NCBI GenBank assembly: GCA_903835075.1
Contig: CAILLM010000008.1
Coordinates: 25,498 to 89,497, forward strand
Direction: 5' to 3'
DNA: 64,000 bases
From: Candidatus Staskawiczbacteria bacterium
GTDB lineage: Bacteria; Patescibacteriota; Minisyncoccia; Minisyncoccales; Staskawiczbacteraceae
In this document: positions 1 to 64,000 of the stretch, one piece after another
Numbering within the stretch: the stretch's first letter is position 1
Layout: each line of letters starts with the position of its first letter
Program-made: the position numbers and the translations under genes
Notes under the pieces: model-generated
Told to the model about the DNA's origin: nothing
The model's input: the letters and a program-made list of their open reading frames with translations, nothing else
Database searches by the model: none

Positions 1-670
1 TAATATCCTGGGCATTTGCAGTGAAATTAGTTTTATTTGCTAAAGTTGAAAAAGTTGTATTTTGGATGAAAGTATTAAGATCGTTGATTGTCTTTATCTG
101 AAGTGATATAGGAGCAACTGTTGGCTGATTAACTGCCGGAGGACAACTGCAATTTGCTAAGGCGGCGGTTGTTGGGTCAGAAAAACTTTCAGTCATACCA
201 TTTCTATCTGTGCATATATAATTTGTGCCGTTACTGGCTATGGCATACCAATTTGAATCACTGACGCTACCTGGGTAACAAGAGTTAGTTGTGTCTCCAT
301 CATTACAAACAAAAGTAGTATAGCCCAGTCCATTCAGTCCACTTTTAATATTGGCGACGGTATTGCCAAGAAGTGACGGAGAATTATTCACACAAAATGC
401 ATAATCACTTTTCCATGACGATATGTTTTTAAAATTAACAGATGCATCATAGAGGGATTGCATTAATTCTTTCGGCGTTGCTGTTGGCACAACAGTAGAA
501 CCAGAGAGTGCAGCAGAAAAAATTTTTATTTGTACTATTAGGGACGCTATTTGTGCTTGAAGTTGGGCAATTATTGAAAGATTACCCGTGCCTTGAGCGC
601 TAACAACGCCACCAAAACATAAAAGTGTTACCGCTAAAATGCCTGTAAAAATTAAATATTTTATTTTCAT
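1..670 (-). CDS. Surface/secreted protein, tandem paralog of the 672..3392 gene; N-terminal part only, the gene runs off the window edge
   Basis: ATG at 670 lies 1 nt after the TAA stop of the upstream gene on the minus strand. Translated N-terminus MKIKYLIFTGILAVTLLCFGGVVSAQ...IAQLQAQIASL nearly repeats the signal peptide plus coiled-coil start of the 672..3392 protein. The frame stays open to position 1. Confidence 0.6.
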   Translation of the reverse strand, partial: MKIKYLIFTGILAVTLLCFGGVVSAQGTGNLSIIAQLQAQIASLIVQIKIFSAALSGSTVVPTATPKELMQSLYDASVNFKNISSWKSDYAFCVNNSPSLLGNTVANIKSGLNGLGYTTFVCNDGDTTNSCYPGSVSDSNWYAIASNGTNYICTDRNGMTESFSDPTTAALANCSCPPAVNQPTVAPISLQIKTINDLNTFIQNTTFSTLANKTNFTANAQDI

Positions 671-671
671 G

Positions 672-3392
672 TTATTTTTTTAATAAAGTTTGAAGTTGAG
701 CAACTAAATTTGCAAGTGCGTCAGAAATTGATGCAACCGAGGTGTTGCCACTAGTAGATGCTGTGGTTGAAGTAATTGTGAAATAATTATCGCTGTGATC
801 ATATGTATCACCCACTTCATACCCAATTGAAATTTTGTAGTTGCTTGATGGGACTATAGATTCGCCCATAGCTCCCGTAGGAATTTTCCATGAATACGTA
901 TGAGCAGCTGCGGAAATCCCAGACGCAACCTGATAAGACATTGTAGCTTGCGACAAACTGTTATAACCAATTAGCCCTATAACAACAGTCTTACCTGCCG
1001 GGACGTTTACCGATGTCCAAGTTATATTGTGCGTCGTTCCTTTCACCCAAGACTCTCCACCATTTGGTGAGGTGATGGTAATTACTGCTTTTGATGCTGA
1101 ACAATTTACTGTTGCGCCATTATTTGGTCCTGTGCAATTCCAAGTCCAAGAATTTAAACTTGTATTGCTAGAAACAGCCGAAGCTGTACCATTTACGCAA
1201 AAACCTGTTGTTGGAGCTGTTGTAATAGCCACCCCGTTTGCCGAACCACATGTAGTTGATGTGGTGATTGCAAATTGATTATCACTGTAATCACGCGTTG
1301 CAAGATCATAGAATACTTGAATTTCATAATCATTAGCATTTGCTATACTTGCATATGCATCTGTAGGGATTGTCCATGAATACGAATTTGCGGATACAGA
1401 TATGTTCTCTGCTATTTGGAACGAATATGTTGCTCCTGAAGAAGTCCCCCTAATAAGCTGTATAGTAACCTTCCCACCTGCCGGAATATTGGCCGATGTC
1501 CAAGTTATATTGTGAGTAGTTCCTTGTTGCCAAGATTCTCCGCCATTTGGCGAGGTAAGCGTGATTGATGGCGCGGTAGTAACTGCTGGTGGAGGTGCAA
1601 TAACTGGTGGAGTGATGACTGTTGGAGTGGTAACTATTGGTGTGGTTGTTGTTTGCGTACAATATTGATATGTTATTGGTTTGTTTGTGGTTACGTTGCA
1701 ATTGTTTGCATCGGTAACTGTTCTTGTTTGAAAACTAGATGCACAAGTCCCCCAAGTTCCGGTTTGCCAATTTGGCGTGCAAACAGTTCCCGATCCAACT
1801 GCATTTACAAGTGGAGTTTTATAATTGTCTAATCCTGAAACCTGATGGTTGCTTACCCCACTAATTACCCAGTCAATTTCACTAATTTTAAAATAAACAT
1901 ATCCTGTCACGCCGGTAGCGGTGGCGCTAACAGTAACCGTTGCGGTTCCTCCATCCCAAATGAGACCCGAGGGTATAGACTGAACATTTTTGATGACACC
2001 AGTAGATGTACAAATATTGCTACTGTTGCAAATCTGTACAGTAACATTACCCTCAGTTATTGGTGGTACCACCCCGCCAATATCTTGAATTTTAAAAGTA
2101 ATAACACCCGTGGCATAACTATTCGCGGGATTTGTTAAATTATTTGTATATGTATTTGTAGCATTTACAAATGACAATATTGCTGTGGGTTGTGGGGTTG
2201 TTGCGGTAATTGTGAAATAATTATCACTAAAATCGTCATCTAAATAATCAGTCATCCCTCCTGGGCCCGTTGTGCCACCAGTCCCCGAAAGCAACAACCA
2301 AACTTTATAATTGCCACTCGAGATGGTTTTTGATATATTTGGACAATTATAACCGCTTGGAGTAAATGTATAGTCTTTATTTGACCCTGACACGGAGCTG
2401 ACATAACACGTTCCGCCATCTGGATATTGTAAATAAATTGCTATCTTGTCATTTCCAACATTACCAGTAGTCGCCCATGTTATATTCATCAATTGGTTTG
2501 GCCCATAGCTCGCTCCTCCGTTTGGTGAAATTACAGTAATTGATGGTTGGGTTGGAGTTGTGCATGAATGGCTAACACAGGTTTGGCCAGAAGCACAGTC
2601 ATAATTAACCACACAAGTTGTCGAAGCAGTAATACTAAAATAGCTGTCGCTGGCATCTAAATAGCTAACTCCATTAATTGAAGTTTTAACTTCCGCCCTG
2701 TACTGACCAACTGGAATATTGCTAGGAAGGGTTGCATAGAAAATACCGCTGTTTAAAACTCCAATATAATCAGATTGCGACGGAACATCAAAATAATATT
2801 CCTGGCCGGAAGAAACATTTCTTAGACGAGCTATCATATAACTACTTGCAGGCATTCCAGTTGTTGTCCACCTTATCGTTTGTGAAGAGCCTTGTGCCCA
2901 CACTTCTCCTCCGTTTGGCGAAGTAACTGTAATAGTTGGCGTAGTTGTGGTTGTTGAACATGCGTAAAGTGTGTTCAATTTTTGTCTTGTAACTGGGCCG
3001 ACCCATCCACTTGCTCTAATCGCATATTTTTTTTGAAGTAATTTGATTGCACCAGAGACTTTACTGCTGTAAACCGTTGGAACCACAACAGGATTATAAA
3101 TGTCTTCCTTATCTAAAATAATAAGCAATGCAGTTAAATCAGCGCTAGATGGATAAACCCCATCAGCTCCAAAGTCTGTATTAAAAGAATAACACCACTT
3201 TGTTGGAGTTGGGTTTGGAGTTGGTGTTTGGTTATTTTGAAGCGCTTGAATTTGTGCCATCAAGCTATCAATTTGTGCTTGAAGCTGAGCAATTAATGCA
3301 GATTTATCTGGGCTTTGTGCACCAACAACTCCGCTAAAACATAAAAGTGCCGTTGCTAAAACAGCTGCGAACATTAGAGATTTTATTTTCAT
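672..3392 (-). CDS. Large secreted cell-surface protein. Signal peptide, N- and C-terminal AQLQAQI-type coiled-coil segments, a putative peptidoglycan-binding segment, Thr/Pro-rich linkers, and four copies of a ~100-aa Ser/Thr-rich repeat domain
   Basis: 906-aa ORF. N-terminus MKIKSLMFAAVLATALLCFSGVVGAQ is signal-like. YAIRASGWVGPVTRQKLNTL resembles a PG_binding_1 motif. Repeats TITVTSPNGGEVWAQGSSQTIRW, SITVISPNGGASYGPNQ..ITW, SITLTSPNGGESWQQGTTHNITW and VITITSPNGGESWVKGTTHNITW. TTTTTP linkers. Confidence 0.7.
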   Translation of the reverse strand: MKIKSLMFAAVLATALLCFSGVVGAQSPDKSALIAQLQAQIDSLMAQIQALQNNQTPTPNPTPTKWCYSFNTDFGADGVYPSSADLTALLIILDKEDIYNPVVVPTVYSSKVSGAIKLLQKKYAIRASGWVGPVTRQKLNTLYACSTTTTTPTITVTSPNGGEVWAQGSSQTIRWTTTGMPASSYMIARLRNVSSGQEYYFDVPSQSDYIGVLNSGIFYATLPSNIPVGQYRAEVKTSINGVSYLDASDSYFSITASTTCVVNYDCASGQTCVSHSCTTPTQPSITVISPNGGASYGPNQLMNITWATTGNVGNDKIAIYLQYPDGGTCYVSSVSGSNKDYTFTPSGYNCPNISKTISSGNYKVWLLLSGTGGTTGPGGMTDYLDDDFSDNYFTITATTPQPTAILSFVNATNTYTNNLTNPANSYATGVITFKIQDIGGVVPPITEGNVTVQICNSSNICTSTGVIKNVQSIPSGLIWDGGTATVTVSATATGVTGYVYFKISEIDWVISGVSNHQVSGLDNYKTPLVNAVGSGTVCTPNWQTGTWGTCASSFQTRTVTDANNCNVTTNKPITYQYCTQTTTTPIVTTPTVITPPVIAPPPAVTTAPSITLTSPNGGESWQQGTTHNITWTSANIPAGGKVTIQLIRGTSSGATYSFQIAENISVSANSYSWTIPTDAYASIANANDYEIQVFYDLATRDYSDNQFAITTSTTCGSANGVAITTAPTTGFCVNGTASAVSSNTSLNSWTWNCTGPNNGATVNCSASKAVITITSPNGGESWVKGTTHNITWTSVNVPAGKTVVIGLIGYNSLSQATMSYQVASGISAAAHTYSWKIPTGAMGESIVPSSNYKISIGYEVGDTYDHSDNYFTITSTTASTSGNTSVASISDALANLVAQLQTLLKK

Positions 3393-3429
3393 TAATTTTT
3401 CCGCCTCAGCGGATAATAAATAATATTAT

Positions 3430-3462
3430 TTAATAATACTCTTACCAAAAAAACAAGTCAAC
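3430..3462 (-). promoter_or_regulatory. Putative sigma70-type promoter of the tandem surface-protein genes (minus strand reads TTGACT-17nt-TATTAT)
   Basis: The reverse complement of this interval contains TTGACTtgtttttttggtaagagTATTAT, about 40 nt upstream of the ATG at 3392. Confidence 0.4.
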
Positions 3463-3506
3463 GTCTTATTTATTGAAAAATGAGCGTTTTGTGGTAATCT
3501 GTTATT

Positions 3507-4814
3507 ATGGAAAGGTTTAAATTTATTACTCAAAAAAACTTTGACGAGCTCCCAAAAACATCGGGAGTTTATTGCCTTGCCTCGCCGAAGCTAAAGGGCG
3601 AAGGCGGGTTTGAGGTAATCTATATTGGCAAAGCTATAAACATAAAAAGCAGAGTTAAAAACCATTTTCAACAGCCAAGCTACCGCGACAATTTATTTAT
3701 TGATAAAGTTAGTAAAATTGGCTACTTGGAGACTAACTCAGAAATTGAAGCCTTAATTTTGGAAGCAAATTTAATTAAAAAATATCAACCCAAGTTCAAT
3801 GTTGTTTGGAAAGACGATAAAAACTATTTTTACGTAGCCATTACACAAGACAAATGCCCAATAGTTTACATTACTCACCAACCCTTCGGCTCCGCTCAGG
3901 GCAAGCCCAAACTACTCACTACAAACTACTCACTACAAACTAAGTATATTGGGCCGTTTGTTGAGGGGACTGCTCTAAAAAAGACTTTAAAATATTTAAG
4001 GCGAGCATTTCCATATTACACCAGCAAGAAGCACCCTAAAACAAAATGCACATGGTGCCATTTGGGACTATGCCCTGGGCCCCGCCTCTTCGAGGCGAGG
4101 CTCGACTCGCCCACTGGCGAGGCGGCAAACCTAAGAAAAGAATACAAAAATAATCTTAAAAAATTAGCCCTAATCTTGCAAGGAAAGCGAAGTGCCGTGC
4201 TTAATTCTCTAAAGCGAGAAATGGCACAATTCTCAAAAGAAAGTAAATTTGAAGAAGCCGGAAAAATCCGCGACCGAATTTATAATCTGCAACAAATTAT
4301 GGCCCACAGCATTGTCATTGAAAATTCCAAAGCCACTCAAGAATCTAATGTTGGAGATATTTTTGCAAAAGTTGAATGTTATGACATTTCAAACATACAA
4401 GGGAAATTTGCAACCGGCTCTATGGTAGTTTTTGTAAATGGAGAGTCAGACAAAAGCCAATACAAAAAATTCAAAATTCGCTTAATGGACACACCAAATG
4501 ACATTGCCATGTTAAGAGAAGTTTTGGAAAGAAGATTCAATCACCCAGAATGGAAATATCCTGAGGTAATTTTAATTGATGGCGGGAAAGCTCAATTAAA
4601 CATTGCCATAAAGGTTAAGAATAAACTGCCCATTAAAATTATTTCAATTGCAAAAGGCAGGCAAGAACTGTTTATTGAAGGCCAAAAAAATCCAATACCG
4701 CTAAAATTATTACCACAAAATATTTACAACTTAATTTTGCAATTAGACAGCGAAGCTCACCGCTTTGCAATCACATATCATAAAAAATTAAGAAAGAAAA
4801 ATTTATTGCAGTAA
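3507..4814 (+). CDS. uvrC: Excinuclease ABC subunit C (UvrC) homolog, short form lacking the C-terminal (HhH)2 domain
   Basis: GIY-YIG motif (GVYCL...VIYIGKAINIKSRVKNHF), Cys-rich region (KCTWCHLGLC), UVR-like helix (AGKIRDRIYNLQQI) and the RNase H-like UvrC endonuclease domain (ECYDISNIQGKFATGSMVVFVNG...YKKFKI). Ends at 435 aa. Carries GC-rich in-frame insertions (PFGSAQGKPK; CPGPRLFEARLDSPTGEAANL). Confidence 0.75.
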   Translation: MERFKFITQKNFDELPKTSGVYCLASPKLKGEGGFEVIYIGKAINIKSRVKNHFQQPSYRDNLFIDKVSKIGYLETNSEIEALILEANLIKKYQPKFNVVWKDDKNYFYVAITQDKCPIVYITHQPFGSAQGKPKLLTTNYSLQTKYIGPFVEGTALKKTLKYLRRAFPYYTSKKHPKTKCTWCHLGLCPGPRLFEARLDSPTGEAANLRKEYKNNLKKLALILQGKRSAVLNSLKREMAQFSKESKFEEAGKIRDRIYNLQQIMAHSIVIENSKATQESNVGDIFAKVECYDISNIQGKFATGSMVVFVNGESDKSQYKKFKIRLMDTPNDIAMLREVLERRFNHPEWKYPEVILIDGGKAQLNIAIKVKNKLPIKIISIAKGRQELFIEGQKNPIPLKLLPQNIYNLILQLDSEAHRFAITYHKKLRKKNLLQ

Positions 4815-4853
4815 TTATTGCTTTTTAGTCAAAAATTTGGTAACATATATTTA

Positions 4854-5243
4854 ATGAGAAGATTACTCTCTAACATTATCTCTGCCACATTGGGATTGTG
4901 GTTGGCACTATTATATGTGCCTAAGGTTGTTATAAGGGCATACCCATCATCTAATTTCTTTGGCGTACCGTTAACAGCTCAATGGGAAATTGTTTTAGTT
5001 TTAGGAATTACTTTGGGATTGCTAAATTATTTCTTAAGACCAGTTCTAAAAGCACTTACTCTACCCTTAGAAATTCTCACTCTTGGACTTTTTACAATAG
5101 TAATAAATATGGGTTTAGTCTGGATTTTGGACTCAATTTTTGATGAATTATATGTCCCAATTCTAATGCCCCTATTGTATACAACACTTATTGTTTGGGG
5201 ATTGAATATTATAATTAGTTTCTTCTTAGTTAAAAACAAATAA
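4854..5243 (+). CDS. Small 4-TM membrane protein, DUF360 / phage-holin-4_2-like family
   Basis: Four predicted hydrophobic helices of YvlD/DUF360 type. The track start at 4818 is a TTG; the first ATG (MRRLLSNII) is at 4854. Confidence 0.45.
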   Translation: MRRLLSNIISATLGLWLALLYVPKVVIRAYPSSNFFGVPLTAQWEIVLVLGITLGLLNYFLRPVLKALTLPLEILTLGLFTIVINMGLVWILDSIFDELYVPILMPLLYTTLIVWGLNIIISFFLVKNK

Positions 5244-5251
5244 TAAAAATT

Positions 5252-5470
5252 ATGAATCAAATTCTATTTTACTCACAAGTTATCACATCTGTAGTTTTAA
5301 TTGTGCTTATTGTAATCCAACAAAGAGGCGCTGCCTTGGGTTCTGGATTTGGAGGTGGTGGTGAAATTTATGCCACAAAACGCGGAGCACAGAAAAAAAT
5401 ATATTACGCTACGGTTGCAGTAGTAACCATTTTCCTAGTTTTGGGCGTATTAAATATATTAATACCGTAG
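5252..5470 (+). CDS. secG: Preprotein translocase subunit SecG
   Basis: 72 aa with two TM helices flanking the Gly-rich SecG loop QQRGAALGSGFGGGGEIYATKRG. Confidence 0.65.
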   Translation: MNQILFYSQVITSVVLIVLIVIQQRGAALGSGFGGGGEIYATKRGAQKKIYYATVAVVTIFLVLGVLNILIP

Positions 5471-5485
5471 GTTTTAAACCAAACA

Positions 5486-7489
5486 ATGGCAAAGTCAAAG
5501 TTTCCTAAACTTTCTCAATGGAAACAACTTTTTAAAATATTGAAAAAACCCGAAAAAATCTTTTTTTTGATTTTTCTGGTGTTGTTTATTGCATCTGCAA
5601 CTTACCTTGTAGTTAATTTTTATATAAATAATACAAAAGCGGTCCCTGCATTTGGCGGAACATATACAGAAGGCGTTGTTGGTCAGCCAAGATTCATAAA
5701 TCCTATTTATGGAGAAACAAATGATGTTGATAGAACTTTAATAGACCTCACCTATTCCGGATTAATGACTTATGATAAAGATGGAAAACTTATAAATGAC
5801 CTAGTAAAAAACTATCAAATTTCCGACAATGGGAAAACCTATACCTTCCAATTAAAAGACAAACTTTACTGGCAAGATGGCTCTCCCCTTACCGTTGATG
5901 ATGTTATCTACACAATAAAAACAATTCAAAATTCCGACTATAAAAGTCCTTTAAGAGCAAATTGGTTAAACGTAGATGCCAAAAAAATTTCTGACATATC
6001 ATTTGCGTTGTCCTTGGGGTCACCTTACAACTCTTTTCTAGAAAACTGTACAATAAAAATAATCCCTCAACATATTTGGAAAAATATTTTGCCTGAAAAC
6101 TTTGCTCTTTCACCGCACAACCTACAACCAGTTGGCTCGGGGCCATATACTCTTTCTGATATACGAGAAAATAAAGACAGCTTTATAACCAACCTAGCGC
6201 TTTCCGTAAATCATAAATATTATAGTAAGCTGCCATATATATCAGAAATTAATTTCAGGTTTTTTGGTAATAAAAATGATTTAATTAGCGCAGCCAACCA
6301 AAAAACAATTGATGGGTTCCCTGTTTCAGACTTAGAAAATAATGAAGCTTTGGCGGAAAAAGATGTCCACCAAGGGTGGAATACAAATGAAAAATTCCAA
6401 GTTTATTCTTTCTCACTGCCAAGATATTTTGCAGTATTCTTCAACTTACAGAATTCTAGAATTTTGTCTGATGGCAACATCACGCAAGCACTTAATTATT
6501 CTGTTAACAAGCAAGAACTTGCCCAAAATGTATATAATAAATTTAAAATAAAAACACCTGTTGTTAATTCCCCTATTTTGCCAGATTATTTTGGCTATTC
6601 ACAACCAAAAACAACTTACGACTACAATGTAGACTCTGCAAACAAACTTTTGGATAAATCTGGATACAAAGATTCAGGAGCTGGGCAAAGGACAAAAGCA
6701 AACAACAAAAAACCAGCATTTCAGTTTACTGGCTACTTGTCTACAAAATCTAAAGGTAATGAAGTTATAGAGCTTCAAGGATGTCTTTCTAGGCTAGACA
6801 GCAGCTTTAAAACTCTTTTGCAAACAGACCCAAGTGGGAAATATGGCGCAGGGACAGAAGCGGCTGTAACGGCATTTCAAAAAAAATATTTGCCAGGAGT
6901 CCCAACCACAGGAGAAACAGGAACTGGCACAAGAAAAGCTCTAAACACAGCTTGTTTTATAGCTCAAAGTAGCTCTTTGCCCCTACAATTCACATTAACC
7001 ACAATCAACCAACCACAAATGGTTTACACTGCCAATCTTTTAAAAAATTATTGGCAAAAAGTTGGGGTGATAGTTACAATAAAAACCGTAGAGCTTTCAG
7101 AATTAAAAAATGTTATTAAAAATCGTGACTACGATGCCCTACTTTATGGTGAGGCCTTTGGAAGTATCCCTGATTTATATCCATTTTGGCATTCCACACA
7201 AATAAATGACCCAGGGCTGAATCTTTCTGAATATCAGAACACAAACGCTGACCAATTATTAAAAGATGCCCGGGAAACGCTGGACAACAATGTGAAAGCT
7301 CAGAAATATGGAATTCTACAAGACACAATACTTTCGGGCTCTCCTGCACTCTTCTTATACAACCCCGACTATCTCTACTGGGCCTCACAAAAAGTGAAAG
7401 GAATTGATACAATTAAAATAGCTGACCCAGCTAAAAGATTTGAAAATATTCAAAATTGGTATATTAACACACATAGAACATGGAAATAA
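5486..7489 (+). CDS. ABC-transporter substrate-binding protein, family 5 (oligopeptide/nickel OppA/DppA-like), N-terminal membrane anchor, with an inserted putative peptidoglycan-binding segment
   Basis: SBP_bac_5-type N-terminal region (GGTYTEGVVGQPRFINPIY...LTYSGLMTYDKDGKL...YTFQLKDKLYWQDGSPLTVDDV). Internal GKYGAGTEAAVTAFQKKYLPGVPTTGETGTGTRKALN resembles PG_binding_1. Confidence 0.7.
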   Translation: MAKSKFPKLSQWKQLFKILKKPEKIFFLIFLVLFIASATYLVVNFYINNTKAVPAFGGTYTEGVVGQPRFINPIYGETNDVDRTLIDLTYSGLMTYDKDGKLINDLVKNYQISDNGKTYTFQLKDKLYWQDGSPLTVDDVIYTIKTIQNSDYKSPLRANWLNVDAKKISDISFALSLGSPYNSFLENCTIKIIPQHIWKNILPENFALSPHNLQPVGSGPYTLSDIRENKDSFITNLALSVNHKYYSKLPYISEINFRFFGNKNDLISAANQKTIDGFPVSDLENNEALAEKDVHQGWNTNEKFQVYSFSLPRYFAVFFNLQNSRILSDGNITQALNYSVNKQELAQNVYNKFKIKTPVVNSPILPDYFGYSQPKTTYDYNVDSANKLLDKSGYKDSGAGQRTKANNKKPAFQFTGYLSTKSKGNEVIELQGCLSRLDSSFKTLLQTDPSGKYGAGTEAAVTAFQKKYLPGVPTTGETGTGTRKALNTACFIAQSSSLPLQFTLTTINQPQMVYTANLLKNYWQKVGVIVTIKTVELSELKNVIKNRDYDALLYGEAFGSIPDLYPFWHSTQINDPGLNLSEYQNTNADQLLKDARETLDNNVKAQKYGILQDTILSGSPALFLYNPDYLYWASQKVKGIDTIKIADPAKRFENIQNWYINTHRTWK

Positions 7490-8478
7490 AAAATATTGAT
7501 AAATTAAACATGAGGGGAGTTATTGTCGCCTCGCCAGAGCAACTTACAAGGGGTTTGGAGTTGGCAAAAAACATAAAAATAAAAGGTGAATTTAAAAATG
7601 TTATTATTTGTGGAATTGGAGGCTCTGCCTTGCCTGCCAATATTTTAGATGCAACCGTAACTACAAAAATTCCCTTATACATACACCGAGATTATGATTT
7701 ACCAGCGTCAGCAAACGAAGACAGCTTAATTGTGTGTATCTCTTATTCTGGTAACACAGAAGAGACTGTTTCAGCTTTAGAGAAAGCAATACACAAAAAT
7801 ATTACTGCTGTAGCAATTACAACTGGAGGTAAACTTGAAAAAATGTGCGAAGAGCACAACATAGCCTTAGCCAAAATTCCAGCAGGAATTCAGCCACGAT
7901 CAGCAACAGGATATTTATTCTCTGCATTATCAACAATTTTAAATAATTGTGGAATAATTGACGATATCTCAGAAGATATTTTAAATACTGCCGAAGAATT
8001 AGAAAAAATAAATTCTAATTTAGAAAAAGAAGGAAAAGCACTTGCCAAAAAATTAGCAGATAAAATTCCTGTTGTCTATGCCTCAAATAATTTTAAAGTA
8101 GCATCTAGAATTTGGAAAATAAAATTTAATGAAAATTCCAAAATTCCAGCATTCCACAACTACTTTCCAGAACTAAACCATAACGAAATGGTGGGCTTCA
8201 CAGATAAAAAAATGGCTAGTGGCTTTTATGTTTTAATAATTAAAGACAAAAAAGACCACGAGAGAACACTTAAAAGAATGGACTTGACTTCTTTAATATT
8301 AAAGAAAAAAGGCATAAAAAATAGCTTTATAGAAACTGTAGATGGTTCAATAATACTAAAATTCTTTGAGATTTTATTGTTAGGCGATTGGACCTCTTAT
8401 TATATCGCTATAAACAATAAAATTGATCCCACGCCAGTTGAGATGGTGGAAGAGTTTAAAGTAATGCTGAATAAATAA
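7480..8478 (+). CDS. Bifunctional phosphoglucose/phosphomannose isomerase (SIS-domain PGI/PMI family)
   Basis: SIS motifs GIGGSALPANIL and ISYSGNTEETV; length and architecture match the archaeal-type bifunctional PGI/PMI. Confidence 0.65.
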   Translation: MEIKNIDKLNMRGVIVASPEQLTRGLELAKNIKIKGEFKNVIICGIGGSALPANILDATVTTKIPLYIHRDYDLPASANEDSLIVCISYSGNTEETVSALEKAIHKNITAVAITTGGKLEKMCEEHNIALAKIPAGIQPRSATGYLFSALSTILNNCGIIDDISEDILNTAEELEKINSNLEKEGKALAKKLADKIPVVYASNNFKVASRIWKIKFNENSKIPAFHNYFPELNHNEMVGFTDKKMASGFYVLIIKDKKDHERTLKRMDLTSLILKKKGIKNSFIETVDGSIILKFFEILLLGDWTSYYIAINNKIDPTPVEMVEEFKVMLNK

Positions 8479-8488
8479 ACTCAATGTT

Positions 8489-8570
8489 GTCGCGGTGGCG
8501 GAACTGGAATACGCGTGCGTCTCAGAAGCGCATCCCGTAAGGGTTGAGGGTTCGACTCCCTCCCGCGGCA
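8489..8570 (+). tRNA. tRNA-Leu (anticodon CAG), class II with long variable arm
   Basis: 7-bp acceptor GTCGCGG/CCGCGGC with one G-U pair. Anticodon stem TGCGT/GCGCA, loop CTCAGAA (U33, CAG, A37). Variable stem-loop CCCGTAAGGG. T-arm GAGGGTTCGACTCCCTC. Discriminator A. No encoded CCA. Confidence 0.75.
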
Positions 8571-8636
8571 CAAAAGTTAGAGGGTTTCCGCCAAAGGCGG
8601 ACCAGCCTCGGGCTGACAAGTCCCTCCCGCGGCACA
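8557..8636 (+). repeat. 16-bp direct repeat of the tRNA-Leu 3' end (TCCCTCCCGCGGCACA at 8557-8572 and 8621-8636) flanking a 48-bp spacer with a CCGCCAAAGGCGG hairpin
   Basis: Exact 16-nt duplication read directly from the sequence. The second copy is not part of a foldable tRNA. Confidence 0.7.
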
Positions 8637-8826
8637 CTTCGCTATAGCTCAGCGTAAACAAATAAAATCTCAATAAAATTAAATTAAAAAAATTAAACAA
8701 TTAAAAATGATTACACAAAGACACCCAGCCAGACCTGGCGGGTACAATAGAAAACCTTTGTCCCCCGCTGGGGCCAAAGAAGGACCACGGGCATATCCCG
8801 CTTGGCCAGAAAATAACCCCGCACCC

Positions 8827-10533
8827 ATGCCTACCGGCAGGCAGGCAATAAAAGTTTGGCGCGGAGATAATTCACTAAAAATAATTCCTCTTGGAGGATG
8901 CGAAGAAGTTGGAAGAAACATGACCTGTTTTGAATATGGACAAGATATTGTTCTGTTAGATATGGGCCTACAATTTCCAGAAGAAGATATGCCAGGAATT
9001 GATTATGTAATTCCAAATGTAGAATATTTAAAAGGAAAAGAAAAAAATATTCGTGGAGTTATATTTTCACACGGGCACTTAGACCACATTGGAGCAGCCG
9101 CAATTTTATTGCCAAAATTGGGCAACCCCCAAATAATTGGCAGGCCACTAACCCTTGAGATGGTAAAGCACCGCGTTGAAGATTTGCAAAGAGGCGCTTC
9201 AAAAAAATTGAAAACTCTTTACATAGAAAATTTGCAACAAAAAATAAATTTGGGATCTTTTACGCTTTCATTTTTCCAAATTGAGCACGCCATTATGGAC
9301 GCTGTTGGAGTAATTTTGGAAACACCAGATGGAACAATAATCCACCCTGGCGACTGGACAATTGAAAAAAATCCACAAGGCAGACCAGAAATTGATTATG
9401 GGCATTTAGCTAACATAAAAAGACCAACAATTTTAATGTTGGAATCTTTGGGGGCCACAAATTCCAAAGAACCTGTTACTGAAGAGGAAATGTTGAATAA
9501 CCTTTATAATTTAATCAACAAAGCACCTGGCAGAATTATTATCGCTACATTTTCTTCACAAATTCAAAGAATAAGACAAATTTTAGAGCACGCGGCAAAA
9601 ACCAACAAAAAAGTTGCGCTAGATGGTTTTTCAATGAAGTTAAACATAGAGCTTGCAACAAAACTTGGCTACATTAAAATTCCTAAAGGAGTAATAATTC
9701 CAATAGATAAAATTCATACAGTACCAGACAACAAAGTTGTTGTAATTTGCACAGGAGGACAAGGTGAAGAAATGGCAGCACTTTCAAGAATTGTTGCCGG
9801 CAACCACAGATTTATTAAAATCAAGAAAGAAGACACCGTTGTCTTTTCCTCATCGGTTATCCCAGGAAACGAGCGCACGGTTCAAAGAGTAAAAGACAAC
9901 CTTTACAGACAAAGCGACAATGTTTACCATTCAGATATTATTGATGTTCACATTTCAGGACACAGCAACATAGATGGAATAAAGCACATGCTAAGAGAAA
10001 TTAAGCCAGATTATTTTATCCCTGTTTATGCTAACCACTACTTCTTAAAAGAAGCTTCAAAAATTGCTCAAGGAATGGGCTTTAGAAAAGACAGAATTTT
10101 TGTGCCAGACAATGGTTCAATTATAAAATTCACCCAAAATAGTGCAGAAATTTTGAAAGAAAAGGTTCCTGTAAATTATGTTTTTGTTGACGGTTTGGGA
10201 GTTGGCGATGTTGGAGAAATTGTTTTACGTGACAGACAAATGTTGGCAGAAGATGGAATGTTTGTTATTGTTACTGTAATAGACAAAAGAACCGGGCAAG
10301 TGCGTGGCAGCCCAGATATTATTTCCCGCGGATTTATTTATTTGCGAGAATCTAAAGATTTGCTTGCTCAAACACGTAAAAAAGTTATTGAAATTGTAGA
10401 TAAATCTGCTGGTCACGGAGGAGCTATAAACTGGACCTATGTTAAAGATGAAATAAGAAACAAAGTTGGCGACTTCTTAGCGACCAAAACCTCCCGCAGA
10501 CCAATGATTTTACCAGTTGTTATTGAAGTTTAA
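8827..10533 (+). CDS. rnj: Ribonuclease J (metallo-beta-lactamase / beta-CASP RNase)
   Basis: LKIIPLGGCEEVGRNMTCFEY, HGHLDHIG and full RNase J architecture. The track start at 8707 adds a GC-rich 40-aa extension with no homology; the in-frame ATG at 8827 (MPTGRQAIKVWRGDNSLKIIPLGG) is the more plausible start, still upstream of the conserved N-terminus. Confidence 0.8.
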   Translation: MPTGRQAIKVWRGDNSLKIIPLGGCEEVGRNMTCFEYGQDIVLLDMGLQFPEEDMPGIDYVIPNVEYLKGKEKNIRGVIFSHGHLDHIGAAAILLPKLGNPQIIGRPLTLEMVKHRVEDLQRGASKKLKTLYIENLQQKINLGSFTLSFFQIEHAIMDAVGVILETPDGTIIHPGDWTIEKNPQGRPEIDYGHLANIKRPTILMLESLGATNSKEPVTEEEMLNNLYNLINKAPGRIIIATFSSQIQRIRQILEHAAKTNKKVALDGFSMKLNIELATKLGYIKIPKGVIIPIDKIHTVPDNKVVVICTGGQGEEMAALSRIVAGNHRFIKIKKEDTVVFSSSVIPGNERTVQRVKDNLYRQSDNVYHSDIIDVHISGHSNIDGIKHMLREIKPDYFIPVYANHYFLKEASKIAQGMGFRKDRIFVPDNGSIIKFTQNSAEILKEKVPVNYVFVDGLGVGDVGEIVLRDRQMLAEDGMFVIVTVIDKRTGQVRGSPDIISRGFIYLRESKDLLAQTRKKVIEIVDKSAGHGGAINWTYVKDEIRNKVGDFLATKTSRRPMILPVVIEV

Positions 10534-10562
10534 TTTAAATTAAAAATTTAAAATTAAAAATT

Positions 10563-11540
10563 ATGCGCATTTTTAGCGGCATCCGCCCTACTGGCGGGCT
10601 ACATATAGGAAATTATTTAGGAGCTATAAAGCAATGGATTGCTTTGCAAGAAACCAATGAATGCATTTTTTGCATTGTTGATTTGCATGCAATCACAACG
10701 CCTTACGACCCCAAAGAACTTCAAAAAAACATACTAGAAGCTACTGCAATTTATTTAGCAGCCGGCATAGATCCCGAAAAATCTATTATTTTTGTGCAAT
10801 CTGAAGTTAAAGAGCATTCTGAGTTAGCTTGGCTTCTAGAAACTATAACCCCAATGGGTGAACTTTCCCGTATGACACAATTTAAAGAAAAGTCTAAACA
10901 ATATAAGGACTATGTAAACGCAGGATTATTTAACTACCCTGTTTTAATGGCTGGTGACATTCTTTTATACCGCGCAAAAGCCGTACCTGTTGGAAAGGAC
11001 CAAGAACAACATGTAGAATTATCTCGCACAATTGCCAGAAAGTTTAATCAGAAATTTGGACAAATTTTTCCAGAACCAGAAACTATTTTACCAAAAACAG
11101 GAGCCAAAATAATGAGCTTAACTGACCCCAAAAAGAAAATGTCTAAGTCAGATGACCCAAAATCATGCATTTCTCTTTTTGACACGCCAGAAGATATTAC
11201 AAAGAAAATAATGTCTGCTGAAACTGATTCTGGCAAAGATGTAATTTACAACGTCACCAAAAAACCTGGCATCTCTAACCTTTTAACTATTTATCATTTA
11301 TTAACCGACACACCAATTCCTGAAATTGAAAAACAATTCAAAGGAAAAGGATACGGCGACTTTAAAAAAGCCTTAGCAAAAGTTGTAGTTGATTATTTGG
11401 AGCCATTCCGAAGAAAACAAAAAGAATTACAAACCCGCGACGTTTATGTAAAAGACATTTTAGAAAAAGGCGCCGAAAGAGCCCGAACAATTGCCGAAAC
11501 CACTATGAAAGAAGTTCATGAAAAAATGGGTCTTTCATAA
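10563..11540 (+). CDS. trpS: Tryptophanyl-tRNA synthetase
   Basis: Class I HIGH-type N-terminus (GIRPTGGLHIGNYLGA), KMSKS (KKMSKSD), ~325 aa. Confidence 0.85.
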   Translation: MRIFSGIRPTGGLHIGNYLGAIKQWIALQETNECIFCIVDLHAITTPYDPKELQKNILEATAIYLAAGIDPEKSIIFVQSEVKEHSELAWLLETITPMGELSRMTQFKEKSKQYKDYVNAGLFNYPVLMAGDILLYRAKAVPVGKDQEQHVELSRTIARKFNQKFGQIFPEPETILPKTGAKIMSLTDPKKKMSKSDDPKSCISLFDTPEDITKKIMSAETDSGKDVIYNVTKKPGISNLLTIYHLLTDTPIPEIEKQFKGKGYGDFKKALAKVVVDYLEPFRRKQKELQTRDVYVKDILEKGAERARTIAETTMKEVHEKMGLS

Positions 11541-11557
11541 ATTAAAACATTAAAAAA

Positions 11558-11596
11558 CAGCCGGGGTACCCATTTGGGTCCCGGCTGTTTTTATTT
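11558..11596. terminator. Bidirectional rho-independent terminator between trpS and the phosphohexomutase gene
   Basis: CAGCCGGGGtacccatttgggTCCCGGCTG hairpin flanked by A-run and T-run. Confidence 0.7.
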
Positions 11597-12924
11597 TATT
11601 TTTTAATCAATTTAGTTAGTTCTTTTATTTTTTGATCTAAAAGTTTTTGCGTGTCAGCCTCAATTGTTAGACGCAACAAGGGCTCAGTATTGGACGGTCG
11701 GGCATTAAACCACCAATCTTCATATCTAACGGTTATGCCGTCTATAAAATCTTGCGACACATCTGAATATTTTTTCTTAATTTTTTCCAAAATAGCTGTT
11801 TTATCGTTAACCGTAAAATTTATTTCGGGCGTTTTGAAATACTTATAAAAAGGTTTCACTATTTCTGAAAGTGGCTGATTGTAAGCAGACAATAATTGAA
11901 GTAAAATTACAAAAGCGATAAATCCGGAATCAGAATAGCCATTGTCGCGAAAACAATAATGCGAAGACAGTTCTCCACCCATGATACTCCCATGCTCACG
12001 CATTAAAGTAGAAATAAATATATATCCAACCCTAGAAGCAATCGCCTCTCCGCCCCATTTTTTGACCATTTCAGGCACTATTTTTGAACACACAACATTG
12101 TAAACAATGCTAGCACCAGGTTCTCTTTCTATAAATAATTTTGCGAGCAAGAGCAATGTTATGTCCGCAGGTATTACAACTCCCCTTTCATCTATAAAAA
12201 TTAGCCTATCAGTGTCTCCATCAAAAATAACACCAAAATCAGCCTTTTCTTTTACGATGGTTTCACAGATTTCTTTTTGTGACTCTGGCAACAACGGGTT
12301 AGAAGGATGAGCAGGAAAATGACCGTCCAATTTAAAATTCAAAGACACTATATTTAACGGCAATCCTTCTGTTAAAATAGGGATTATCTTACCCGCCATG
12401 CCATTACCCGCATCTACCACAACCTTAAATGGTTTTATTTTATCAACGTTGATGAAACTTAAAATATGACTTATAAAGCCCGGCATGATATTCTCTTCTC
12501 TGACCTCACCCTTAACATCGCTAATTTTTTCTGATAAATTTGTTACCTCTTCCAGCATTCCTGATACCACTACCCATTTCATATTTTTTAAAACCATTTT
12601 AAAACCGTTGTAATCAGAAGGATTATGTGAAGCAGTCACCATAATTCCCGCTTCATCTCCCAATTTATTCACGCAAAAATAAACAGCATCAATTGGCACC
12701 AATCCAATATCTTTTACATTTACGCCTTCATCGGTAATGCCATTAATTAGTGCACTTTTAAGCACTGAGCCGGAAAGCCTCATGTCCGAACCCACTGTTA
12801 TTTTTTTAGCCTTAGAATGTTTGGCAAAAGCACGCCCAATCAAATAGGCCGAATTTTCATCAAGCTCAGATGGATATATGCCACGGATATCGTAAGACTT
12901 AAATATGTTATAATTAATTTCCAT
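11596..12924 (-). CDS. Phosphoglucomutase/phosphomannomutase (alpha-D-phosphohexomutase family)
   Basis: Active-site loop TASHNP, SYDIRGIYP N-terminus, four-domain length (442 aa). Confidence 0.8.
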   Translation of the reverse strand: MEINYNIFKSYDIRGIYPSELDENSAYLIGRAFAKHSKAKKITVGSDMRLSGSVLKSALINGITDEGVNVKDIGLVPIDAVYFCVNKLGDEAGIMVTASHNPSDYNGFKMVLKNMKWVVVSGMLEEVTNLSEKISDVKGEVREENIMPGFISHILSFINVDKIKPFKVVVDAGNGMAGKIIPILTEGLPLNIVSLNFKLDGHFPAHPSNPLLPESQKEICETIVKEKADFGVIFDGDTDRLIFIDERGVVIPADITLLLLAKLFIEREPGASIVYNVVCSKIVPEMVKKWGGEAIASRVGYIFISTLMREHGSIMGGELSSHYCFRDNGYSDSGFIAFVILLQLLSAYNQPLSEIVKPFYKYFKTPEINFTVNDKTAILEKIKKKYSDVSQDFIDGITVRYEDWWFNARPSNTEPLLRLTIEADTQKLLDQKIKELTKLIKK

Positions 12925-12979
12925 TTTATTTATTCATATATTATACATAAATAATAATCTAAAATCCAGCAAACAGGGG

Positions 12980-13018
12980 TTGATTTTATAGACATCTTCT
13001 GTTATAATGCGGTATAAT
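12980..13018 (+). promoter_or_regulatory. Putative sigma70 promoter of the rpsF-ssb-rpsR operon (TTGATT-N18-TATAAT, second TATAAT 9 nt downstream)
   Basis: TTGATTttatagacatcttctgtTATAATgcggTATAAT read directly. Confidence 0.5.
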
Positions 13019-13102
13019 AAATTAAATGGAATGTGATCTTCCATGCGTCTGCGTGCAGACGTCTTGAAGCTAAAACTTCAGGATTTCATGTTCTACAAAC
13101 AA
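13019..13102 (+). promoter_or_regulatory. Structured 5' leader of rpsF (two hairpins: CGTCTG..CAGACG and CTGAAG..CTTCAG); candidate S6:S18 autoregulatory leader
   Basis: Two inverted repeats sit between the promoter and the ATG at 13103. A conserved rpsF leader bound by the S6:S18 complex is known in many bacteria. Confidence 0.3.
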
Positions 13103-13618
13103 ATGAAAACATACGAATTAGCGTATATAATTTCTCCGGAAATAACATCCGAAGAAGCCACAGCCAAGGCACAAGAAATAGAATCTGCTATACAAAGCAG
13201 AGAAGGAACAATTGTAAAACAACAAAATCCTGTTGCTAGAACTCTTTCCTATCAAATAGAAAAAAGAGCTTCAGGATATTTTGGAGTTATAGAATTTCAA
13301 TTAGAGCCTGAAAAATTATTAGAAGTAAAAGACATTGTTGCCAAAGATAAAAAAATTGTGAGACATATGCTTGTGATAAAAGAAGCTGCTGAGTTTAAAA
13401 AAGCAAGAAGAACTCGCGAAACTCCAAAAGTAAAAGTAGAAGCCGAAGAACTTTCTGTTTTTTCAACAACGCCTCTTACGGACGAGACAAAAGTAGAAGT
13501 TGAAACTCCAAAAGTAGAAGAAGAGGAAGCAGAAGACTCACCTACCAAAAAAGAAGCTAAAGAAAAAGTTGAATTAAAAGATATTGAACACGAATTAGAC
13601 GAAATATTAGGAGAATAA
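13103..13618 (+). CDS. rpsF: 30S ribosomal protein S6 with acidic/lysine-rich C-terminal extension
   Basis: MKTYELAYIISPE...S6 fold consensus. The track start at 13043 adds 20 aa across the leader hairpin; the ATG at 13103 matches the canonical S6 N-terminus. Confidence 0.85.
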   Translation: MKTYELAYIISPEITSEEATAKAQEIESAIQSREGTIVKQQNPVARTLSYQIEKRASGYFGVIEFQLEPEKLLEVKDIVAKDKKIVRHMLVIKEAAEFKKARRTRETPKVKVEAEELSVFSTTPLTDETKVEVETPKVEEEEAEDSPTKKEAKEKVELKDIEHELDEILGE

Positions 13619-13636
13619 TTAATTTAATAAATTATT

Positions 13637-14182
13637 ATGAATCTAAATAAAGCATTCGTTCTTGGCAACGTCACCCGTGAACCAGAAGTAAAAAATTTGC
13701 CATCGGGGCAACAAGTAACAAACTTTAGCATTGCCACAAACAGATTTCACACTTCGGGATCTGGAGAAAAAAAACAAGAAGCAGAGTTTCATAATATTGT
13801 TTGCTTTGGCAAGTTAGCCGACATATCAGCAAGATATTTAACAAAGGGCGGACTAGTGTTAATAGAAGGAAGAATCCAAACAAGAAATTGGACAAACACC
13901 GCCGGGGCTAAACAATACAGAACAGAAATTATTGCCGAATCTTTGCAATTAGGGCCAAAAGGAGCGAGCATGACAACAGACAGCGGTAGTGGATATTCAA
14001 AAAAATCATATACCCCAAAATCCGAATCAGATGGGCAGGACTTACCACAAATGCCTTCTAATGAAATTCCTATCATTGAAGAAGATTATACTCCACCAGC
14101 AGATGACTCAGGAGACCACAAAACAGTTTCATTTGAAGATGATGCTGCAGATGAGATTGACGTTCGCGATATCCCCTTCTAG
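13637..14182 (+). CDS. ssb: Single-stranded DNA-binding protein
   Basis: OB-fold N-terminal domain (NKAFVLGNVTREPEV...FHNIVCFGKLAD...LVLIEGRIQTRNW), Gly/Ser-rich tail and the canonical acidic C-terminus ending DIPF. Confidence 0.9.
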   Translation: MNLNKAFVLGNVTREPEVKNLPSGQQVTNFSIATNRFHTSGSGEKKQEAEFHNIVCFGKLADISARYLTKGGLVLIEGRIQTRNWTNTAGAKQYRTEIIAESLQLGPKGASMTTDSGSGYSKKSYTPKSESDGQDLPQMPSNEIPIIEEDYTPPADDSGDHKTVSFEDDAADEIDVRDIPF

Positions 14183-14230
14183 AAATTTATCAGCCATATT
14201 AATCAACTTTTAAGTATTAGAGAATATTTT

Positions 14231-14923
14231 ATGTCTTCTAAAGCATACTACTTAAAAAATCGAGACGAAATATTGCGGAAAAAGAGGGCATATTATGAAA
14301 AAAATAAGCCCGTCCTAAAAGAAAAATTAAAACTTTCTGGTAAAAAATGGTACGCAAAGAATAAAGAAAATGTCCAAATATTACATAGGGAATATTACAA
14401 AAATAATATTGCAAAAGAATCTGAACGTCATAAAATAATCTATCTGAAAAATAAGGATAGTATATTAGAAAAAAGTAAAAAATATTATTTGGAAAATTTG
14501 GAAACTATTCGCCTTAGACATAAAAAATATAATAAAGACAATAAAGATAAACTATCTGATTACAAGGGCACGTGGCAAAAAATCAGGAGAAAAATAAACC
14601 CACGGTGGAAATTAGATGAGAATATGGGCAGGGCACTATGGTCATCATTAAAAAGTAAAAAAGCAGGTAAAAAATGGGAGCACTTTGTCGAATATAATCT
14701 AGATCAATTAATGCAACATTTAGAGGGAAAGTTTGACGAAAAAATGAATTGGGATAATTATGGAAGTTATTGGGCAGTTGACCATATAAAACCGAAAACC
14801 TTGTTTTTATACTTTTCTGAAAATGATTCAGAATTTAAACAATGTTGGGCATTAGAAAATTTACAACCATTAGAAAAAGTAGAAAACATTAAAAAAGGTA
14901 ATCGATATATAAGCAATAAATAA
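14231..14923 (+). CDS. HNH endonuclease-domain protein (homing-endonuclease-like) with an N-terminal Lys/Tyr-rich repeat region, inserted between ssb and rpsR
   Basis: C-terminal WAVDHIKP...ENLQPLEKVENIKKGN matches the HNH (HNH_3-type) His-Asn core. The N-terminus has repeated YY-KNK motifs. Markedly AT-rich even for this window. Confidence 0.6.
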   Translation: MSSKAYYLKNRDEILRKKRAYYEKNKPVLKEKLKLSGKKWYAKNKENVQILHREYYKNNIAKESERHKIIYLKNKDSILEKSKKYYLENLETIRLRHKKYNKDNKDKLSDYKGTWQKIRRKINPRWKLDENMGRALWSSLKSKKAGKKWEHFVEYNLDQLMQHLEGKFDEKMNWDNYGSYWAVDHIKPKTLFLYFSENDSEFKQCWALENLQPLEKVENIKKGNRYISNK

Positions 14924-14997
14924 AAAAATAAACAAGCGGAACAAGAAATATTTTCTGGCATAGCCAAAAAATATTTTCGCCCTCTGCTAAAAATAAA

Positions 14998-15192
14998 ATG
15001 TGTTACTTTTGTCAGAAAAATATTGATAGCGTAGATTTCAAAAATATAGAATTGTTATCAAAATTTATTTCAGGTTTTTATAAAATAAAACCAAGAAAAA
15101 AAACCAACCTTTGCATGTATCACCAAAAAAAGGTTGCCACAGCAGTAAAAAGAGCAAGACAATTAGGCTTACTCCCATTTACTCCAAAGTAA
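14998..15192 (+). CDS. rpsR: 30S ribosomal protein S18
   Basis: CYFCQKNIDSVDFKNIELLSKFIS...RARQLGLLPF matches the S18 consensus. Confidence 0.85.
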   Translation: MCYFCQKNIDSVDFKNIELLSKFISGFYKIKPRKKTNLCMYHQKKVATAVKRARQLGLLPFTPK

Positions 15193-15206
15193 GCAAACAA
15201 ATTAAA

Positions 15207-15236
15207 AACAGCCCTTCGCGGGGCTGTTTTTGTTTA
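15207..15236 (+). terminator. Rho-independent terminator after rpsR
   Basis: CAGCCCttcgcgGGGCTG followed by TTTTTGTTT. Confidence 0.7.
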
Positions 15237-15371
15237 GCGAGGTAGTGAATTCGTAGCGTACCCTGCAGGCAATTTTGCAAGGTTCGCCGAAGGCGAAAAA
15301 TTGCCGAAGCCTGAGTGAGTTGCACGCTGGCGCAACGAACGCTAGCGAAGAATTTACTGTCGAGCGATAAA
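15237..15371. repeat. GC-rich ~135-bp intergenic element with imperfect terminal inverted repeats (AGTGAATTCGTAGCG ... CGCTAGCGAAGAATTTACT), related to the dispersed GC-rich repeat family
   Basis: Abrupt GC rise. Ends are reverse-complement-similar. TGAATTCGTAG is also present at 57784 and a related form at 57255. The GCGAAGG/CGAAG cores resemble the elements at 16420-16480 and 59991-60028. Confidence 0.4.
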
Positions 15372-16478
15372 TTACTCTTTTGGCTTTAGTACTTCTTTTT
15401 TTTCTTCACTTGCTTTTAAAGCTGCTGTTCTGACCTCTTTAAATAAATCTTTATCTGCCTTCAAGGCATTTTTTGTTTGTTCTACGCCAACTCCAAGCTT
15501 TCTTTCGCCAAAAGAAAATGTATTACCTGTTTGTTTTATTACTCCATGTAGCAAAGCTACCCTCAAAACATCAGCAGATTTTGAAATACCCTCATTATAA
15601 TAAATATCAAATTCAGCTGTTTTAAAAGGCGCTGCAACTTTATTTTTTACAATTTTTGCTTTTACCCTGTTTCCAATAATTTCTTCACCAGCTTTTATTT
15701 GAGCAGTGCGGGCCAAGTTAATTCTTACTGAAGCGTAAAACTTTAAAGCCAATCCACCAGGAGTTGTTTCGGGATTTCCAAAAACCATTCCAATTTTCAT
15801 TCTGGTTTGGTTTAAGAATATAACCATTGTGTTTGTTTTAGACATTATGGCAGAAAGCTTTCTACAGGCTTGCGACATAAGCCTTGCCTGCAAACCCATG
15901 TGCTGATCTCCAATTTCACCTTCAATTTCTCTTTGTGGAGTTAAAGCAGCAACTGAGTCAACAACAATAACGTCAATTGTGCCTGTTTTTACCAAAGTTT
16001 CCACAATTTGAAGTGCTTGCTCGCCACTATCTGGTTGCGAAATTAAAAGGTTATCCACGTCCACTCCAATGCGTCCGGCATAGTCGGGGTCCATTGCATG
16101 CTCTGCGTCAACAAAAGCACATGTACCGCCCTTTTTTTGCGCTTCAGCTATCACGTGAAGTGACAAAGTGGTCTTACCAGAAGACTCAGCCCCATATATT
16201 TCTATAATTCTTCCTCGAGGCATTCCACCAACGCCCAATGCCAAATCCATGGCAATTGAGCCTGTCGGTACAACATCAACATCAACCGCATGAATTTCGC
16301 GCATTTTCATAATTGCGCCCTCTCCAAAGCGCTCCTTAATTTCATCTAACGCACTATTTAATGCCTTGTTCTCTCCCGGCGCTGTAACTTTTTTTTCTTT
16401 TTTAGTATCTTTTGCCACGGTCTTGTGAGCGAGGCGAACAAGGTTGCTTCGGTCCCGCTGAGCGGGAACGCTGAACAC
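15372..16478 (-). CDS. recA: Recombinase RecA
   Basis: Walker A GAESSGKTT, the L1/L2 loop region and the full RecA core. The track start at 16478 is a GTG whose first 20 aa are encoded by a GC-rich repeat; the canonical N-terminus VAKDTKKEKK... begins at another GTG at 16418. Confidence 0.9.
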   Translation of the reverse strand: MFSVPAQRDRSNLVRLAHKTVAKDTKKEKKVTAPGENKALNSALDEIKERFGEGAIMKMREIHAVDVDVVPTGSIAMDLALGVGGMPRGRIIEIYGAESSGKTTLSLHVIAEAQKKGGTCAFVDAEHAMDPDYAGRIGVDVDNLLISQPDSGEQALQIVETLVKTGTIDVIVVDSVAALTPQREIEGEIGDQHMGLQARLMSQACRKLSAIMSKTNTMVIFLNQTRMKIGMVFGNPETTPGGLALKFYASVRINLARTAQIKAGEEIIGNRVKAKIVKNKVAAPFKTAEFDIYYNEGISKSADVLRVALLHGVIKQTGNTFSFGERKLGVGVEQTKNALKADKDLFKEVRTAALKASEEKKEVLKPKE

Positions 16479-16507
16479 ATTATTCGTTCGCGTTTATTTT
16501 TTAAAAC

Positions 16508-17617
16508 CTATTTTGTAAATTTAAAAGTGGAAAGGAAGCCTTGAAAATCTGCTATATCAAATGCTTGTGCCTCACTTTCTTTAGCAAACAAGGGGCTTGA
16601 AAAAGCTATTGTTACCAAAATTTTATTTGGTTTTTCTATATAAATATTGTAACCCTTATAAAAACCGTAAGGCTCTTGATCCGTTGGTCTTGCCACTCTC
16701 CCAGAAACAAATGTATTAAAAACCGCAGGGAAGCCATTAATATTAGTTTTTTGATAAGATTGATTATTTTTTGCTATATCATCAAGTGTATATCCTTTTT
16801 GAGTTGCAATTTCAAGTTGAGAAGTAGAATTACATTCTGGCGTAAGGTCAAAACAGGTTTGTTTTTGAGTTATTCTTATTGTTGGCATAAAATTACCATC
16901 TTCTTGAGTTGAAATATCTCCCCATTTTAAAGGATACTTAAAAGTAAATCCATATTTTTCATCTGAGTATATTTTCCACCCAGCGGTTTGGTCAATGGTA
17001 TTAGTTTTATTTTCTCTTTTAAAAACACTGACGTTTATATTTTTTTCTAAATTTGGTTGCATTTTTTTCCACTGAATTGAAAGGTCACCGCTTGGCATTG
17101 GAGTGACGGTAAATAAAACATCTCCTTTTTTAAATTGTTTATCTGTGTTATCTGCACCATATGAATCAAAAATAATGTCCATTGGACTTGTAGAATCTTT
17201 TATCGCAACAGCTGCATTAATTCTTGTTAAAGTTTGGAAGCCATCAATATTAACATATGTATATACGTGGCCATCGGCACCATCAACAATAGAAAATTTA
17301 TACATCCAATCTTCATTTGGCGGTGCAGATTCTTCAAATTGATAAGCTCCATACCACGAAAATGGTGCTTTAGTTGCAGATGACAAGCTATTTTGGATAT
17401 TCTTATTTTCAGAAGCCTGTTTTGAAATTAAAAAATATTGCCAGGCAAAAACTCCGCCAAAAACAATACCTGTAAATAATACAATTATTAAAATACCCAC
17501 CCAAGTAGAAATTTGTTTTTTCTGACCTGCCCTGAGCTTGTCGAAGGGTTTAGGCATTATTGGTGGCGTTGGCTGAACCGGCGAATTCATATTTTCTTGA
17601 TTTATATTTGGCTCCAT
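16508..17617 (-). CDS. Hypothetical membrane-anchored extracellular protein
   Basis: N-terminal TM helix (WVGILIIVLFTGIVFGGVFAW), no recognised domain. Contains the in-frame GC-rich insertion encoding PFDKLRAGQ at 17526-17550. Confidence 0.4.
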   Translation of the reverse strand: MEPNINQENMNSPVQPTPPIMPKPFDKLRAGQKKQISTWVGILIIVLFTGIVFGGVFAWQYFLISKQASENKNIQNSLSSATKAPFSWYGAYQFEESAPPNEDWMYKFSIVDGADGHVYTYVNIDGFQTLTRINAAVAIKDSTSPMDIIFDSYGADNTDKQFKKGDVLFTVTPMPSGDLSIQWKKMQPNLEKNINVSVFKRENKTNTIDQTAGWKIYSDEKYGFTFKYPLKWGDISTQEDGNFMPTIRITQKQTCFDLTPECNSTSQLEIATQKGYTLDDIAKNNQSYQKTNINGFPAVFNTFVSGRVARPTDQEPYGFYKGYNIYIEKPNKILVTIAFSSPLFAKESEAQAFDIADFQGFLSTFKFTK

Positions 17618-17641
17618 AAGTTTTTATCTTTTAATTTTAAA

Positions 17642-17800
17642 CTAATTTATTTTTTGAGGATTTATTAATTCATTCGTAAATTCATAATCCGAAATTTCTA
17701 AATCAGAAACTCGCAGATGCTTGAGTTCCCTTTTAGCTTGCTCTAAAAATTCCGTTACTCTTTTTTCATTATTTTTGGTTACTTTTCTTTTTTGTTTCAT
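17642..17800 (-). CDS. Possible small basic protein (52 aa), not in the ORF track
   Basis: ATG at 17800 to TAG at 17642: MKQKRKVTKNNEKRVTEFLEQAKRELKHLRVSDLEISDYEFTNELINPQKIN. It fills the gap between two minus-strand genes. No homology recognised. Confidence 0.2.
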   Translation of the reverse strand: MKQKRKVTKNNEKRVTEFLEQAKRELKHLRVSDLEISDYEFTNELINPQKIN

Positions 17801-17821
17801 ATCACGGGGTTTTCGTTGCAC

Positions 17822-20107
17822 TTAAACCTTCCGCCAGTTGTCACTTTCTTCTTCGGGGATTGCTTCTTCAGACTCTGATTCGTCTGGGCCACCGCCAGGA
17901 ACCAACTCCACATTACCAGAAGTCCGTGGGCGCTCGGCTGACCCCTCATAAACTTCTCTTGGTTTTGCGCCATCTGCGGGCCCAACAATTCCCTGCTCTT
18001 CTAACATGTCTATAAGCCTAGCTGCTCTTGAATAACCAATCCTTAAACGCCTTTGCAAAAATGAAGCTGATGCTTTTTTAGTTTCTCTAACAATCTTTTT
18101 AACTTCTTCGAATAATGGATCTTCATTTGCACCACCAAAAAACTCTCCGGCACCACCTCCATCATCCTTGCCACCTTCAACTCTTTCAAGACTTTCTTCC
18201 AAACTATGGCTTAAGGCCTCTTGAGGATCGCCCAGCTTCTTACCTTGTTCAACAATAAAGGCGGCAACTTTTTGAACTTCTTTTTCAGAAATATATGGCC
18301 CCTGAATACGAGTAATTTTCGAAGACTTTGAAGACAAGAAAAGCATATCTCCTGCACTTAACAATTTTTCAGCACCCGAGGTATCAATAACTGTACGCGA
18401 GTCAATTTGTGAAGAAACCTGAAAAGTTATTCTTGTAGGTACATTAGCCTTAATCAAACCAGTAATAACCTCTACAGAAGGTCTTTGGGTGGCCAACACA
18501 AGGTGAATTCCAGTTGCTCTAGCCATTTGAGCCAACCTTACAATTCCAGCTTCAAGCTCTCTTCCTTTTGCAGCCATTAAGTCAGCCAATTCATCAACCA
18601 CAAAAACAATGTATGGCATTTGCAATCCCGAGGCAATTATAGATTTATTTGAATTGTATGAACCAATATTTCTTGCAGGAACTTCTGAAAAAACTTCAAA
18701 ACGTCTTTCCATTTCGTGAGCCAACCAAGTTAAAGCATTTATTGTTTTTGTGGCGTCATAAATAACCGGGCATAATAAGTGTGGAATATCATTATAGTGT
18801 TGGAATTCCACTCTTTTTGGATCAACCATTATCATTCTTAATTGCTCAGGAGTATATTTATAAAGTAAACTCAAAATTAAACTGTTCAAGAAAATAGTTT
18901 TTCCGGTTCCAGTTGCTCCGGCAACCAACAAATGAGGCCCGTCTGCAATGTCAGTATTAACTGCTGCTCCAGAAACATTTCTGCCCAAAGCAATTAATAA
19001 AGGATTTGTAGAATCTTGAAAAGCTGATTGTGAAATTAAATTTCTCAACGTGACTATAGATCTAACTTTGTTTGGGACTTCAATGCCCACCAAAGATTTT
19101 CCAGGAATTGGAGCTTCAATTCTAATTGGGTGAGCTGCCAAAGCCAAAGCCAAATTATTTGATAATGTTGTAATTTTTGACAATTTTACACCTTCAGCAG
19201 GCTTAAAAGCATATTGCGTAACCGTAGGCCCCACATTAACTTCCGCCATTTCAACAGGAATTCCAAAGTTCTCAAGGGTGCTTTTGATTATCATTGAGTT
19301 TTCCTTGATATTTCCCGAAGTTGGCGCTGCCTCATTCTTATTTAGCAAATCCAGCGGAGGCAAAACATAGCTCCCTTTATTAGCGGTAACTGGTTTTTTA
19401 ATATCTGCTTTTTCAGCCTCTTCATTGCCTTTTTTAAACAAAGTAATTCTTGAAGCTGTGGATGGTTTTATACCCTCTTGCTTTTCCAACCCTTTAATTT
19501 TAGGATTGTCATCGTCTTGTTTGTTAGCTGCAAAAGTTGGCTTGTCTTCTTTTCTTCTTTCTTCCTTGGGAATGTCTTGCCAAATGAATTGCAAAAATAC
19601 AAATAATCCAATTAATAAAATAGCTCCAAATATTATATTTGCCACTAAAATACCAAAAAGCCCAACAAAAAGTTGTGCTAAGCGGATACCAATATTATTA
19701 GTTGGACAAGTAATCCAATTACAAGTTACCAACCCAAAATCTTTGACAGCTAAAATTCCAGCAACGCCCACCAATGAAACAAAAACAGCAATAGCCATGG
19801 CCAAATTCTTTCCTTTTTTTCTGCTTCGTAAAAAAATCAAACCAGCAACAAACAAAAATAATGGAATTGTATAAAATGCATTTCCAAATAAAAAGTCACA
19901 AGATTTTGCAAAAATTTCTCCAGCATATCCTGCTTTATTAAAATTTGGAAAAGATAAGACAATGATTATTGCAAATAAAAACAATACAATTGCCTTTATC
20001 CAACGCTTTGTCCAATTACTCAAAATAGTCTCCGTTGGCTTGTCCTTATTATTTTTTTCTTTAAAATTTTTATATTTTTTTTCTTTTTCCTTGTCTTTTT
20101 TTGCCAT
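17822..20107 (-). CDS. ftsK: DNA translocase FtsK/SpoIIIE
   Basis: N-terminal polytopic membrane domain, motor domain with Walker A (GATGTGKT), C-terminal winged-helix gamma domain (SFLQRRLRIGYSRAARLIDMLEEQGIVGP). ATG at 20107; 20110 is a GTG. Confidence 0.9.
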   Translation of the reverse strand: MAKKDKEKEKKYKNFKEKNNKDKPTETILSNWTKRWIKAIVLFLFAIIIVLSFPNFNKAGYAGEIFAKSCDFLFGNAFYTIPLFLFVAGLIFLRSRKKGKNLAMAIAVFVSLVGVAGILAVKDFGLVTCNWITCPTNNIGIRLAQLFVGLFGILVANIIFGAILLIGLFVFLQFIWQDIPKEERRKEDKPTFAANKQDDDNPKIKGLEKQEGIKPSTASRITLFKKGNEEAEKADIKKPVTANKGSYVLPPLDLLNKNEAAPTSGNIKENSMIIKSTLENFGIPVEMAEVNVGPTVTQYAFKPAEGVKLSKITTLSNNLALALAAHPIRIEAPIPGKSLVGIEVPNKVRSIVTLRNLISQSAFQDSTNPLLIALGRNVSGAAVNTDIADGPHLLVAGATGTGKTIFLNSLILSLLYKYTPEQLRMIMVDPKRVEFQHYNDIPHLLCPVIYDATKTINALTWLAHEMERRFEVFSEVPARNIGSYNSNKSIIASGLQMPYIVFVVDELADLMAAKGRELEAGIVRLAQMARATGIHLVLATQRPSVEVITGLIKANVPTRITFQVSSQIDSRTVIDTSGAEKLLSAGDMLFLSSKSSKITRIQGPYISEKEVQKVAAFIVEQGKKLGDPQEALSHSLEESLERVEGGKDDGGGAGEFFGGANEDPLFEEVKKIVRETKKASASFLQRRLRIGYSRAARLIDMLEEQGIVGPADGAKPREVYEGSAERPRTSGNVELVPGGGPDESESEEAIPEEESDNWRKV

Positions 20108-20276
20108 CACTATAATTTTTAATTATTATGTTATTATATTACAAGTGAGGATAAAGTAAATAAGCCACAGTTTATTTACTTTTGACGAACGCAGTAATAT
20201 ATTCATTCAAGTTGCACCTACTGCGGGCAGGCAGGTAAAAAAAGACCGCAGATAAGACCTGCGGTAGTCGCTAAAA

Positions 20277-20489
20277 CTAGTGTTGTTGATTTATTCTGCT
20301 ACGATACCAATACGTGGCACCAGCAAGGGCGTCGGCAATTCCTAGCCATAAACCCCATTGAAAAAGCCCTTCCCCGCCATACAAACCAATTGCCATCAAA
20401 ATCATGGCAATCATTAGAGAAAAAATCCATACGCCAATGGCAAACCTGGCTAATGGGTTTTTCTTGTTTTTCCTTATGGGTTTAAACAT
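20277..20489 (-). CDS. Small 2-TM membrane protein, hypothetical
   Basis: 70 aa, two hydrophobic helices, ATG start. Confidence 0.3.
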   Translation of the reverse strand: MFKPIRKNKKNPLARFAIGVWIFSLMIAMILMAIGLYGGEGLFQWGLWLGIADALAGATYWYRSRINQQH

Positions 20490-21019
20490 TTTTTTGCTTT
20501 CTTTAGTGCAGCTTCAAGCTCAGCGGATGTAGATATTTCACAATCCACCATTTCAAGAACCCATATGTCTACAAGACTGCCACTTACCGTTCTATGCCAA
20601 TGTGCGCCAATTGCCGACGGGATCAGCTTAAGCGCTTCCACCAACTTCTCAATTGAGGCAATATCGCGGTATCCCATAGATATGGGCACACCATTCTGTA
20701 ATTCAATTATATGATATCGCCTCTTTGCGACTAACGGATGACCAACTTCCCAACGCTTCTTGTCCCGATTATAACAAGCATTTAATGTCTGCCCTTCAAA
20801 TTCCTCGGATCCCTCTTGTTTGGGCACCACCTTAACATCGCGATGAAGAATAACTCCCTCTTTTTTCTCGCCAGCCATGGCATAAACTATCGGTCCGTCT
20901 CTTCCCGTTCTACCCAGTAAAACAACTTCAATTCTAGTTTTCATAATTATATTATCAACCGCGGAGATCTTTCCCGCGTTGCTGTTTGCAATATACCATT
21001 TTTCTATAAAAATGTCCAT
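20474..21019 (-). CDS. Hypothetical protein of unknown function in a GC-elevated island
   Basis: 181 aa from the ATG at 21019 (MDIFIEKW...). GC visibly higher than the surroundings. No motif recognised with confidence. Confidence 0.35.
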   Translation of the reverse strand: MDIFIEKWYIANSNAGKISAVDNIIMKTRIEVVLLGRTGRDGPIVYAMAGEKKEGVILHRDVKVVPKQEGSEEFEGQTLNACYNRDKKRWEVGHPLVAKRRYHIIELQNGVPISMGYRDIASIEKLVEALKLIPSAIGAHWHRTVSGSLVDIWVLEMVDCEISTSAELEAALKKAKKCLNP

Positions 21020-21085
21020 ATTATCACAAACAAAATACCCCCGCACAAGGCAAGAATAATTCTAAAAATATATAAAACATTTTTA

Positions 21086-21115
21086 GTAGTTTTTTGGCTC
21101 GAGCCAAAAAACTAC
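21086..21115. repeat. 30-bp perfect palindrome GTAGTTTTTTGGCTCGAGCCAAAAAACTAC, copy 1
   Basis: Self-complementary. An identical copy lies at 21709-21738. The two copies bracket the 21112..21651 gene. Confidence 0.85.
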
Positions 21116-21651
21116 GATATTCCAAACCTAAATTTAACCTTATCCTGGTTGTCTATAAAATCTAACAACCCAAACCTAACATATTTTTCAATTTTAAATA
21201 ATTTTACAAAATCATCAATTTCCTTCTTACAATCATAAGGATATAAAAAAATACTCTCCTGCAACTCATAAAACCCACCCATTTTTAATCTATAATTAAG
21301 AGCGTTTCGGCCCTTTCTGCATTTATTGGGTATATCAAATGCCACCATACGCCATTTGCCGTCCCATTTTTCTTTTTTATTACTAAGCCTCCTAAATCTA
21401 AAGTTAATGGCTCGCAGAAAACCCCTCTCGGTTAAAGAAACCAAAATCGATCCTTCATAGCTTTTTTTGTTTTCAATTAACTTTTGCCTCTTAAGATCAT
21501 AAACTGCAGAATTTAATTGTTTTGAAGTAAAATTATGAACATCTCTTAACACTTCATTTAAAATAAAAAACCTGCCGTCTCCGCGGGCGCCAACTTTTTG
21601 CTCGGTTTGGTAATAAATGCTCCACAATATTTCATCTAAAATCTCCCTCAT
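21112..21651 (-). CDS. PaaX-like / Cas2-fold-like putative transcriptional regulator (N-terminal winged-helix region plus a WDGKWRMVAFDIP...R..R..L...L...GF..LQESIF module)
   Basis: The motif KWDGKWRMVAFDIPNKCRKGRNALNYRLKMGGFYELQESIFLYP resembles the PaaX central domain, which shares the Cas2-like fold. At 179 aa it is shorter than canonical PaaX. GC-elevated. Confidence 0.4.
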   Translation of the reverse strand: MREILDEILWSIYYQTEQKVGARGDGRFFILNEVLRDVHNFTSKQLNSAVYDLKRQKLIENKKSYEGSILVSLTERGFLRAINFRFRRLSNKKEKWDGKWRMVAFDIPNKCRKGRNALNYRLKMGGFYELQESIFLYPYDCKKEIDDFVKLFKIEKYVRFGLLDFIDNQDKVKFRFGIS

Positions 21652-21708
21652 ACCTTTATTATACCAGAATAAATTAAAGGCATGGTATAGTATAGCTTAA
21701 AAGGGCCC

Positions 21709-21738
21709 GTAGTTTTTTGGCTCGAGCCAAAAAACTAC
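21709..21738. repeat. 30-bp perfect palindrome GTAGTTTTTTGGCTCGAGCCAAAAAACTAC, copy 2
   Basis: Identical to 21086-21115. Confidence 0.85.
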
Positions 21739-21847
21739 TATAATCTGCAATCTTATATTACTTACTGTTATCGCCTAAATTCATAAAAACTATACAAAAT
21801 ATACAAAAAATACCCCACCATTTTGTGGTGAGGTATTTCTATATTTT

Positions 21848-24800
21848 CTATTCTTCTTCTTTTACTCTTGGAATAAATCCTGTTCCAACTGGAATAAGTT
21901 TTCCAATAATCACGTTTTCTTTTAATCCACGTAATTTATCTTCTTTTCCTTCAAGGGAGGCCTTAATCAAAACTCTTGATGTTTGTTGGAAAGAAGCAGC
22001 TGATAAGAATGATTCTGAGTTCAAAGCAACTTCAGAAATCCCCAACAACATTTGCACACCAATTGGTGGCGCCTTCTTTTCTTTTTTCAATCTATCAACT
22101 TCTTCATTGAAAATTTCTCTTTCTATAACCTCTCCCCTTATCCATCCTGAATCTCCCTCTTCCTTAACTTTAATTCTTGAGAACATTTTTTGAATAATTA
22201 TTTCAATATGCTTATCATTTATATCAACTCCTTGTGAAGAATAAATTCTTTGGACTTCCTGCAAAATATATCTTTGAGTTGCTTGGACTCCTGCAGATTT
22301 GTAAAGTTTTTTCAAATCCAAACTTCCATCACATAATGGTTGATTTTCCTTAATTTCTTGACCCTTTCCAACCAAAATTGCAATTCTTCCTGGAATTTTA
22401 TACTCTATTATATCTTTTTTATTTCCAACTTTTTTATCTGCTTGAATTTTAACAATTCTTCTTTCTTCATCAACATCAATAACTTTTCCTTCCACCAAAG
22501 ACATTATTGCTTCTCCTTTTGGAGATCGGCACTCAAAAATTTCTTCAATTCTTGGTAAACCACTGGTAATATCTCCTGCTCCCACAATACCTCCCAAATG
22601 GTGAGTTCTTAATGTAAGCTGAGTTCCAGGTTCTCCAATAGCTTGAGCAGCTACAATTCCAACTGCTTCTCCTGGCTTAACATGAGTGTTTCTTCCCATG
22701 TCCCAGCCATAACATTTCTGACAAACTTTTTGAGAAGATTTACAAGTTAATGGTGAAGCAACAACAACACTGGTGATTCCTATTTCTTCTGCAATTGCCT
22801 TAGCTGCTTGCCAATTGATTGCTTCATTCTTTTTAACAAAAACCATTTTACCATGTTCAACTGTTTCCAAAGCTGTTCTACCAACTATTTTGAACACAAA
22901 GTCTTGTTCAATTGCTTCAGCGTCTTTTTTGTATACAGTTAAACCTGCTTTATCTCCACAGTCTTCTTCAGCAACAATTACGTCGTGTGCAACATCAACC
23001 AATCTTCTAGTTAAATATCCTGCTGAAGATGTTCTTAAAGCTGAGTCTGCAGTACCTTTTCTAGCTCCGTGAGTTGAAATAAAATATTCCAAAACATTAA
23101 AACCTTCCGTGAAAGATGCTTTTACTGGTAATTCTATAATATCTCCTGAAGGATTGTTCACCAAACCTTTCATACCAGCCATTTGAACTGGCTGAGCCCA
23201 AGTAGCCCTAGCACCAGCAGTAATAATAGACATAACTGGTCCATCTTTAGGCAATGTTGTTTTTAACAAAGCTTCAAGTTTTGACTTAACAGTTTGCCAA
23301 ATTAAAATCTTTTGAGATGTCTTTTCATCAGCAGACAAAAGTCCTTTTTCAAAATGATTATCAATTTTTCTTACTTCACCTTCAGCTGCGTCAATTAATT
23401 CTTTCTTTTCTTTTGGAACTATCAAGTCATCCATTCCCCAACTTACTCCAGACAATGTGCAGTATTCAAAACCCAACATTTTTATTTTATCAATAATAAC
23501 AACTGCCTCTTCATTAGGATATTTTTCAATAATTTCCCTAACAATTCCTTTTAATACTTTGTTATCAATTAATTTATTTATGTATGGGTAATCATCTGGC
23601 AAAACTTCGTTTAAAATCAACCTGCCCACTGTGGTTTCAAGTAATTCGTGTTTTCCTTCTGGATGTTTTGGATGGGGAACATAAATAACATCATTTTGAC
23701 CCAAAAACTTATATTCAAAAGCAGTTTTTGCTTCAGAAGCGCTTGAATATGTTTTTATTTTCTTTGGATCTGTCCGGTCTTGAACATTACTTAATTTTGT
23801 TAAATAATAACAACCCAAAGCAATATCTCTAAACGGCCCCATAACTGGCATACCTGTTGCTGGTCTTAAAAGGTTTAGAGTAGAAAGCATAATTTCTCTT
23901 GCTTCTTTTTGAGCCTCATCAGACAAAGGCAAGTAAACAGCCATTTGGTCACCATCAAAGTCAGCATTAAAAGCTTCACAAACCAATGGGTGTAATTTAA
24001 TTGTTTCTCCTTCTGTTAAAATTGGCCTAAAAGCTTGGATACCAAGTCTATGCAAGGTTGGAGCTCTATTTAACAACACCAATTTATCTTTAATTATTTC
24101 TTCCAAAATAGCCCAAACTTCAGGAGTTTTTTCTTCAACTAATCTAGCAGCTCCTCTAATGTTATAGGCTAATTCTTTATCTAAAATTCTTTTAATTACA
24201 AATGGTTTAAAAATTTCCAATGCTAGTGTTTTTGGCAAACCGCATTGTGAAAATTTTAATTCAGGAACAACTGAAATAACCGATCTTCCGGAATAATCAA
24301 CACGTTTTCCCAAAAGGTTTTGTCTAAATCTTCCTTGTTTACCAGCCAACATTGCAGCTAAAGATTTCAACAATCTCTTTCCACCAGTTGTAGCAGTTGT
24401 TGTAACCCCCTTTCTCATTTCGTTATCAATTAAAGCGTCAACAGCTTCCTGCAACATTCTTTTTTCGTTTCTAACAATAACTGGTGGGGCTTTTATTTCT
24501 TGTAAATATTTTAACCTATTATTTCTGTTGATAACTCTTCTGTATAAATCATTTAAGTCCGAAGAAGCATATCTTCCACCATCTAATTGAACCATTGGTC
24601 TTAAATCTGGTGGTAAAACAGGTAAAACATCCATGAACATCCATTCTGGTCTTACATTTGCTCTTAACATTCCTTGAAAAAGTTTCAATCTTCTTAGAAT
24701 CTTTTTCTTTGTTGCCGGAGGTGCTTCTTGAGCTTCTAATTTAATTTTTTCTGTTTCTGCTTCTAAATCAATTTTTGAAAATATTTCTTTTACAACTTCA

Positions 24801-25435
24801 GCTCCTGTGCCTGCCTCAAAAACCTCTCCATATTTCATTGAAATTGTATGATAAACAACTTCAGACAAAATTCTTAAAGGCTTTATGTCTAATAATTCTT
24901 CCTTGGCTTTTTCTCTGGCTTGTTTTAATTCTGTTTTTGCGGCTTCGGTTTTTTCTTTTTTAACTTTTGATTTATATTCTTGTTCAATTGCTTCCATTAT
25001 GGCGTCCCTGGCAGCTTCGTTAACACTGGTAATAATATAAGATGAAAAATAAATAACTTTTTCTAATTGCTGAGAACTTTTATCTAAAACCAAACCCATT
25101 CTTGAGGGAACTCCTCTTAAAAACCAAATATGCGAAACTGGAGTATACAACTTAATGTGCCCCATTCTTTCACGCCTTACAGAAGACTTTGTAACTTCAA
25201 CTCCGCATCTATCACAAACAACTCCTTTATATCTTATTCTTTTGTATTTTCCACAAGCACACTCATAGTCTTTTTCAGGCCCAAAAATTCTTTCATCAAA
25301 AAGTCCGTCCTTTTCAGGTTTTTGCGTGCGGTAGTTAATTGTTTCTGGTTTAATTACTTCGCCATGAGACCAGGACATTATGTCCTCGGGTGAAGCAATT
25401 TTAATTCTGATTGATTCTAAGTCTAATACTCGCAT
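21848..25435 (-). CDS. rpoC: DNA-directed RNA polymerase subunit beta-prime
   Basis: 1195 aa, zinc-binding CX2C...CX2C N-terminus, NADFDGD catalytic motif, trigger-loop region. Confidence 0.95.
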   Translation of the reverse strand: MRVLDLESIRIKIASPEDIMSWSHGEVIKPETINYRTQKPEKDGLFDERIFGPEKDYECACGKYKRIRYKGVVCDRCGVEVTKSSVRRERMGHIKLYTPVSHIWFLRGVPSRMGLVLDKSSQQLEKVIYFSSYIITSVNEAARDAIMEAIEQEYKSKVKKEKTEAAKTELKQAREKAKEELLDIKPLRILSEVVYHTISMKYGEVFEAGTGAEVVKEIFSKIDLEAETEKIKLEAQEAPPATKKKILRRLKLFQGMLRANVRPEWMFMDVLPVLPPDLRPMVQLDGGRYASSDLNDLYRRVINRNNRLKYLQEIKAPPVIVRNEKRMLQEAVDALIDNEMRKGVTTTATTGGKRLLKSLAAMLAGKQGRFRQNLLGKRVDYSGRSVISVVPELKFSQCGLPKTLALEIFKPFVIKRILDKELAYNIRGAARLVEEKTPEVWAILEEIIKDKLVLLNRAPTLHRLGIQAFRPILTEGETIKLHPLVCEAFNADFDGDQMAVYLPLSDEAQKEAREIMLSTLNLLRPATGMPVMGPFRDIALGCYYLTKLSNVQDRTDPKKIKTYSSASEAKTAFEYKFLGQNDVIYVPHPKHPEGKHELLETTVGRLILNEVLPDDYPYINKLIDNKVLKGIVREIIEKYPNEEAVVIIDKIKMLGFEYCTLSGVSWGMDDLIVPKEKKELIDAAEGEVRKIDNHFEKGLLSADEKTSQKILIWQTVKSKLEALLKTTLPKDGPVMSIITAGARATWAQPVQMAGMKGLVNNPSGDIIELPVKASFTEGFNVLEYFISTHGARKGTADSALRTSSAGYLTRRLVDVAHDVIVAEEDCGDKAGLTVYKKDAEAIEQDFVFKIVGRTALETVEHGKMVFVKKNEAINWQAAKAIAEEIGITSVVVASPLTCKSSQKVCQKCYGWDMGRNTHVKPGEAVGIVAAQAIGEPGTQLTLRTHHLGGIVGAGDITSGLPRIEEIFECRSPKGEAIMSLVEGKVIDVDEERRIVKIQADKKVGNKKDIIEYKIPGRIAILVGKGQEIKENQPLCDGSLDLKKLYKSAGVQATQRYILQEVQRIYSSQGVDINDKHIEIIIQKMFSRIKVKEEGDSGWIRGEVIEREIFNEEVDRLKKEKKAPPIGVQMLLGISEVALNSESFLSAASFQQTSRVLIKASLEGKEDKLRGLKENVIIGKLIPVGTGFIPRVKEEE

Positions 25436-25473
25436 GGGTTTAAGTTTTAGTTTATTTTAGAAACTATAAATTT

Positions 25474-28400
25474 TTATCTGTTGTCTCTTCTGTTTTCGCG
25501 TTCGTCATCGCGTTCTAATCTTGGTCTTTCTTTGACTTCTACTGACATACCAAGAGATTTTAACTCAGCAACGAGCAAATTAAAGGAAGCTGGAATATTT
25601 GGATTCCTAATTGGCTCACCTTTTAATATAGACTCGTAAGCTGCGGCTCTTCCTTGGACATCGTCAGATTTAATTGTTAACATTTCCTGCAAAATATGAG
25701 CCACTCCATAACCTTCGAGTGCCCACACCTCCATTTCTCCAAATCTCTGACCTCCAAATTGAGCTTTTCCGCCCAATGGTTGTTGAGTAATTAAAGAATA
25801 AGGCCCAATAGATCTGGCGTGAACTTTATCATCAACCATGTGAATTAATTTCATCACATACATATATCCAACCGTAACTGGAGTTGGAAATGGCAAACCT
25901 GTTCGGCCATCATAAATTGTCATTTGACCAGATTCTGGCAAACCTGCTAATTTTAATTCCCTTTTAACATCTTCTTGGTTGGCCCCAATTAAAGCAGGAG
26001 TAATAGCCAAATATCCCAATGCATGAGCTGCTAATCCAAGGTGAGTTTCTAAAATTTGTCCCAAGTTCATACGAGAAGGAACCGACAATGGGGAAATTAC
26101 CAAATCAACTGGAGTTCCGTCTGCCAAAAATGGCATTTCATGTTCAGCCAAAACTCTTGAGACAACTCCTTTGTTTCCGTGCCTTCCCACCAATTTATCT
26201 CCAACTTTTGCTTTTCTAGATTCAGCAACTTCAACTTTAATTCTTTTTATAACTCCAGGCTCCAATTTGTGACCCAAGTCTCTTGAGAAAATTGTTACAT
26301 TAACAACTTTTCCATTTTTTCCATGCTCCATTCTCAAAGAAGAATCTTTTACATCTTTAGCTTTATCTCCAAAAATTGCTCTTAGCAATCTTTCTTCAGG
26401 AGTTAATTCTGCTTCTCCTTTTGGTGAAATTTTTCCAACCAAAATGTCGTTTGGGCCAACGGCTGCTCCAACCCTTATAATTCCTTCTTCGTCTAAATCT
26501 TTTAATTTTTCTTCTCCAACGTTTGGAATATCACTTGTTGTAACTTCGGGTCCAAGTTTTGTTTCACGCACATCACAAGTAAAATCTTCAATGTGAATTG
26601 ATGTAAATTCATCTTCTTTACCAAGTCTTTCTGAAATTGTCATTGAGTCTTCAAATCCTCCTCCTCTCAAAGGCAAGAAACAAACTAACACATTTCTACC
26701 CAATGCCAATCTTCCTTGAGAAATTGCAGCTCCATCGGCCAAAACATCTCCTTTTTTAACTTTTTCACCTTTTTCAACAATTGGCTTTTGGTGGAAGCAT
26801 GAGTATTGGTTGGTTCTTACAAAAGTTTGCAATTCATAATCTTCTTCTCTAGCTGGTTTTTTGCCAGAAGCTTCGTATTTAACTAAAATATGTTGTCCGT
26901 CAACTTCTTTAATAACTCCATCAGCTTCAGCTAAAATAACTTGCCCAGAATCTCTAGCAACATTTCTTTCTGTTCCTGTTCCAACCAAAGGAGCCTCTGG
27001 TTTTATAAGAGGTACTGCCTGACGTTGCATGTTAGAACCCATCAATGCACGAGATGCGTCGTCATGATTTAAAAATGGAATTAATGAAGTAGCAACTGAA
27101 ATAAATTGCTTTGAAGAAACATCTATATAGTCAATGTCCTCAATTTTAACTTCTTCTGGCTCACCTTTAACTCTAGCCTCAACTTTGTCTGGGGCAATCT
27201 CGGGAAGAATTTTTAATGCATCTGTTAGTGGGACTGAAGCAGGGGCAACATTGTGCCTTTCTTCTTCTTGGGCTGATAAATATTCAACCACGTCAGTGAC
27301 TTTACCATTTTTAACTTTAAAATATGGAGCTTCAATAAAACCATAAGGGTTTATTTTGGCAAAAGTAGCCAAGTGGCCTACCAAACCAACGTTAGGACCT
27401 TCTGGGGTCTCAATAGGACAAATTCTACCATAGTGAGAAGGCTGAACGTCTCTAACTTCAAAACCAGCTCTTTCTCTGGTTAATCCACCAGGTCCTGTTG
27501 TTGTCAATCTTCTTTTATGCTCTAATTCTGCCAATGGATTTTCGTTATCCATAAACTGCGAGAATTGGGATGAAGTAAAAAATTCCTTAACAACTGCAAT
27601 TAGTGGTCTTGGGTTTATAAGCTGTATTGGCGTAATTGTGCTGGCCTCTAATGTGGACATTTTATCTTTTATAATTCTTTCCATTCTCATCAAGCCAACT
27701 CTCAATCTGTTTTGCAAAAGCTCAGACAATGTTCTAACTCTTCTATTTCCTAAGTGGTCAACCTGATCAGCTTTGGCCATTGGGTCGTTGTTCAATCTAA
27801 TAACTTCCTTAACAACTTCCACAATATCTTCAATTTTCAACATTCTATCCTCTTTCTTGATTTCTGAATTTAAATCTTTGGGGGCTAAGTTTGGTAAGCG
27901 CAACCATGTTTTCCATCTTCCAACTTTTGACAAGTCATATCTGTCAAAATTAAAAAACATATTAAAAATTAAATCCTGAGCTGTATCTGGAGTAACCAAA
28001 TCACCTGGTCTTAATCTTCTGTAAACTTCCACTAAAGCTTCTTTTTGGTCTTTACAAGTGTCACGTTTTAATGTTTCTTTTATATATTGTATTTCTCCTG
28101 TATCAATATCTTTGAATGCATCTTCAACTGCTTTAATGTCCTTTAAGCCCAAAGCCATCAACAAGGTTGTTGCAGGAACTTTTCTTTTCCTATTTATTTT
28201 GACTCCAATAAATCCTGACTCTTCTGTTTCAAATTCAAGCCAAGCTCCGCGGTTGGGAATAATCTTAGAACCAAAATAATTTTTTCCTCTCCAAAGTCTG
28301 GCGGTAAAAAATGCTCCCGGAGAACGAATTAACTGTGAAACAATAACTCTTTCAACTCCATTTACAACAAAAGTTGCCCTTTCTGTCATAACAGGGAAAT

Positions 28401-28731
28401 CTGCCAAATAAACCTCTTGTTCTTTTACTTCTTTGGTTTTAAGGTTTACTAATTTAATTTTTACTCTTAAAGACGCCTCAAGAGAACCATTGTTCTTTTT
28501 AGCATCTAAACCATTTTTGTAGTTTGGTTTTGAAAGTTTGTAATCTCCAAAATAAATTTCAAACTCTTTTCCAGTATAATCTCTAATAGGAGATATTTCT
28601 TCTAATAATTCTTTTACTCTAACTTCCCAAAAATCTTCATAAGCCTCTTTTTGCATTGTCAAAAGATGAGGCGTAGAATATTGCAACTTAGATTTTGAAA
28701 AGTTCTTTACTTTACTAATAATTTCTGCCAT
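25474..28731 (-). CDS. rpoB: DNA-directed RNA polymerase subunit beta
   Basis: 1085 aa, conserved beta-subunit blocks (e.g. GEMEVWALEGYGVAHILQE, rifampicin-cluster region). Confidence 0.95.
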   Translation of the reverse strand: MAEIISKVKNFSKSKLQYSTPHLLTMQKEAYEDFWEVRVKELLEEISPIRDYTGKEFEIYFGDYKLSKPNYKNGLDAKKNNGSLEASLRVKIKLVNLKTKEVKEQEVYLADFPVMTERATFVVNGVERVIVSQLIRSPGAFFTARLWRGKNYFGSKIIPNRGAWLEFETEESGFIGVKINRKRKVPATTLLMALGLKDIKAVEDAFKDIDTGEIQYIKETLKRDTCKDQKEALVEVYRRLRPGDLVTPDTAQDLIFNMFFNFDRYDLSKVGRWKTWLRLPNLAPKDLNSEIKKEDRMLKIEDIVEVVKEVIRLNNDPMAKADQVDHLGNRRVRTLSELLQNRLRVGLMRMERIIKDKMSTLEASTITPIQLINPRPLIAVVKEFFTSSQFSQFMDNENPLAELEHKRRLTTTGPGGLTRERAGFEVRDVQPSHYGRICPIETPEGPNVGLVGHLATFAKINPYGFIEAPYFKVKNGKVTDVVEYLSAQEEERHNVAPASVPLTDALKILPEIAPDKVEARVKGEPEEVKIEDIDYIDVSSKQFISVATSLIPFLNHDDASRALMGSNMQRQAVPLIKPEAPLVGTGTERNVARDSGQVILAEADGVIKEVDGQHILVKYEASGKKPAREEDYELQTFVRTNQYSCFHQKPIVEKGEKVKKGDVLADGAAISQGRLALGRNVLVCFLPLRGGGFEDSMTISERLGKEDEFTSIHIEDFTCDVRETKLGPEVTTSDIPNVGEEKLKDLDEEGIIRVGAAVGPNDILVGKISPKGEAELTPEERLLRAIFGDKAKDVKDSSLRMEHGKNGKVVNVTIFSRDLGHKLEPGVIKRIKVEVAESRKAKVGDKLVGRHGNKGVVSRVLAEHEMPFLADGTPVDLVISPLSVPSRMNLGQILETHLGLAAHALGYLAITPALIGANQEDVKRELKLAGLPESGQMTIYDGRTGLPFPTPVTVGYMYVMKLIHMVDDKVHARSIGPYSLITQQPLGGKAQFGGQRFGEMEVWALEGYGVAHILQEMLTIKSDDVQGRAAAYESILKGEPIRNPNIPASFNLLVAELKSLGMSVEVKERPRLERDDERENRRDNR

Positions 28732-29013
28732 TAATTATTTGTGCGAAGAATAGTTCACGCTTCGCGATTAAAAATATTTAAAAATTTTAACTATTAACAC
28801 AAAATACCCTTTTCTTTAGGGCATTTATCCCTCATCTTTTAAATAAAAAAATTTCGGCAATAAAAAATAACCGAGATGAGGGTTTTCGTTTTTCTAGAGT
28901 AAAGTTTGTGTGGCCACTGCTTTTTTATAGCCCGTTGATCAGACAGGCCTTAGTAAATGTATGTTATTCTATTTTTTAAAAAGTGTCAATACCTGCCTGC
29001 CGGCAGGCAGGGT
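28732..29013 (-). promoter_or_regulatory. Long (~280 nt) structured rpoB leader with a candidate promoter (TTGACA-N17-TAACAT on the minus strand, near 28960-28990) and a CCTGCCTGCCGGCAGGCAGG palindrome at 28992-29011
   Basis: Inverted repeats CCCTCATCT...AGATGAGGG, CCCTAAAGAAAAGGG and GCGAAG...CTTCGC in the leader. The 20-bp perfect palindrome sits just upstream of the -35. Confidence 0.35.
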
Positions 29014-29901
29014 CTAAACCACCGATGGTGTCGCCTCTTGAGCTTTATCTTTTTTCAAATTTAAGAAAGCTGAGATAATGAGCAATATTGAAAATAGAAA
29101 TGTAAATGTTAATTTAGGTGAAATTGCACCTAGGATGCTGGTTATAATAATTGGAGTAATCATTAATTGCATACCCGCCTTGTAGGAGCCTTTATATCCA
29201 ATTTTCAATTCTTTAATTTTTGCAATCAGCCATACTAGCAAAGCACCAAATAACAAATAAACCATATGCACCAATACTAAAAAGAATCCCCCTATGTACG
29301 CTCCAATTATGATTATTGGGTAAAGAATGACTAAGTATGGCTTAACTTTATTTACTCCCATAGAAATTATGTCTCTATTTAATGTGACATCTTTAACTTC
29401 CGATAACGGTGCCACTGTGATTGCGCCATCTTTCATATAAATTGCACTGTCTGCGGTTAAAAGTAGGAAAGTTTTGTAGGAATTGAAAGTTGCCACATCA
29501 AATTTATTTTTAGTATCAATTACCACCAAATTATCCAACTGAGTTAATTTATTCGCTGGAATACCGTTTATCTTAGCATCGGACGAATTAAAACCATTAT
29601 TATCCTTAAATGCATCGGGCATTTTTATAAAATAAGGCTCTTGAACGTTTGTAGAAACAACGCCATTTTTAACGCTTATTATAAGTTCTTGTGGAAAATA
29701 ATTAGGCGCCAAAGACAGTTTGCTTGGCAAAGCGCTAACAAATGGGGTAAGTTTTACAGTAGCTACAACTGCAAAAACCACGGCGAAAAGCAACGCAAAA
29801 GCTAACAAAAACTTAAATGAATAAGAAAATGGTTTTTCTAAAACTTCTTTATAATATTTAGGACTGTAAATGCTATTTTTTATTTTTACAAAAATATTCA
29901 T
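29014..29901 (-). CDS. Polytopic membrane protein, hypothetical (DUF1189/YIP1-like appearance)
   Basis: 295 aa with several TM helices. N-terminal IYSPKYYKEVLEKPFSYSFKFLL motif. Confidence 0.35.
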   Translation of the reverse strand: MNIFVKIKNSIYSPKYYKEVLEKPFSYSFKFLLAFALLFAVVFAVVATVKLTPFVSALPSKLSLAPNYFPQELIISVKNGVVSTNVQEPYFIKMPDAFKDNNGFNSSDAKINGIPANKLTQLDNLVVIDTKNKFDVATFNSYKTFLLLTADSAIYMKDGAITVAPLSEVKDVTLNRDIISMGVNKVKPYLVILYPIIIIGAYIGGFFLVLVHMVYLLFGALLVWLIAKIKELKIGYKGSYKAGMQLMITPIIITSILGAISPKLTFTFLFSILLIISAFLNLKKDKAQEATPSVV

Positions 29902-29939
29902 ATTTTTAAGTTTAATTATCTTTAATTATTATACCACAA

Positions 29940-31031
29940 TTATCTCCTTATCTTAATGCTTTGTAAAATTCCGAGGGAAACAAAGTTACCAATTAAGCCC
30001 GAGCCACCATAAGAAATAAACGGCAAATAAATTCCCACAACTGGTAATAAAGATAAATTCATTCCTATATTTATAAAAAATTGAGCAATTAAAATAACTG
30101 CGAAACCAGTTGCAAATAACCGCGGAAAATTAGAACTAGAATCAATAGCAATTTTTAAAACCCGCCATACCAAAAATCCATATGAAAAAAATAACACCAA
30201 AACCCCAAGCATTCCCCATTCTTCAGCAATTACAGAAAAAATAAAATCTGTATGGGGCTCGGGCAAAAATCCATATTGCACCTGACTACCCTTACCCATC
30301 CCCTCCCCTAAAATTTGTCCAGAACCAACTGAAATTTTTGTTTGATTTTGACTCCATGAAGCACCCAAATAATCATATGGGAATAAAAAGGCCGTAACTC
30401 TTTCTTTTTGATAATCTTTAAGAAGAAAAGTCCAAGCAATTCCCGAAACCAACATAAAACATAAAAAAAGTATAAGAAAATGTTTTAGCTTGATACCAGA
30501 CACCAATAAAATCCCCAGCCAAATACAAACTAGCACCATTGTGCCACCCAAATCAGGTTTAATAAACACAAAAATTGCAGGGATTACAACGTAAAGTCCA
30601 GAATAAATAATATGCCTAAATTTATACATTTCAACGTGTCGCATTGAGAAATATTTTGCCAGCAATACCACCAAAACAATCTTAGCTGGCTCAATGGGGT
30701 CTAAAGAAAATATTCCAATTTTATACCACCCCCTAGTTCCACGGATTATTGGTGCAAAGAAATGTAATCCTGCCAACATTAGTACGCAAGCCCCATATAA
30801 AATTAAAATTAGATAAGAGTTGTTTTTTAAAACTCTGTAATCAAAAAAACTTACCAAAAACATTAATACTGCCCCAACAGCAAAAAACATAATCTGCTTT
30901 GTAAGGTAAGAAAAATCGCTCTTCGCAATTGCAACGCTATAAAGAGACACCAACCCAAAACACACCAACACAAAAGCTGATATAATTATTCCCCAATCCA
31001 ATTTTCTGATTTGACTTGATATTATGCCCAT
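29940..31031 (-). CDS. SEDS-family peptidoglycan glycosyltransferase (FtsW/RodA)
   Basis: Ten-TM protein with conserved SEDS motifs (PEPHTDFIFSVIAEEWG, LPFISYGGSGL). Confidence 0.8.
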   Translation of the reverse strand: MGIISSQIRKLDWGIIISAFVLVCFGLVSLYSVAIAKSDFSYLTKQIMFFAVGAVLMFLVSFFDYRVLKNNSYLILILYGACVLMLAGLHFFAPIIRGTRGWYKIGIFSLDPIEPAKIVLVVLLAKYFSMRHVEMYKFRHIIYSGLYVVIPAIFVFIKPDLGGTMVLVCIWLGILLVSGIKLKHFLILFLCFMLVSGIAWTFLLKDYQKERVTAFLFPYDYLGASWSQNQTKISVGSGQILGEGMGKGSQVQYGFLPEPHTDFIFSVIAEEWGMLGVLVLFFSYGFLVWRVLKIAIDSSSNFPRLFATGFAVILIAQFFINIGMNLSLLPVVGIYLPFISYGGSGLIGNFVSLGILQSIKIRR

Positions 31032-31164
31032 TTAAAAAATAACTTACTATTGGTATTTAAACATCGAAAACGCTTATCTCGCACCCTTCATTAAAAAAAT
31101 AAATAAAAGGCTGTTTAATTGATTTGTAAAAATTCCCATTATTTAATAGCCTTTTTATATTTAT

Positions 31165-33222
31165 TTATTCCTGATGATTTCTTTGCCATTCTGAAAATTT
31201 TCTTAATTCCTCTTCCGTCATGCTAAGTAATTTCAAAAAATCTTGCTCCTCAAGAATTGTAATGCCCAGTTCAAGTGCACGCTCGGCCTTGCTTCCTGGT
31301 TCTGATCCTACCACAACATAGCTTGTTTTAGAAGAAACAGATTCTGCTGTATCACCACCCAATTCTCTTATTTTGGCCTTGGCTTGGTCACGCGACATTG
31401 ATTCTAAGCTTCCTGTTAAAACAAAGGTTTTGTCTGCAAACTTCTGGTCGCCCTTTTTATGTTCTGGAGCTATTATTTTTATATGTTTCTCTAATTTTTC
31501 TATAAACCTTAAATTATCTTTGTCAGCAAACCATTCGTAAATAGACTTTGAAACTACTGGCCCAATATCTAAAATTGCCTCAAAATTTTCCAATTCAGCT
31601 TCTTTTATTTTTTTAATACTTGAAAAATGTTTTGCCAAATCAATTGCAGTTTCTTCGCCAACATTTCTAATACCTAAAGCATAAATAAATTTTGCCAAAG
31701 GCACCTCACGTTTTTCTTGAATTGATTTAATTAGATTTTCTGCAGATTTTTCGGCAAACCGCTCTAAACTTTTAACATCAGCTTCTTTTAATTCAAACAA
31801 ATCAGATGGGTCATTAACCAAACCTTCGTCAAATAGTCTATCAATAATTTTAGGCCCTAGGCCATCTATATTAAATGCAGTTCTTGAAACAAAGTGATAA
31901 AAATTTCTTCTTTGTTTGGCAATACATTTTTGATTAGGACATCTTAAAATCGCCTCCCCCTCTAGTTTTACAAGTTTGGCCGAACAGCTAGGACAATTAG
32001 CTGGCATTTTAAAGTTTTTTTCGTGACCGGTTCGTAATTCTGGCAAAACTTTTATAATATTTGGGATAACATCACCTGCCCTACCCACAATTACAGTGTC
32101 TCCAATTTTTAAACCAAGTCTTTCAATTTCATCTTCATTGTGCAAAGTTGCTCTTGTTATGGTAATTCCCGTAACTCCAACTGGTTCCAACACTGCTACG
32201 GGCGTAATTGCCCCAGTCCTGCCCACTTGCACCTTAACATCAAGCACTTTAGTAGTCGCTTCAGCTTGAGGAAATTTATAAGCTATGGCTCCTCTGGGCG
32301 CCTTTCCTACAACACCCAAATTATCAAATATTTTATTATTATTTATTATCACTACAACACCGTCAATTTCATAATCTAATTTTTCTCTTTCTTTTATCCA
32401 ATATTCGCGAAATTCAAAAACTTCTTTTAGCGTTTTACAAAATTTATTATGCTTATTTGTTTTGAACCCCAAATCTTTTAAAATTTTGTGCTTTTCTTCA
32501 TGAGTTATTGCCTCGTCAGTAATTAAATCATAAGCAAAAGAATCTAGCTTTCTTCCTGCTGTTATTTTTGGGTCTAACTGCCTCACCGAACCTGCGGCAA
32601 TATTTCTTGGATTGGCATAAACCGGCAAACCTTTTTCTTTTTGAATTTTATTTATTCTGGCAAACTCCTTTTTTGTTATGAAAACCTCTCCCCTAACAAT
32701 CAAGTCTTTTTTACTTCCCGCCTGTGCAGGCAGGTTGATTGTCAAAGGAATCGCTTCAACTGTTTTTAAATTTTGGGTAATATCTTCACCAACTGTGCCG
32801 TCACCTCTTGTAGCGCCAGTAATAAAATTTCCATTTTTATAAATTAATTCAATTGCCAAGCCATCAATTTTTAATTCGCAATAATAATTAACGTCCTGCC
32901 TTTCTTTTTCGGGAACTAGTTTCATAAATCTTTCTTGCCAATCTTCCATATCTTCTTTTGAAAAAGCGTCGTTAAAAGAAAGCATTCTATGAGAATGTTT
33001 TATTTTTTTAAATTCTTTTAATGGTTTTCCACCGATTCTTTGCGTTGGCGAATCTGCAGTTATTAATTCAGGGCATTCTTGCTCTAAATCAAAAAGTTCT
33101 TTTTTCAAAGAATCTAAAGCTGAGTCAGAAATTTCTTGCCTATCTAATACGTGGTAAAGATAACGATGATGGTTTATCGTTTCCCTTAGTTTTTTTATTC
33201 TTTCTTCTATTTCTTTTTTCAT
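31165..33222 (-). CDS. ligA: NAD-dependent DNA ligase LigA
   Basis: KxDG adenylation motif (ELKIDGLAIEL), OB-fold, Zn-finger Cys cluster (CPSCSAKL...CPNQKC), HhH and BRCT regions. 685 aa. Confidence 0.9.
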   Translation of the reverse strand: MKKEIEERIKKLRETINHHRYLYHVLDRQEISDSALDSLKKELFDLEQECPELITADSPTQRIGGKPLKEFKKIKHSHRMLSFNDAFSKEDMEDWQERFMKLVPEKERQDVNYYCELKIDGLAIELIYKNGNFITGATRGDGTVGEDITQNLKTVEAIPLTINLPAQAGSKKDLIVRGEVFITKKEFARINKIQKEKGLPVYANPRNIAAGSVRQLDPKITAGRKLDSFAYDLITDEAITHEEKHKILKDLGFKTNKHNKFCKTLKEVFEFREYWIKEREKLDYEIDGVVVIINNNKIFDNLGVVGKAPRGAIAYKFPQAEATTKVLDVKVQVGRTGAITPVAVLEPVGVTGITITRATLHNEDEIERLGLKIGDTVIVGRAGDVIPNIIKVLPELRTGHEKNFKMPANCPSCSAKLVKLEGEAILRCPNQKCIAKQRRNFYHFVSRTAFNIDGLGPKIIDRLFDEGLVNDPSDLFELKEADVKSLERFAEKSAENLIKSIQEKREVPLAKFIYALGIRNVGEETAIDLAKHFSSIKKIKEAELENFEAILDIGPVVSKSIYEWFADKDNLRFIEKLEKHIKIIAPEHKKGDQKFADKTFVLTGSLESMSRDQAKAKIRELGGDTAESVSSKTSYVVVGSEPGSKAERALELGITILEEQDFLKLLSMTEEELRKFSEWQRNHQE

Positions 33223-33224
33223 AA

Positions 33225-34370
33225 TTACATACTAGTTGCACAAACCGTAGAAGCAAGAGTGGCTTCTGATGAATTTCCCTGACTGTCAAATGCCTTAATA
33301 CTAAAATTATAGGTGTTGCCAGAGGTGGCATCATTCCATGGCTTTGACCAATCATTTTTACCATTTCCCGATGCCTGCAATGCCAAACCTGCTTCAGGAA
33401 ATTTGTCTGCAACGGCATTTCCCTTATCAAAAGCCGTAACACTGCTTATGTCGTTTGCACCCGTTACTGTAGCTGAAAATTGTATATGCCCGTTACTGTC
33501 ACAAACAACTGATGCATTTGTTATACTGGGGCCAGATGATGACAATACTGAATGGGCATTACTAATAATTTCTTGGTTTTGATTTGTATCTATAACTATT
33601 TGAATTTGCCTGCCTGCTCCAGCATAAAATCCCTTTGAGCTGATTTCAAATTTTTTGGTAGTCCCTTCTGTATAAACACTGGCAGTTGTGGAATAAGTGA
33701 TACCTTTGTCATCATCAAGAATAGTATCAAAAGAAATTGAGCAATCATCACATTTATCTAAATCACAACCATGTGTAGGATCTGTTGTAGTGCCTACTTT
33801 ATAGCCCTGAAATGGCGCGCTAAAAGAAGCGTCCGTAGATGGCTTGCACCTTGTACTTGAGTCATTATTAGTAGCATTGTTGTTACAATAGTTTGTAGTG
33901 TTAATATATTCTCCATGTATCATAGCACACAGACCTCGTGCCACACTTGCCACACAATATCCGTTGACACAAAATGGGTATGGCGAAGAACATCCTGCGT
34001 TATTTCGACAAGAAATTCCATTGCTTGGCTGAACCTGCCTATCGTAATAAAGAACTTTCTCTATTCCGCTGTCAGCGCTATAAAGGCCAACCACAGAGTT
34101 ACCTATATTTCTCATTACTTTCATTTCACTATACAAAAGTGTGCTAATAGACACAACTACTGCCAAAATAATTATCATTATAAATAAAGTGATAATCAAA
34201 GAAACACCTTTTTGATAATTTAAAGTTTTAAGCTTTTTCACATTGTTCTGAGCTCGCACCCTTCTTATGAAAAATATATAAAAGGCTGTAAATAAAGTGA
34301 TAATTAAAGAAACCCCCTTTTCAGAATTTTTAATTTTTAATTTTAAATTTTTAATTAAATAAGCAATCAT
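33225..34370 (-). CDS. Pilin-like secreted protein with Cys-rich and Ig-like C-terminal domains; candidate pilus-associated adhesin / atypical minor pilin
   Basis: N-terminus carries two copies of the prepilin-like hydrophobic segment KGVSLIITLF (a ~105-bp tandem duplication, 34183-34335) lacking Glu5. Followed by a Cys-rich region (CRNNAGCSSPYPFCVNGYC...CDLDKCDDC) and Thr/Ser-rich beta-type repeats. Lies directly downstream of three minor pilin genes. Confidence 0.4.
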   Translation of the reverse strand: MIAYLIKNLKLKIKNSEKGVSLIITLFTAFYIFFIRRVRAQNNVKKLKTLNYQKGVSLIITLFIMIIILAVVVSISTLLYSEMKVMRNIGNSVVGLYSADSGIEKVLYYDRQVQPSNGISCRNNAGCSSPYPFCVNGYCVASVARGLCAMIHGEYINTTNYCNNNATNNDSSTRCKPSTDASFSAPFQGYKVGTTTDPTHGCDLDKCDDCSISFDTILDDDKGITYSTTASVYTEGTTKKFEISSKGFYAGAGRQIQIVIDTNQNQEIISNAHSVLSSSGPSITNASVVCDSNGHIQFSATVTGANDISSVTAFDKGNAVADKFPEAGLALQASGNGKNDWSKPWNDATSGNTYNFSIKAFDSQGNSSEATLASTVCATSM

Positions 34371-35120
34371 TTATTTTATATTAAGGTTTCTTTGTGAAAC
34401 TGTTGTTTGGACTGTTGTTGTAGTTAAGCACCTGTGAGTAGATACATCACACATATCCCCCAGAGGGCAAACAGTAATTGGAGAACAATTAACATTTGTC
34501 GCTTGATTGTCATTGGAAACACCAATATTAAAAAGCATTGTCACCCTTGGCTGAACCGTGTCTGCATTTGAAGCTCCACAGCTGGTGGGATTATCAGCAC
34601 AACCCTGCCCCGCAACCGTGCCGTCTTTCCCATTAATAGAAAACTTAACATAATTTATTTTCAAACCCGCAGAAGTAATTGCTATGGCACCATCATTGTT
34701 GCTTGCCCTATAACCAGGCTCGCTACCCTTTAATTCTTTTAAAACTGGATGCAATGAATCTGCGGTGTTATCTATATAAAATTCCTGACAGTCCCCACTT
34801 GATTGATTAAAAAATCTTATGCCCTCAAAAGTTTGATTATCATTGTCGTGATCTGTTAACAAATAAATATATCCTTTTGGAACACAACTTCCATTAGCAG
34901 TATTGTCTACTGCCGCCATTCTTAATGCTTTTGACATATATTCTTCCACATAACTAATTTGGCTTATAAGTTGCTGTTCAGATAAAACTTTTTTTTGATT
35001 TTGTACAACTGAAATAAAAATGCTAATTGCAACTCCAATTATAAACAAAAATACCCCCATTACAACAATTACTTCTATTAAGGTAAATCCCAAATTGGTT
35101 TTATTTTTTTTAAAAAACAT
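34371..35120 (-). CDS. Type IV minor pilin / pseudopilin (prepilin-type N-terminal cleavage/methylation domain)
   Basis: N-terminus NLGFTLIEVIVVMGVFLFIIG is the class III signal with G|FTLIE. Confidence 0.7.
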   Translation of the reverse strand: MFFKKNKTNLGFTLIEVIVVMGVFLFIIGVAISIFISVVQNQKKVLSEQQLISQISYVEEYMSKALRMAAVDNTANGSCVPKGYIYLLTDHDNDNQTFEGIRFFNQSSGDCQEFYIDNTADSLHPVLKELKGSEPGYRASNNDGAIAITSAGLKINYVKFSINGKDGTVAGQGCADNPTSCGASNADTVQPRVTMLFNIGVSNDNQATNVNCSPITVCPLGDMCDVSTHRCLTTTTVQTTVSQRNLNIK

Positions 35121-35130
35121 ATTTTAAATT

Positions 35131-36126
35131 TTAAGGACTAATAGTGGTCACTGTTATTATGCAGTCTTGTGTTGTTCCGTCAGCGGCGGTAATAGTATAG
35201 GTCACAGGGCTTGAAAAATCATGTTGTTGATGGCTATCTATGCCAACATCTCCGCTTGTTTGCGGGTAGCCGTCAACTGTCACCAAATTACCAGTTGTTG
35301 AGAAAACTGCAGTTAAGTCATGTACATCTACTCCATAATTTGACGATGGTGGGATATTAACATTGATTCTGTGAGGATTTACATTTTCATCTTTTTCATC
35401 AGTTTCACCTGTGGCTGTATAGCCAAAGTTAAAAGTAGTAAAATATTTTGCAGAACCAAGCACTGGATACCAATTATAAAGCGTTCCTTCTGTAGTTATG
35501 CAATTAGAAACATTAAAAGGACAATTATCAGCCCCATCATCGGGGCAACATTTTATTGCCAAAACTCCAGGACTAAGAATTGTTGATTTTTTATCCCAAG
35601 AGGTTTGAACCTTAACCTTTAAAATATGGGGGGTTGGATTATCATCGATATCTTTAATTGGCTCAATTATTATCCTTCTTTTAAATTTTGTTTGCGGTAA
35701 ATTATCATCAGTTGTGGGATAAACATATAAACCCTTATCATTTAAATGCAAATAATCTGAGTTAGAGTTTGAAGTTCTAAGCATTGCAGTTGAAGTATAG
35801 TCTGCCCTACACGAGTTAGTGCCACTATTACTCATACAATCAATTGCTTGGTTAAGCCCAGATAAGGTGAGCCCATCAACCCAAGAAGCCGGACAAGTGT
35901 TACTGGGAGCAATTGCGCAAGCATTCATATCTAACCAATTTGTATCTCTTATATTTCTAACTATTTCCATACCCTCCTGAGATAAATAAGTTGCCGTAAG
36001 CCTGTCAGAAGAATCGGAAGTTAAAATCATTACAACAGAAAGTGCATTAAAAATCCCTATTACAGCAATAGACAAAACAAAAATAGAAACTACAAGTTCA
36101 ATAATGGTAAATCCTTTAGAATTCAT
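35131..36126 (-). CDS. Type IV minor pilin / pseudopilin
   Basis: N-terminus MNSKGFTIIELVVSIFVLSIAVIG. Confidence 0.7.
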   Translation of the reverse strand: MNSKGFTIIELVVSIFVLSIAVIGIFNALSVVMILTSDSSDRLTATYLSQEGMEIVRNIRDTNWLDMNACAIAPSNTCPASWVDGLTLSGLNQAIDCMSNSGTNSCRADYTSTAMLRTSNSNSDYLHLNDKGLYVYPTTDDNLPQTKFKRRIIIEPIKDIDDNPTPHILKVKVQTSWDKKSTILSPGVLAIKCCPDDGADNCPFNVSNCITTEGTLYNWYPVLGSAKYFTTFNFGYTATGETDEKDENVNPHRINVNIPPSSNYGVDVHDLTAVFSTTGNLVTVDGYPQTSGDVGIDSHQQHDFSSPVTYTITAADGTTQDCIITVTTISP

Positions 36127-36131
36127 ATAAT

Positions 36132-36788
36132 TTATTGCACATTTATTAACCCCGATGTATTGACTTTAACAGCCCTGGTGGCAAGGTCTATATTTTTGAA
36201 ACCAACTTCAACTTCTGTTTTTAAATTATTAGGATCAGAAATATTAAGATTATCAATTTTTGTAACTGGCCCTGGGGGGCTAAAATTTATGCTCGTTATG
36301 CCGTTACTAATAATATTAGAAATTGAGTTTATATATAAACTAGAATTTTTTTGAGATATATCAACCACCTCCAAAACGCAATCAGTTGTTCGGGCATAAT
36401 CTTCTGTTTGGGTGGAGACTTCACTGCAAAGAGGATATGACAAATCACCATCATATTTTTGTGTACCCACCCTAACCCCACTATTGTTTTCTGGCCCTGC
36501 CACATCAGCATATATTACATATTCACTTTTATTGTTTGGAAGATTAAAATAAATACCATAACCCTGCACCATTATGGAATAACCATTTTTATCTTTTAAG
36601 GCAATCCCAGACAGACCCAAATCTTGGGCTTTCCTTAAATCTTGAGCAAAATTATAAGAAACCCTAGAAAGTGCAAGTTGTCTTAACATTTTTGGAAAAT
36701 CAGAAATTAAAATAATTGTAAACAAAGCTACAATAAAAATCACCACAACAACCTCAACCAACGTAATACCACGTTCAAATTTCTTCAT
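36132..36788 (-). CDS. Type IV minor pilin / pseudopilin (GspH/FimT-like)
   Basis: N-terminus RGITLVEVVVVIFIVALFTIIL. Confidence 0.65.
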   Translation of the reverse strand: MKKFERGITLVEVVVVIFIVALFTIILISDFPKMLRQLALSRVSYNFAQDLRKAQDLGLSGIALKDKNGYSIMVQGYGIYFNLPNNKSEYVIYADVAGPENNSGVRVGTQKYDGDLSYPLCSEVSTQTEDYARTTDCVLEVVDISQKNSSLYINSISNIISNGITSINFSPPGPVTKIDNLNISDPNNLKTEVEVGFKNIDLATRAVKVNTSGLINVQ

Positions 36789-37552
36789 ATTATAAAAAAA
36801 TTCAAGTACCAGCTAATTATTTGATTACCATGAAGCATAGCTATAAAAGTTCCTGCAATTAGAAACGGGCCAAAAGGTATTGCACTTTTTAGGCTTTTAT
36901 TTTGCCCCAACATCAACATTAAGCCTATTATAGCACCAAAAAAGAATGCCAAAAACAAAGCCACCAAAACATTAGGAAACCCCAATAAAATCCCCATTAA
37001 AAAAACTAGTTCCACATCCCCAAAACCCATTGCTTTTTCTTTAGATATCCAAAAAATTAAAAAGAAAACTCCAGAAGCAATTAACGTTGCTAAAATTGTG
37101 GATAATAAATATTGGCCGTTATACGGTGGGATTAAATTATAAATTATTGTAATTATAATAGCAGGAAATAATGCCACCTCTGGTATTAAATAATGCTTTA
37201 AATCATAAATAAAAATTATAATTAAAAAAATACTTACAATTAAATAAAAAATGGATTGTAAAATGTTTTGAGGATTGAAAATTAACAAAAATAAAATACC
37301 TGTTGCTAATTCTACTAATGGGTATTGAATTGATATTTTTTTATGGCAATAACGGCATTTCCCACGCAAAAATAAAAAGCTTAGCAAGGGAAAAAGGTCT
37401 TGCCAGCTTAAAATATGTTTGCAATGTGGGCAAAAAGATCTACCATTTATGCTTTTCTCTTCTTCCACTCTATAAACCATGCAATTCAAAAAACTGCCAA
37501 TACATAGTCCAAAAAGAAAAATAAAAATATTTATTAATAAGTTTAAAATCAT
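36785..37552 (-). CDS. pilD: Prepilin peptidase (A24 family, PilD)
   Basis: N-terminal CPHC...CRYC zinc tetrad, polytopic membrane domain, conserved GFGDVELVFLMG region. Confidence 0.85.
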   Translation of the reverse strand: MILNLLINIFIFLFGLCIGSFLNCMVYRVEEEKSINGRSFCPHCKHILSWQDLFPLLSFLFLRGKCRYCHKKISIQYPLVELATGILFLLIFNPQNILQSIFYLIVSIFLIIIFIYDLKHYLIPEVALFPAIIITIIYNLIPPYNGQYLLSTILATLIASGVFFLIFWISKEKAMGFGDVELVFLMGILLGFPNVLVALFLAFFFGAIIGLMLMLGQNKSLKSAIPFGPFLIAGTFIAMLHGNQIISWYLNFFII

Positions 37553-37620
37553 TAGGTTATTTTATCATTTTTATAAATAAAAAACACCCCAACAAAGGGG
37601 TGTTTTTATTATAGCCCTTA

Positions 37621-38043
37621 CTACTGACAGGTAAAATGCGTAGCTGAACAAGCTACATTAGCTCCCTTATAGCCTGTGTTATCAACGCAATAGCTGCTAT
37701 ATGTTCCACCAGAAGGCATTGTAGGAACTACTCCACACCATGCCTGAGGGTTTGTATCGGTACTGGCCGCCCCATAACAGGTTAGCGTTCCACCGGCACC
37801 ATTTACTGCAGTAACGATCGAAGTAGCAGTAGCGCAAAAAGCTAAGCCAGTGTATGTATTATCAGGAGTGTCATAATATACTGCTGCATTTGTTAATAAT
37901 GTTGACAAATTACCCTGGATTGCCGCTGCCTTTCCCTTGTTGATGTATTGGGTAACGTTAACCAATACTATTCCTGCCAAAACTGCAATAATAGCAATAA
38001 CCACAATTAATTCTATAATTGTAAAACCTTTTTGTTTATTCAT
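37621..38043 (-). CDS. pilA: Type IV major pilin (PilA-like), copy 2
   Basis: MNKQKGFTIIELIVVIAIIAVLAGIV class III signal; 140 aa with C-terminal Cys pair. Confidence 0.75.
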   Translation of the reverse strand: MNKQKGFTIIELIVVIAIIAVLAGIVLVNVTQYINKGKAAAIQGNLSTLLTNAAVYYDTPDNTYTGLAFCATATSIVTAVNGAGGTLTCYGAASTDTNPQAWCGVVPTMPSGGTYSSYCVDNTGYKGANVACSATHFTCQ

Positions 38044-38194
38044 ATTTTTATTATTTATTTTTTAATTATTTTAAATTTTTCTAAAATTTCGGAAGTCGAC
38101 CTATACCCAATTAAACAGAATTAATTGAGCGTTTTATAGTTTCTTTTATTTTACAAAATTAAAGCATTACAAGCAATAGCACATTTGTGGATAA

Positions 38195-38701
38195 CTATGG
38201 ACACTGATACAAACTTGAATCAAATGCTGAATTTTCTTCCACGTCCTCTTTCATGCCCCTACTGTCCACGCAATAAACATTTTCAGAATTTAAAAAATCT
38301 CTTGCCCAAGCCTTCCAGGCCTGACCAGTATTGGGGTCAACACTACAACAAAGCCCTGCTGGGTTGCCCGCGCCCTCACCTCTTCCTGTAGTTGCCCATG
38401 TAGTAGTATCAACTGGATCATAATAGCAATCTCCATTTATATTTTTGGGCATTTGGGAAATAACATTTTTTATTACATTGTTTGATTCTGGTTCACAAAA
38501 ATCAGTATAGCTGTTACTATTACCATTATAAAAAACTTCTCCTGCTGGAATTAAAATTGCTAAATTACCAGCTATATTTGAATCTTTCCCCTTACTTATA
38601 TATTGTGTAGTAGTAACTAAAATTATTGCAGACAAAACTGCAATTATTGCCACCACCACAACCAACTCTATTAAGGTAAAACCCTTATATTTTTTAATCA
38701 T
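38195..38701 (-). CDS. pilA: Type IV major pilin (PilA-like), copy 1
   Basis: MIKKYKGFTLIELVVVVAIIAVLSAIIL; 168 aa, Cys residues in the C-terminal region. Confidence 0.75.
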   Translation of the reverse strand: MIKKYKGFTLIELVVVVAIIAVLSAIILVTTTQYISKGKDSNIAGNLAILIPAGEVFYNGNSNSYTDFCEPESNNVIKNVISQMPKNINGDCYYDPVDTTTWATTGRGEGAGNPAGLCCSVDPNTGQAWKAWARDFLNSENVYCVDSRGMKEDVEENSAFDSSLYQCP

Positions 38702-39906
38702 ATTGTTCCAAGTGCTCCATAGAGCGGTTCTATTACCGAAATTGCTAAAAATGCAACGCCAATGCCCATAAAAACAATCAAAATTGGCTCTAAAAGTGAT
38801 GTAAACGTTGCAATTGCTCTTTGTACTTCTTTATTATAGAAATTAACTATTTGCATTAAGTTTTTGTCTAAAGTTCCTGTTTCTTCACCAACTTGTACCA
38901 TTTGAACCACAAATGCAGGAGCATAATCGGGATATTTTACCAAAACAGAGCTTATTTTTTCTCCTTCAGAAACTCTTTCTTCGGTTTCAGCTAGAATTCT
39001 CATATAAACAGAATTGCCAACAATGTCTTTTGTAATTTTTAATGCATTAGTAATTGAAAGGCCTGCTCCAATTAAGGTGGAAATATTTTCAGCAAATCTG
39101 ATTAAAAATGTTTTCTTAAGAAACCCTCCAAAAAATGGTATTTTTAAAGAAATTTCATCCCAAGTTTTTCTGCCCTCTTTGGTGGTAAAATAATATATTA
39201 TTCCAGCCAAAATAGCAGCCACTCCAAGTATTAGAACCCAACCATAACTTCCTAAAAATCCGTAGAAATTAATCATTGCCTGAGTAAATGCAGGCGGTTT
39301 TGAGGTTGTTTCTTTCAACAAATCAACAAGCTTTGGCATAACAAACAAAACAACTATTGGAAGCACTATCAACATAATAAAAATAACAAAAGCAGGATAA
39401 ATCATAGCTCCTGTTATTTGAGATGATATATCAGCTTCTCTTTCTAAGTGATCTGATAGGTAAGACAAAGATTCAGAAATTTTTCCCGATGCTTCTCCGG
39501 TTTTCATCAAGCTAATATAAAAAATATTGAACACTTCTGGGTATACAGCCAATGCTTCTGACAAAGGACTTCCCTCTTCAACCAATTGAGCTACTTTAAA
39601 AATTTTTTCTTTGAATGCAGGATTTTTTACTTGCAAAGACAAACTTTTTAAACTTTGCGTAACTGGCACCCTAGATTGCAACATAACTGATAATTCTCTT
39701 GAAAATATTGCTAAATCTTTTTTGGAAACTTTATTTAAAAAACCAACATTTTCCGAACGAAAAATTAAAGGACTTTGCTCTTTTATGGATGTAACATAAA
39801 TATTATATTTTTGTAAAAGAAGTGCAGCTGCATCTTTAGATGAAGCTTCCACTGTCCCTGTTTCCATTTTCCCTTCTTTACTTCTAGCCTGATAAAAATA
39901 TTTCAT
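38698..39906 (-). CDS. pilC: Type IV pilus assembly platform protein PilC (GspF family)
   Basis: 402 aa, two GspF repeats, three TM segments. Confidence 0.85.
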   Translation of the reverse strand: MKYFYQARSKEGKMETGTVEASSKDAAALLLQKYNIYVTSIKEQSPLIFRSENVGFLNKVSKKDLAIFSRELSVMLQSRVPVTQSLKSLSLQVKNPAFKEKIFKVAQLVEEGSPLSEALAVYPEVFNIFYISLMKTGEASGKISESLSYLSDHLEREADISSQITGAMIYPAFVIFIMLIVLPIVVLFVMPKLVDLLKETTSKPPAFTQAMINFYGFLGSYGWVLILGVAAILAGIIYYFTTKEGRKTWDEISLKIPFFGGFLKKTFLIRFAENISTLIGAGLSITNALKITKDIVGNSVYMRILAETEERVSEGEKISSVLVKYPDYAPAFVVQMVQVGEETGTLDKNLMQIVNFYNKEVQRAIATFTSLLEPILIVFMGIGVAFLAISVIEPLYGALGTI

Positions 39907-39912
39907 TTAAAA

Positions 39913-40977
39913 TTAACGTAATAAATTCCTTACTTCTGATGGGTCCACAGCGTAATCCATAGCATTTTTCAAAGATATTTCTTTTCTTCTAACCAAATCA
40001 ACCATTGCTCTATTGGAAGAAATCATTCCCTCTTTTGACGAAGTTTCTATAACAGCAGGAATTTCATGTATTTTATTTTCTCTTATTAAGTTAGAAACTG
40101 CATTATTGTTTATCAAAACTTCGCAAACAGGAATAAACCCACCCTTAATCCTTGGAATCAATCTTTGAGAAACAACCCCCAAAAGAGAAGACGACAATTG
40201 AAATTTTATTTGGTCTTGTTGTTCAGCAGGAAAAACATCAACTATTCTGTGAATTGTTTGAGCAGCAGAATTAGTGTGTAATGTTGCAAAGACCAAATGA
40301 CCTGTTTCAGCAGCAGTTATGGTTGTAGCAATTGTTTCTAAGTCTCTCATCTCTCCCACCATAATTACATCTGGGTTTTGACGAAGCGTTGCTCGCAAAG
40401 CATTGTTAAAATTCAAAGTATCAATTAAAACTTCTCTTTGATCAATAATTGCCCTGTCTGTAGGATAAGTGTATTCAATTGGGTCTTCAACTGTAATAAT
40501 GTGTACAGCCCTAGTATGATTTATTTCATCAATCATGGCTGCCAATGTTGTAGATTTTCCTTGGCTAGTGGCTCCAGTTATTAAAATTAACCCCTGCGGA
40601 CGAGCCAAAAAATCGTGCAAAATTGGTGGCAAACCAAGCTCTTCTATTGTTCTTATTTTAGAAGGTATAAAACGTAAAGCCAAGCTTATGCTACCTCTTT
40701 GAAAAAATATATTTACACGGAATCTACCCTTGTCTTCGTGCTGGTAAGAAAAATCTATTTCTTTTTCTTCCATAAATTTCTTTTGTTGTAATTCTGACAT
40801 TATAGAAAGAGCCATACCCTTAGAATCTTCTGGTGTAACTATCTTTTCTTTGCTCAACGGAACAAGCTGACCAGTTATGCGTATGTTTGGAGCGTGGCCC
40901 ACAGAAATATCTATGTCAGAAGCTTCCTCCTGAACTGCTGTGTCCAAAAGTTTTTTTACATATGTTAAATAATCCAT
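39913..40977 (-). CDS. pilT: Type IV pilus retraction ATPase PilT
   Basis: 354 aa. Walker A GATSQGKST, Asp box, His box GHLVFATLHTNSAAQT; no GspE N-terminal extension. Confidence 0.85.
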   Translation of the reverse strand: MDYLTYVKKLLDTAVQEEASDIDISVGHAPNIRITGQLVPLSKEKIVTPEDSKGMALSIMSELQQKKFMEEKEIDFSYQHEDKGRFRVNIFFQRGSISLALRFIPSKIRTIEELGLPPILHDFLARPQGLILITGATSQGKSTTLAAMIDEINHTRAVHIITVEDPIEYTYPTDRAIIDQREVLIDTLNFNNALRATLRQNPDVIMVGEMRDLETIATTITAAETGHLVFATLHTNSAAQTIHRIVDVFPAEQQDQIKFQLSSSLLGVVSQRLIPRIKGGFIPVCEVLINNNAVSNLIRENKIHEIPAVIETSSKEGMISSNRAMVDLVRRKEISLKNAMDYAVDPSEVRNLLR

Positions 40978-41026
40978 AAGTTAAAATTTTAATATTATAT
41001 TTTAAACTTTTAGTTTAAAATTCCGG

Positions 41027-42766
41027 CTATATATCTCTTTCTTCAGTAACCCTAACCACTTCTTCAATTGTAGTGACACCATTTAAAACCTTTAATATTC
41101 CTTCTTGTTCCATTGTAAGCATGCCCTGTTTTTGAGCTACTTTGAAAATTGCACTTTCCATAGGGTTGGTTTGTATCAACTGTGCCAGCTCATCTGTCAT
41201 AGATAAAACTTCATAAAGACCCACCCTACCCGTGTATCCTATAAACCCACAGGACTCACATCCTTTTGCTGTATATAATAATAATGGGTCATCTATTTTT
41301 AAATCTTTCTTTTCAGATGCGGGAATACTTTTTACTCTTTCTAAAATATAATTTTTTATTTTATCTGATGGATTTATTTTTATTTTACATTGCGGACACA
41401 AAGTTCTGACAAGCCTTTGTGAAATAACCACTCGCAAAGTAGATGGAATTAAAAATGGTTTTACACCCATATCTATTAACCTTGGCACCACGCCAGTTGA
41501 CGAGTTTGTGTGCAACGTAGACAAAACAATATGTCCAGTTAATGCAGCATTTATAACCAAACTAGCTGTTTCCTCATCTCTAATTTCTCCAACCATTATA
41601 ACATTAGGGTCTTGTCTTAAAATTTGTCTCAAACCTTGTGCAAAAGTATAACCTATTTCTGGTCGCACCTGAGACTGGTTAATCCCTGCAATAGAATATT
41701 CTACAGGGTCTTCTATGGTAACAATATTAACTGAATCTTGATTCAAAATACGCAAAATTGCATATTGGGTTGTTGTTTTTCCAGATCCCGTAGGCCCTGT
41801 AAACAAAATCATTCCATATGGTTTTTTTATTGCGTCTTTAACAATTTCCAAACTTCTTGTAGAAAGACCTAGTTGTTCAAAAGTTCTTAATCCAGTTGAA
41901 GGATCCAAAACCCTAAGTTCAGTTTTTTCACCATATAAAGTTGGAAATGTAGCAACCCTAAAATCAATTTCTTTATCATTTATTTTTGTAGAAAATCTTC
42001 CATCTTGAGGAATTCTATTTTCATCTATTTTCAAACCAGAAAGAATCTTAATTCTGGCAACAATAGCCAAGTGAACTTTTAGTGGCAAGGTCAAATTTGA
42101 ATACAAAATACCTCCAATACGAAAACGTACAATTAGCTTGTCTCTATTTGGTTCTATATGCACGTCAGAAGCACCGCTTTCAACTGCATGCCTCAATATA
42201 ACCAAAACCATTTTTATGATTGGGGCTTCTTCTGTTTTTGTTTCGTCTAAGTTGGTTTGGCTTAAATTATCTAATATTTTCTCGGTTTCTTCAGGTAAAG
42301 TTTCCAACACTTTCTTTGTTTCAGTAGATATATTTTTTCTTTGTTTCAAAAGCCTTGCCAAATCTCCTGGGGTTATTAAACATGTTTTATATTTAAAATT
42401 TTCTTGATTAGCCAAAAATCTTAAAGCATTTTGCGCAACAATGTCTTCAGGGTAAACCATGCCAATCATCAAATAATTTTTCTGGCCGTCTAAGTCTTTT
42501 TGTATGGCCATTATTTTATAATTAACAGAAGCTTCTTCTGGTATTAATTCTAAAATATCAGACGATATTTGGTCTGCATCAACTTTTACAAGATTAATTC
42601 CTAAAACTTTACTCTTTAAATCAAAAAGTGTATCTTCTGTAACAATATTATCTTCCAAAATTAAATCCTCCTCTGTTTTTCCGAGTTTTTTTACCTTTTT
42701 TTTATAATCATTCATTTGACTCTCAGATAATAAACCTTGAGCAAATAATTCTTGTAGTAGTTTCAT
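41027..42766 (-). CDS. pilB: Type IV pilus assembly ATPase PilB (GspE family)
   Basis: 579 aa. GspE_N-type N-terminal domain, Walker A GPTGSGKTT, tetracysteine CPQC...CESC motif, His box. Confidence 0.9.
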   Translation of the reverse strand: MKLLQELFAQGLLSESQMNDYKKKVKKLGKTEEDLILEDNIVTEDTLFDLKSKVLGINLVKVDADQISSDILELIPEEASVNYKIMAIQKDLDGQKNYLMIGMVYPEDIVAQNALRFLANQENFKYKTCLITPGDLARLLKQRKNISTETKKVLETLPEETEKILDNLSQTNLDETKTEEAPIIKMVLVILRHAVESGASDVHIEPNRDKLIVRFRIGGILYSNLTLPLKVHLAIVARIKILSGLKIDENRIPQDGRFSTKINDKEIDFRVATFPTLYGEKTELRVLDPSTGLRTFEQLGLSTRSLEIVKDAIKKPYGMILFTGPTGSGKTTTQYAILRILNQDSVNIVTIEDPVEYSIAGINQSQVRPEIGYTFAQGLRQILRQDPNVIMVGEIRDEETASLVINAALTGHIVLSTLHTNSSTGVVPRLIDMGVKPFLIPSTLRVVISQRLVRTLCPQCKIKINPSDKIKNYILERVKSIPASEKKDLKIDDPLLLYTAKGCESCGFIGYTGRVGLYEVLSMTDELAQLIQTNPMESAIFKVAQKQGMLTMEQEGILKVLNGVTTIEEVVRVTEERDI

Positions 42767-42799
42767 TGATAAAAAATTTTAATTTTAATTTTTTAATTT

Positions 42800-43258
42800 T
42801 TATGGCGTTGTTGATGAAGCTGCCGCAGGAGTCACTGGCGGTACAACGGGAGCTGCCACAACAGTATAATATGGCACAAAAGGATTGTCTCTGCCAAGCT
42901 TAACTTCTTCTAAGAAAGTTACCGTTAACCCCATCCCCTCTAATGTTTTTTTTGCTTCGTCTACTGATTCAGCAGAGATAAACCCTGTTTCAACAATTTT
43001 GCTTCTATTCAATGCCCTATAATTGTACTGGAATCCCATAACAGGAGAATCATGAAGATTTCTGAATCTCTGAGAATCAAAAATACTCATATCAATGTTG
43101 ATTTTTGATTTATTAAAAACTACTGATGGTGAAACTGCTTTTGGCTTAGCAAAAAAAATTCCCAAAGAAATAAATCCTATAAACAATAAAAATCCCAATG
43201 TGATTATCACAAAAAATGCCCTTTGTCTTTTCTTTGGTGATATAAAAACTACTGCCAT
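42800..43258 (-). CDS. Membrane-anchored hypothetical protein in the pilus cluster (possibly PilP-like)
   Basis: N-terminal TM, Pro/Val-rich C-terminus; assigned only by position between pilB and the pilO-like gene. Confidence 0.3.
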   Translation of the reverse strand: MAVVFISPKKRQRAFFVIITLGFLLFIGFISLGIFFAKPKAVSPSVVFNKSKINIDMSIFDSQRFRNLHDSPVMGFQYNYRALNRSKIVETGFISAESVDEAKKTLEGMGLTVTFLEEVKLGRDNPFVPYYTVVAAPVVPPVTPAAASSTTP

Positions 43259-43263
43259 GCTTT

Positions 43264-43794
43264 TTAGTATGAATAAGTTTTTACTTGTAAACTAAAATTA
43301 TATGGTGGCCCTGATTGCGTTCCAAAAGAAATGCTAGTTACTTCAAAAATTCGTGAGGAATCCTCTAGGGCAATCATAAATCCTTCAAGCGAAGGGTAAC
43401 CCCCCAATAAATCTAGAGAAAAAGTTATTTCTTTAGTGGTTGCCCCTTTGCTAGCAGTTCCACCCTGTGCTGATTTTGACAAAAATAAACTTTTTACAAT
43501 TAAACCATTTTTCTTGGCTGTTTCCTGTAAATAATAAACTGTTTTGCCAAGATTTGGATCTGAAGACAGGGCGTCATCTATTTTTCCAATATCGCTTTTT
43601 CTATTTTCTAAATCATAATAAATTTTGTCTATTGCTGCATAATAATCGTGCTGGGCAACATATTCTGCCATTTTTTCTCCAAGTTGCGACTGTAACTTCT
43701 TAAATGTGTTGTATTCTGGCATTACTAGAAAAAATACCAATAACAAAATTATTATAACAATTAAGCCAATAGCAATGGGTCTATCAAGTGTCAT
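43264..43794 (-). CDS. PilO-like type IV pilus biogenesis protein
   Basis: N-terminal TM, coiled-coil, C-terminal ferredoxin-like region; size and position match PilO. Confidence 0.45.
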   Translation of the reverse strand: MTLDRPIAIGLIVIIILLLVFFLVMPEYNTFKKLQSQLGEKMAEYVAQHDYYAAIDKIYYDLENRKSDIGKIDDALSSDPNLGKTVYYLQETAKKNGLIVKSLFLSKSAQGGTASKGATTKEITFSLDLLGGYPSLEGFMIALEDSSRIFEVTSISFGTQSGPPYNFSLQVKTYSY

Positions 43795-43798
43795 ATAA

Positions 43799-44878
43799 TT
43801 ATTTTCTAGGAATGCCGTTCATATTTTTTTTATTTCGACCTCTTATTAAAAACAAAGCAACAAGTAAAATTATTACTACCGCAACCACAACTAACCCCAA
43901 TATAATTATAATTTTAGAATTACTGGATTTATTATTTTTTTGATCAACGGCAACCGGAGGGGCTAATATCACTTTTACCTGATAATTCTGAGCTGAATTG
44001 TCTGAAGCAATAACGCTATAAGTTACAGGCTCTGTGAAATCTTGTGGGAGAAGAGAAGCAGGCGCCACCGTTGTTCCAGGAGAAACTACTATGGCAGGAG
44101 TTAAATTCTTGATATCTGTATCATGCGGGACAGTTAATGTGATTATATGAGTTGTTTGATCTACCTGCCCTATAACTTCTGGGTCTAACAAAATATGGAA
44201 TGATGTTATTAACTTTTGACCATTATTAATGAGAGTAACGGCTGGTTGTTTTGTACTTGGCGGGGCGGTATTAGTGATTACAAGTGGCGTTGTTGTGGTT
44301 GCAGATTGTTCCGATGTTGCACTATTCTGTGCTGAAGCTATGTCGGAAAGATAATTAAATATAGAAGAATCTAACACAAGCCCTATATTAAACTCTGTTC
44401 TAGCAGACTGACCCAATGAAGAGTTAAATGTTCCTATATTTTTAACATATTTATTTTGTTCAAGTGAAGCAACCTGCCTAGAAAAAGCATCTAAGTTATC
44501 TGATTCGCCATTTAGCTGCACAGCTCCATTTTTTTCATCTAAGCTGAACTGACTAAACCAAATATTCGGCATGGTTTGCGCTTGCATAAAAGCGAAAACG
44601 TTAGAAGCAAACTCATGATTTTTCAACAACACTGTAAAATCATTAATTTTTTTCTGATAACTCATGACTTCTGTTTCATGTTGTTTTTGTTGTAGGGTGC
44701 CTACACCTTGTAAGGATGTCGCCTCATCTTTAATTTGCTGTCTTATCATTCCATTTTTAAACATAAAAATAAAATAACAAAGAACTGTAGCTATCAACAG
44801 AGACATCACAAAATAGAAGATGACATCCATCCACCAGAATTTCTTGGTCCTTAGTTGAAAAATCACGGAAAGGTCCAT
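43799..44878 (-). CDS. PilN-like type IV pilus biogenesis protein with extended Thr-rich C-terminal region and C-terminal TM
   Basis: N-terminal short cytoplasmic segment, TM and coiled-coil as in PilN. Lies between the pilM and pilO-like genes. Confidence 0.4.
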   Translation of the reverse strand: MDLSVIFQLRTKKFWWMDVIFYFVMSLLIATVLCYFIFMFKNGMIRQQIKDEATSLQGVGTLQQKQHETEVMSYQKKINDFTVLLKNHEFASNVFAFMQAQTMPNIWFSQFSLDEKNGAVQLNGESDNLDAFSRQVASLEQNKYVKNIGTFNSSLGQSARTEFNIGLVLDSSIFNYLSDIASAQNSATSEQSATTTTPLVITNTAPPSTKQPAVTLINNGQKLITSFHILLDPEVIGQVDQTTHIITLTVPHDTDIKNLTPAIVVSPGTTVAPASLLPQDFTEPVTYSVIASDNSAQNYQVKVILAPPVAVDQKNNKSSNSKIIIILGLVVVAVVIILLVALFLIRGRNKKNMNGIPRK

Positions 44879-44938
44879 TTCTATTTATTTATTATACCTG
44901 CCCGTCTACAGGCAGGCAACTAATTAGTTTGATATGCA

Positions 44939-46054
44939 TTACGTTTCTAGCCCACCTAGGGCCACGCCCATTGCCACTGAAAAGCTTGGTGCTATTTTCT
45001 CAAGAGTGTTTCCCAAAATTGGCGGATACAAAAGCTCGGAGAAGCAATTTGGAATTTCTACTTTTATTTTCAAAACTTCAGCAAAATACTCTTTAAGGCC
45101 TGGTAAATTTGAAGTGCCACCTGTTAAATAAATTGCGTCTATTTCTTTTCCTTCTTGTTGATAAAAATCAGATAATACTTTTTTAACTTCAATTATCAAA
45201 GGGTCAATTAATAAATACAAAGTTTTAGAAATTTCTTCCTTAGAAGAGGTCAGTCCTTCTTTATTTTTCAATTCTTCTGCTTGTTCATGACCCAAATCTA
45301 AAGCCGAAGCAATACTATATGTAAGCTGGCTTCCTGCAAAATTAAAACTATAGCTTTTCTTCAAAGAACCTTTTCCAATAATATTAATGGTTGTGCTCTG
45401 AACTCCAATGTCTATTAAGCAAACATAATTTCGATTCCCTCTAACCAGTGACCTCACCAAACCCAAAGCTTCCGCCTCTACAGCATAAAGGTCTATACCT
45501 GCCAATTGAGCGACTTTTTGATAATCTTGGATTACTTGGTTTGGGATCGCAACCAAAAATATTTTAAGTCCAGACTGTTTATCCCCTGGGGTGCCACCTA
45601 TTAATTGCCAATCTAGTGTTGTTTCTGAAACTGGTAATGGTATGTACTGAGACGCATTGTAATAAACCGCATCTTTTAGTTCATTTGCATTCATTGGCGG
45701 TAATTCAAAAGATGTGCAAAAAGTTGAAAAATCTGGGATTGAGAATATTACTGCCCTTGTCTTTATTTTTGCCTCATCTAAAACAGCTCTCACTGCCCTA
45801 GAAACAAAATAATTAGAAAGTAAATAGCTCCCCTTTTCTACGCCACGAAACGGCTCTTTATAAAGAGAAGATGACTTAATTTCTGCATAATTCTCTAATG
45901 TTTTTCCCTGACCCCAGCGCGACAATTCTACAACCTTAATTCCAGCTGTACCAATATCAATTCCTACCATTTTTTTAGGGAAAAACATCTTCAAGGGATT
46001 AGAGAAAATATTCAATTTATCTATATTAAATTTTTCAAGCGGATTTGATGCCAT
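44939..46054 (-). CDS. pilM: Type IV pilus assembly protein PilM (actin-like ATPase)
   Basis: MVGIDIGTAGIKVVEL N-terminus, FtsA/actin-like fold, 371 aa. Confidence 0.8.
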   Translation of the reverse strand: MASNPLEKFNIDKLNIFSNPLKMFFPKKMVGIDIGTAGIKVVELSRWGQGKTLENYAEIKSSSLYKEPFRGVEKGSYLLSNYFVSRAVRAVLDEAKIKTRAVIFSIPDFSTFCTSFELPPMNANELKDAVYYNASQYIPLPVSETTLDWQLIGGTPGDKQSGLKIFLVAIPNQVIQDYQKVAQLAGIDLYAVEAEALGLVRSLVRGNRNYVCLIDIGVQSTTINIIGKGSLKKSYSFNFAGSQLTYSIASALDLGHEQAEELKNKEGLTSSKEEISKTLYLLIDPLIIEVKKVLSDFYQQEGKEIDAIYLTGGTSNLPGLKEYFAEVLKIKVEIPNCFSELLYPPILGNTLEKIAPSFSVAMGVALGGLET

Positions 46055-46094
46055 AATTAATTTTATTATATAATTAAATCAATACAAAAACACT

Positions 46095-46829
46095 GTGGAT
46101 AACTTTAAAGACTTTTTGCTCAATTTAATCTTCCCAAAATTCTGCTTGGGGTGCCAAAAAGAAGGCATTTATTTGTGCGATGATTGTCGACATGTTTTAG
46201 ATATTAATGAATTCAATTACTGCCTTTGTGATAATATGCCCAATCGCCTTCCCCAAAATCAAACAAGTGGCAAGTGTAGTAGATGCCAAAACAAAAATCT
46301 TTCTGGGATTTATTCTGCCCTTTCTTACAAACAACAACTAGTTAAAAAATTAATTTATCAATTTAAATATCAGCCATATTTAAAAGACTTATCACAAACT
46401 TTAGCAAGTATTGTTGTAGAGTGCTTATTTTTAGCAGGAAAAAATACAGAAGAAGTTTGGCAAAACTCTATTTTGATTCCCGTGCCCACAGATAAAAAGA
46501 AATTAAAAAATAGAGGATACAACCAATCTAAAGAATTAGCTGAAGAATTATCAAAAATTTTAAAAATTCCTGTAGTTACCGACACATTAATTAAAATTAA
46601 ACCAACAAAACCCCAAATGGAATTAAATAAAATTGAAAGAGAAAAAAATTTACTGGATGCTTTCTGTATAAATACAAATTTGGCTAAGTCCGACTTAACC
46701 AAATTTTCTAAGATATTTTTAGTTGATGATGTTTATACAACGGGATCTACAATGGAAGAATGTGCGAAAATTCTTAAGCGCGCCGGAGCAAAAGAAATTT
46801 GGGGTATCGTGATTGCTCGCGAAGGCTGA
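46095..46829 (+). CDS. comFC: ComF family competence protein (ComFC-type phosphoribosyltransferase with N-terminal zinc finger)
   Basis: CLGCQKEG...CDDCRH and CSRC zinc-ribbon Cys pairs; C-terminal PRTase motif IFLVDDVYTTGSTM. The start is a GTG. Confidence 0.8.
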   Translation: MDNFKDFLLNLIFPKFCLGCQKEGIYLCDDCRHVLDINEFNYCLCDNMPNRLPQNQTSGKCSRCQNKNLSGIYSALSYKQQLVKKLIYQFKYQPYLKDLSQTLASIVVECLFLAGKNTEEVWQNSILIPVPTDKKKLKNRGYNQSKELAEELSKILKIPVVTDTLIKIKPTKPQMELNKIEREKNLLDAFCINTNLAKSDLTKFSKIFLVDDVYTTGSTMEECAKILKRAGAKEIWGIVIAREG

Positions 46830-46848
46830 CCAATGATTGAAAATAAAA

Positions 46849-46870
46849 TAAAAAAAATCGGGGTGCATGC
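46849..46870. terminator. Hairpin (CGGGGTGCATGCACGCCCG) between convergent comFC and the phosphatidyltransferase gene
   Basis: Near-perfect palindrome preceded by an A-run. Confidence 0.4.
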
Positions 46871-46899
46871 ACGCCCGACAACTACTTCATGAAAGGAAT

Positions 46900-47481
46900 T
46901 TATCCAACAAGCCCCTGGCTATGGCGCCAAAAACTCATGATTCCAAACATCGCTGCAGCCAAAAGTACAAAAAATACTGTTGGCGTTGCACAAAATGAAA
47001 TCTTAACACCAAGGTGGTGTTCAACAATAACAATTGCAGGGCAAGCGAGAACACCTATACAAGCAGCAATCATTTTAAATTTGCCCCACTTACCAGCAGA
47101 GACATCTTTATTATGAACTAGGGCAACAACCCACGTGACACACAAACCCAATTCAATGACTACTAAAAGCCATGCAATGTATTTTAATTCGTAAGCTATG
47201 CGTGCGTCCAAAATTATGAACGCATACATTACGAACTGAAGATACTTGTCCGCAAGACGATCGGCGGCCTTTCCAAATTGGCTAACAATGTTATTTTTGC
47301 GAGCAATGTATCCGTCTACGCCATCAGTTAGGGCTGCAATTAGGCCAATTGTGAAAATTGACCAAATCATCTGGCGGTGCCATATAACCTGCCAAAGCAG
47401 AAAAGTTGTAAGCCAAACTCTGCACATAGTCACAATGTTAGCTAGGTTTCTTTGAAACCAGGTCTTTTTACTTGTGTTCAT
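46900..47481 (-). CDS. CDP-alcohol phosphatidyltransferase (PgsA-like)
   Basis: D-G-x2-A-R...G...D...D motif: DGVDGYIARKNNIVSQFGKAADRLADK. Multi-TM. An AGGAGG Shine-Dalgarno sits 8 nt upstream of the ATG. Confidence 0.75.
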   Translation of the reverse strand: MNTSKKTWFQRNLANIVTMCRVWLTTFLLWQVIWHRQMIWSIFTIGLIAALTDGVDGYIARKNNIVSQFGKAADRLADKYLQFVMYAFIILDARIAYELKYIAWLLVVIELGLCVTWVVALVHNKDVSAGKWGKFKMIAACIGVLACPAIVIVEHHLGVKISFCATPTVFFVLLAAAMFGIMSFWRHSQGLVG

Positions 47482-47584
47482 TTGAGTAATTCCTCCTCTT
47501 TTTTGCTATATTATCAAAGGGCTTTTCCCTTTGTTTCTGATTATAAATATTAAAATAATTTATGTTTTAAGTCAACAAAAAAGC

Positions 47585-47617
47585 GACCCAGAACTTGTCG
47601 AAGGATCGCTTTTTTAA
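47585..47617 (-). terminator. Terminator-like hairpin downstream of the 47622 gene, containing the CTTGTCGAAGG repeat core
   Basis: AAAAAAGCGACCCAGAACTTGTCGAAGGATCGCTTTTTT: imperfect stem with flanking A/T runs. It shares CTTGTCGAAGG with 17536-17547. Confidence 0.45.
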
Positions 47618-47621
47618 TTTT

Positions 47622-48014
47622 CTATATTTTTTCTACTGTTTCCCAATCACCCTCCACCCAAAGCAAAATAACCTCTACAGGGAAACCAAAAGACTCAACA
47701 GCTTCTTTACATTTTTTCAATTGCTCTATTTGTTCTTCTTTTGGTACGGGATTGCCAGCACAACCAAAATGTCCTGCAACTGCAACAACTTTTGATCCAT
47801 GGTGTTCAACGGAAATTGCCACTCTTTTTTTGATATCTTCTATTATGGCCATATCACAAGCCTCATGATTACAAATAATTCTATTAGGGCCAGGTTCAGT
47901 TACCATGTCCACGTAATCAACGCTGTAATTATTTTTCATATAATTTTTAACAGCGTCTTGGACTCTACCATCCATGCAATTTATTGCACATGCAAATGTT
48001 TTATCTGATATCAT
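47622..48014 (-). CDS. Beta-class carbonic anhydrase-like protein (short)
   Basis: CMDGR and GHFGCAG correspond to the C-x-D-x-R and H-x-x-C-G zinc-ligand motifs of beta-CAs. The ATG at 48014 is taken as the start (the track start at 48059 is a TTG). At 130 aa it is shorter than typical. Confidence 0.4.
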   Translation of the reverse strand: MISDKTFACAINCMDGRVQDAVKNYMKNNYSVDYVDMVTEPGPNRIICNHEACDMAIIEDIKKRVAISVEHHGSKVVAVAGHFGCAGNPVPKEEQIEQLKKCKEAVESFGFPVEVILLWVEGDWETVEKI

Positions 48015-48103
48015 ATTATTAAGCGAGGCAATAAACTTTTTGCAGGCCTCAGGACACAAAGTGCCTGATAGCCGGAAAAAAGATTGTTGCCGAGCTATAA
48101 TTA

Positions 48104-48685
48104 CTATTTATGAAAGCCTAGGTCTGCTGGGTTATTTCCGCCAGAAATTAAGGTAATTTTCCCGCCTCTAGACTCAAATTCTTTTCTTAATTTTTTAACT
48201 TCAACTGACAAATTTACTGTTTCTTCCCCTATTTCATATTTAACATGACCTTTTGACCAATATTCTACAACTAATTTACTGTCACCAAAAATCTTACCAG
48301 CCCTGAGTCGCGTCGAAGGGTCTTTCATTTCTTTTAATGCTAATTCCAAGGCTTTTTTACAAGCAAGTAATTCTCCATAATTATTTGTAACACCATGCCC
48401 CAAATTTTCTCGTAAAAAACTTTTCCCATTTTTATCAGCCACCTGAATTTCAACTCCTTCGCCACTCCCCGTGCCCGCGTCAAAATAAATTCCGTCTTCA
48501 ACAGCAATATTTTTTATTTTATAATCAGCCCCTGCATTTAGCCAAGCCTCGGCCGCCTCTTCTGTTTCAAAACCTTTAAATTTTGCGCCATTTTTACCTG
48601 CAACAATTTCTTGGCATTCTGGCCAGTTATCAGTTATCCCCTGCTTGCCATCAACTAAATATGCATAATATTTTCTTTTTGCCAT
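48104..48685 (-). CDS. rnhA: Ribonuclease HI with N-terminal hybrid-binding (caulimovirus viroplasmin-like) domain
   Basis: N-terminal YYAYLVDGKQGITDNWPECQEIVAGKNGAKFKGFETEEAAEAWL; RNase H core DAGTG...TNNYGELLACKKAL...GDSKLV. Contains the in-frame GC-rich insertion PSTRLRAGK. Confidence 0.75.
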   Translation of the reverse strand: MAKRKYYAYLVDGKQGITDNWPECQEIVAGKNGAKFKGFETEEAAEAWLNAGADYKIKNIAVEDGIYFDAGTGSGEGVEIQVADKNGKSFLRENLGHGVTNNYGELLACKKALELALKEMKDPSTRLRAGKIFGDSKLVVEYWSKGHVKYEIGEETVNLSVEVKKLRKEFESRGGKITLISGGNNPADLGFHK

Positions 48686-48692
48686 TTCAAAA

Positions 48693-49034
48693 TTAAGCTA
48701 ATGATAAAAATATAATTGAAATCAAACCTAATATAATTCCCAAAATTCCAAATGAACTAACTGTTTCTTTAAATATTATTAATCCAATAGAAACAATTCC
48801 TACGTAAAGCATTACTGCCCACATTGCGCCAACAATAGAAAGTTCATTCTTCTGCAAAATTGCCGGCAACCAGAATAGCGTTCCAATTGCATAAACTATT
48901 GATATTATAACAACATACCTCCAGCTTGGGCTCAAGGCAAATTTTTTAGAAAGATAATCTCCATACATAGTAACTAAAACAGACAAAAGCAACCAAACAA
49001 TGTAATTTACCGATGATAATGATTTTAAAATCAT
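48693..49034 (-). CDS. Small multidrug-resistance / DMT-superfamily 4-TM transporter
   Basis: 113 aa, four TM helices, EamA/SMR-like. Confidence 0.5.
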   Translation of the reverse strand: MILKSLSSVNYIVWLLLSVLVTMYGDYLSKKFALSPSWRYVVIISIVYAIGTLFWLPAILQKNELSIVGAMWAVMLYVGIVSIGLIIFKETVSSFGILGIILGLISIIFLSLA

Positions 49035-49038
49035 AAAT

Positions 49039-50433
49039 TTAAAATTTTACAACTTGTATTAAACCGTCTATCTTATCTTCTCCAAATGTTAAAGTATATT
49101 TATATTCTCCATAAGTTTGAACTTCCACTTCAATTGTTACATTCTTCTCTCCAATTTTATAAGAATATGGTGAATTCATTTTATTTCTAAGCATATCAAC
49201 AATAACCTTTTTGTCTATTCTTGCATAAAACTGCCCTTTATTGTTGGCGTGCCTATGAAATACCAACGGGTCAGCCACCAACATTTTAATCGAATCCATA
49301 AATCTGTTCCTCGCCCTATCTCTAATTTCCGCCCACTTTCTATTACTCTCTTCGTTTTTTAATTTTCTTTGCGCAGCAACGTTTACCTCGCCCGACGAGC
49401 TTATTCTCGATTGTAATATTTGCGATTCAGACAGTCTCTTTGCAATACGATTCCAATTATTAAGTGGTTCCCTTCGTAAAATATTTACAATTTCTTCTTT
49501 AGTACTAAAAATTTTTTCCAGTTCACGTATCGCCTTCACTGCATTGAGGACCATTTTCCTGTATTTATCATCACTAACGCCATTTTTCTCATGAAATTTA
49601 TAATTCTTAATCAAAATTGTATCAATTGCATTAAAAGAATATTCCTCGTCAACATCAGCTTCAATATAAAAAGACAGCAATTCGTCGCGAGTGGATCTTT
49701 CTAACTTGGAATCAGTCAAAATTGCATCTATATTTATAACCGAAAATTCTTTATGCTGGATTTCGTGCTTAAGCGTAGACTCAGAATTCATTGATGTGGC
49801 AGTCAAAGGAACACCGTCATAATGATAACTAAGCCCAACTCCAGAAAGATTTCTTTTTATTCCTTTATGATTTTTTTCAACAAATAATTCAAAGTCTACT
49901 TGTTTTTCAAATATAAAATCAAAAGAAAGTGCATTTCTAACAATTTTATACCCACCATGTAACTTTGCTTCTGACAAACGCCAAGCAGAATATCTTTTTA
50001 ACAAGTCTTCGTCGGGGTGCAATGACGCACGCTTGATCACAGAATAATCAGAATCAAAATTACGGAGAATCCGTGTGGCTATTTGGCGATCATCTTCCGT
50101 AAAATCCGGATCATCAAAAAGTTGGTCTATGTGAGCAGTCAATAAAATGCTGGTCAGCGTTCCGCGACTATGTTGCTGTCTTATATATTCAAAAATTCCA
50201 GCCTGCAATTCAGCAATTTTTAATCTTTTCTCGACCAATTTTTCTTTCAGCGACTCCAGCCCTGCCTCTCTTAAATAGCTAGGCAATTTTAATACGTCCG
50301 AAGGTTTTTTAAGTCCTTCAAATTTTAATTCTTGCTCGGGTTCTAGGGGTTCCTGAACAATGGTCATTTCTGCTTCTGCTTCTACTGTGTTATTAGGTGG
50401 CTCCGAACGGTCGCCTGAAATAAATTCATTCAT
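49039..50433 (-). CDS. Hypothetical protein with an HExxH motif
   Basis: 464 aa from the ATG at 50433 (MNEFISGD...); the track start at 50487 is a GTG overlapping recQ. Single HEIQH; no other recognisable domain. GC somewhat elevated. Confidence 0.35.
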   Translation of the reverse strand: MNEFISGDRSEPPNNTVEAEAEMTIVQEPLEPEQELKFEGLKKPSDVLKLPSYLREAGLESLKEKLVEKRLKIAELQAGIFEYIRQQHSRGTLTSILLTAHIDQLFDDPDFTEDDRQIATRILRNFDSDYSVIKRASLHPDEDLLKRYSAWRLSEAKLHGGYKIVRNALSFDFIFEKQVDFELFVEKNHKGIKRNLSGVGLSYHYDGVPLTATSMNSESTLKHEIQHKEFSVINIDAILTDSKLERSTRDELLSFYIEADVDEEYSFNAIDTILIKNYKFHEKNGVSDDKYRKMVLNAVKAIRELEKIFSTKEEIVNILRREPLNNWNRIAKRLSESQILQSRISSSGEVNVAAQRKLKNEESNRKWAEIRDRARNRFMDSIKMLVADPLVFHRHANNKGQFYARIDKKVIVDMLRNKMNSPYSYKIGEKNVTIEVEVQTYGEYKYTLTFGEDKIDGLIQVVKF

Positions 50434-50464
50434 ATTAGATTCAAAATAATATTTATTGATTATA

Positions 50465-51970
50465 CTACAAATTCTCCGTATGGTCACGGATAACTTTCAT
50501 AAATTGCCTGCCAAATTGCTCTAGTTTACGGTCGGCTACGCCGTAAATTTCCAAAAAATCTTCTGGGGTTTCTGGCATATCTTTGGCCATTTGGATTAAA
50601 GCTCTATCGCCAAAAACTACATAGGGTGGCACGTGCAGACGTTGCGCTTCTTGAGTTCTTAATATTTTTAATTTTTCAAACAATGTTTTATCATAATCTT
50701 CATTTTCAATATCAACTTGTTGCGCCAATGTATTTTTTACTCCACTAAGAAAAGAAGGCAATCCTGAATTACTGTTAGTCGCAGACTTTCCCACGCATTT
50801 ATCACAATTCCCGCAATTTTCTTCTTGGTAATCTTCATTGAAATAATTAAGCAAAAATTTACGCCGACAGCTGTTTAAATTTCCATAATTTAAAACCTGA
50901 TTAAGATTTTCCTGAGCCTTTTCCCGTTCATCATAGTCTTTGATATTATTTATGAAATAATCCTGCTTAAATTTATCAGCATATGAAAAAAATAAAACGC
51001 ATTTAGCCGGCAACCCATCTCTTCCCGCACGTCCGGTCTCCTGATAATAACCTTCAATAGATTTTGGCAAACTGTGATGAATAACCAGTCTCACATCGGG
51101 TTTATCTATTCCCATCCCAAAAGCAATTGTGGCAACAATAATGCCAACTTCGTCCTTAATAAATTTTTCCTGATTTTCTTTTCTAGTTTTGGCATTCAAC
51201 CCAGCGTGGTAAGCAGCGGCACTAAAACCATAACTTTTTAATTTACCCACCATTGCTTCGGTATCATTACGCGAAAAGCAATAAATAATTATACTGGAAT
51301 TTTTATGCTCGCGCACAAGATTTAAAATTGAAGCAAAAGAATCTTTTTTAGGCAACACTTCATAGCTTAAATTCGGGCGATTAAAACTGGAAATAAACAT
51401 TTTGGGATTTTCAAGTGAAAGCTGTTTTACAATATCTACCCGCACTTCTTCGGTAGCGGTGGCTGTTAGTGCAATAATCGGAACGCCGGGAAAATTTTCG
51501 CGCAACACTGTTAAATTGCGATATTCTGGTCTAAAATCATGCCCCCATTGCGAGATACAATGGGCCTCGTCAATTGCAATAACGTTAATGCAAAGAGCAT
51601 GTAAAAAATCTTCAAATCCAGGAACGCCAAGTCTTTCGGGAGCTATATAAATAATTTTTAATTTTCCAGTACTCGCACGTTCCATAACTTCCGCATTTTT
51701 TTGGGGTGTAAGACTGCTGTTAATAAAATCAGCCGAAATACCATTCGCAACAAGTGAATCCACCTGGTCTTTCATTAACGAAATAAGAGGAGAAATTACA
51801 ATTGCAACGCCTTCTAAAATCAAGGCCGGCAACTGAAAACACAAAGATTTTCCGCCTCCCGTGGGCATCAAAACCACAGAGTCATTCCCCATCAACACCC
51901 TTTCAATAATTTCTTTTTGTAACGGCCGAAATGTTTCGTATCCAAAATATTTTTTTAATATATTTTCCAT
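50465..51970 (-). CDS. recQ: ATP-dependent DNA helicase RecQ
   Basis: DEAH box (DEAHCISQWGHDFRPEY), helicase motifs I-VI, zinc-binding RQC Cys cluster and C-terminal HRDC-like region. ATG at 51970; the track start at 52006 is a TTG. Confidence 0.9.
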   Translation of the reverse strand: MENILKKYFGYETFRPLQKEIIERVLMGNDSVVLMPTGGGKSLCFQLPALILEGVAIVISPLISLMKDQVDSLVANGISADFINSSLTPQKNAEVMERASTGKLKIIYIAPERLGVPGFEDFLHALCINVIAIDEAHCISQWGHDFRPEYRNLTVLRENFPGVPIIALTATATEEVRVDIVKQLSLENPKMFISSFNRPNLSYEVLPKKDSFASILNLVREHKNSSIIIYCFSRNDTEAMVGKLKSYGFSAAAYHAGLNAKTRKENQEKFIKDEVGIIVATIAFGMGIDKPDVRLVIHHSLPKSIEGYYQETGRAGRDGLPAKCVLFFSYADKFKQDYFINNIKDYDEREKAQENLNQVLNYGNLNSCRRKFLLNYFNEDYQEENCGNCDKCVGKSATNSNSGLPSFLSGVKNTLAQQVDIENEDYDKTLFEKLKILRTQEAQRLHVPPYVVFGDRALIQMAKDMPETPEDFLEIYGVADRKLEQFGRQFMKVIRDHTENL

Positions 51971-52024
51971 AAAGTTATTGTAACAAAAAAATTGCCGAAA
52001 AGGCAATTTTTTATAAATAGGCAG

Positions 52025-52372
52025 TTATTTTATCAAATAATTCAGAGTTGGCACAATGGAATTACGACCTGCGAGACACTCCTTAATAAGATATTCCTCT
52101 CCCGTATCCTTAAAAATATAAAGCCAATCATAAGCATGTGGCTTTGTCTTTTTTACTACATAACCCTTTGAATTAGAATGAATTCTTCTTAGGGCGACTT
52201 CTTTTGTACTACTATATCTAACCTGCACTTTATTTAATTTTTTACCCACATCAACAACCAAATCATATGAAGCAGACTCCGTAACAGGTATTGAAACGTC
52301 GAAGCCCATTTTTGTAAATCTTGCGATTGCCTGTGCAACCGCTATGTCGCCCTTTCTTTGTGTAGTTCTCAT
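52025..52372 (-). CDS. Small PD-(D/E)XK-like (Hjc/YraN-like) nuclease-fold protein, possibly catalytically degenerate
   Basis: KGDIAVAQAIARFTKMGFDVSIPVTESASYDLVV...KVQVRY follows the Hjc/YraN core pattern but has Q/R in place of the E-x-K residues. A hairpin terminator (ATTGCCgaaaaGGCAAT) lies just downstream at 51987-52012. Confidence 0.3.
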   Translation of the reverse strand: MRTTQRKGDIAVAQAIARFTKMGFDVSIPVTESASYDLVVDVGKKLNKVQVRYSSTKEVALRRIHSNSKGYVVKKTKPHAYDWLYIFKDTGEEYLIKECLAGRNSIVPTLNYLIK

Positions 52373-52464
52373 TAGCTTAATTATAAACGGTATGCAATAC
52401 TGGTGTCAATAATGTTTTCATGAATTGACTTCAAGCTATTTTAGGGTTAGAATAAAAGTCAATT

Positions 52465-52552
52465 GGAGGAGTCGCATAGCGGCTATTGCACTTGTCTTGA
52501 AAACAAGAATCCTTTACGGGATTCGTGGGTTCGAGTCCCACCTCCTCCGCCA
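52465..52552 (+). tRNA. tRNA-Ser (anticodon TGA), class II, CCA encoded
   Basis: Acceptor GGAGGAG/CTCCTCC, anticodon loop CTTGAAA, long variable arm AATCCTTTACGGGATT, T-arm GTGGGTTCGAGTCCCAC, discriminator G then CCA. Confidence 0.8.
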
Positions 52553-52571
52553 AGACAATACAATTTAATAT

Positions 52572-52655
52572 GGAGGAGTCGTATAATGGTTATTACAAGA
52601 GATTGCTAATCTCTGCCCCGTAAGGGGCTTGTGGGTTCGAGTCCCACCTCCTCCG
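52572..52655 (+). tRNA. tRNA-Ser (anticodon GCT), class II
   Basis: Same acceptor and T-arm as the preceding tRNA. Anticodon stem AGAGA/TCTCT, loop TTGCTAA; variable arm GCCCCGTAAGGGGC. Confidence 0.8.
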
Positions 52656-52681
52656 CCGACAATCTCTCGTCGCAAACTTAA

Positions 52682-52753
52682 GTCCCCGTAGCTCAATGGA
52701 TAGAGCGCAACCCTGCGAAGGTTGAAATGCAGGTTCAACTCCTACCGGGGACA
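52682..52753 (+). tRNA. tRNA-Arg, anticodon reads GCG (unusual for bacterial tRNA-Arg); one C-A mismatch in the T-stem
   Basis: Acceptor GTCCCCG/CGGGGAC, D-arm TAGCTCAATGGATAGAGC, anticodon stem CAACC/GGTTG, loop CTGCGAA, 4-nt variable loop, T-loop TTCAACT, discriminator A. Confidence 0.6.
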
Positions 52754-52763
52754 CATCAAAAAT

Positions 52764-53510
52764 ATGAACTCAAAAAAAAGAACATCCTTAATTATAATTT
52801 TAGTTTTGTTAGCTGGGGTTGGAGTAGCTAGTTATTTTTATTTTAATGTACCAAATTTATCAAAAAAATCTACTCCTAGTCAGCTTACAAAAATAACTAT
52901 TCAGGATAAAACAATAAACGACAATACAAATCCATTTGTTATAAAAATTACTTATCCAGAAATTGCAGGACTAACTGACTTCAACCAAAAAGCAAAAGCA
53001 ATTGTTGATAAAGAAATTTTAGATTTTAAAAAAAACTCTTTAGCGAATGATGCAGCAGTAAAAGCAACAGATCCCACCGGCTACGCACAGTTTCCAAGAC
53101 AATACGAACTAGATATTAGCTATGATAAGGGCGAAATAGACAACAATATTACAAGTGTTGTTTTTAATATTTATAATTTTGAAGGCGGAGCTCATGGAGC
53201 AAGCTATTTTATTCCGTTAAATTACGACATAAAAAATAAAAAACAAATGGTGCTTGATGATTTATTCCCTAACCAGCTAAATTTCTTACAAAAAATTTCT
53301 GACTACTGCATCAAAGATTTAGAAAAACAAATGGTTGCTAATGGATCAATAGACATGTCAGATAACTCTTGGATACAAGAAGGAGCTGGACCCAAGGGAG
53401 AAAATTATAGAAGTTTTTTAATCAATAAAAATAATATTATTTTCTATTTCCAACAATACCAAGTAGCGGCTGGAGCTGCCGGAGACTTTAAAGTCACAAT
53501 GCCCCGCTAA
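52764..53510 (+). CDS. DUF3298/DUF4163 (RsiV/PdaC-like) domain protein, membrane-anchored
   Basis: N-terminal TM after the ATG at 52764 (the track start at 52722 overlaps tRNA-Arg). Central DISYDKGEIDNNITSVVFNIYNFEGGAHGASYF segment typical of DUF3298. Confidence 0.45.
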   Translation: MNSKKRTSLIIILVLLAGVGVASYFYFNVPNLSKKSTPSQLTKITIQDKTINDNTNPFVIKITYPEIAGLTDFNQKAKAIVDKEILDFKKNSLANDAAVKATDPTGYAQFPRQYELDISYDKGEIDNNITSVVFNIYNFEGGAHGASYFIPLNYDIKNKKQMVLDDLFPNQLNFLQKISDYCIKDLEKQMVANGSIDMSDNSWIQEGAGPKGENYRSFLINKNNIIFYFQQYQVAAGAAGDFKVTMPR

Positions 53511-53529
53511 CAAAATCCGCGTGCAAACA

Positions 53530-53562
53530 AAAATCCGCTTTTTATATAGCGGATTTTTATTA
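53530..53562. terminator. Bidirectional terminator (ATCCGCTttttatatAGCGGAT plus T-run)
   Basis: Read directly, between convergent genes. Confidence 0.65.
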
Positions 53563-53564
53563 GT

Positions 53565-54239
53565 TTAATTCTTTTTGTCAAGCCTACCCCCAGGTTTTTT
53601 TTCATCTTGTTTTCGATCTAAGATGCCCACCTCCTTGGAAGGTTCCATAATAGGAGCAGGCGGTTCAAATAGTTTTGTTTTTTGAAATCTTGCGATAAAA
53701 TCCTGCTGTTCTCTATTTGCCTTAGTTGCGGCCTCCATTTCTAATTTTTGTTTCTCCACTCCAGCTATCCAAGCATCTGAGGATTTCTTTTCAAGAACTT
53801 TTATTTCCCGTTGATTGTCAATGCCAGTAACATAATCTAAAAACCCAACAAAACCAGTAGTATGCTTCTTGCCAGAAAACAAAGATCCTAATCTAGTAAA
53901 TATATTATTCTTAAGAGGGTTGCTCAACTTCTTTATCTCCGCTTCAAGTTCTTCATAACTCCGCCCATCTGAATCTTGTGATTCTTGATGCATACTCTCG
54001 GTAACCTCACGAGGCGCAGTAGAGGGCTCAGTAATTCCTGCTTTTAACGATGCTATTTGTTGCTCTACTTCAGCATCTTGTGTTTCTTTATCAGGTGCTT
54101 TTCGCTTTCCAAATCTTACGTCCTTCACTGCACGACCTTCAGCCTGCGCAGCTAACCCCATTAAAGCCTCTGACACCTCTTTTTGCTCTGGAGTTTCTGC
54201 TGCTTCTTCAGGGGTAACTAATTTTTCTGTTTTTACCAT
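53565..54239 (-). CDS. Acidic hypothetical protein (coiled-coil-like), GC-elevated
   Basis: 224 aa, Glu/Gln/Ala-rich. Shares a duplicated promoter module with the 54502 gene. Confidence 0.35.
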   Translation of the reverse strand: MVKTEKLVTPEEAAETPEQKEVSEALMGLAAQAEGRAVKDVRFGKRKAPDKETQDAEVEQQIASLKAGITEPSTAPREVTESMHQESQDSDGRSYEELEAEIKKLSNPLKNNIFTRLGSLFSGKKHTTGFVGFLDYVTGIDNQREIKVLEKKSSDAWIAGVEKQKLEMEAATKANREQQDFIARFQKTKLFEPPAPIMEPSKEVGILDRKQDEKKPGGRLDKKN

Positions 54240-54240
54240 A

Positions 54241-54300
54241 TTTTTAAAATTTAATTATTTTTATTTAATTCTATACCCACCAAAATAAAAGTCAATAATT
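54241..54300 (-). promoter_or_regulatory. Promoter module copy A (minus strand TTGACT-N16-TAGAAT, then ~30-nt AT-rich leader) upstream of 53565..54239
   Basis: The ~60-bp segment atttttaaaatttaattatttttatttaa..t.tat.cc..ccaaaataaaagtcaataatttt is nearly identical to 54795-54860. Confidence 0.5.
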
Positions 54301-54308
54301 TTATTATT

Positions 54309-54389
54309 TTGGTTACTCCAGGTTAACATATGTTAACCTGATTTTTTAGTTCTTTCATTCTTTTATACTTTTTCACGTGACGTGAAAAA
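54309..54389. promoter_or_regulatory. Two perfect palindromes, CAGGTTAACATATGTTAACCTG (54309-54330) and TTTTTCACGTGACGTGAAAAA (54369-54389), upstream of promoter copy A; candidate operator sites
   Basis: Exact dyad symmetry, 22 and 21 bp. Confidence 0.4.
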
Positions 54390-54461
54390 ACATACCACAT
54401 CATATTTTCAGCGATAGCGTAAATTATGATGCTACTAAATAAACAATTTAAAACACAAAAA

Positions 54462-54496
54462 ATCCGTCCTAAATTTATTGCAGGACGGATTTTTTA
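54462..54496 (-). terminator. Terminator downstream of 54502..54792 (AATCCGTCCT...AGGACGGATT plus T-run)
   Basis: 10-bp stem. Confidence 0.6.
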
Positions 54497-54501
54497 TTAA
54501 A

Positions 54502-54792
54502 TTAATTATTTTTTTCTACTGGGTTCCTTCCATTCAATTCGTCTATATACTTTTTTTGCTCGGCCGTTAATTCTGCAATACGATTTTCCGCTTCACGCAC
54601 GCTCGCCTCTGCTAGTGCTATGTCTTCTGCCGTTGAAGAATTCTTTGCACTAACAACCCTTAAATAGCTTTTTAAATCTTCTACATCAATCCCCTGTATT
54701 TCATAAAAAAACTCGTTGGCTTTTTCAGCTAATTCTCTTTCGCTTAGAGTAGTTAAGTCTTCTATGATAGGCTCTCCTGATTCTTGTAACAT
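54502..54792 (-). CDS. Small acidic hypothetical protein
   Basis: 96 aa. Same promoter module as 53565..54239. Confidence 0.35.
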   Translation of the reverse strand: MLQESGEPIIEDLTTLSERELAEKANEFFYEIQGIDVEDLKSYLRVVSAKNSSTAEDIALAEASVREAENRIAELTAEQKKYIDELNGRNPVEKNN

Positions 54793-54794
54793 AT

Positions 54795-54860
54795 TTTTAA
54801 AATTTAATTATTTTTATTTAAGTTTATGCCTGCCAAAATAAAAGTCAATAATTTTTGTTT
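54795..54860 (-). promoter_or_regulatory. Promoter module copy B (minus strand TTGACT-N16-TAAACT) upstream of 54502..54792
   Basis: Near-identical duplicate of 54241-54300. Confidence 0.5.
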
Positions 54861-54893
54861 ACATTGAGCCTGCCGAAATGATAATATAAACAC

Positions 54894-57158
54894 ATGATTA
54901 CATTGGCGACCAAGATAGAGGAAATTCCTAAAGTTGGCGTAGCTTACGCAAAAAAGTTAAAGAAGTTTGGCATAAAAACTGTGCAGGATTTGCTTTTTTA
55001 TTTTCCTGCGCGATACGACGACTTTTCAGAAATAATTTCAATTAAAGAAGCCAAGCAAAGATTGGGTGAAACTGTTTGCGTGCAAGGGCAAATTATCCAA
55101 ATGGAGAGCTCTAACTCTTTTAGAAAATTTATGAGTTTAACGCAAGTCATTATTCAGGATGACACTGGAGAAATTGGCATTATTTGGTACAATCAGCCTT
55201 ATTTAGCAAAGTCTTTAAAAGAAGATGATTTTATTTGCGTGGCAGGGAAAATAAGCTTAGGCAAAGAAGGCATTTATTTTGCTTCACCAACTTATGAACG
55301 CATAAATTATATTGGCGAAAACGAAGAACTAACTCACACAGGCCGAATTGTACCGGTTTATGCCGAAACCCGCGGCGTTACTTCCCGCTGGTTGCGATAT
55401 GTTATAAAACCATTGCTTTACAGGTTTTGTGAACAAATACAAGAATCTTTACCAAAAGAAATAATTAAAAAATACAAATTTTTGCCAATTCAGGAAGCTG
55501 TTTGGCAACTGCATTTTCCAGAATCTTTTGAACATGCCGATGCTGCCAAAGCAAGATTTTCTTTTGAAGAACTTTTTTTAATCCAGCTGAATGTTTTAAA
55601 AGAAAAAATTAAATTAATGGTAAAAAAAGCACATGCTTGCCCAATGGACAATGATTTGCTTAAAAAATTTACCGATTCTTTACCGTTTCAACTAACAGAT
55701 TCTCAAAAAAAATGCGCCTATGCAATTTTAAAGGATTTAGAAAAAACTGTTCCAATGTCGCGGTTGCTTGAAGGCGATGTTGGAAGTGGCAAAACAGTTG
55801 TAGCGGCAATGGCCGCGCTAAACGTAGTCAAAAGCGGGCATGCCGCCTCCGCCAAAGGCTACGGCGAGCCAAGGCAAGTAGCTTTTATGGCTCCAACGGA
55901 AATTTTGGCAAAACAACATTTTAAGTCGATTTCTGAAATGGTAAAACCGTTTGGGGTTACAACCGGCATGTTAACTGGGAAAGATGCTAGAATTTGCAGA
56001 AGCGGAGAAGTCTTTGAGGTTTCCAAAAAAAGTTTACTGGGTGATTTGGAGAATGGCCAGATTGATATTATTATCGGAACTCACTCACTGATACAAAAAG
56101 GAGTAGAATTTTCCCGCCAGGGGCGGGATCCCGCTGGGGCGGGAAAAGATTTGGCTTTAGTAATTTTAGACGAGCAACATCGGTTTGGCGTGGAACAGCG
56201 TGACCACTTAATAAAAAATAAAAAGATTGTCCCCCATTTGCTTTCAATGACCGCCACCCCAATTCCAAGAACTTTGGCTTTAACTGCTTATGGTGATTTA
56301 GATTTATCTTTGATTGATGAAATGCCTGCCAACAGAAAAAAAGTTAAAACAATTATTGTTGAACCACAACAGAGAAAACAAGCTTATGAGTTTATAAAAA
56401 AAGAAGTTTCCGAAGGCAAGGGCGTTTTTGTTATTTTTCCTAAAATAGAAAGCGCTGCTTCAAAACTTGCTGAAACAATTAAAGAAAAAGGCCCAATTAC
56501 AGGGTCAGCAGGATTTGCTGTACAAAATTACCCTACTGCCCCACTTTCTTTGTCATCTTTGGCCATAAACGAAGTTAAATCCTTAAAGGAAGAATACGAA
56601 AGATTGTCAAAAGAAGTTTTCCCGGATTTACGAATTACAATGCTTCACGGAAAAATGAAAGCCCCCGAAAAGGAACGCATTATGTTAGATTTTAAAAAAG
56701 GTGAGATTGATATTTTGCTTTCCACTTCAGTTGTTGAAGTTGGAGTTGATGTTCCCCGCGCCACTATAATGATGATTGAGGGAGCCGAACGTTTTGGGCT
56801 TTCACAACTTCACCAATTCCGCGGACGCGTTGGCCGAAGTGACATGCAATCTTATTGCTTTTTGTTCACCACAGACCCAAGTATGTTAAACAGAAAACGG
56901 TTAAAAGCATTGGTGGAGTCTAACAATGGTTTTGAATTAGCAGAAAAAGATTTGGAAATTAGGGGCCCGGGCAGTTTATATGGCACACAGCAATGGGGAA
57001 TTCCCGACATGGCAATGCAAGGTTTAAATAATATATTTTTGGTTGAAAAAACGCGAGCAGCTGCAAAAGAAATTTTAGAAAAAGATCCAAAACTAGAAAA
57101 GTACCCCGAGCTAAAAGAGCGCCTAAAAGAATTCCAAAAAAGAATTCACTTTGAATAA
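54894..57158 (+). CDS. recG: ATP-dependent DNA helicase RecG
   Basis: N-terminal wedge domain, helicase motifs (GDVGSGKT, DEQHRFG, C-terminal RecG motifs). Contains an in-frame GC-rich nested palindrome at 56109-56147 encoding FSRQGRDPAGAGKD. Confidence 0.9.
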   Translation: MITLATKIEEIPKVGVAYAKKLKKFGIKTVQDLLFYFPARYDDFSEIISIKEAKQRLGETVCVQGQIIQMESSNSFRKFMSLTQVIIQDDTGEIGIIWYNQPYLAKSLKEDDFICVAGKISLGKEGIYFASPTYERINYIGENEELTHTGRIVPVYAETRGVTSRWLRYVIKPLLYRFCEQIQESLPKEIIKKYKFLPIQEAVWQLHFPESFEHADAAKARFSFEELFLIQLNVLKEKIKLMVKKAHACPMDNDLLKKFTDSLPFQLTDSQKKCAYAILKDLEKTVPMSRLLEGDVGSGKTVVAAMAALNVVKSGHAASAKGYGEPRQVAFMAPTEILAKQHFKSISEMVKPFGVTTGMLTGKDARICRSGEVFEVSKKSLLGDLENGQIDIIIGTHSLIQKGVEFSRQGRDPAGAGKDLALVILDEQHRFGVEQRDHLIKNKKIVPHLLSMTATPIPRTLALTAYGDLDLSLIDEMPANRKKVKTIIVEPQQRKQAYEFIKKEVSEGKGVFVIFPKIESAASKLAETIKEKGPITGSAGFAVQNYPTAPLSLSSLAINEVKSLKEEYERLSKEVFPDLRITMLHGKMKAPEKERIMLDFKKGEIDILLSTSVVEVGVDVPRATIMMIEGAERFGLSQLHQFRGRVGRSDMQSYCFLFTTDPSMLNRKRLKALVESNNGFELAEKDLEIRGPGSLYGTQQWGIPDMAMQGLNNIFLVEKTRAAAKEILEKDPKLEKYPELKERLKEFQKRIHFE

Positions 57159-57215
57159 TTTATAGACTACGCTTACACTGACTTTTCTCCAAACGTTACG
57201 CGTTTTGTAAGGAAC

Positions 57216-57246
57216 AAAAAAACCGCCGAAGGGCGGTTTTTTTAAT
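57216..57246. terminator. Bidirectional terminator (AAAAAAACCGCCgaagGGCGGTTTTTTT) after recG; also closes the minus-strand GC-rich island transcript
   Basis: Perfect 6-bp GC stem with A/T runs on both sides. Confidence 0.8.
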
Positions 57247-57411
57247 TTCAACTATGAATTCGCCAGTGTAGAACTGATGCGCTCAAGTGTTGGGAGAACT
57301 TATCGCGTTCTCCATGTTTTGTGGCAAGCCACACGTCGGATTGGTTACCGAAGGTATTCGAGAATATGGTCTCAATACCTATGTCGCCTTTACAAAAGAC
57401 GAAAAACGAAT

Positions 57412-57663
57412 TCAGTTATTCAGTGGCAACCCAGCCATTGGACCGCTCAAGATCTGGGCGACGACAGTGCCGTCATCCAGCCTGACGGCCAGATTGTTCC
57501 AATCATACGGCGGCGCGGACGGCATGCTGCCATCCGCCCGGGGATACGGCGTGTGGGAGCTAACCCACATGGCACCTTCGGGCTGGGAGGTGGGGTTGCA
57601 GAGCCATGTGTTCATGCCATCGGTGATAAGGTTCGGACCAATTCGTTTCATTGTGGTTTTCAT
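57412..57663 (-). CDS. Small ORF (83 aa) with ~75% GC at third codon positions inside a GC-rich island; coding status uncertain (the region could instead be a structured RNA)
   Basis: ATG at 57663 ... TGA at 57412. It sits between a consensus promoter (57879-57907) and the terminator at 57216-57246. Two other frames on the opposite strand are also open, which GC-rich DNA can produce by chance. Confidence 0.3.
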   Translation of the reverse strand: MKTTMKRIGPNLITDGMNTWLCNPTSQPEGAMWVSSHTPYPRADGSMPSAPPYDWNNLAVRLDDGTVVAQILSGPMAGLPLNN

Positions 57664-57878
57664 GATATCAGTATTTTTTTGATTGTTGTTGGAAAGCTGT
57701 TTTAACTTCTTCGATTGTAAAATCTGTTATTGCCTTTCGGCGAATCGAAGTAGTCAATCAAAGCCTACAGGATGGCTCCCTGAATTCGTAGTGAACGCAG
57801 GTTGCTGTGCCTTTTAGAGAAAAGGCACATAAATCTGCGCTCACTTGCTATGTTTTCAATGTACTCTACTATGTCTCT

Positions 57879-57907
57879 ATTATACCACCATTCAGCCACC
57901 TTGTCAA
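57879..57907 (-). promoter_or_regulatory. Perfect-consensus sigma70 promoter on the minus strand (TTGACA-N17-TATAAT) driving transcription into the GC-rich island
   Basis: The minus strand reads TTGACAaggtggctgaatggtggTATAAT; the predicted TSS near 57872 gives a ~210-nt leader before the ATG at 57663. Confidence 0.6.
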
Positions 57908-57991
57908 GGGGTAGAGGACTTTCTACTTCCCTGGCCCAAAACAACAAAAAACCGACCGCTTGGCCAGTTTTTCTATCTTATTATCTTTATT

Positions 57992-58228
57992 TTAATATTC
58001 TAATTTAATTCCGAGTTTTTCAGCAATTTGTAAAAGCCACTTCTCGTGCCGATCAACTTTATGAGAAAGCATTACCAACTCATCAAAAAATTTGTCAGCT
58101 TTTGTTGAGTAAGCATCAACTGAATTCTGAAGTAAATTAAAATTATCCTTTAATTCCTTAAAATCGCTGGCTATTTTGCCAAACTTTTCGTCAAGATATT
58201 CTACTAATTCTGATAAATCTTCTTTCAT
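57992..58228 (-). CDS. Small helical hypothetical protein (78 aa), probably translated from a leaderless or near-leaderless mRNA
   Basis: ATG at 58228 (MKEDLSELVEYLDEKF...); the track start at 58249 is a TTG that overlaps the -10 box. Confidence 0.4.
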   Translation of the reverse strand: MKEDLSELVEYLDEKFGKIASDFKELKDNFNLLQNSVDAYSTKADKFFDELVMLSHKVDRHEKWLLQIAEKLGIKLEY

Positions 58229-58234
58229 ATTTTT

Positions 58235-58262
58235 ATTATACTCTAGCAAAAGTGACTGTCAA
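58235..58262 (-). promoter_or_regulatory. Consensus sigma70 promoter (TTGACA-N16-TATAAT) whose -10 ends 6 nt before the ATG at 58228
   Basis: The minus strand reads TTGACAgtcacttttgctagagTATAATaaaaatATG. Confidence 0.55.
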
Positions 58263-58345
58263 ATTTTTATTTCCTAATTTTTTCTGTAACCACAAAAACG
58301 TCGCTTCGCTCCTTCAAAACCCACGGTTTTGAATAATTTCCTACA

Positions 58346-58370
58346 CGGGAGGATTTACTAAATCCTCCCG
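58346..58370 (-). terminator. Hairpin CGGGAGGATTTactAAATCCTCCCG downstream of the GT2 gene
   Basis: 11-bp perfect stem. Confidence 0.5.
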
Positions 58371-58390
58371 ACCCCTCCTAAGATTTTGGG

Positions 58391-59980
58391 TCACTTTCGA
58401 ATCTTCTCAGTGACCCAAAATCCCATGTATTTGCCTAGCATCAAACGAATTTGGGCGTCCAAGGCGGGCAGCGAACCAAAGACAATTAATGTAACTGGTA
58501 AAAATATCCATTGCAAAAATACTGAAGCGCGCTTTCCAATTCTTTTATACCATTTTATGGTTTTTGGAATTGGTGGCAAAAGCATTGTGCTTAAAATTGC
58601 TGAAACCATCATGCCTGCCAAAGAAACAGTCATAATTTGCCCAGTTAAAATGGGCAAATTAAAAGACAAAATTGTAAAATTAAATTGATGCCCACCCAAA
58701 AGAATTGGCAACCAGCCGAGCATAAAAAGCAAAAGTGAAGCTGTTGCCCAAGACCAAAATCCATCTAAAATTGTGTAAATGTGACCAATTTTTTCGCGCA
58801 AAGGAATTTTTTTGTTTTGAATAAATCCAAACATTATATACGGAATTTCGGCACAACCCCAAGCCCAACGTTTTTGTTGTTTGTATTGATTGATTGCTGT
58901 TCTCCAAACACTTTTTGCCATAACAGCATCCATGGAAGCCAAATAATACATTGGCACAACTCTGTACTTTGCATCATAATTTAAATATGCACGCCAGAAA
59001 ATTCGCGAGTCATCGGAAACAACATTTGCAGGATACCCCACTTCAAAAAATACTTTTGCGGGAGTGGAATGCGAAGAGTATGTTGTAAGTTTTTCTGAGC
59101 GCTCTTGCTGAATCATTTGCCAAAAAGTATTTGAAGTTGAAACAACTCTGGCAAAAGCAGAAGCTGTCCAAATGTTGTTGTTGTAAACAGGAATTGGCTG
59201 ATAGCTGGCACTCTCTGGGTTTTCTTCTGTTAAATATAAATAAGTCAGCCGTGCAAAATATTGCGGAAAAACTTTTGTATCTATGTCAAAAGTAGAAATT
59301 AAAATATTTTCGTAAGGAATTCTTAATTCATCAATTATTTTTTCTTTTACTTGCTTACCTGCATATGCGGTATTTGAACCCTTACCTGCGATTTCACCCT
59401 CTATATTGTCTGGGTGCACAACAACCATAAATTTATAAAATTCGTGAGAATGTTTATTGGCAATAATTCTGGCTTGTTTTTCAAAGTTTTCACCAGCCCT
59501 GGCCTCAACCGCCAAAACAATAATCATTTTTTCTTTGGGATAATCACACTTGATTAAGGTTTCCAAACTTTCTTCTATCAAATCTTCTTCTTCTTGGTAT
59601 GTTGGTAAAATAATTACATGATAAATATTTTTCCAGCTTGCCCTGAGCGACCTGCCCTGAGTGAAGTCGAAGGGAGTCGAAGGGTTTTTCAATTCTTTCA
59701 ATTCTTTTAGCCAATCAACCTTCATATTTTTTTTAACTCTAAAATATCCTACAACTTGGTGCAAAGAAAAATAAAAAACTCTAAAAAGATAGTAAAAACA
59801 AAAACAAATAATAAAAATAGCAATTTGTGCTGGAAACAACCACGACAAAATAAGCACGCCAAAAAGCGTGCTTAAACTCATAACACCGGGAATAATCTCA
59901 AAAAATCTGTAAAGTCTTCTGTCTTTCGGATTTTTTAAGTCCGAAGCTTTTGAGATGTCTAAATAATCTTTTTTCTCCAT
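58391..59980 (-). CDS. Processive family-2 glycosyltransferase (cellulose/chitin-synthase-like integral membrane GT2)
   Basis: N-terminal TM helices, GT-A catalytic region with D..D, and the Q-x-x-R-W motif (QQKRWAWG) followed by C-terminal TM helices. Contains the in-frame GC-rich insertion FDFTQGRSLRAS at 59641-59690. Confidence 0.65.
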   Translation of the reverse strand: MEKKDYLDISKASDLKNPKDRRLYRFFEIIPGVMSLSTLFGVLILSWLFPAQIAIFIICFCFYYLFRVFYFSLHQVVGYFRVKKNMKVDWLKELKELKNPSTPFDFTQGRSLRASWKNIYHVIILPTYQEEEDLIEESLETLIKCDYPKEKMIIVLAVEARAGENFEKQARIIANKHSHEFYKFMVVVHPDNIEGEIAGKGSNTAYAGKQVKEKIIDELRIPYENILISTFDIDTKVFPQYFARLTYLYLTEENPESASYQPIPVYNNNIWTASAFARVVSTSNTFWQMIQQERSEKLTTYSSHSTPAKVFFEVGYPANVVSDDSRIFWRAYLNYDAKYRVVPMYYLASMDAVMAKSVWRTAINQYKQQKRWAWGCAEIPYIMFGFIQNKKIPLREKIGHIYTILDGFWSWATASLLLFMLGWLPILLGGHQFNFTILSFNLPILTGQIMTVSLAGMMVSAILSTMLLPPIPKTIKWYKRIGKRASVFLQWIFLPVTLIVFGSLPALDAQIRLMLGKYMGFWVTEKIRK

Positions 59981-59990
59981 GATATAAACT

Positions 59991-60028
59991 GGCTTGCCCT
60001 GAGCGAGCGAAGCGAGTCGAAGAGTGGC
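59991..60028. repeat. Intergenic full-length copy of the GC-rich element: GGCTTGCCCTGAGCGAGCGAAGCGAGTCGAAGAGTGGCC
   Basis: The termini CTTGCCCTGAG...GTCGAAG(G) match the in-frame copies in uvrC, tsaD, rnhA, the GT2 gene and the 16508 gene. Confidence 0.7.
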
Positions 60029-60089
60029 CCTACCGGGATTTGAACCCGGGTTTTATGCTTGAAAAGCACGCGTCCTAGACCAGGCTAGA
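60015..60089 (-). tRNA. tRNA-Glu (anticodon TTC)
   Basis: Minus strand: acceptor GGCCCTA/TAGGGCC, D-arm TCGTCTAGCCTGGTCTAGGAC typical of tRNA-Glu, anticodon loop TTTTCAA, T-arm CCGGGTTCAAATCCCGG, discriminator A. Confidence 0.7.
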
Positions 60090-60161
60090 CGATAGGGCCT
60101 TGTCATATATAAATAAATACTAACCCGAAAATTGAAATAATTCAAGGTTTGGTGTAAGATT

Positions 60162-61364
60162 ATGCATAAAAGCATGAAAATATTAGCCATAGAAACATCT
60201 TGTGATGACACGGGAGTTGCTGTTTTAGAGGTTTCTAAAACCAGTAATTTTAAAGTTTTATCTAATGTCATTGCCTCACAAATAAAAGTCCACCAAAAAT
60301 ATGGCGGAGTTTTTCCCATGATGGCGAAGCGTGAACACCAGCGCAATTTAGTTCCTGTTTTTATGCGCGCGCTAAAACAGGCTAAATTGCTGAAAATTTC
60401 TAATTCCCAATTTCTAATTTCTAAAACAGAAAAAATAAAAGAAATCTTAGGGCGGGAACCGGAACTTTATAAAAAATTAGTTTCTTTTCTAAAAAAATAT
60501 GATAAGCCAAAAGTAGATTTTATCTCGGTTACAAATGGCCCGGGGCTAGAACCATGTCTTTGGGTTGGAGTTAATTTTGCAAAAGCCTTGTCTTACGTTT
60601 GGGATATTCCAGTAATTCCTGTTAACCACATAGAGGGGCATATTTTGGTAAACTTTCTTAATCCTAGACCCCATGCCCTAAATCCTAAATCCTTCCCCGC
60701 TATTGCTCTAGTTGTTTCTGGGGGGCATACACAAATTATTTTAGTTAGAAAACCCTTCGGCGCGGCTCAGGGCAAGTTGTTCAGTTATGAAATTTTAGGT
60801 GAAACCAGAGATGACGCTGCTGGTGAATGTTTTGATAAATGCGCAAAAATTTTAGGATTGGGTTATCCTGGCGGACCAATTATTTCAAAAATGGCTGAAG
60901 GCATAAAACCAACAAACACCCTCCCCCGCCCAATGTTTAATACAAAAGATTATGATTTTAGTTTTTCAGGATTAAAAACAGCCGTGTTATATGCCGACAG
61001 AAAGGTTGCAAACAAAAATATAAATTATAAGCGCGCGATGTCTGCTGAAGTTCAGCAAGCAATAATAGATGTTTTAATTAAAAAAACTACAAAAGCAATT
61101 AAAGATTTTGGTGCTAAATCTTTAATTTTAGGGGGAGGAGTTTCAGCGAATAAAGAACTGCGAAAACAATTTAAGGCCTGCCTACTCGGGCAGGAAAAAC
61201 TCATAGACACAGAATTAATTTTCCCCGAACCAAAACTATCAACAGACAACGGGTTAATGATTGCAGTAACAGGATATTTTAACAGAAGAAATAGCCTTCA
61301 ACCCGGCTCAGTCCAAGCCAAAAAATGGGAAAAAATTGTTGCAAACGGAAACTTAAGAATTTAA
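60162..61364 (+). CDS. tsaD: tRNA N6-adenosine threonylcarbamoyltransferase TsaD (Kae1/YgjD)
   Basis: MKILAIETSCDDTGVAVL (canonical start probably the ATG at 60174), metal-binding HIEGHI, ASKH-fold. Contains a ~50-aa insertion and the in-frame GC-rich element PFGAAQGKLF at 60753-60776. Confidence 0.85.
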   Translation: MHKSMKILAIETSCDDTGVAVLEVSKTSNFKVLSNVIASQIKVHQKYGGVFPMMAKREHQRNLVPVFMRALKQAKLLKISNSQFLISKTEKIKEILGREPELYKKLVSFLKKYDKPKVDFISVTNGPGLEPCLWVGVNFAKALSYVWDIPVIPVNHIEGHILVNFLNPRPHALNPKSFPAIALVVSGGHTQIILVRKPFGAAQGKLFSYEILGETRDDAAGECFDKCAKILGLGYPGGPIISKMAEGIKPTNTLPRPMFNTKDYDFSFSGLKTAVLYADRKVANKNINYKRAMSAEVQQAIIDVLIKKTTKAIKDFGAKSLILGGGVSANKELRKQFKACLLGQEKLIDTELIFPEPKLSTDNGLMIAVTGYFNRRNSLQPGSVQAKKWEKIVANGNLRI

Positions 61365-61374
61365 AAAAAATCCG

Positions 61375-61746
61375 TTAAGGTCTTTCGACTTTAACGGCAT
61401 TAGAGGGGCCATGCTTGGCAGTTTCTTTTCTCCCAAGCATATTTGCCTCCTCTTTAAGACAACACATTTTGCAAACTCCAAATGAACCTTCAGGATTGCT
61501 TTTTGTAAAAGCTTCGTGACAAGTGGCACAGGTGATACCATCGCCTCCAAATTTAGCCATTATTGCATCGGGCGCAAAAAAGTCCATGGGCACACTCTTC
61601 GGTGTCATGCAAAGGGCAATCAGCGATATGACCATAAGGATAACCCCGTAGAAAAGCGCAAGCTCAATTCCAAAATATGGGCCAAAAATTGCGACAAGTG
61701 CTCCTGAGAGAAACGCAATCACCTCAATAATCGTTTTGATTTTCAT
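61375..61746 (-). CDS. Small membrane protein with C-terminal Cys-rich zinc-ribbon-like tail (CATCHEAF...CKMCC)
   Basis: Two N-terminal TM helices; the C-terminal C-x2-C-H and C-x2-C-C suggest a metal-binding knuckle. Confidence 0.3.
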   Translation of the reverse strand: MKIKTIIEVIAFLSGALVAIFGPYFGIELALFYGVILMVISLIALCMTPKSVPMDFFAPDAIMAKFGGDGITCATCHEAFTKSNPEGSFGVCKMCCLKEEANMLGRKETAKHGPSNAVKVERP

Positions 61747-61750
61747 GACA

Positions 61751-61957
61751 TTAGTTTTTCTGTAATTTTGATTGTTCGTCCTTCAGTGCGGTAGTTTGGT
61801 TGGTAAGGTTTTGCGCAAAAAGACCCAATCCTATCCAAGCTAAATCCGCTGCCAATATGACAATTCCGACAATTCCCACCCATATATGTCCGCAAATTCC
61901 ACCGCATACCATGGTGATGATGGCTAATATAATCCAAACGCAATCAATAGGTTTCAT
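61751..61957 (-). CDS. Small 2-TM membrane protein
   Basis: 68 aa. Its stop is 5 nt upstream of the next gene's start, forming a two-gene membrane cassette. Confidence 0.3.
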   Translation of the reverse strand: MKPIDCVWIILAIITMVCGGICGHIWVGIVGIVILAADLAWIGLGLFAQNLTNQTTALKDEQSKLQKN

Positions 61958-62092
61958 GATAGTTCCCTTCTATGATTAAAATGTTTTCAAGATGCTGTCG
62001 AATGTGGAATATTATTATTTTATTTTTACGCTTATTAAAAATTTATGCAAGCCCCGTGACATAAAACAATAATTTTGATAATATAAAAACAT

Positions 62093-64000
62093 ATGGAATT
62101 ACCTTCTAATTACAACTCAAAAGAAGTTGAAGATAAAATTTACCAGCTTTGGGAAAAGAGTGGTTTTTTTGCGCCCGAGGCGCACCAACCTAGGGCTGGT
62201 AATCCAAACAGAAATAAAACTTTCTGCATAATAATGCCCCCAACAAACGCCAATGGAAATTTGCATGCTGGCCATGCTTTGGTTATGACAATTGAGGACA
62301 TTATGACCCGCTACAAAAGAATGCGAGGCTATAAAACTTTGTGGTTACCAGGACTAGACCACGCCGGATTTGAAACGCAAGTTGTTTATGAAAAAAAACT
62401 GGAAAAAGAAGGAAAAAGCCGTTTTAAAATGGCTCCCGAAGAATTATATAAAGAAATTACCGGGTTCACCAATGAGAACAAAAAAAATATAACCAACCAA
62501 GTTAAAAAAATGGGAGCCAGTTGTGATTGGAGCCGAGAACAATTTACCTTAGATAAAAATATAATAAAAATTGTTTATAATACTTTTGAAAAACTTTACA
62601 AAGATAATTTAATTTACAGGGGTAAGAAAATAATAAACTGGTGTACAAAGCATCAAACTTCCCTTTCAGACCTAGAAACCGCTGACGTTGAAAAACAAGA
62701 TAAGTTTTATTATTTAAAATATGGCCCATTTACAATTGCCACTGCTCGCCCCGAAACAAAATTTGGTGATAAATATGTGGTAATGCATCCAAAAGACAAA
62801 CGATATTCAGATTACACAGACGGTCAAAAAATTGACTTAGAATGGATAAATGGCCCCATAACTGCGACTGTAATTAAAGACGAAGCCATAGACATGGATT
62901 TTGGAACGGGTGTTATGACAATTACACCTTGGCACGATGCAGTAGACTTTGGAATTGCCGAACGTCACAATTTAGAAAAAGAACAAATTATAGATTTCTA
63001 TGGAAAACTTTTGCCAATTGCAGGAGAATTTTCTGGCATGAAAATTACAGAAGCCCGACCTTTAATTATTGATAAATTACAAGCAAAAGGATTGGTTGAA
63101 AAAATAGAAGAAAACTATAAACACGTTGTAAAAACTTGTTATAAGTGTGGTTCTTTAATAGAACCACAAATAAAAGAACAGTGGTTTTTAAAAATGTCCG
63201 CCCAAGGTGGATCCGCCTCGGGCGGAAAGTCTTTGGCAAAACCTGCGATAGACGCAATTAAGTCGGGAAAAATTAAATTTATCCCAGAACACTATAAAAA
63301 AATTGCCCTACATTGGCTAAATAATATTATTGATTGGAATATTTCTAGGCAAATTGTTTGGGGCATACCAATTCCGGCAAAAACTTGTGAGAAGTGTAAC
63401 GAAATTTTTATTGATGTTGAAGACAAAATAACTTCTTGCAAAAAATGTGGCGGAAATTTAATAAAAGAAACCGACACTTTTGACACTTGGTTTTCTTCGG
63501 GACAATGGCCGTATGCAGTTTTAGACTACCCAAAGGGTAAAGATTTTAAAACTTTTTATCCCACTGACATTATGGAAACTGGAGGAGACTTAATTTTCTT
63601 TTGGGTGAGCAGAATGATAATGTTTTCTTTGTATAACACGGGCAAAATTCCGTTTAAAATAGTTTACTTGCACGGGCTGGTTATGGATGCCAAGGGACAA
63701 AAAATGTCAAAATCTAAAGGAAATGTTATAAACCCCTTAGACCTAACAGATAAATTTGGCACAGATGCTTTACGAATTGGTTTGGTTGTTGGCAACACTC
63801 CTGGCACTTCCCTGCCGTTAGATGAAAATAAAATAAAAGCATACAGAAATTTTGCTACAAAAATTTGGAACGCCAGCAGGTTTGTTCTAATGAACTTAGA
63901 AGGCTACAACGAAAATGCAAAAATCGCATTTACCGCAAACGACAAAAAAATATTGGGAGAATTTAAAAAAATAACAAAAGAAATAACCAAAGAAATGGAT
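62093..64000 (+). CDS. valS: Valyl-tRNA synthetase (N-terminal ~635 aa; continues beyond the window)
   Basis: MELPSNYNSKEVEDKIYQLWEKSGFF, HIGH-type PPTNANGNLHAGHA, KMSKSKGN at ~63700. The frame is open to the window end. Confidence 0.85.
   Translation, partial: MELPSNYNSKEVEDKIYQLWEKSGFFAPEAHQPRAGNPNRNKTFCIIMPPTNANGNLHAGHALVMTIEDIMTRYKRMRGYKTLWLPGLDHAGFETQVVYEKKLEKEGKSRFKMAPEELYKEITGFTNENKKNITNQVKKMGASCDWSREQFTLDKNIIKIVYNTFEKLYKDNLIYRGKKIINWCTKHQTSLSDLETADVEKQDKFYYLKYGPFTIATARPETKFGDKYVVMHPKDKRYSDYTDGQKIDLEWINGPITATVIKDEAIDMDFGTGVMTITPWHDAVDFGIAERHNLEKEQIIDFYGKLLPIAGEFSGMKITEARPLIIDKLQAKGLVEKIEENYKHVVKTCYKCGSLIEPQIKEQWFLKMSAQGGSASGGKSLAKPAIDAIKSGKIKFIPEHYKKIALHWLNNIIDWNISRQIVWGIPIPAKTCEKCNEIFIDVEDKITSCKKCGGNLIKETDTFDTWFSSGQWPYAVLDYPKGKDFKTFYPTDIMETGGDLIFFWVSRMIMFSLYNTGKIPFKIVYLHGLVMDAKGQKMSKSKGNVINPLDLTDKFGTDALRIGLVVGNTPGTSLPLDENKIKAYRNFATKIWNASRFVLMNLEGYNENAKIAFTANDKKILGEFKKITKEITKEMD

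Follow-up and report, generated by a model that had tools for sequence, protein, structure and literature searches.

The window analysed here, the whole 64,000-nucleotide stretch of a Candidatus Staskawiczbacteria contig, contains about nine copies of a short GC-rich repeat, located within or next to the genes for UvrC, a DUF5991 protein, an RNase H1-like protein, RecG, a glycosyltransferase family 2 (GT2) protein, tRNA-Glu and TsaD. The copies, with coordinates as window positions, are:

3882..3905, + strand: unit in uvrC, CCCTTCGGCTCCGCTCAGGGCAAG, translated as PFGSAQGK, in the linker after the GIY-YIG domain (following …ITHQ)
17527..17550, - strand: canonical unit in the DUF5991 gene, …CCCTTCGACAAGCTCAGGGCAGG, translated as PFDKLRAG, before the N-terminal membrane helix
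47585..47608, - strand: sense-oriented, putatively a degenerate unit, TCCTTCGACAAGTTCTGGGT, within a terminator-like hairpin loop
48297..48322, - strand: unit in the RNase H1-like gene, CCCTTCGACGCGACTCAGGGCTGG, translated as PSTRLRAG in a different frame
54862..54880, - strand: non-coding unit, CAT-TTCGGCAGGCTCA-ATG followed by TAAAC, whose stem is AT-rich, in the interval separating recG from its divergent upstream neighbour
59641..59690, - strand: a pair of 24-nt units in the GT2 gene, one nested in the other, read as PSTPFDFTQGRSLRAS
59997..60024, - strand: non-coding unit with an enlarged loop, CTCTTCGACTCGCTTCGCTCGCTCAGGGCAAG, after tRNA-Glu and upstream of the GT2 start codon
60753..60776, + strand: unit in tsaD, CCCTTCGGCGCGGCTCAGGGCAAG, translated as PFGAAQGK, in a beta-hairpin turn
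61294..61317, + strand: decayed 24-nt unit in tsaD, GCCTTCAACCCGGCTCAGTCCAAG, translated as SLQPGSVQ

Six of these loci match the combined two-box pattern CTTCGRC-N(0-30)-YTCAGGGC (3882-3905 and 60753-60776 on the + strand; 17526-17550, 48297-48322, 59641-59690 and 59991-60028 on the - strand) where 0.00 are expected from 100 shuffles, and the other three are decayed or variant copies. Taken separately, CCCTTCGRC has 7 matches in the window (0.24 expected) and CTCAGGGC also has 7 (0.86 expected). The dispersed GC-rich repeat family proposed in a sequence-only reading of the window is thus borne out, and its copies exceed chance both here and in 0.94 Mb of surveyed CPR DNA, which yielded 51 distinct units and none in reversed-sequence controls. 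The coordinates and peptides which that reading gave for the coding copies are correct, and its gene assignments hold (UvrC, TsaD, GT2 and the RNase H1-like protein), the gene at 16508 encoding the DUF5991 protein. In the Staskawiczbacteria-like lineage of the CPR (Candidate Phyla Radiation, Patescibacteria) the copies are scattered at a density of roughly one per 18 kb, and because 33 of the 51 CPR units lie within ORFs of at least 150 aa, the repeat is not predominantly extragenic.

The repeat is a module of 24 nt (8 codons) with the organization [A]-NNN-TTCG-(5 or 6 variable nt)-CTCA-N'N'N'-CARG, in which NNN and N'N'N' form a 3-bp closing stem that is mostly CCC/GGG in the host lineage. 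The 5' flank is A-rich, with A at position -1 in 32 of 40 units. The sense strand is free of stop codons in every frame, and according to frame the module encodes PFGxAQGK, PFDKLRAG, PSTxLRAG or TLRQAQGK. Several other matches were set aside: CCCTTCGGC at 57225 is just the stem of an ordinary terminator, unrelated to the repeat, the match at 16257-16267 was identified by eye as native RecA-like coding sequence, a loose-pattern match in L193 is a tRNA T-arm, and those in the TsaD genes of L187 and L190 belong to a different palindrome. An assembly artefact was ruled out, as L001-L003 (three ENA accessions) are 99.98-100% identical to the window over the common regions; the L002 and L003 contigs cover the GT2, tRNA-Glu and tsaD units, and L001 covers both tsaD units. 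The population is represented in the metagenomes ERZ18625277, ERZ27313095 and ERZ27313090.

Compared with homologues, each of the five coding copies is an insertion, an 8-codon module at a permissive loop, and in relatives at 88-92% protein identity the same sites are either empty or carry a simpler copy, which fits recent gain or loss. In UvrC, the family peptide is present at the same linker site in 15 of 120 homologues and many others are empty (ITHQ-KT-EDAEYIGPF). The DUF5991 site is empty in P0398 (…MPK/QKKQIPTW) and filled in P0396, and the RNase H1-like protein is 8 aa longer at the unit than 22 homologues (…ALKE--GIKKIFGDS). The GT2 copy had been described as tandemly expanded, but the two units are nested, with box order A-A-B-B: the outer unit (CCCTTCGACT…TCGCTCAGGGCAAG) holds the inner unit CCCTTCGACTTCACTCAGGGCAGG in its own loop. 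Across relatives this site is empty in L124 and L125, single in L126 and double in the window, and the L126 version is the outer unit alone, TCCTTCGGCTTCGCTCAGGACAAG, with a compensatory T…A stem change.

Compared with L125 and L126, the tsaD unit at 60753..60776 is an exact 24-nt insertion between AAA AAA and ATT; it corresponds to a gap when aligned to solved TsaD structures, and in an AlphaFold2 model it is a predicted loop (residues 197-207, pLDDT <50) between strands 190-196 and 209-216. The second tsaD unit (61294..61317) is missing in L125 and L126, and its site is filled by PSAGSGR or PSASSGR in P0026 and P0052. Further TsaD sites also show 8-codon insertions. At least seven sites in TsaD are used, in three reading frames, and filled sites are scattered over the TsaD tree. 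The TsaD insert of L124 agrees with that of the window at 24 of 24 positions, and the codons that flank the two differ at many synonymous positions. Distinct gene sites number 22 in total, among them LeuRS, RecG and ribosomal protein L19. The homologue alignments and the TsaD model therefore uphold the earlier view of the coding copies as lineage-specific in-frame insertions at loops and linkers of conserved proteins.

That the element is apparently mobile, as had also been suggested, can be upheld in part. Presence and absence among close relatives, the many sites and the nested copy all fit insertional mobility. However, no target-site duplication is present at the single clean junction (in TsaD) and no terminal repeats were seen there, so the signatures of classical cut-and-paste transposition are missing. 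As the relatives share about 75-80% DNA identity, most junctions cannot be placed to the base, and a gained unit looks no different from one that a relative has precisely lost.

The orientation of the copies is strict. All 33 coding units in the 0.94 Mb of CPR DNA (at about 20-22 gene sites) are sense to the host gene; none of the 33 is a true antisense unit, although about 40% would be expected to be antisense with random orientation, and no antisense peptide is present in 120 TsaD homologues. The copies previously placed in 'reverse' orientation are so in window coordinates only, all five coding copies being sense to their genes. The GT2 and tRNA-Glu genes (- strand) and tsaD (+ strand) are divergent and about 1 kb apart, with sense copies on each, so orientation tracks the direction of transcription and not the chromosome strand; replication-strand targeting as in IS200/IS605 was rejected on the grounds that these divergent neighbours both carry sense copies. 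Selection alone, rather than the mechanism of insertion, could produce the sense-only pattern.

A second type of location is the 3' ends of tRNA genes, where 8 of 193 CPR tRNA genes have a unit or related copy; in five of these cases the distance between the called tRNA end and the unit, by the strict pattern, is 0 to -2 nt. The non-coding copies at tRNAs begin exactly 3' of the discriminator base, and the tRNA genes are co-oriented with them. In the window, the unit at 59997..60024 is directly 3' of the discriminator base of the co-oriented tRNA-Glu (60024-60099), with units at the same offset in L126 and L141 and none in L124. The intergenic copy previously reported at 59991-60028 is therefore real, and it adjoins a tRNA 3' end. 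The sequence-only reading missed the strict sense orientation, the tRNA 3'-end attachment, the copies at 61294-61317 and 54862-54880, and several further families of GC-rich inserts that are present in the same genes as the repeat.

One window copy carries a sequence that is found far beyond CPR. The exact 20-mer CCCTTCGACAAGCTCAGGGC, present at 17529-17548, is shared by at least 120 genomes from more than 15 phyla, which does not support the expectation of a distinct CPR element class. It is also found in replicons of Sphingobium (10-22 copies per megaplasmid), Moraxella, including M. osloensis (1-2 copies per plasmid) and Sinorhizobium, and in 88 IMG/VR contigs; cultured phages contain no full-length match, with a 19-nt match in one Pseudomonas phage lineage. 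The remaining window copies retain TTCG…CTCA and differ at 5-6 central bases. In phyla other than CPR the units are found as inverted doublets in intergenic DNA, in both orientations; in proteobacterial loci such doublets, with a spacer, are common.

The family hairpin has an invariant 13-nt loop, TTCGACARGCTCA, and a closing 3-bp stem that co-varies. Among 76 non-CPR units, each of the three inner positions pairs in 93-99% of cases and does so with 4-5 different pair types; the covariation score was reached by none of 500 shuffles, and slid controls pair at 27-39%. Perfect complementary triplets flank the loop in 82 of 94 units family-wide, and the stem triplets are CCC/GGG in all coding copies, CAT/ATG at 54862 and TCC/GGA in L126, the L126 change being compensatory. 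A covariance model built only from non-CPR units gives 30.4 bits (E = 3.7e-6) for 17527-17551, and 8-9 bits (E = 4-8) for 3879-3904, 48298-48323, 59994-60027 and 60750-60775; all of the window copies except 17527-17551 score just 8-15 bits because their loop centres differ. The non-coding unit at 54862-54880, which is antisense to the adjacent recG start and is kept in the same place in L126, has 15.5 bits (E = 0.066, matched at 54859-54883). The core reported previously in a terminator at 47585-47617 does lie in the terminator loop, just 3' of the stop codon of the gene at 47622-48059, but with 16 of 20 bases matching in a base-by-base reading and a covariance model score of 13.4 bits (E = 0.26) it is a degenerate, plausible match, and suggestive only as a copy of the repeat.

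The earlier description of the repeat as palindromic is weak, as pairing within the window copies is confined to CCCT/AGGG (3-4 bp). Folding energies of -2 to -7 kcal/mol are no better than those of shuffled sequence (z ~0 for RNA and DNA folds of both strands), so folding of the repeat as RNA, which had been suggested as a check, lends it no support, and the argument for structure is one of covariation and not of stability. Judging from the sequence, the loop might lengthen the stem by tandem G·A pairing on the strand that reads TGAG…CGAA. At the gathering score, Rfam matches only tRNAs in the window and nothing in 13 motif-bearing loci, and a permissive search with a doublet (E up to 10) returned only sub-threshold, microRNA-like hairpin noise; nor did we find the hairpin repeat described in the literature searched by nucleotide sequence, by encoded peptide and by topic. 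When the 237 ORFs lying up to 600 nt from units in 120 genomes were compared all against all, no cluster exceeded two members and no recurrent family emerged, and this comparison linked no transposase, RAYT, integrase or reverse transcriptase to the units.

Several known systems invite comparison. The small dispersed repeats (SDR) of heterocystous cyanobacteria, which Elhai and colleagues reportedly described as 21-27 nt long, are of the same size class as the 24-nt repeat and likewise form a hairpin with compensatory changes, are present or absent at orthologous positions of relatives, are nested in repeats and inside genes, and have no known associated gene; these appear to be elements of the same kind, with no homology implied. 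However, SDRs are reported from the Nostocaceae only, whereas the loop motif of the 24-nt repeat spans more than 15 phyla, and the sequences are apparently unrelated. To our knowledge, neither strict sense orientation nor tRNA 3'-end attachment has been described for SDRs. Rickettsia palindromic elements (RPEs) are said to have been described by Ogata and colleagues in Science in 2000 as long palindromes of about 100-150 bp that add 30-50 residues and are confined to the Rickettsiales. As the precedent invoked by the sequence-only reading they are a fair functional analogy, being selfish-looking, in frame inside conserved or essential protein genes, and surface-exposed as a short added peptide, but the anatomy differs: the repeat is pan-bacterial and 24 nt long, adds 8 residues, and has a stem of 3-4 bp and no terminal inverted repeats.

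REP elements usually carry GTAG or GGAG at the 5' foot of the hairpin; none of 40 units, with their A-rich flank, has GTAG there. REPs and REPINs are mobilised by RAYT (TnpA-REP) HUH transposases (Bertels and Rainey 2011, PMC3116915; PMC6006769). The 24-nt repeat shares with them short GC-rich hairpins in many non-autonomous copies, of which the single-stranded hairpin is the likely recognised form, and the inverted doublets with spacer in Proteobacteria have the architecture of REPINs. REPs differ in being extragenic, of species-specific sequence and usually flanking a RAYT gene, whereas the loop of the 24-nt repeat is conserved across phyla with a variable stem, the CPR copies are single or nested units mostly within genes, and the 237 ORFs flanking units yielded no recurrent family that could be a RAYT. 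MITEs are larger (50-500 bp) and have terminal inverted repeats and a target-site duplication, none of which applies to the repeat. The GC clusters of yeast mitochondria are short, GC-rich, hairpin-forming mobile mini-inserts of AT-rich genomes, and resemble the repeat in being strain-polymorphic and sometimes within coding sequence and translated through; they differ in kingdom and organelle and in sequence, and have no logic of conserved loop and variable stem and no known orientation rule.

We consider it likely that the segment at 3882-3905 belongs to a dispersed insertional repeat, very small and non-autonomous, that is a local variant of the pan-bacterial hairpin repeat. Because its length is a multiple of three and its sense frames are stop-free, the repeat is invisible to translation: insertion of the module would keep the reading frame, a sense copy in a surface loop would add 8 tolerated residues and nothing else, and essential genes, too, would then keep such tolerated sense copies. 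The same permissive sites have been hit more than once, with new units inside the loops of old ones. As to mechanism, a trans-acting protein may recognise the single-stranded hairpin, an HUH-type or REP-transposase-like nuclease being the obvious candidate, and either the target of insertion could be the non-template strand exposed during transcription or antisense copies could be purged by selection at the RNA level. A bolder proposal, which we regard as doubtful, is that hairpins with the TTCGACARGCTCA loop are the substrate of a widespread putative machinery and that 24-nt insertion is coupled to transcription, via the non-template strand or an RNA intermediate; this would jointly explain the identity of the loop across phyla, the strict sense orientation and the attachment at processed tRNA 3' ends.

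The last two of these features would also be produced if the repeat spread via RNA, a reverse transcriptase writing back into DNA units that had been attached to transcripts or copied from them, an alternative that we judge improbable. Sense-only copies in transcribed regions are what it would give, as seen at about 20 gene sites, and units that start after the discriminator base begin at the point where RNase Z cleaves when a tRNA gene does not encode its CCA. Reverse transcriptases do exist in the host lineage, since the syntenic L126 region holds one (RVT_1 + bAvd) from a diversity-generating retroelement. Yet none of five window proteins checked is a reverse transcriptase, poly-A or priming signatures are absent, the orientation of the non-coding copy at 54862-54880 is opposite to that of recG, and the intergenic doublets of other phyla, in both orientations, are a better fit to DNA-level hairpin elements; the route is, moreover, wholly inferential. 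It is less probable still that a few ancient insertions have been passed on by gene conversion or horizontal segment exchange, with precise deletion elsewhere. The scattered lineages filled at the same TsaD and UvrC sites, and the complete identity of the window and L124 TsaD inserts, would be in keeping with such recombination, but the synonymous differences in the codons flanking those inserts leave no exchanged tract visible, and the scenario does not account for at least 22 different gene sites in three reading frames, a unit nested within a unit, copies at tRNA ends and 3' of stop codons, or a 20-mer in unrelated contexts of more than 15 phyla.

The same identity of the TsaD inserts despite diverged flanks could reflect purifying selection, as would be expected if the hairpin were a host-selected signal, that is a binding or processing site acting in tRNA 3' maturation, transcript stabilisation or termination, with coding copies kept for a role at the RNA or peptide level. 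Conservation of the loop across phyla with a co-varying stem, the precise and repeated placement at tRNA 3' ends and directly after stop codons, and the conservation of the 54862-54880 unit in L126 all point the same way. We nevertheless think this very unlikely: most orthologues, including those of close relatives, have no coding copies, the three reading frames give unrelated peptides so that no peptide function is conserved, and decayed copies exist. A role for the non-coding copies is possible and is compatible, as domestication, with the dispersed insertional repeat that we favour. True homology to the Rickettsia palindromic element families, to which the repeat is linked by shared behaviour only (in-frame location in the surface loops of conserved genes), is effectively refuted by size and structure, with 24 nt in place of about 100-150 bp and no long palindrome, and by a distribution over more than 15 phyla.

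The dispersed insertional repeat accounts for odd 8-residue insertions (PFGxAQGK, PFDKLRAG, PSTxLRAG, PSTSSGQ, TLRQAQGK) in conserved CPR proteins, including TsaD, UvrC, RecG, LeuRS, ribosomal protein L19, the RNase H-like protein and GT2, and such segments can be a source of error in alignments, phylogenies, domain models and structure prediction. With a length and stop-free sense frames that are neutral to translation, a 24-nt element can colonise essential genes harmlessly. The CPR copies are tied to a hairpin repeat that is absent from Rfam and has a 20-base core identical across more than 15 phyla, and testable handles on the putative trans-acting machinery come from the conserved loop and co-varying stem, the restriction of coding copies to the sense direction, and the attachment to tRNA ends. 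If insertion were indeed coupled to transcription, it would represent a new mode of mobility by the smallest known bacterial mobile elements and a general route by which proteins encoded in reduced genomes gain loop insertions of 8 residues. The presence or absence of units could also serve for strain typing and the dating of divergence in lineages known from metagenomes only. Indels of at least 6 nt between the window and L125 or L126 are mostly GC-rich inserts.

The window has a G+C content of 35.6% (base composition; a sliding-window profile was also made), and against this background a 24-nt GC-rich hairpin unit recurs. The motif CCCTTCGRC has 7 matches versus 0.24 expected, CTCAGGGC has 7 versus 0.86, and the two boxes (A and B) lie within 30 nt of each other at six loci where 0.00 are expected; the repeat noticed in the sequence-only reading is thus real, and the coordinates, sequences and encoded peptides given there for its copies all match a re-reading of the window. 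Pfam identifies the host genes of the five coding copies as UvrC (the copy at 3882–3905), TsaD, a glycosyltransferase family 2 (GT2) protein, an RNase H1-like protein with an N-terminal Cauli_VI domain, and a DUF5991 protein. Further units are:

61294–61317, decayed 24-nt unit in tsaD, absent from the syntenic CPR relatives L125 and L126
54862–54880, reverse strand, unit with an AT-rich stem
47585–47608, degenerate copy in a terminator loop

Contigs of three ENA accessions (L001–L003) agree with the window at 99.98–100% identity across shared regions, L002 and L003 covering the GT2, tRNA-Glu and tsaD units and L001 the two tsaD units, and an assembly artefact is therefore ruled out. Candidatus Staskawiczbacteria provides the nearest named homologues, and the organism belongs to the Candidate Phyla Radiation (CPR, Patescibacteria), in line with the CPR-like genome supposed in the sequence-only reading.

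As had been proposed, all five coding copies are in-frame insertions when compared with homologues. The TsaD peptide PFGAAQGK corresponds to an exact gap in aligned solved structures, between two strands, and in an AlphaFold2 model residues 197–207 form a loop with pLDDT <50 flanked by strands 190–196 and 209–216. The site is empty (ILVK-KI-GKYKILGE) in most of 120 CPR homologues and is occupied by PFDFAQGR, PFGAAQGK, PFDLTQGK, SFDSAQDK or TFNLVQGK in a scattered few. Filled versions of one site are dispersed across the TsaD tree, and family peptides occur at seven or more positions in the TsaD family as a whole. In the DNA, exactly 24 nt (CCCTTCGGCGCGGCTCAGGGCAAG) are extra between AAA AAA and the following codon relative to L125 and L126. 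A third syntenic relative, L124, has an insert that matches the one in the window at 24 of 24 positions, in proteins that are only 64% identical and with many synonymous differences in the neighbouring codons. Two other TsaD homologues (P0047 and P0098) have PACRQAG or PARRQAG two residues from this site. The DUF5991 site is empty in the homologue P0398 (…MPK followed directly by QKKQIPTW) and holds TFDKLRAG in P0396, and the RNase H-like protein of the window exceeds 22 homologues by eight residues in the stretch between …ALKE and KIFGDS. Of 120 UvrC homologues, 15 have a family peptide in the linker after …ITHQ; this linker is empty in many and has unrelated inserts in others. The GT2 site is empty in L124 and L125 and has a single unit in L126 (relatives at 88% identity), and in the window the loop of an L126-type unit is interrupted by another 24-nt unit, giving the box order A-A-B-B. 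Explaining this double copy by slippage would take two separate events (10 and 14 nt), each of them breaking the frame, and we favor one nested 24-nt insertion as the simpler reading.

The insertion is eight codons long at every readable junction. The consensus of 40 clean CPR units consists of A, a 3-nt stem half, TTCG, 5–6 variable bases, CTCA, the complementary stem half, and CAAG or CAGG, with A at base −1 in 32 of the 40; CPR variants retain TTCG…CTCA and the stem and are altered in the loop center. The module, whose length of 24 nt is divisible by three, always preserves the reading frame, and its sense strand is free of stops in all frames, with a TGA in one frame of the antisense strand. 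The encoded peptides change with reading frame (PFDKLRAG, PSTSSGQ and TLRQAQGK, and mixed forms with a 14-nt loop), and conservation is therefore at the level of the nucleic acid and not of the peptide.

A census of 84 CPR loci (0.94 Mb in total) identified 51 distinct units, approximately one per 18 kb, and none in a reversed-sequence control. Thirty-three of these lie within long ORFs at 22 distinct gene sites, and the host genes, as read from flanking peptide context, include those for LeuRS, RecG, a ComF-like protein and ribosomal protein L19. Taken together, the many sites, the scattered filled versions on the TsaD tree and the identical inserts amid diverged codons show a repeat that behaves as an element still arriving, unlike ancient peptide segments. 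TTCG…CTCA is on the coding strand in 33/33 coding units and at 22/22 sites, and no antisense peptide was found among the 120 TsaD homologues; since an antisense copy has an open frame in two cases out of three, about 40% antisense copies are expected, and by our arithmetic the probability of none in 20 independent sites is ~4e-5. The orientation of a unit is set by the gene and not by the chromosome strand. GT2 and tRNA-Glu (reverse strand) and tsaD (forward strand) are ~1 kb apart and each contain sense copies, both in the window and in L126, which argues against replication-strand targeting.

The CPR loci contain 193 distinct tRNA genes, and 8 of these also have a unit or related copy at the 3’ end, co-oriented with the tRNA in all cases; for five of the eight, the strict pattern locates the unit at a distance of 0 to −2 nt from the end of the tRNA as called, directly after the discriminator base. 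The genes are:

tRNA-Glu, in the window, L126 and L141
tRNA-Leu, in L126, L141 and L187
tRNA-Arg, in L129
tRNA-Phe, in L175

L124 has a further unit immediately after the gyrA stop codon. In the window (59980–60024) a repeat unit occupies the gap between tRNA-Glu and GT2; in L124 (4253–4328 and 4252 downwards) no spacer separates the tRNA-Glu 3’ end from the GT2 start codon (…GGGCCAC followed directly by ATGGAGAAAAAAG), and in several other relatives there are only a few bases. Given these minimal spacers, the GT2 mRNA may be released from a tRNA–mRNA co-transcript.

The sequence-only reading held that such a family in a CPR-like genome would be a distinct element class; the repeat is not confined to CPR. 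The exact 20-mer of the copy at 17529–17548, CCCTTCGACAAGCTCAGGGC, is present at 120 or more loci in a scan of species-representative genomes, with a chance expectation that we estimate at roughly one match per 596 Gb scanned. Among the matches listed, record titles name Actinomycetota, Alpha-, Beta- and Gammaproteobacteria, Acidobacteriota, Chloroflexota, NC10, Armatimonadota, Saccharibacteria, Chlamydiota, Planctomycetota, Bacteroidota, Campylobacterota, Verrucomicrobiota, Calditrichota, Thermodesulfobacteriota and Eremiobacterota. The 20-mer is in 88 IMG/VR contigs and has up to 22 occurrences on a single Sphingobium megaplasmid; it is also carried by plasmids of Moraxella and Sinorhizobium, unannotated or labelled “hypothetical protein”, and was not found in cultured phages. 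The usual form in Proteobacteria is an inverted doublet, CCGTTCG-GGC-TGAGCYTGTCGAA-GCC … CCC-TTCGACAAGCTCA-GGG-CGAACGG. Complementary triplets flank 82 of 94 units found through the 13-nt core alone, with at least 10 different triplet pairs, and in 76 distinct non-seed units the three inner pairs are 93–99% paired with four or five pair types each; the covariation score of these units was reached by none of 500 shuffles, and slid controls pair at only 27–39%. Because the inner pairs covary and the controls fail, the family is a hairpin with a fixed loop and a free stem sequence, and the term ‘palindromic’ is inapt, as folding reveals no strong palindrome. A covariance model built solely from non-CPR units scores the window copy at 17527–17551 with 30.4 bits (E = 3.7e-6), the one at 54859–54883 with E = 0.066, and the remaining copies with 8–15 bits. 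Nested A-A-B-B arrays occur outside CPR too (such as L026, L016 at 5400–5560, and L082). Onion-like arrays in other phyla have several box A copies and then several box B copies, and an Actinomycetota MAG (L077, 7515–7606) contains a tandem array of 24-nt period with four exact unit copies.

No Rfam family matches the repeat. The proposed likeness to Rickettsia palindromic elements is sustained as to behavior, the units being selfish-looking and inserted in frame, and fails as to anatomy and distribution: the Rickettsia elements are ~100–150 bp long, whereas the module is 24 nt and pan-bacterial. A MITE is ruled out, as the module has no terminal repeats and a target-site duplication is absent at the clean TsaD junction. 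Unlike typical REPs, the CPR copies are mostly intragenic and lack a GTAG foot, and no recurrent neighboring gene was found beside the units. In its general traits the repeat comes closest to the “very small mobile repeated elements” known from Nostocaceae (Elhai et al. 2008), which reportedly share the size class, a hairpin with compensatory changes, polymorphism between relatives, and nesting. Among very small dispersed hairpin repeats the units are unusual in their cross-phylum loop, strict sense orientation and tRNA-end attachment, and we found no literature description of these features.

The 24-nt module inserts repeatedly, is neutral to translation by construction, and survives at permissive loops; its orientation is tied to transcription, it preferentially occupies the exact position that follows a tRNA discriminator base, and new units nest in the loops of older ones. 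Because the stem covaries while the loop stays fixed, we infer that a single-stranded hairpin is recognized by a protein acting in trans. Loop-specific recognition of variable-stem hairpins is typical of HUH nucleases, and such an enzyme would be the leading candidate; no HUH nuclease gene linked to the units was found. The sense-only rule could arise from insertion into the non-template strand of transcribed DNA, tRNA genes being the most heavily transcribed, or from purging of antisense copies, whose complementary RNA hairpin CCCUGAG…CGAAGGG would fold better (predicted −6.1 versus −3.4 kcal/mol) or be attacked. RNA-mediated spread of the units is a minority alternative. Copies that adjoin tRNA genes or follow stop codons may have been recruited as hairpins for processing or termination.

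Other GC-rich inserts are present in these genes. In recG there are two in-frame 33-nt insertions (55842–55874 and 56112–56144) of sequence families other than the studied unit, one encoding AASAKGYGEPR and the other SRQGRDPAGAG, the latter being two copies of the palindrome TCCCGCCNGGGGCGGGA between TTT and AAA; both are missing from three relatives at 86–92% protein identity. The UvrC of this lineage (window 3507–4814) is short, at 435 aa, with GIY-YIG, UVR and RNase H-like endonuclease domains, and Pfam gave no match to a C-terminal helix-hairpin-helix region. The studied uvrC unit is adjoined by a simple repeat (AAACTACTCACTACAAACT…, 3909–3935) that encodes LLTTNYSLQT and is common to some homologues, and a second insertion hot spot after …LCPGP (4064–4128) holds RLFEARLDSPTGEAAN in the window; homologues have other families there (LLFENPPSPEASAGL, QVLSEVEGG…) or, in many cases, nothing (LCPGP-NP-DL). 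Further GC-rich palindromes lie in AT-rich background at 28991–29015, 8588–8642, 61175–61194, 62170–62200 and 63196–63226, including a perfect CCTGCCTGCCGGCAGGCAGG in a spacer, CCGCCAAAGGCGG… after tRNA-Leu, GGCCTGCCTACTCGGGCAGG in tsaD and CCGCCCAAGGTGGATCCGCCTCGGGCGG in the next gene; several are missing from L125 and L126. Between recG and GT2, L126 (2947–5569) has a diversity-generating retroelement, with a reverse transcriptase (RVT_1), bAvd and an Lcl_C-type target gene, that is not at that place in the window, L124 or L125. Downstream of the window’s end in the same contig family, L001 (7911–9608) and the syntenic parts of L124–L126 contain a cluster of four or five small genes that match T4SS_pilin (PF18895), adjoining gyrA.

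Follow-up and report, generated by a model that had tools for sequence, protein, structure and literature searches.

A 20-bp palindromic unit of Candidatus Staskawiczbacteria and its relatives is probably a REP-like small insertion element

Several dyads of the form CCTGCC...GGCAGG lie close to housekeeping genes in the 64,000-nt stretch of Candidatus Staskawiczbacteria (CPR) DNA analysed here (the window), and they raise the question of whether they are sites for a shared regulator or copies of a repeat. The initial annotation had read them as operators placed just 5' of operons and had named another small repeat family as the alternative. The listed sequences were all found in the window, with coordinates displaced by 0 to 3 bases. 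The rpoB palindrome lay exactly at 28992-29011; CCTACCGGCAGGCAGG at the RNase J site was present, at 8830-8845 rather than 8829-8844, the stretch upstream of ftsK started at 20218 rather than 20221, and the pilus dyad occupied 44897-44916 rather than 44896-44920. Upstream of recG, where a half-site had been reported at 54850-54868, there are two GCCTGCC half-sites, at 54828-54834 and 54868-54874. The exact sequence GGCAGGCAGG occurs four times in the window, against 0.05 expected from dinucleotide content, and ten times when up to one mismatch is allowed (1.47 expected; 0 of 100 shuffles reach ten), while CCTGCC is found 47 times against 17.2 expected. A scan of the window and 80 related loci for palindromes of 16, 18 or 20 bp with 2-4 mismatches returned 28 overlapping matches at about 18 distinct places, whereas block shuffles gave 0 to 2. 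About 12 of these places fell in the 50 closest rpoB loci (0.83 Mb) and none in 30 more distant ones.

When aligned with a single 20-mer, the RNase J, ftsK and rpoB sites gave 18/20, about 17/20 and 20/20 identities. Judged by this alignment, the three are copies of one 20-bp unit, a relation that the first reading of the sequence had missed. The perfect form of the unit is the 20-bp palindrome CCTGCCTGCCGGCAGGCAGG, with no loop. A strand-asymmetric variant of 21-22 nt reads C-CATG/CCTG-CCTACCGGCAGGCAGG-C, also written C-C(C/A)TGCCTACCGGCAGGCAGG-C, and in the flank logos its C is conserved on both sides (61% at -1 and 73% at +1). The orientation of this variant relative to genes showed no bias (8 vs 15). 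Diverged forms measure 16-18 bp, so that the unit ranges from 16 to 22 bp, and its hairpins have predicted energies of -5.5 to -9 kcal/mol. Neither a GTAG nor a CGTC terminal tag was found at the unit ends, and the flank logos hold no conserved tetranucleotide; GTAG occurs only within the loop or stem of the asymmetric variant. No T-tract was found after the window copies, and an Rfam scan of the whole window returned tRNAs only, with no RNA family at the dyads. In all, the 64 kb of the genome covered holds 4 to 6 copies of the unit (Table 1).

Table 1. Copies of the palindromic unit, related sequences and adjoining promoters in the window.
Feature	Position	Strand	Context
Perfect palindrome CCTGCCTGCCGGCAGGCAGG	28992..29011		2 nt past the DUF1189 stop, 2 nt upstream of the rpoB -35 box
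rpoB promoter TTGACA-17-TAACAT	28961..28989	-	Conserved in relatives; abutted by the palindrome
Asymmetric variant CATGCCTACCGGCAGGCAGGCA	8826..8847	+	21-nt in-frame insertion (MPTGRQA) in RNase J
Degenerate or half copy CCTACTGCGGGCAGGCAGG	20217..20235	+	Right arm intact
Diverged 20-bp copy CCTGCC-CGTCTACA-GGCAGG	44897..44916		Upstream of pilN-like gene; 16/20 identical to the unit
Promoter-like TTGCCT-17-TATAAT of pilus-operon gene	44891..44919	-	Read from sequence; conserved in L307; contains the diverged copy
Diverged 18-nt copy, coding strand CCTGCCTGCACAGGCGGG	32717..32734	-	In-frame insertion LPAQAG in LigA variable loop
Possible diverged copy CCTGCCTACTCGGGCAGG	61177..61194		Inside tsaD; -6.5 kcal/mol; membership uncertain
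Two direct GCCTGCC half-sites	54828..54874	+	Upstream of recG

We then compared each site with the corresponding place in related genomes. Upstream of rpoB, the palindrome amounts to a clean insertion of 20 bp: relatives with an rpoB of 96-97% identity do not have it, and it was missing from L001, L026 and all 80 related rpoB loci. Alignment of the rpoB promoters placed TATTGACA and the TAAGAT-like boxes in register in 7 of 9 sequences. The copy was identical in seven independent assemblies of the same population, obtained from different samples with different assemblers, and no presence/absence variation was seen within this source population (kept in 7/7). As a DNA hairpin it has a predicted energy of -9.0 kcal/mol (z -3.4). 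The RNase J copy had been placed at the probable start of the gene. The gene in fact begins with the ATG at 8707, and the site, whose full 20-mer CATGCCTACCGGCAGGCAGG spans 8826-8845, thus lies within the coding region, in the hypervariable N-terminal extension of the protein. It is missing from a 96%-identical homologue (P0001/L309), with no target duplication. Upstream of ftsK, the copy sits between the terminator of the preceding gene (20265..20245, minus strand) and the ftsK promoter; it is missing at the orthologous place in L001, though both terminator and promoter are conserved there.

Among the copies, the pilus site alone is kept in the nearest genome; L308 lacks it. Read on the minus strand, it makes up the last three bases of the -35-like hexamer and the entire 17-bp spacer of TTGCCT-N17-TATAAT, so that a local role there is possible. 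Its hairpin is predicted at -6.2 kcal/mol (z -3.3). Its counterpart in L307 (11144-11163) keeps the arms and the two promoter hexamers, with 6 of the 8 nucleotides of the centre changed; arms retained while centre and flanks diverge are in keeping with selection for a hairpin or for a protein site here. A search of the viral collection returned no other occurrence of the exact pilus-site variant. The LPAQAG segment of LigA is missing from twelve relatives (L002, L003, L005, L007, L009, L012, L013, L014, L023, L024, L049 and L050), and in other relatives the same loop carries different GC-rich inserts. The tsaD copy lies in a small indel region (KACLLGQEKL vs KKA--SQE--) with no clean insertion. 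Neither the ligA nor the tsaD copy had been noticed on first reading. The half-sites upstream of recG, missing in the closest genome, L307, are probably not members of the family. Whole-region nucleotide alignments to relatives were too noisy for an unbiased listing of indels.

Further copies were found in genes of the relatives. The rpoB gene of L017 has an in-frame 21-nt insertion identical to the RNase J 21-mer of the window, with no duplication, recG of L307 has an in-frame 21-nt insertion containing the perfect 20-mer, and in L035 the unit lies in frame at the N-terminus of ftsK. In L123, a phage-like contig, the unit occupies the variable loop of a tRNA-Met without target duplication; ARAGORN called this tRNA at 92 nt with the unit and at a normal 72 nt after removal of the 20-mer. 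For L083, L139, L217 and L235, where tRNA-loop insertions were suspected, ARAGORN gave no confirmation whether the unit was kept or removed. The coding-region inserts have lengths that are multiples of three (18 or 21 nt) and are sited in variable loops or at the termini of essential proteins. Comparison of filled and empty sites (rpoB upstream, L017 rpoB, RNase J and L123 tRNA-Met) gave precise boundaries and no target-site duplication. Repeats of at least 8 nt flank a minority of copies, in direct (8.9% vs 1.8% of random positions) or inverted orientation (4.5% vs 1.0%), the control positions being mostly coding. An origin of the palindrome by inverted duplication of a native GRQ-coding sequence in recG found no support in the window's own recG.

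The exact unit was found at 227 sites at least, in at least 188 viral and metagenomic stretches: at least 100 sites in at least 68 viral stretches, and at least 127 sites in at least 120 metagenome stretches. A composition-matched control palindrome gave six sites and no perfect palindrome. Among the metagenome matches listed, 89 of 120 stretches were below 50% GC; the same 20-mer occurs across contigs of 31-71% GC, most of the carriers being without taxonomic placement. Copies nested inside the unit's own centre were seen in L199, L206, L208 and L267, and 21-bp tandem arrays in L144, L102, L143 and L048, with phages among the array carriers, one of them the phage contig IMGVR_UViG_3300025106_000007. 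Cultured phages (INPHARED) and plasmids (PLSDB) gave weak matches in GC-rich organisms only and no family. A search with the 18-bp form returned 25 stretches, most of them GC-rich and close to what chance would give. No specific gene was common to the neighbours of element-bearing loci; the only ones to cluster were phage structural genes, DNA methylases and ABC ATPases.

We consider it likely that the dyads form a small REP-like family of insertion elements and are not the operator of a regulon. The in-gene, nested, arrayed and present/absent copies support the repeat family that had been offered as the second choice. The unit would spread much as REPs and REPINs do, as a single-strand hairpin element that is non-autonomous and mobilised in trans, and selection would afterwards retain copies in tolerant places only. 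Individual copies may have been co-opted, such as the pilus copy in its conserved promoter-like spacer and the rpoB copy flush with the -35 box. REPs measure 20-40 bp, and some lie within genes, the DNA ligase gene and other repair genes among them (Di Nocera et al. 2013, PMC3733652). One end of the classified ones bears a GTAG or CGTC tetranucleotide that stays unpaired, and the known families include a 22-25-bp SMAG type and GTAG/CGTC-tagged ones (PMC3733652). Our unit resembles the REP/REPIN-RAYT systems as a short GC-rich stem-loop repeat present in several copies, mostly intergenic and sometimes clustered, with some copies placed where loops of replication and repair proteins (DNA ligase for one) tolerate them, insertion without target duplication, and Y1 transposase genes in the lineage. 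It differs in being untagged and at the lower size limit, and in its form, either a loopless perfect palindrome or a 22-nt asymmetric sequence. It is single, self-nested or in head-to-tail 21-bp arrays, not in head-to-head dimers, and the Y1 genes examined are flanked by other hairpins. Finally, REPs usually belong to one species, whereas the unit recurs unchanged in numerous unrelated contigs and phages; an identity of this kind across contigs of 31-71% GC is not accounted for by any known REP/RAYT system. Searches of the literature for the sequence strings of the unit and for REP elements in Patescibacteria returned nothing relevant.

The best candidate for mobiliser of the unit is an HUH Y1 (IS200/RAYT-like) transposase, whose chemistry leaves no duplication and recognises hairpins, but it is a weak lead that we put forward only tentatively. 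Y1_Tnp genes were confirmed with Pfam in L017 and six element-bearing loci; L030, L158 and L251 gave tblastn matches only. In 4 of the 8 element-bearing loci with a Y1 gene, the gene lay 22-313 nt from the unit (P=0.02, a weak statistic). Each of the Y1 genes examined has its own, different flanking hairpins, no transposase could be tied to the unit, and tblastn detected no Y1-like match in the 64-kb window. Nor does the unit fit a MITE derived from a DDE insertion sequence, with terminal inverted repeats and a target-site duplication: no such duplication was seen, and the IS1595 copies of L308 end in GGCTCTAGACTAGCA, unrelated to the unit.

Two other families of palindromic inserts offer parallels. 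The Rickettsia palindromic elements reported by Ogata et al. in 2000 are said to be selfish palindromes lying in frame in protein-coding and RNA genes, where surface loops are tolerant. Like them, the unit forms optional in-frame palindromic inserts in tolerant regions of a small AT-rich genome (21 nt in RNase J, 18 nt in ligA, 21 nt in L017 rpoB and 21 nt in L307 recG), but RPE-1 is about 100-150 bp long, as against 18-22 nt for the unit, and the Rickettsia elements are confined to one genus and have no sequence in common with it. The mobile G+C clusters of yeast mitochondria are organellar elements of 30-50 bp that make short target duplications, one of them lying in frame in var1. They too are GC-rich palindromic mini-elements of a very AT-rich genome, single or in tandem and optional between strains; they have no sequence relation to the unit and, unlike it, duplicate their target. 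The Rickettsia elements are also mentioned in PMC3733652.

Functional RNA or DNA hairpins selected place by place, as terminators, insulators or mRNA-stabilising stem-loops, would account for the stability of the perfect copy as DNA and for the position of the rpoB copy directly after the DUF1189 stop codon. Several metagenomic copies at the tips of terminator-like hairpins (L252, L158 and L181) and the excess of inverted repeats (8 nt or more) beside the copies also fit. We nevertheless find this reading improbable. The terminator scan called 20265..20245 but none of the dyads, terminators are impossible as in-frame protein copies or as the tRNA copy, and an identical 20-22-mer in unrelated genomes is not expected from independent selection. 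An intrinsic (Rho-independent) terminator was ruled out by the missing T-tracts and by the lack of orientation bias of the asymmetric variant relative to transcription.

The operator of a dimeric transcription factor, common to a regulon of housekeeping operons (rnj, ftsK, rpoB and pilus genes), is very unlikely. Dyad symmetry and the promoter-like hexamers adjoining three of the sites favour it, as does the pilus dyad, whose arms and position are kept in L307 and which overlaps a promoter spacer, the classic position for a repressor. The unit also shares with the operators of CIRCE/HrcA and parS/ParB a dyad of 16-20 bp, a sequence common to distant bacteria and, for one copy, an overlap with promoter-like hexamers. 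Such operators are conserved at orthologous promoters, and they are not known to lie in frame within proteins, inside their own centre or in 21-bp tandem arrays. The initial annotation had itself named a lack of conservation across relatives among the signs that would speak against an operator, and this is what the orthologous places gave: the dyad was present at 0 of 80 related loci for rpoB, among them relatives with 96-97% identical rpoB, although the adjoining promoter is conserved; it was absent at ftsK in L001, as were the half-sites at recG in L307. The idea of a shared site stood in part only at the pilus promoter of L307. Nor does placement just 5' of operons hold, with the RNase J and ligA copies in coding DNA, and position and spacing relative to the -35 and -10 boxes vary at every site. 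The in-frame copies of ligA, rpoB, recG and ftsK, the tRNA copy, the self-nesting, the 21-bp phage arrays and the identity of the 20-mer in contigs of 31-71% GC argue further against this reading.

A DNA uptake signal of a naturally competent lineage, enriched by biased uptake and often in inverted pairs as in the Neisseria DUS, would fit the type IV pilus/competence-type gene cluster encoded in the window, the inverted pairing, the copies in genome-maintenance genes (ligA, recG and ftsK) and a sequence common to related lineages. Known uptake sequences (DUS/USS) occur about once per kb, however, and the density observed here (4 exact and 10 one-mismatch 10-mers per 64 kb) is far too low. The copies appear as discrete insertions of 18-21 nt and not through point mutation, tandem arrays and nesting are unexpected for such a signal, and the unit is found in GC-rich phage contigs, so that we give this explanation hardly any weight. 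Chance, composition or an assembly or library artefact is scarcely credible either: GGCAGG owes something to the G-richness of coding strands (2.2:1 for hexamers of the same composition), some of the matches to GC-rich contigs and to plasmids from cultured bacteria of high GC look random and two Logan contigs end directly after the palindrome, but shuffles and the matched control give far lower counts of the 10-mer and 20-mer than were observed, the rpoB copy recurs across samples and assemblers, coding inserts keep to multiples of three in variable loops, and the density is lineage-specific.

The unpaired GGCAGG motif recalls a different system. The FtsK-orienting polar sequence (KOPS) of E. 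coli is GGGNAGGG, and GGCAGG alone resembles it in being G-rich, independent of reading frame and strand-skewed: we counted 31 sense against 5 antisense occurrences in the window, and 18:0 for GGGCAGGG in relatives. The FtsK encoded in the window has a gamma domain. The skew of GGCAGG is, however, only about three times that of hexamers of the same composition, and gene orientation and replication direction are confounded in it.

A bolder version of the insertion-element reading, which we regard as doubtful, would make the unit the smallest mobile DNA described: one conserved hairpin that moves, or is written, into single-stranded loops and sites prone to breakage, in lineages as varied as CPR bacteria and phages of 31-71% GC. 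Behind it would then stand either a horizontally shared, hairpin-specific and unrecognised clade of Y1/HUH enzymes or a templated-addition enzyme, which would also make the 21-bp arrays. If this were true, essential proteins would also gain new peptide segments from the unit.

Streamlined CPR genomes are regarded as repeat-poor. The palindromes of 18-22 nt described here form a family whose copies come and go between relatives with about 96% identical rpoB; they reshape loops of RpoB, LigA, RecG, FtsK and RNase J and lie in or beside promoters. For annotation, this means that CCTGCC...GGCAGG dyads should not be counted as regulatory motifs, and that the unit and its sister GC-rich mini-inserts explain odd peptide segments of CPR proteins (PTGRQA, LPAQAG and AAQGKL) and doubtful start codons. 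Since the same 20-mer occurs in unrelated contigs and phages, nested and arrayed, in a manner that REP/RAYT models leave unexplained, an enzyme with fixed hairpin specificity, transposase or other, should be discoverable, and its activity should be testable in vitro.

All the CCTGCC...GGCAGG dyads listed in the initial annotation, which had read them as the operator of a regulon or else as another small repeat family, were found in the window. The coordinates given for the palindrome upstream of rpoB were exact, while those of the RNase J dyad were off by one base and those of the stretch upstream of ftsK by three; both sequences were as described. The window has a GC content of about 35%, and its rpoB is 96-97% identical to that of Candidatus Staskawiczbacteria MAGs (Parcubacteria, CPR). 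Pfam confirmed the genes for RNase J, FtsK, RpoB, a DUF1189 protein, PilM, RecG and FtsW/RodA; LigA, type IV pilus genes and TsaD were also confirmed. The exact 10-mer GGCAGGCAGG occurred four times against 0.05 expected from the dinucleotide content. With one mismatch allowed there were 10 matches against 1.47 expected, a number reached by none of 100 shuffles, and CCTGCC itself occurred 47 times against 17 expected.

Compared by sequence, the dyads at RNase J, ftsK and rpoB, three of the four sites, are copies of one 20-bp unit, and the repeat-family alternative is correct. A mismatch-tolerant search added a diverged copy in ligA and a possible one in tsaD, and copies in eight related loci (L001, L012, L017, L024, L034, L035 with three copies, L048 and L049); shuffling in blocks yielded 0-2 matches.

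Features of the window and of unit-bearing contigs
Feature	Position	Sequence or remark
RNase J copy (site 1)	8830-8845 (CCTACCGGCAGGCAGG)	CATGCCTACCGGCAGGCAGG; 18/20 match to unit
ftsK-upstream copy (site 2)	in the stretch from 20218	CCTAC-TGCGGGCAGGCAGG; left arm degenerate, right arm intact
rpoB-upstream copy (site 3)	28992-29011	CCTGCCTGCCGGCAGGCAGG; perfect palindrome
Pilus-operon copy (site 4)		CCTGCC-CGTCTACA-GGCAGG; 16/20; length and outer arms as unit, centre different
Diverged copy in ligA	32717-32734
Possible diverged copy in tsaD	61177-61194
recG insert, 36 nt	55835-55870	GHAASAKGYGEP
recG insert, 33 nt	56112-56144	SRQGRDPAGAG; CCCGCC...GGCGGG dyads
RNase J N-terminal extension	8707-8880
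Second GC-rich family	3882-3903, 17526-17548, 48300-48320, 59639-59684, 59995-60030, 60752-60779	CCCTTCG...GCTCAGGGCAAG
Identical 30-bp palindromes	21086-21115, 21709-21738	GTAGTTTTTTGGCTCGAGCCAAAAAACTAC
PaaX_M-like gene	21112-21651
rpoB 5' leader, - strand	28732-28960	~230 nt
ftsK promoter segment	~20135-20190	~49 nt, window only
GC-richer segment	15235-15371	132-136 nt; AGCGAGGTAGTGAATTCGTAGCGTACCCTGCAGGCAATTTTGCAAGG...
Unit copies, phage contig	L144:3916-4142; L102:632-682, 2654-2696, 6696-6770	IMGVR_UViG_3300025106_000007
Copy in gene TnpB-like by eye	L098 ~5420-5439	21 nt; RAYRQAG
Y1 gene	L017:11921-12655	flanking hairpin GTGAAGTCCGACTTCAC
Y1 gene	L268:5935-6606	flanking hairpin TTCCATCCCGGGATGGAA
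Y1 gene	L208:2429-2953	flanking hairpin ACTCCGGGAGCC...GGCTCCCGGAGT
Y1 gene	L164:506-1204	flanking hairpin GGGACACCCCTTTAAAGGCCTGGCC

When the region upstream of rpoB was aligned for nine genomes, both promoter (TATTGACA-N17-TAAGAT/TAACAT) and leader proved conserved, and the palindrome appeared as a clean 20-bp insertion, present in the window only, between the DUF1189 stop codon and the -35 box. It was found at none of 80 related rpoB loci. An assembly artefact is ruled out, since this copy is identical in seven assemblies made from different samples with different assemblers. Perfect palindromes of this kind do break some assemblies: two Logan contigs (L270 and L275) each stop 6 bases past the 20-bp palindrome. 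Blocks of the leader itself are shared by relatives (TGTCTGATCAACGGG, AAGCAGTGGCCAC, TTTACTCTA), and it has a hairpin resembling a terminator (CGGTTATTTT..ACCGAAATTTTTT); together these suggest an attenuator or leader RNA, for which Rfam gave no match.

The GGCAGGCAGG segment upstream of ftsK was missing from the related locus L001, where terminator and promoter are both kept. The ftsK promoter of the window also holds a segment of its own between the ancestral -35 (TTGAAT) and the conserved TATAAT, containing a new TTTACT-16-TATAAT pair. The GCCTGCC half-sites that the window has upstream of recG were missing from the closest genome (L307). At RNase J, the true start is the ATG at 8707 (MITQ(K/R)HPA..., common to homologues), and the dyad is an insertion of 21 nt that keeps the frame (MPTGRQA) and lies within a hypervariable N-terminal extension; a homologue that is 96% identical (P0001/L309) lacks it. 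Three of the four sites are therefore not conserved across relatives, and the operator or regulon reading is not supported, with the pilus promoter as a possible exception.

The pilus-operon copy is present at the orthologous place in the closest genome, though not in L308. In both genomes the sequence on the gene strand is TTG-CCTGCC-N8-GGCAGG-TATAAT. The unit thus makes up the final three bases of a -35-like hexamer, together with all of the 17-bp spacer in a promoter-like pair of hexamers. Six differences separate the two 8-nt centres, and the flanks have diverged. The copy is old. Its arms have either been held by selection, whether as a hairpin or as the site of a protein, or been homogenised, and the copy may play a local part in regulation.

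Elsewhere the unit behaved as an insertion. A 21-mer identical to the RNase J copy (CCATGCCTACCGGCAGGCAGG) keeps the reading frame of rpoB in L017, where it lies in a variable loop and adds PMPTGRQ, residues missing from 12 relatives; in L012 an 18-nt GC palindrome occupies the same loop a few bases off. The ligA of the window carries an 18-nt in-frame copy (LPAQAG) missing from a dozen relatives, others of which hold different GC-rich inserts in that loop. In the recG of the closest genome the perfect 20-mer sits inside a 21-nt insert (KPNLPAG). The window has a different GC-rich insert in this loop and, further on, a second in-frame one, neither of them found in the recG of L307. A further copy lies in frame at the FtsK N-terminus in L035. 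On a phage-like contig (L123) the 20-mer occupies the variable loop of a tRNA-Met, which ARAGORN predicted as 92 nt with the 20-mer and as a normal 72-nt tRNA once it was removed. No comparison of empty and filled sites revealed a target-site duplication. On a contig of 36% GC (L098), an apparently in-frame copy was also seen where a protein that is TnpB-like by eye has its zinc-ribbon region.

The unit extends beyond this lineage. In the viral collection, 68 stretches together hold 100 matches to the pattern CNNGCCTRCCGGCAGGCAGG; in metagenomes it was found at a minimum of 127 sites in at least 120 stretches. Among the metagenome stretches listed, 89 are below 50% GC, and groundwater and sediment samples are the source of many. 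A control palindrome of the same composition gave six single sites and no perfect palindrome. The dominant forms are the perfect palindrome and CCTGCCTACCGGCAGGCAGG, which is flanked on both sides by a conserved C and is thus a strand-asymmetric 22-mer; its orientation relative to genes showed no bias. Units nested in their own centre occur in L199, L206, L208, L267, L200 and L266, and head-to-tail arrays have a 21-bp period, with at least 10 units in L144. Positions at the tip of larger hairpins or between imperfect direct repeats are enriched over random positions, yet each accounts for only about 5-9% of copies. Cultured phages and plasmids contained no family of this kind, and a literature search returned neither the unit sequence nor a description of REP-like elements in Patescibacteria. 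One phage contig of HK97 type (terminase, portal, capsid, protease; 54% GC) carries about 20 copies between its structural genes, including one array of 10 or more 21-bp units that reaches the end of the examined stretch.

Outside the palindromes, GGCAGG occurred in the window 31 times in sense and 5 times in antisense, with no preference for any of the three frames. It was the commonest of the 30 hexamers that have its composition, which showed a 2.2:1 sense bias. In relatives the ratio was 323:122, and 18:0 for GGGCAGGG. The excess looks like a skewed, KOPS-like word and not like a member of the palindrome family. Its strong bias is to the sense or presumed leading strand, the strand of the genes and the direction of replication being confounded in these data; as a polar word it would point to a possible terminus. 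Genes lie on the + strand from 3.5 to 15 kb and on the - strand from 15 to 52 kb, converging near 15 kb, close to ftsK. A segment of 51-53% GC, missing from L309 and L001, sits where the orientation switches.

Other repeats were seen in the window. Translation of a second GC-rich family gives PF(G/D)xAQGK, and comparison with solved TsaD structures shows that its last copy adds 21 nt (GAAQGKL) to TsaD in frame. In relatives, peptides related to it (PFSSAQGK, PFDSTQGK) are found where RNase J begins. Among about 120 homologues, RNase J is hypervariable over its first 40-60 residues, which are composed of several kinds of GC-rich insert peptides (PTGRQA, LPAQAG, PSFAKASEGQ, APEGEPRP, PAGPKGY); this marks the N-terminus as a tolerated landing zone. 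Two identical 30-bp palindromes lie either side of a PaaX_M-like gene; their core GGCTC equals the first bases of IS1595 terminal repeats in L308 (GGCTCTAGACTAGCA).

We think it probable that the family is a small REP-like miniature palindromic insertion element and not a regulon operator. REP-type elements are closest in anatomy: the unit is a short hairpin, rich in GC and precise at its ends, whose insertion left no duplication. The number of copies is specific to the lineage, and protein loops tolerate them. REPs, which are stem-loops of 20-40 bp, have also been found within genes for replication and repair, DNA ligase among them (PMC3733652). Unlike classified REPs, the unit has no GTAG/CGTC tag. 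IS200-like Y1 transposase genes were confirmed by Pfam in the related genome L017 and in six unit-bearing metagenome loci, with tblastn matches only in L030, L158 and L251; in four of the eight unit-bearing loci with such a gene it lies 22-313 nt from the unit (binomial P=0.02). The Y1 transposase is a candidate mobiliser, but a weak one: each Y1 gene examined has its own flanking hairpins, different from the unit, and the tag is missing, so that this enzyme is an inference. With their own repeated hairpins, these genes form REP/RAYT-like units in CPR-type contigs. Known REP/RAYT biology does not account for an identical unit across contigs of 31-71% GC, for self-nesting or for 21-bp arrays, and a different mechanism, perhaps a templated one, is conceivable. 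The family is notable for its unusual smallness and breadth; several families of GC-rich mini-inserts, this one included, turn over in this AT-rich genome.

Follow-up and report, generated by a model that had tools for sequence, protein, structure and literature searches.

Phages and organelles provide many well-studied examples of free-standing homing endonuclease genes; to our knowledge, such genes are rarely reported from bacterial chromosomes outside introns and inteins. One known kind is found in T4-like phages, whose free-standing HNH enzymes include MobE (PMC2790892, PMC2988022). In these T4-like phage systems, the target lies in a neighbouring conserved gene. The gene described here, hereafter referred to as X, resembles the MobE type in several respects. 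It is a stand-alone ORF, it occupies an intergenic gap between conserved genes, and its predicted active site is of the HNH type. As in the phage systems, no intron, intein, terminal repeats or other mobility gene accompanies it, and its distribution is patchy, with empty sites being intact. A target comparable to that of the phage enzymes is proposed below for X.

X was found in a 64-kb stretch of DNA from an uncultured Patescibacteria bacterium, the whole stretch being called the window. Three conserved genes, all on the + strand, frame it: rpsF (ribosomal protein S6; 13043..13618; Pfam S6, E 4e-17; NCBIfam TIGR00166), ssb (single-stranded DNA-binding protein; 13637..14182; Pfam SSB, E 2e-33; TIGR00621, E 1e-38) and rpsR (ribosomal protein S18; 14998..15192; Pfam S18, E 2e-21; TIGR00165, E 4e-22). 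The S6 match begins at residue 23 of the rpsF ORF, the true start of which is probably at 13106 (MKTYEL...), while ssb terminates with ...DEIDVRDIPF and a stop codon. X, a 230-aa ORF with an ATG start (14231..14923, +), is interposed between ssb and rpsR; a sequence-only reading of this DNA had identified this ORF, and it is real. The next genes after rpsR are recA and ftsK, which are located on the opposite strand.

The sole strong promoter-like site is found 5' of rpsF, at 12989..13018 (+). It matches the sigma-70-like consensus (TAGACA-18-TATAAT) at 11 of 12 positions and, judged by this match, is presumed to be the operon promoter. Similarly, there is a single terminator-like hairpin 3' of the operon, a GC-rich structure at 15204..15231 between the convergent rpsR and recA genes. 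Its score as an intrinsic terminator applies to the - strand. When read on the + strand, however, its palindrome precedes TTTTTGTTT, and the rpsF-ssb-X-rpsR transcript probably ends there. Because no terminator-like structures were found between ssb, X and rpsR, X is probably co-transcribed with the operon. A scan of positions 12800-15500 against Rfam revealed nothing relevant, and no paralogues of X were found within the window.

The sequence-only reading had stressed the AT-richness of X. The GC content of X is indeed low (0.281, compared to a window mean of 0.356), which places it among the 0.6% most GC-poor segments of 693 bp. The argument built on this, that AT-richness betrays an invader, does not hold in this genome: rpsR is as AT-rich as X (GC 0.287), and the GC3 of X (0.25) lies within the range of the neighbouring genes (0.20-0.31). 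The AT skew of X in this genome thus comes from amino-acid composition. AT-richness as a sign of foreign origin was accordingly discarded for this genome on the basis of GC3.

The N-terminal part of X is repetitive, as the same reading had noted. Seven Lys/Tyr-rich units of 14-19 residues, featuring the pattern [YW]-Y-x-[KE]-N, span residues 5-104. The repetition is a property of the protein, as no tandem repeat was found in the DNA of this region. In an AlphaFold (AF2) model built with an alignment of 120 homologues (mean pLDDT 93.8), residues 3-139 form nine helices, seven of which match the repeats; the repeat units coincide with predicted helices H11-24 to H105-122. The complete array of seven Lys/Tyr/Asn-rich helical repeats, each of ~15 residues, covers residues 3-122 (14237..14596, +; helices H3-9 to H105-122, pLDDT 96-98). 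The N-terminal part has PHROG matches (phrog_17714, 36724 and 7091), and the array is presumed to be a DNA-binding module.

The predicted C-terminal nuclease domain (residues 123-230; 14597..14920, +), supported by conserved columns and structure comparison, belongs to a conserved block that starts at approximately residue 115. In the AF2 model, the core of the domain adopts a beta-beta-alpha arrangement, which consists of two strands (181-185 and 211-215) and a helix (216-222). The motifs WAVDHIKP, ENLQPL and NIKKGN, from which an HNH core had been recognized in the sequence-only reading, are all present in X and contain residues D184-H185 (14780-14785), N210 (14858-14860) and N219 (14885-14887), respectively, all encoded on the + strand. 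D184 and H185 are both invariant across 41 sequences. In the set of 120 homologues, no substitution is seen at D184, N210 or N219, and at least 90% of the proteins keep H185. By their positions, H185, which closes the first strand and follows an Asp, would be the catalytic His (general base), whereas N210 and N219 would be the structural Asn of the second strand and the metal-ligand Asn of the helix.

Pfam and NCBIfam scans of X (E<=1) returned zero families; the HNH, AP2 and NUMOD models, to which the sequence-only reading had pointed, were among those giving no match, as were HNH_2 to HNH_5 and IENR1. PDB sequence searches using X either as a single sequence or as a profile gave nothing useful. 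When the 120 homologues were scanned against Pfam, scattered weak matches to HNH, GmrSD_C and HTH models were the only ones obtained, and PF01844 was matched by three of the 120 proteins (best E 0.16). Because X has no Pfam or NCBIfam HNH match, its HNH assignment rests on motif and structure comparison. A Foldseek comparison of the X model with BFVD, a collection of predicted viral structures, revealed 29 matches at E<=1e-3 (best 3e-11). Names found among these matches are HNH endonuclease, HNHc domain, GmrSD_C and intron-encoded endonuclease (E 3e-11 to 3e-4). The predicted structure and the motifs, as opposed to any curated model, lead us to place the C-terminal domain of X in the HNH superfamily, as a divergent member of the H-N-N variety, and a beta-beta-alpha-metal nuclease activity is predicted from the same fold.

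Proteins related to X are numerous. A homology search retrieved 717 homologues, and a search with the C-terminal domain across 1.84 billion cluster representatives returned 25,538 sequences at E<=1e-3, of which 7,824 reach E<=1e-10. Among the cluster representatives, the X-type domain is nearly always C-terminal, and the proteins hosting it are about 180-290 aa long. Homologues with the full architecture (28-35% identity) are encoded by 116 phage genomes or records, and almost all are annotated as hypothetical. In the X tree, L015, a sister branch, is phage-like. The number of repeats differs among homologues, and some family members carry an HTH or a Zn finger in place of the repeats; exchangeable N-terminal modules are typical of the way homing endonucleases are built. 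The X family is large, has no Pfam model and features an unnamed helical-repeat N-terminus. Its members, which are of the H-N-N, HNH-like type and unannotated, are common in phages and giant viruses.

When X was used as a query, every orthologue with at least 50% identity was found to occupy the ssb-rpsR slot. Examples are P0002, P0026 and P0058 (73%, 56% and 55% identity, respectively). Eleven GTDB species representatives also carry X in this slot, and across all these orthologues RecA identity to the window extends down to 62%. Relatives in the X-bearing group are labelled Staskawiczbacteria, Nealsonbacteria and Paceibacterales. Sampling of this kind is biased, as it finds only genomes with X. 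A second sampling, independent of X, was made via S18. The 80 best loci, in which S18 is 69-95% identical, have a common synteny (trpS-pgm-rpsF-ssb-rpsR-recA-ftsK), and 73 of them include enough upstream sequence to be informative. X is present in two of these; in the other 71, ssb is directly followed by rpsR (spacers of 1-181 nt), and the sequence-only reading was thus correct, for this lineage, in taking rpsF, ssb and rpsR to be normally contiguous.

Empty loci occur in the closest relatives of the window, namely L100 (S18 95%, RecA 89%, TrpS 93% and FtsK 91% identical) and L101 (S18 95%, RecA 85% and TrpS 90% identical). Moreover, in a deeper clade, all earlier-known members of which carry X, five of five S18 variants picked regardless of X are empty. 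Intact empty target sites, which the sequence-only reading had proposed to look for in relatives, therefore exist, and the situation in which all sister genomes carry an orthologue is not the one observed. The X queries had suggested universal conservation and, with it, an old resident gene. This picture was overturned by the S18-sampled empty sites, and it illustrates how misleading queries made with the gene only can be. Because approximately 97% of close relatives are without X, X is not a core SSB partner. For the same reason, the data lend no support to the second proposal of the sequence-only reading, in which a domesticated nuclease would work at replication forks.

A neighbour-joining tree of RecA from 62 loci, which is rough and has no support values, shows loci with and without X intermingled. 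The nearest neighbour is empty for 10 of the 13 occupied loci, and the scatter requires at least nine changes by Fitch parsimony, or at least 17 losses if losses are the only changes. The latter figure bears directly on the possibility that X is an old resident accessory gene, which would have been inserted once in an ancestor, transmitted vertically, lost many times and retained where it is useful, e.g. as a repair or recombination nuclease expressed with SSB and located beside recA. All operon-type copies are found in the exact same slot despite RecA divergence down to 62% identity, which is in keeping with this explanation. The X tree also speaks for it, as it broadly follows the host tree (Spearman 0.66 versus RecA identity), with clade-A and clade-B copies grouping apart. 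Yet at least 17 independent losses are a heavy demand, and the lack of X in ~97% of relatives sampled without bias is hard to square with a useful SSB partner.

The insert itself has a simple anatomy. Homology with the empty-site spacer starts exactly at the X stop codon. At this right junction, the retained ssb-rpsR spacer (14924..14997, +) is homologous to the whole spacer of the empty L100 and L101 loci; blastn matches extend over 35 nt (94%) plus 19/19 nt in L101, and over 17/17 plus 20/21 nt in L100. Upstream of X, the locus alignment revealed a leader of 48 nt (14183..14230, +), in which an SD-like AGAGAA/AAGGAA sequence precedes the ATG by 8-12 nt. Occupied loci have this leader in conserved form; it is missing from empty sites, the spacers of which contain no match to it. 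Because the original spacer is preserved downstream of X, the insert corresponds to the 48-nt leader plus the 693-nt ORF (~741 bp). Its position is 0-3 nt past the ssb stop codon. Neither terminal repeats nor a target duplication, integrase, transposase or other mobility gene was found at the insert junctions, and no X remnants were found in empty ssb-rpsR spacers. Each of the losses that a resident gene would have undergone must consequently have been precise, leaving a clean spacer.

The arrangement of the window is found on 12 contigs of the same species, obtained from independent ENA, NCBI and Logan assemblies, and ssb-X-rpsR is found in at least 13 further lineages from separate projects. 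Several assemblies break inside or at X, as they might if the insert were an assembly or binning artefact, for instance a phage read-through chimera. The recurrence of the arrangement in so many contigs and lineages and the continuity of both X junctions with host sequence reduce the likelihood of such an artefact to practically nil. Empty sites, scattered occupied loci and an insert made of a bare leader and ORF all support the homing-endonuclease interpretation advanced in the sequence-only reading. The predicted nuclease fold with its conserved site residues and the many phage relatives of like architecture point the same way. In our judgement, X is probably a free-standing, HNH-type, homing-endonuclease-like selfish gene that persists at one site in Patescibacteria.

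Sequence differences at the ssb 3' end are also associated with the presence of X. The last 36 nt of ssb (14147..14182, +) form the left junction and are a candidate recognition site or co-converted flank. They include the R-D codons CGC GAT (14165-14170, +) and the TAG stop codon (14180-14182, +). We compared 13 distinct occupied junctions with 66 distinct empty junctions; for the stop codon, 72 empty loci were available. The residue pair K-D is found at SSB positions -5/-4 in none of the 13 occupied junctions versus 55 of the 66 empty ones (Fisher p 9.5e-9, uncorrected for phylogeny). CGC GAY is present at these positions in four out of four separately nested clade-A lineages carrying X, compared to mostly AAA GAY in their empty neighbours, and CGC is three substitutions away from the Lys codon AAA. 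R-D is encoded by four of the 66 empty junctions, one of which uses CGC GAT. Likewise, ssb ends with TGA or TAG in 10/13 occupied loci versus TAA in 68/72 empty loci (non-TAA in 4/72). The codon marker discriminates in clade A only, as S-Q or S-K is also found at -5/-4 in clade-B empty alleles.

In the last 36 nt of ssb, occupied loci differ from the nearest empty loci at 43/144 positions versus 40/216 among empty neighbours, which is a modest excess. Tail figures alone were used, as ungapped ssb comparisons are partly spoiled by 1-codon indels (values ~0.5). No longer co-conversion tract or chimeric ssb is visible beyond ~18 nt, and the rpsR 5' end exhibits neither excess divergence nor a tract. 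As far as junction sequences can tell, co-conversion of a short flank would explain these differences, as would a target variant immune to cleavage, or the two combined; the data fall short of proof. For a resident gene, they add a further burden: clade-A losses must also have reverted CGC GAY to AAA GAY, and TAG to TAA.

The short extent of the flank changes has to be considered alongside a third explanation, according to which X is a passively exchanged accessory or defence nuclease that hitch-hikes by homologous recombination via ssb and rpsR/recA, under fluctuating selection imposed, for instance, by phages. Exchange of this kind would account for the patchy distribution, the conserved flanks could act as recombination arms, and HNH/GmrSD_C nucleases do occur in defence systems, a protein named GmrSD_C being among the fold matches of X. 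Ordinary recombination, however, would import arms longer than the last ~18 nt of ssb, to which the changes are confined. Moreover, the position of X is identical to the nucleotide level in all carriers, outside any variable island. X is also a single gene without partner genes, has no match in a PADLOC scan (E<=1), and has abundant homologues in phage genomes. Altogether, we regard passive exchange as quite improbable.

X has been maintained for a long time. The dN/dS values range from 0.06 to 0.29, which denotes purifying selection, and the dN of X is comparable to the values for SSB and RecA; copies are 50-77% identical in the bacterial group, and 12 of the 13 lineages have an intact ORF. 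No polymorphism for presence or absence of X was found within the species of the window, as nine of nine contigs with identical S18 carry the gene. Constraint, intact ORFs and uniform presence within the species are all in keeping with a resident gene, although purifying selection also counts in favour of the homing-endonuclease interpretation. X is old in this bacterial group, which reflects long-term persistence at one site and not a recent arrival from outside. In one copy, L029, the usual start and the remainder of the gene are in different frames; this copy of X may be decaying. As a separate observation, P0072, a protein of 152 aa like the L029 copy, is found on 18 contigs.

The ages of the copies and of their hosts may nevertheless differ. 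The synonymous divergence of X is below that of the pooled flanking genes in four of seven pairs, within L008/L022/L023 and L012/L027. For instance, values for X and flanks are 0.21 versus 0.50 at 4-fold sites (p 0.003) and 0.16 versus 0.33 at 2-fold sites (p 8e-4). Synonymous sites are saturated in clade-A pairs. In GC-richer hosts, the GC3 of X is low compared to that of neighbouring genes (0.38 versus 0.50-0.72 in L024, and 0.28 versus 0.41-0.45 in L020). Both observations hint that X copies may be younger than the genomes carrying them, in which case few synonymous differences and a low GC3 would be expected; neither is expected under pure vertical descent. Constraint for AT-rich codons could explain the same values without transfer. 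Taking into account the losses, the clean spacers and the reverted codons that it entails, we consider a resident gene unlikely, though deserving of some weight.

If X is a homing-endonuclease-like selfish gene, its life cycle can be envisaged as follows. X would be co-transcribed with the rpsF-ssb-rpsR operon, within which no internal terminator intervenes, and the protein would bind DNA through its basic array of seven helical repeats. The D184/H185/N210/N219 site would then cut an allele without X at or near the conserved ssb 3' end, which encodes the ...D-V-K-D-I-P-F tail. Repair of the break by recombination on a template with X would copy the cassette in, along with a few flanking nucleotides including the ssb stop codon and the -5/-4 codons. 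The substitutions of occupied alleles (CGC GAY for AAA GAY, and TAG/TGA for TAA) may protect against self-cleavage. Cycles of spread among relatives and loss would maintain X, resulting in a patchy distribution and one fixed site. The 3' end of ssb encodes the essential acidic SSB tail, and we infer that this conserved end is the target of X. Homing in Patescibacteria would require DNA exchange among them.

The helical repeats of X are common to its phage and giant-virus homologues. They may be imagined as a modular DNA-reading array, in which the number and sequence of the seven 15-residue repeats set the length and specificity of the target, homing being directed into the DNA of the near-universal SSB tail (D-I-P-F-stop). 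We offer this as a long shot. If it were true, the family, which exceeds 25,000 clusters, would constitute an unexplored set of repeat-guided, site-specific nucleases in cellular chromosomes and viruses. The homing model has implications that extend beyond this locus. If it is right, the ssb-rpsR slot provides a clean natural system for investigating the persistence of selfish nucleases in genomes as tiny as those of Patescibacteria: the cassette consists of one gene, its junction is defined, and empty and occupied alleles are available by the dozen. The ssb 3' end would likewise be a concrete candidate target for a very large, uncharacterised HNH-like family (25,538 cluster representatives).

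Four known systems are relevant for comparison. Among proteins of known structure, the HNH domain of Cas9 (PDB 7mpz, 5vgb and others) provides the best fold matches of X; Cas9 entries dominate the top of the Foldseek list against PDB, where the matches are weak (E 0.3-1). The two domains have in common the series D-H-I-x-P-x-S/T-F ... N-x-x-x-L ... N-x-x-K, and both are H-N-N variants without zinc-binding cysteines. By hhalign (P 9e-4, probability 22%, with an approximate Cas9 sequence), SYWAVDHIKPKTLF of X is placed on SDYDVDHIVPQSF of Cas9, and D184-H185 are superimposed on Cas9 D839-H840. Unlike the Cas9 domain, X carries between its two strands an insert of 25 residues that includes a helix, and is associated with neither an RNA guide nor a RuvC partner.

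The GmrSD_C/DUF1524-type HNH domains (PF07510) also resemble X to some extent. Two members of the X family have a weak Pfam match to this type (best E 0.022), and the BFVD protein named GmrSD_C matches the X model at E 1e-8. In contrast to proteins of this type, X itself has no match at E<=1 and lacks a GmrS/DUF262 partner domain.

Similarity to X in overall organization is found among viral proteins. Mimivirus L246 and related proteins, uncharacterised or named HNH endonuclease, from giant viruses and uncultured Caudovirales (BFVD Q5UPT5, A0A6J5L795 and A0A2H4UUB1) feature X-like helical repeats followed by the C-terminal domain, and match the X model at Foldseek E 3e-11 to 1e-9 with a TM of 0.6 over 155-197 columns. 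Phage homologues with 29-35% identity span 80-98% of X. Unlike X, the L246-type proteins are encoded by viral genes; they are mostly annotated as hypothetical, and none is experimentally characterised.

The MobE type of T4-like phages is a close counterpart in genetic organization. Unlike those genes, X resides in a Patescibacteria chromosome, within a ribosomal-protein/ssb operon, and its role in homing is a proposed one. It also differs in matching no curated HNH model and in featuring a seven-helix Lys/Tyr/Asn array instead of the binding modules known from such enzymes. A full-text literature search turned up no earlier description of an endonuclease gene within the rpsF-ssb-rpsR operon. 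On balance, X is probably a new homing-endonuclease-like gene, which has settled in an unusual niche, the cellular ribosomal-protein operon of Patescibacteria.

The base composition of X, the HNH-like endonuclease ORF located between ssb and rpsR, differs from that of the surrounding genes in three GC-richer relatives (ORFs at about 4001-4670 in L024, L020 and L027). Third-position GC is 0.38 in the X gene of L024 vs 0.50-0.72 in its neighbours, 0.28 vs 0.41-0.45 in L020, and 0.21 vs 0.29-0.41 in L027. The low values may have arisen through recent acquisition of X from AT-rich donors, or a constraint may favour AT-rich codons.

One copy of X is probably not intact. At about 3990-4470 of locus L029, the usual N-terminal start of the protein (MVYKDKEKE...) is out of frame with the remainder, leaving a 152-aa ORF. 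Since P0072, a homologue of the same length (152 aa), is found on 18 contigs, the frameshift is probably real, and the L029 copy is possibly decaying. For the window's species, several assemblies made independently (L003, L190 and two ENA contigs) break off inside X, which may be caused by the internal repeats of the gene or by strain heterogeneity at the site.

The length of the ssb-rpsR spacer ranges from 1 to 181 nt across relatives. Some empty spacers (L110, L114 and L154; 129-157 nt) are full of small hairpins and of short repeats of the AAATTTGAAATTT type. Among relatives, the spacer itself is therefore highly variable.

At the upstream end of the operon, the rpsF ORF spans 13043-13618 in the window. 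The Pfam S6 match covers the protein only from residue 23 onward, so translation probably starts at 13106 (MKTYEL...) rather than at 13043. Past the S6 domain, the protein carries an acidic, lysine-rich C-terminal extension of approximately 80 residues.

Downstream of the operon, the stretch from the rpsR terminator hairpin to the stop codon of recA contains a GC-rich, strongly structured segment of 136 nt (15236-15371). Its minimum free energy of folding is -53.2 kcal/mol (z -4.7), and none of 200 shuffled sequences folded equally well. The segment is missing from relatives, and in L100, one of the closest relatives with an empty site, the rpsR-recA spacer measures only 49 bp. A blastn comparison of the region with other loci returned the terminator hairpin as the sole match, and no second copy of the segment was found within the window. 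It could represent either a small RNA or, beside the rpsF-ssb-rpsR operon, another small insertion in addition to X.

Members of the X family also occur at other sites. Paralogous genes found in two different genomes, at 3545-4414 in L030 (complete Nealsonbacteria genome CP179888.1) and at 3001-3837 in L018, form a subfamily featuring an HTH, a Cys4 zinc finger, a few repeats and the X-type HNH-like C-domain. Each directly follows a gene for an ECF sigma-70 factor, overlapping it in L030. The position may mark another fixed site of insertion, or the two genes may be functionally paired. In a Syntrophaceae MAG (L067), a family member with 36% identity (4001-4444) precedes rpsF and rpsR (5936-6681) by about 1.5 kb, a proximity that could be due to chance or represent a second association with the rpsF/rpsR operon.

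Homologues of X are also found in phage and phage-like sequences. In the phage-like contig L015, the adjacent gene (1706-2053) encodes a Cys/His-rich protein that looks NinG-like by eye. The homologue in Vibrio phage jenny 12G5 (L099) is preceded, at a distance of about 0.4 kb, by an annotated NinG recombination gene (2871-3428). The viral homologues are thus placed in replication/recombination modules.
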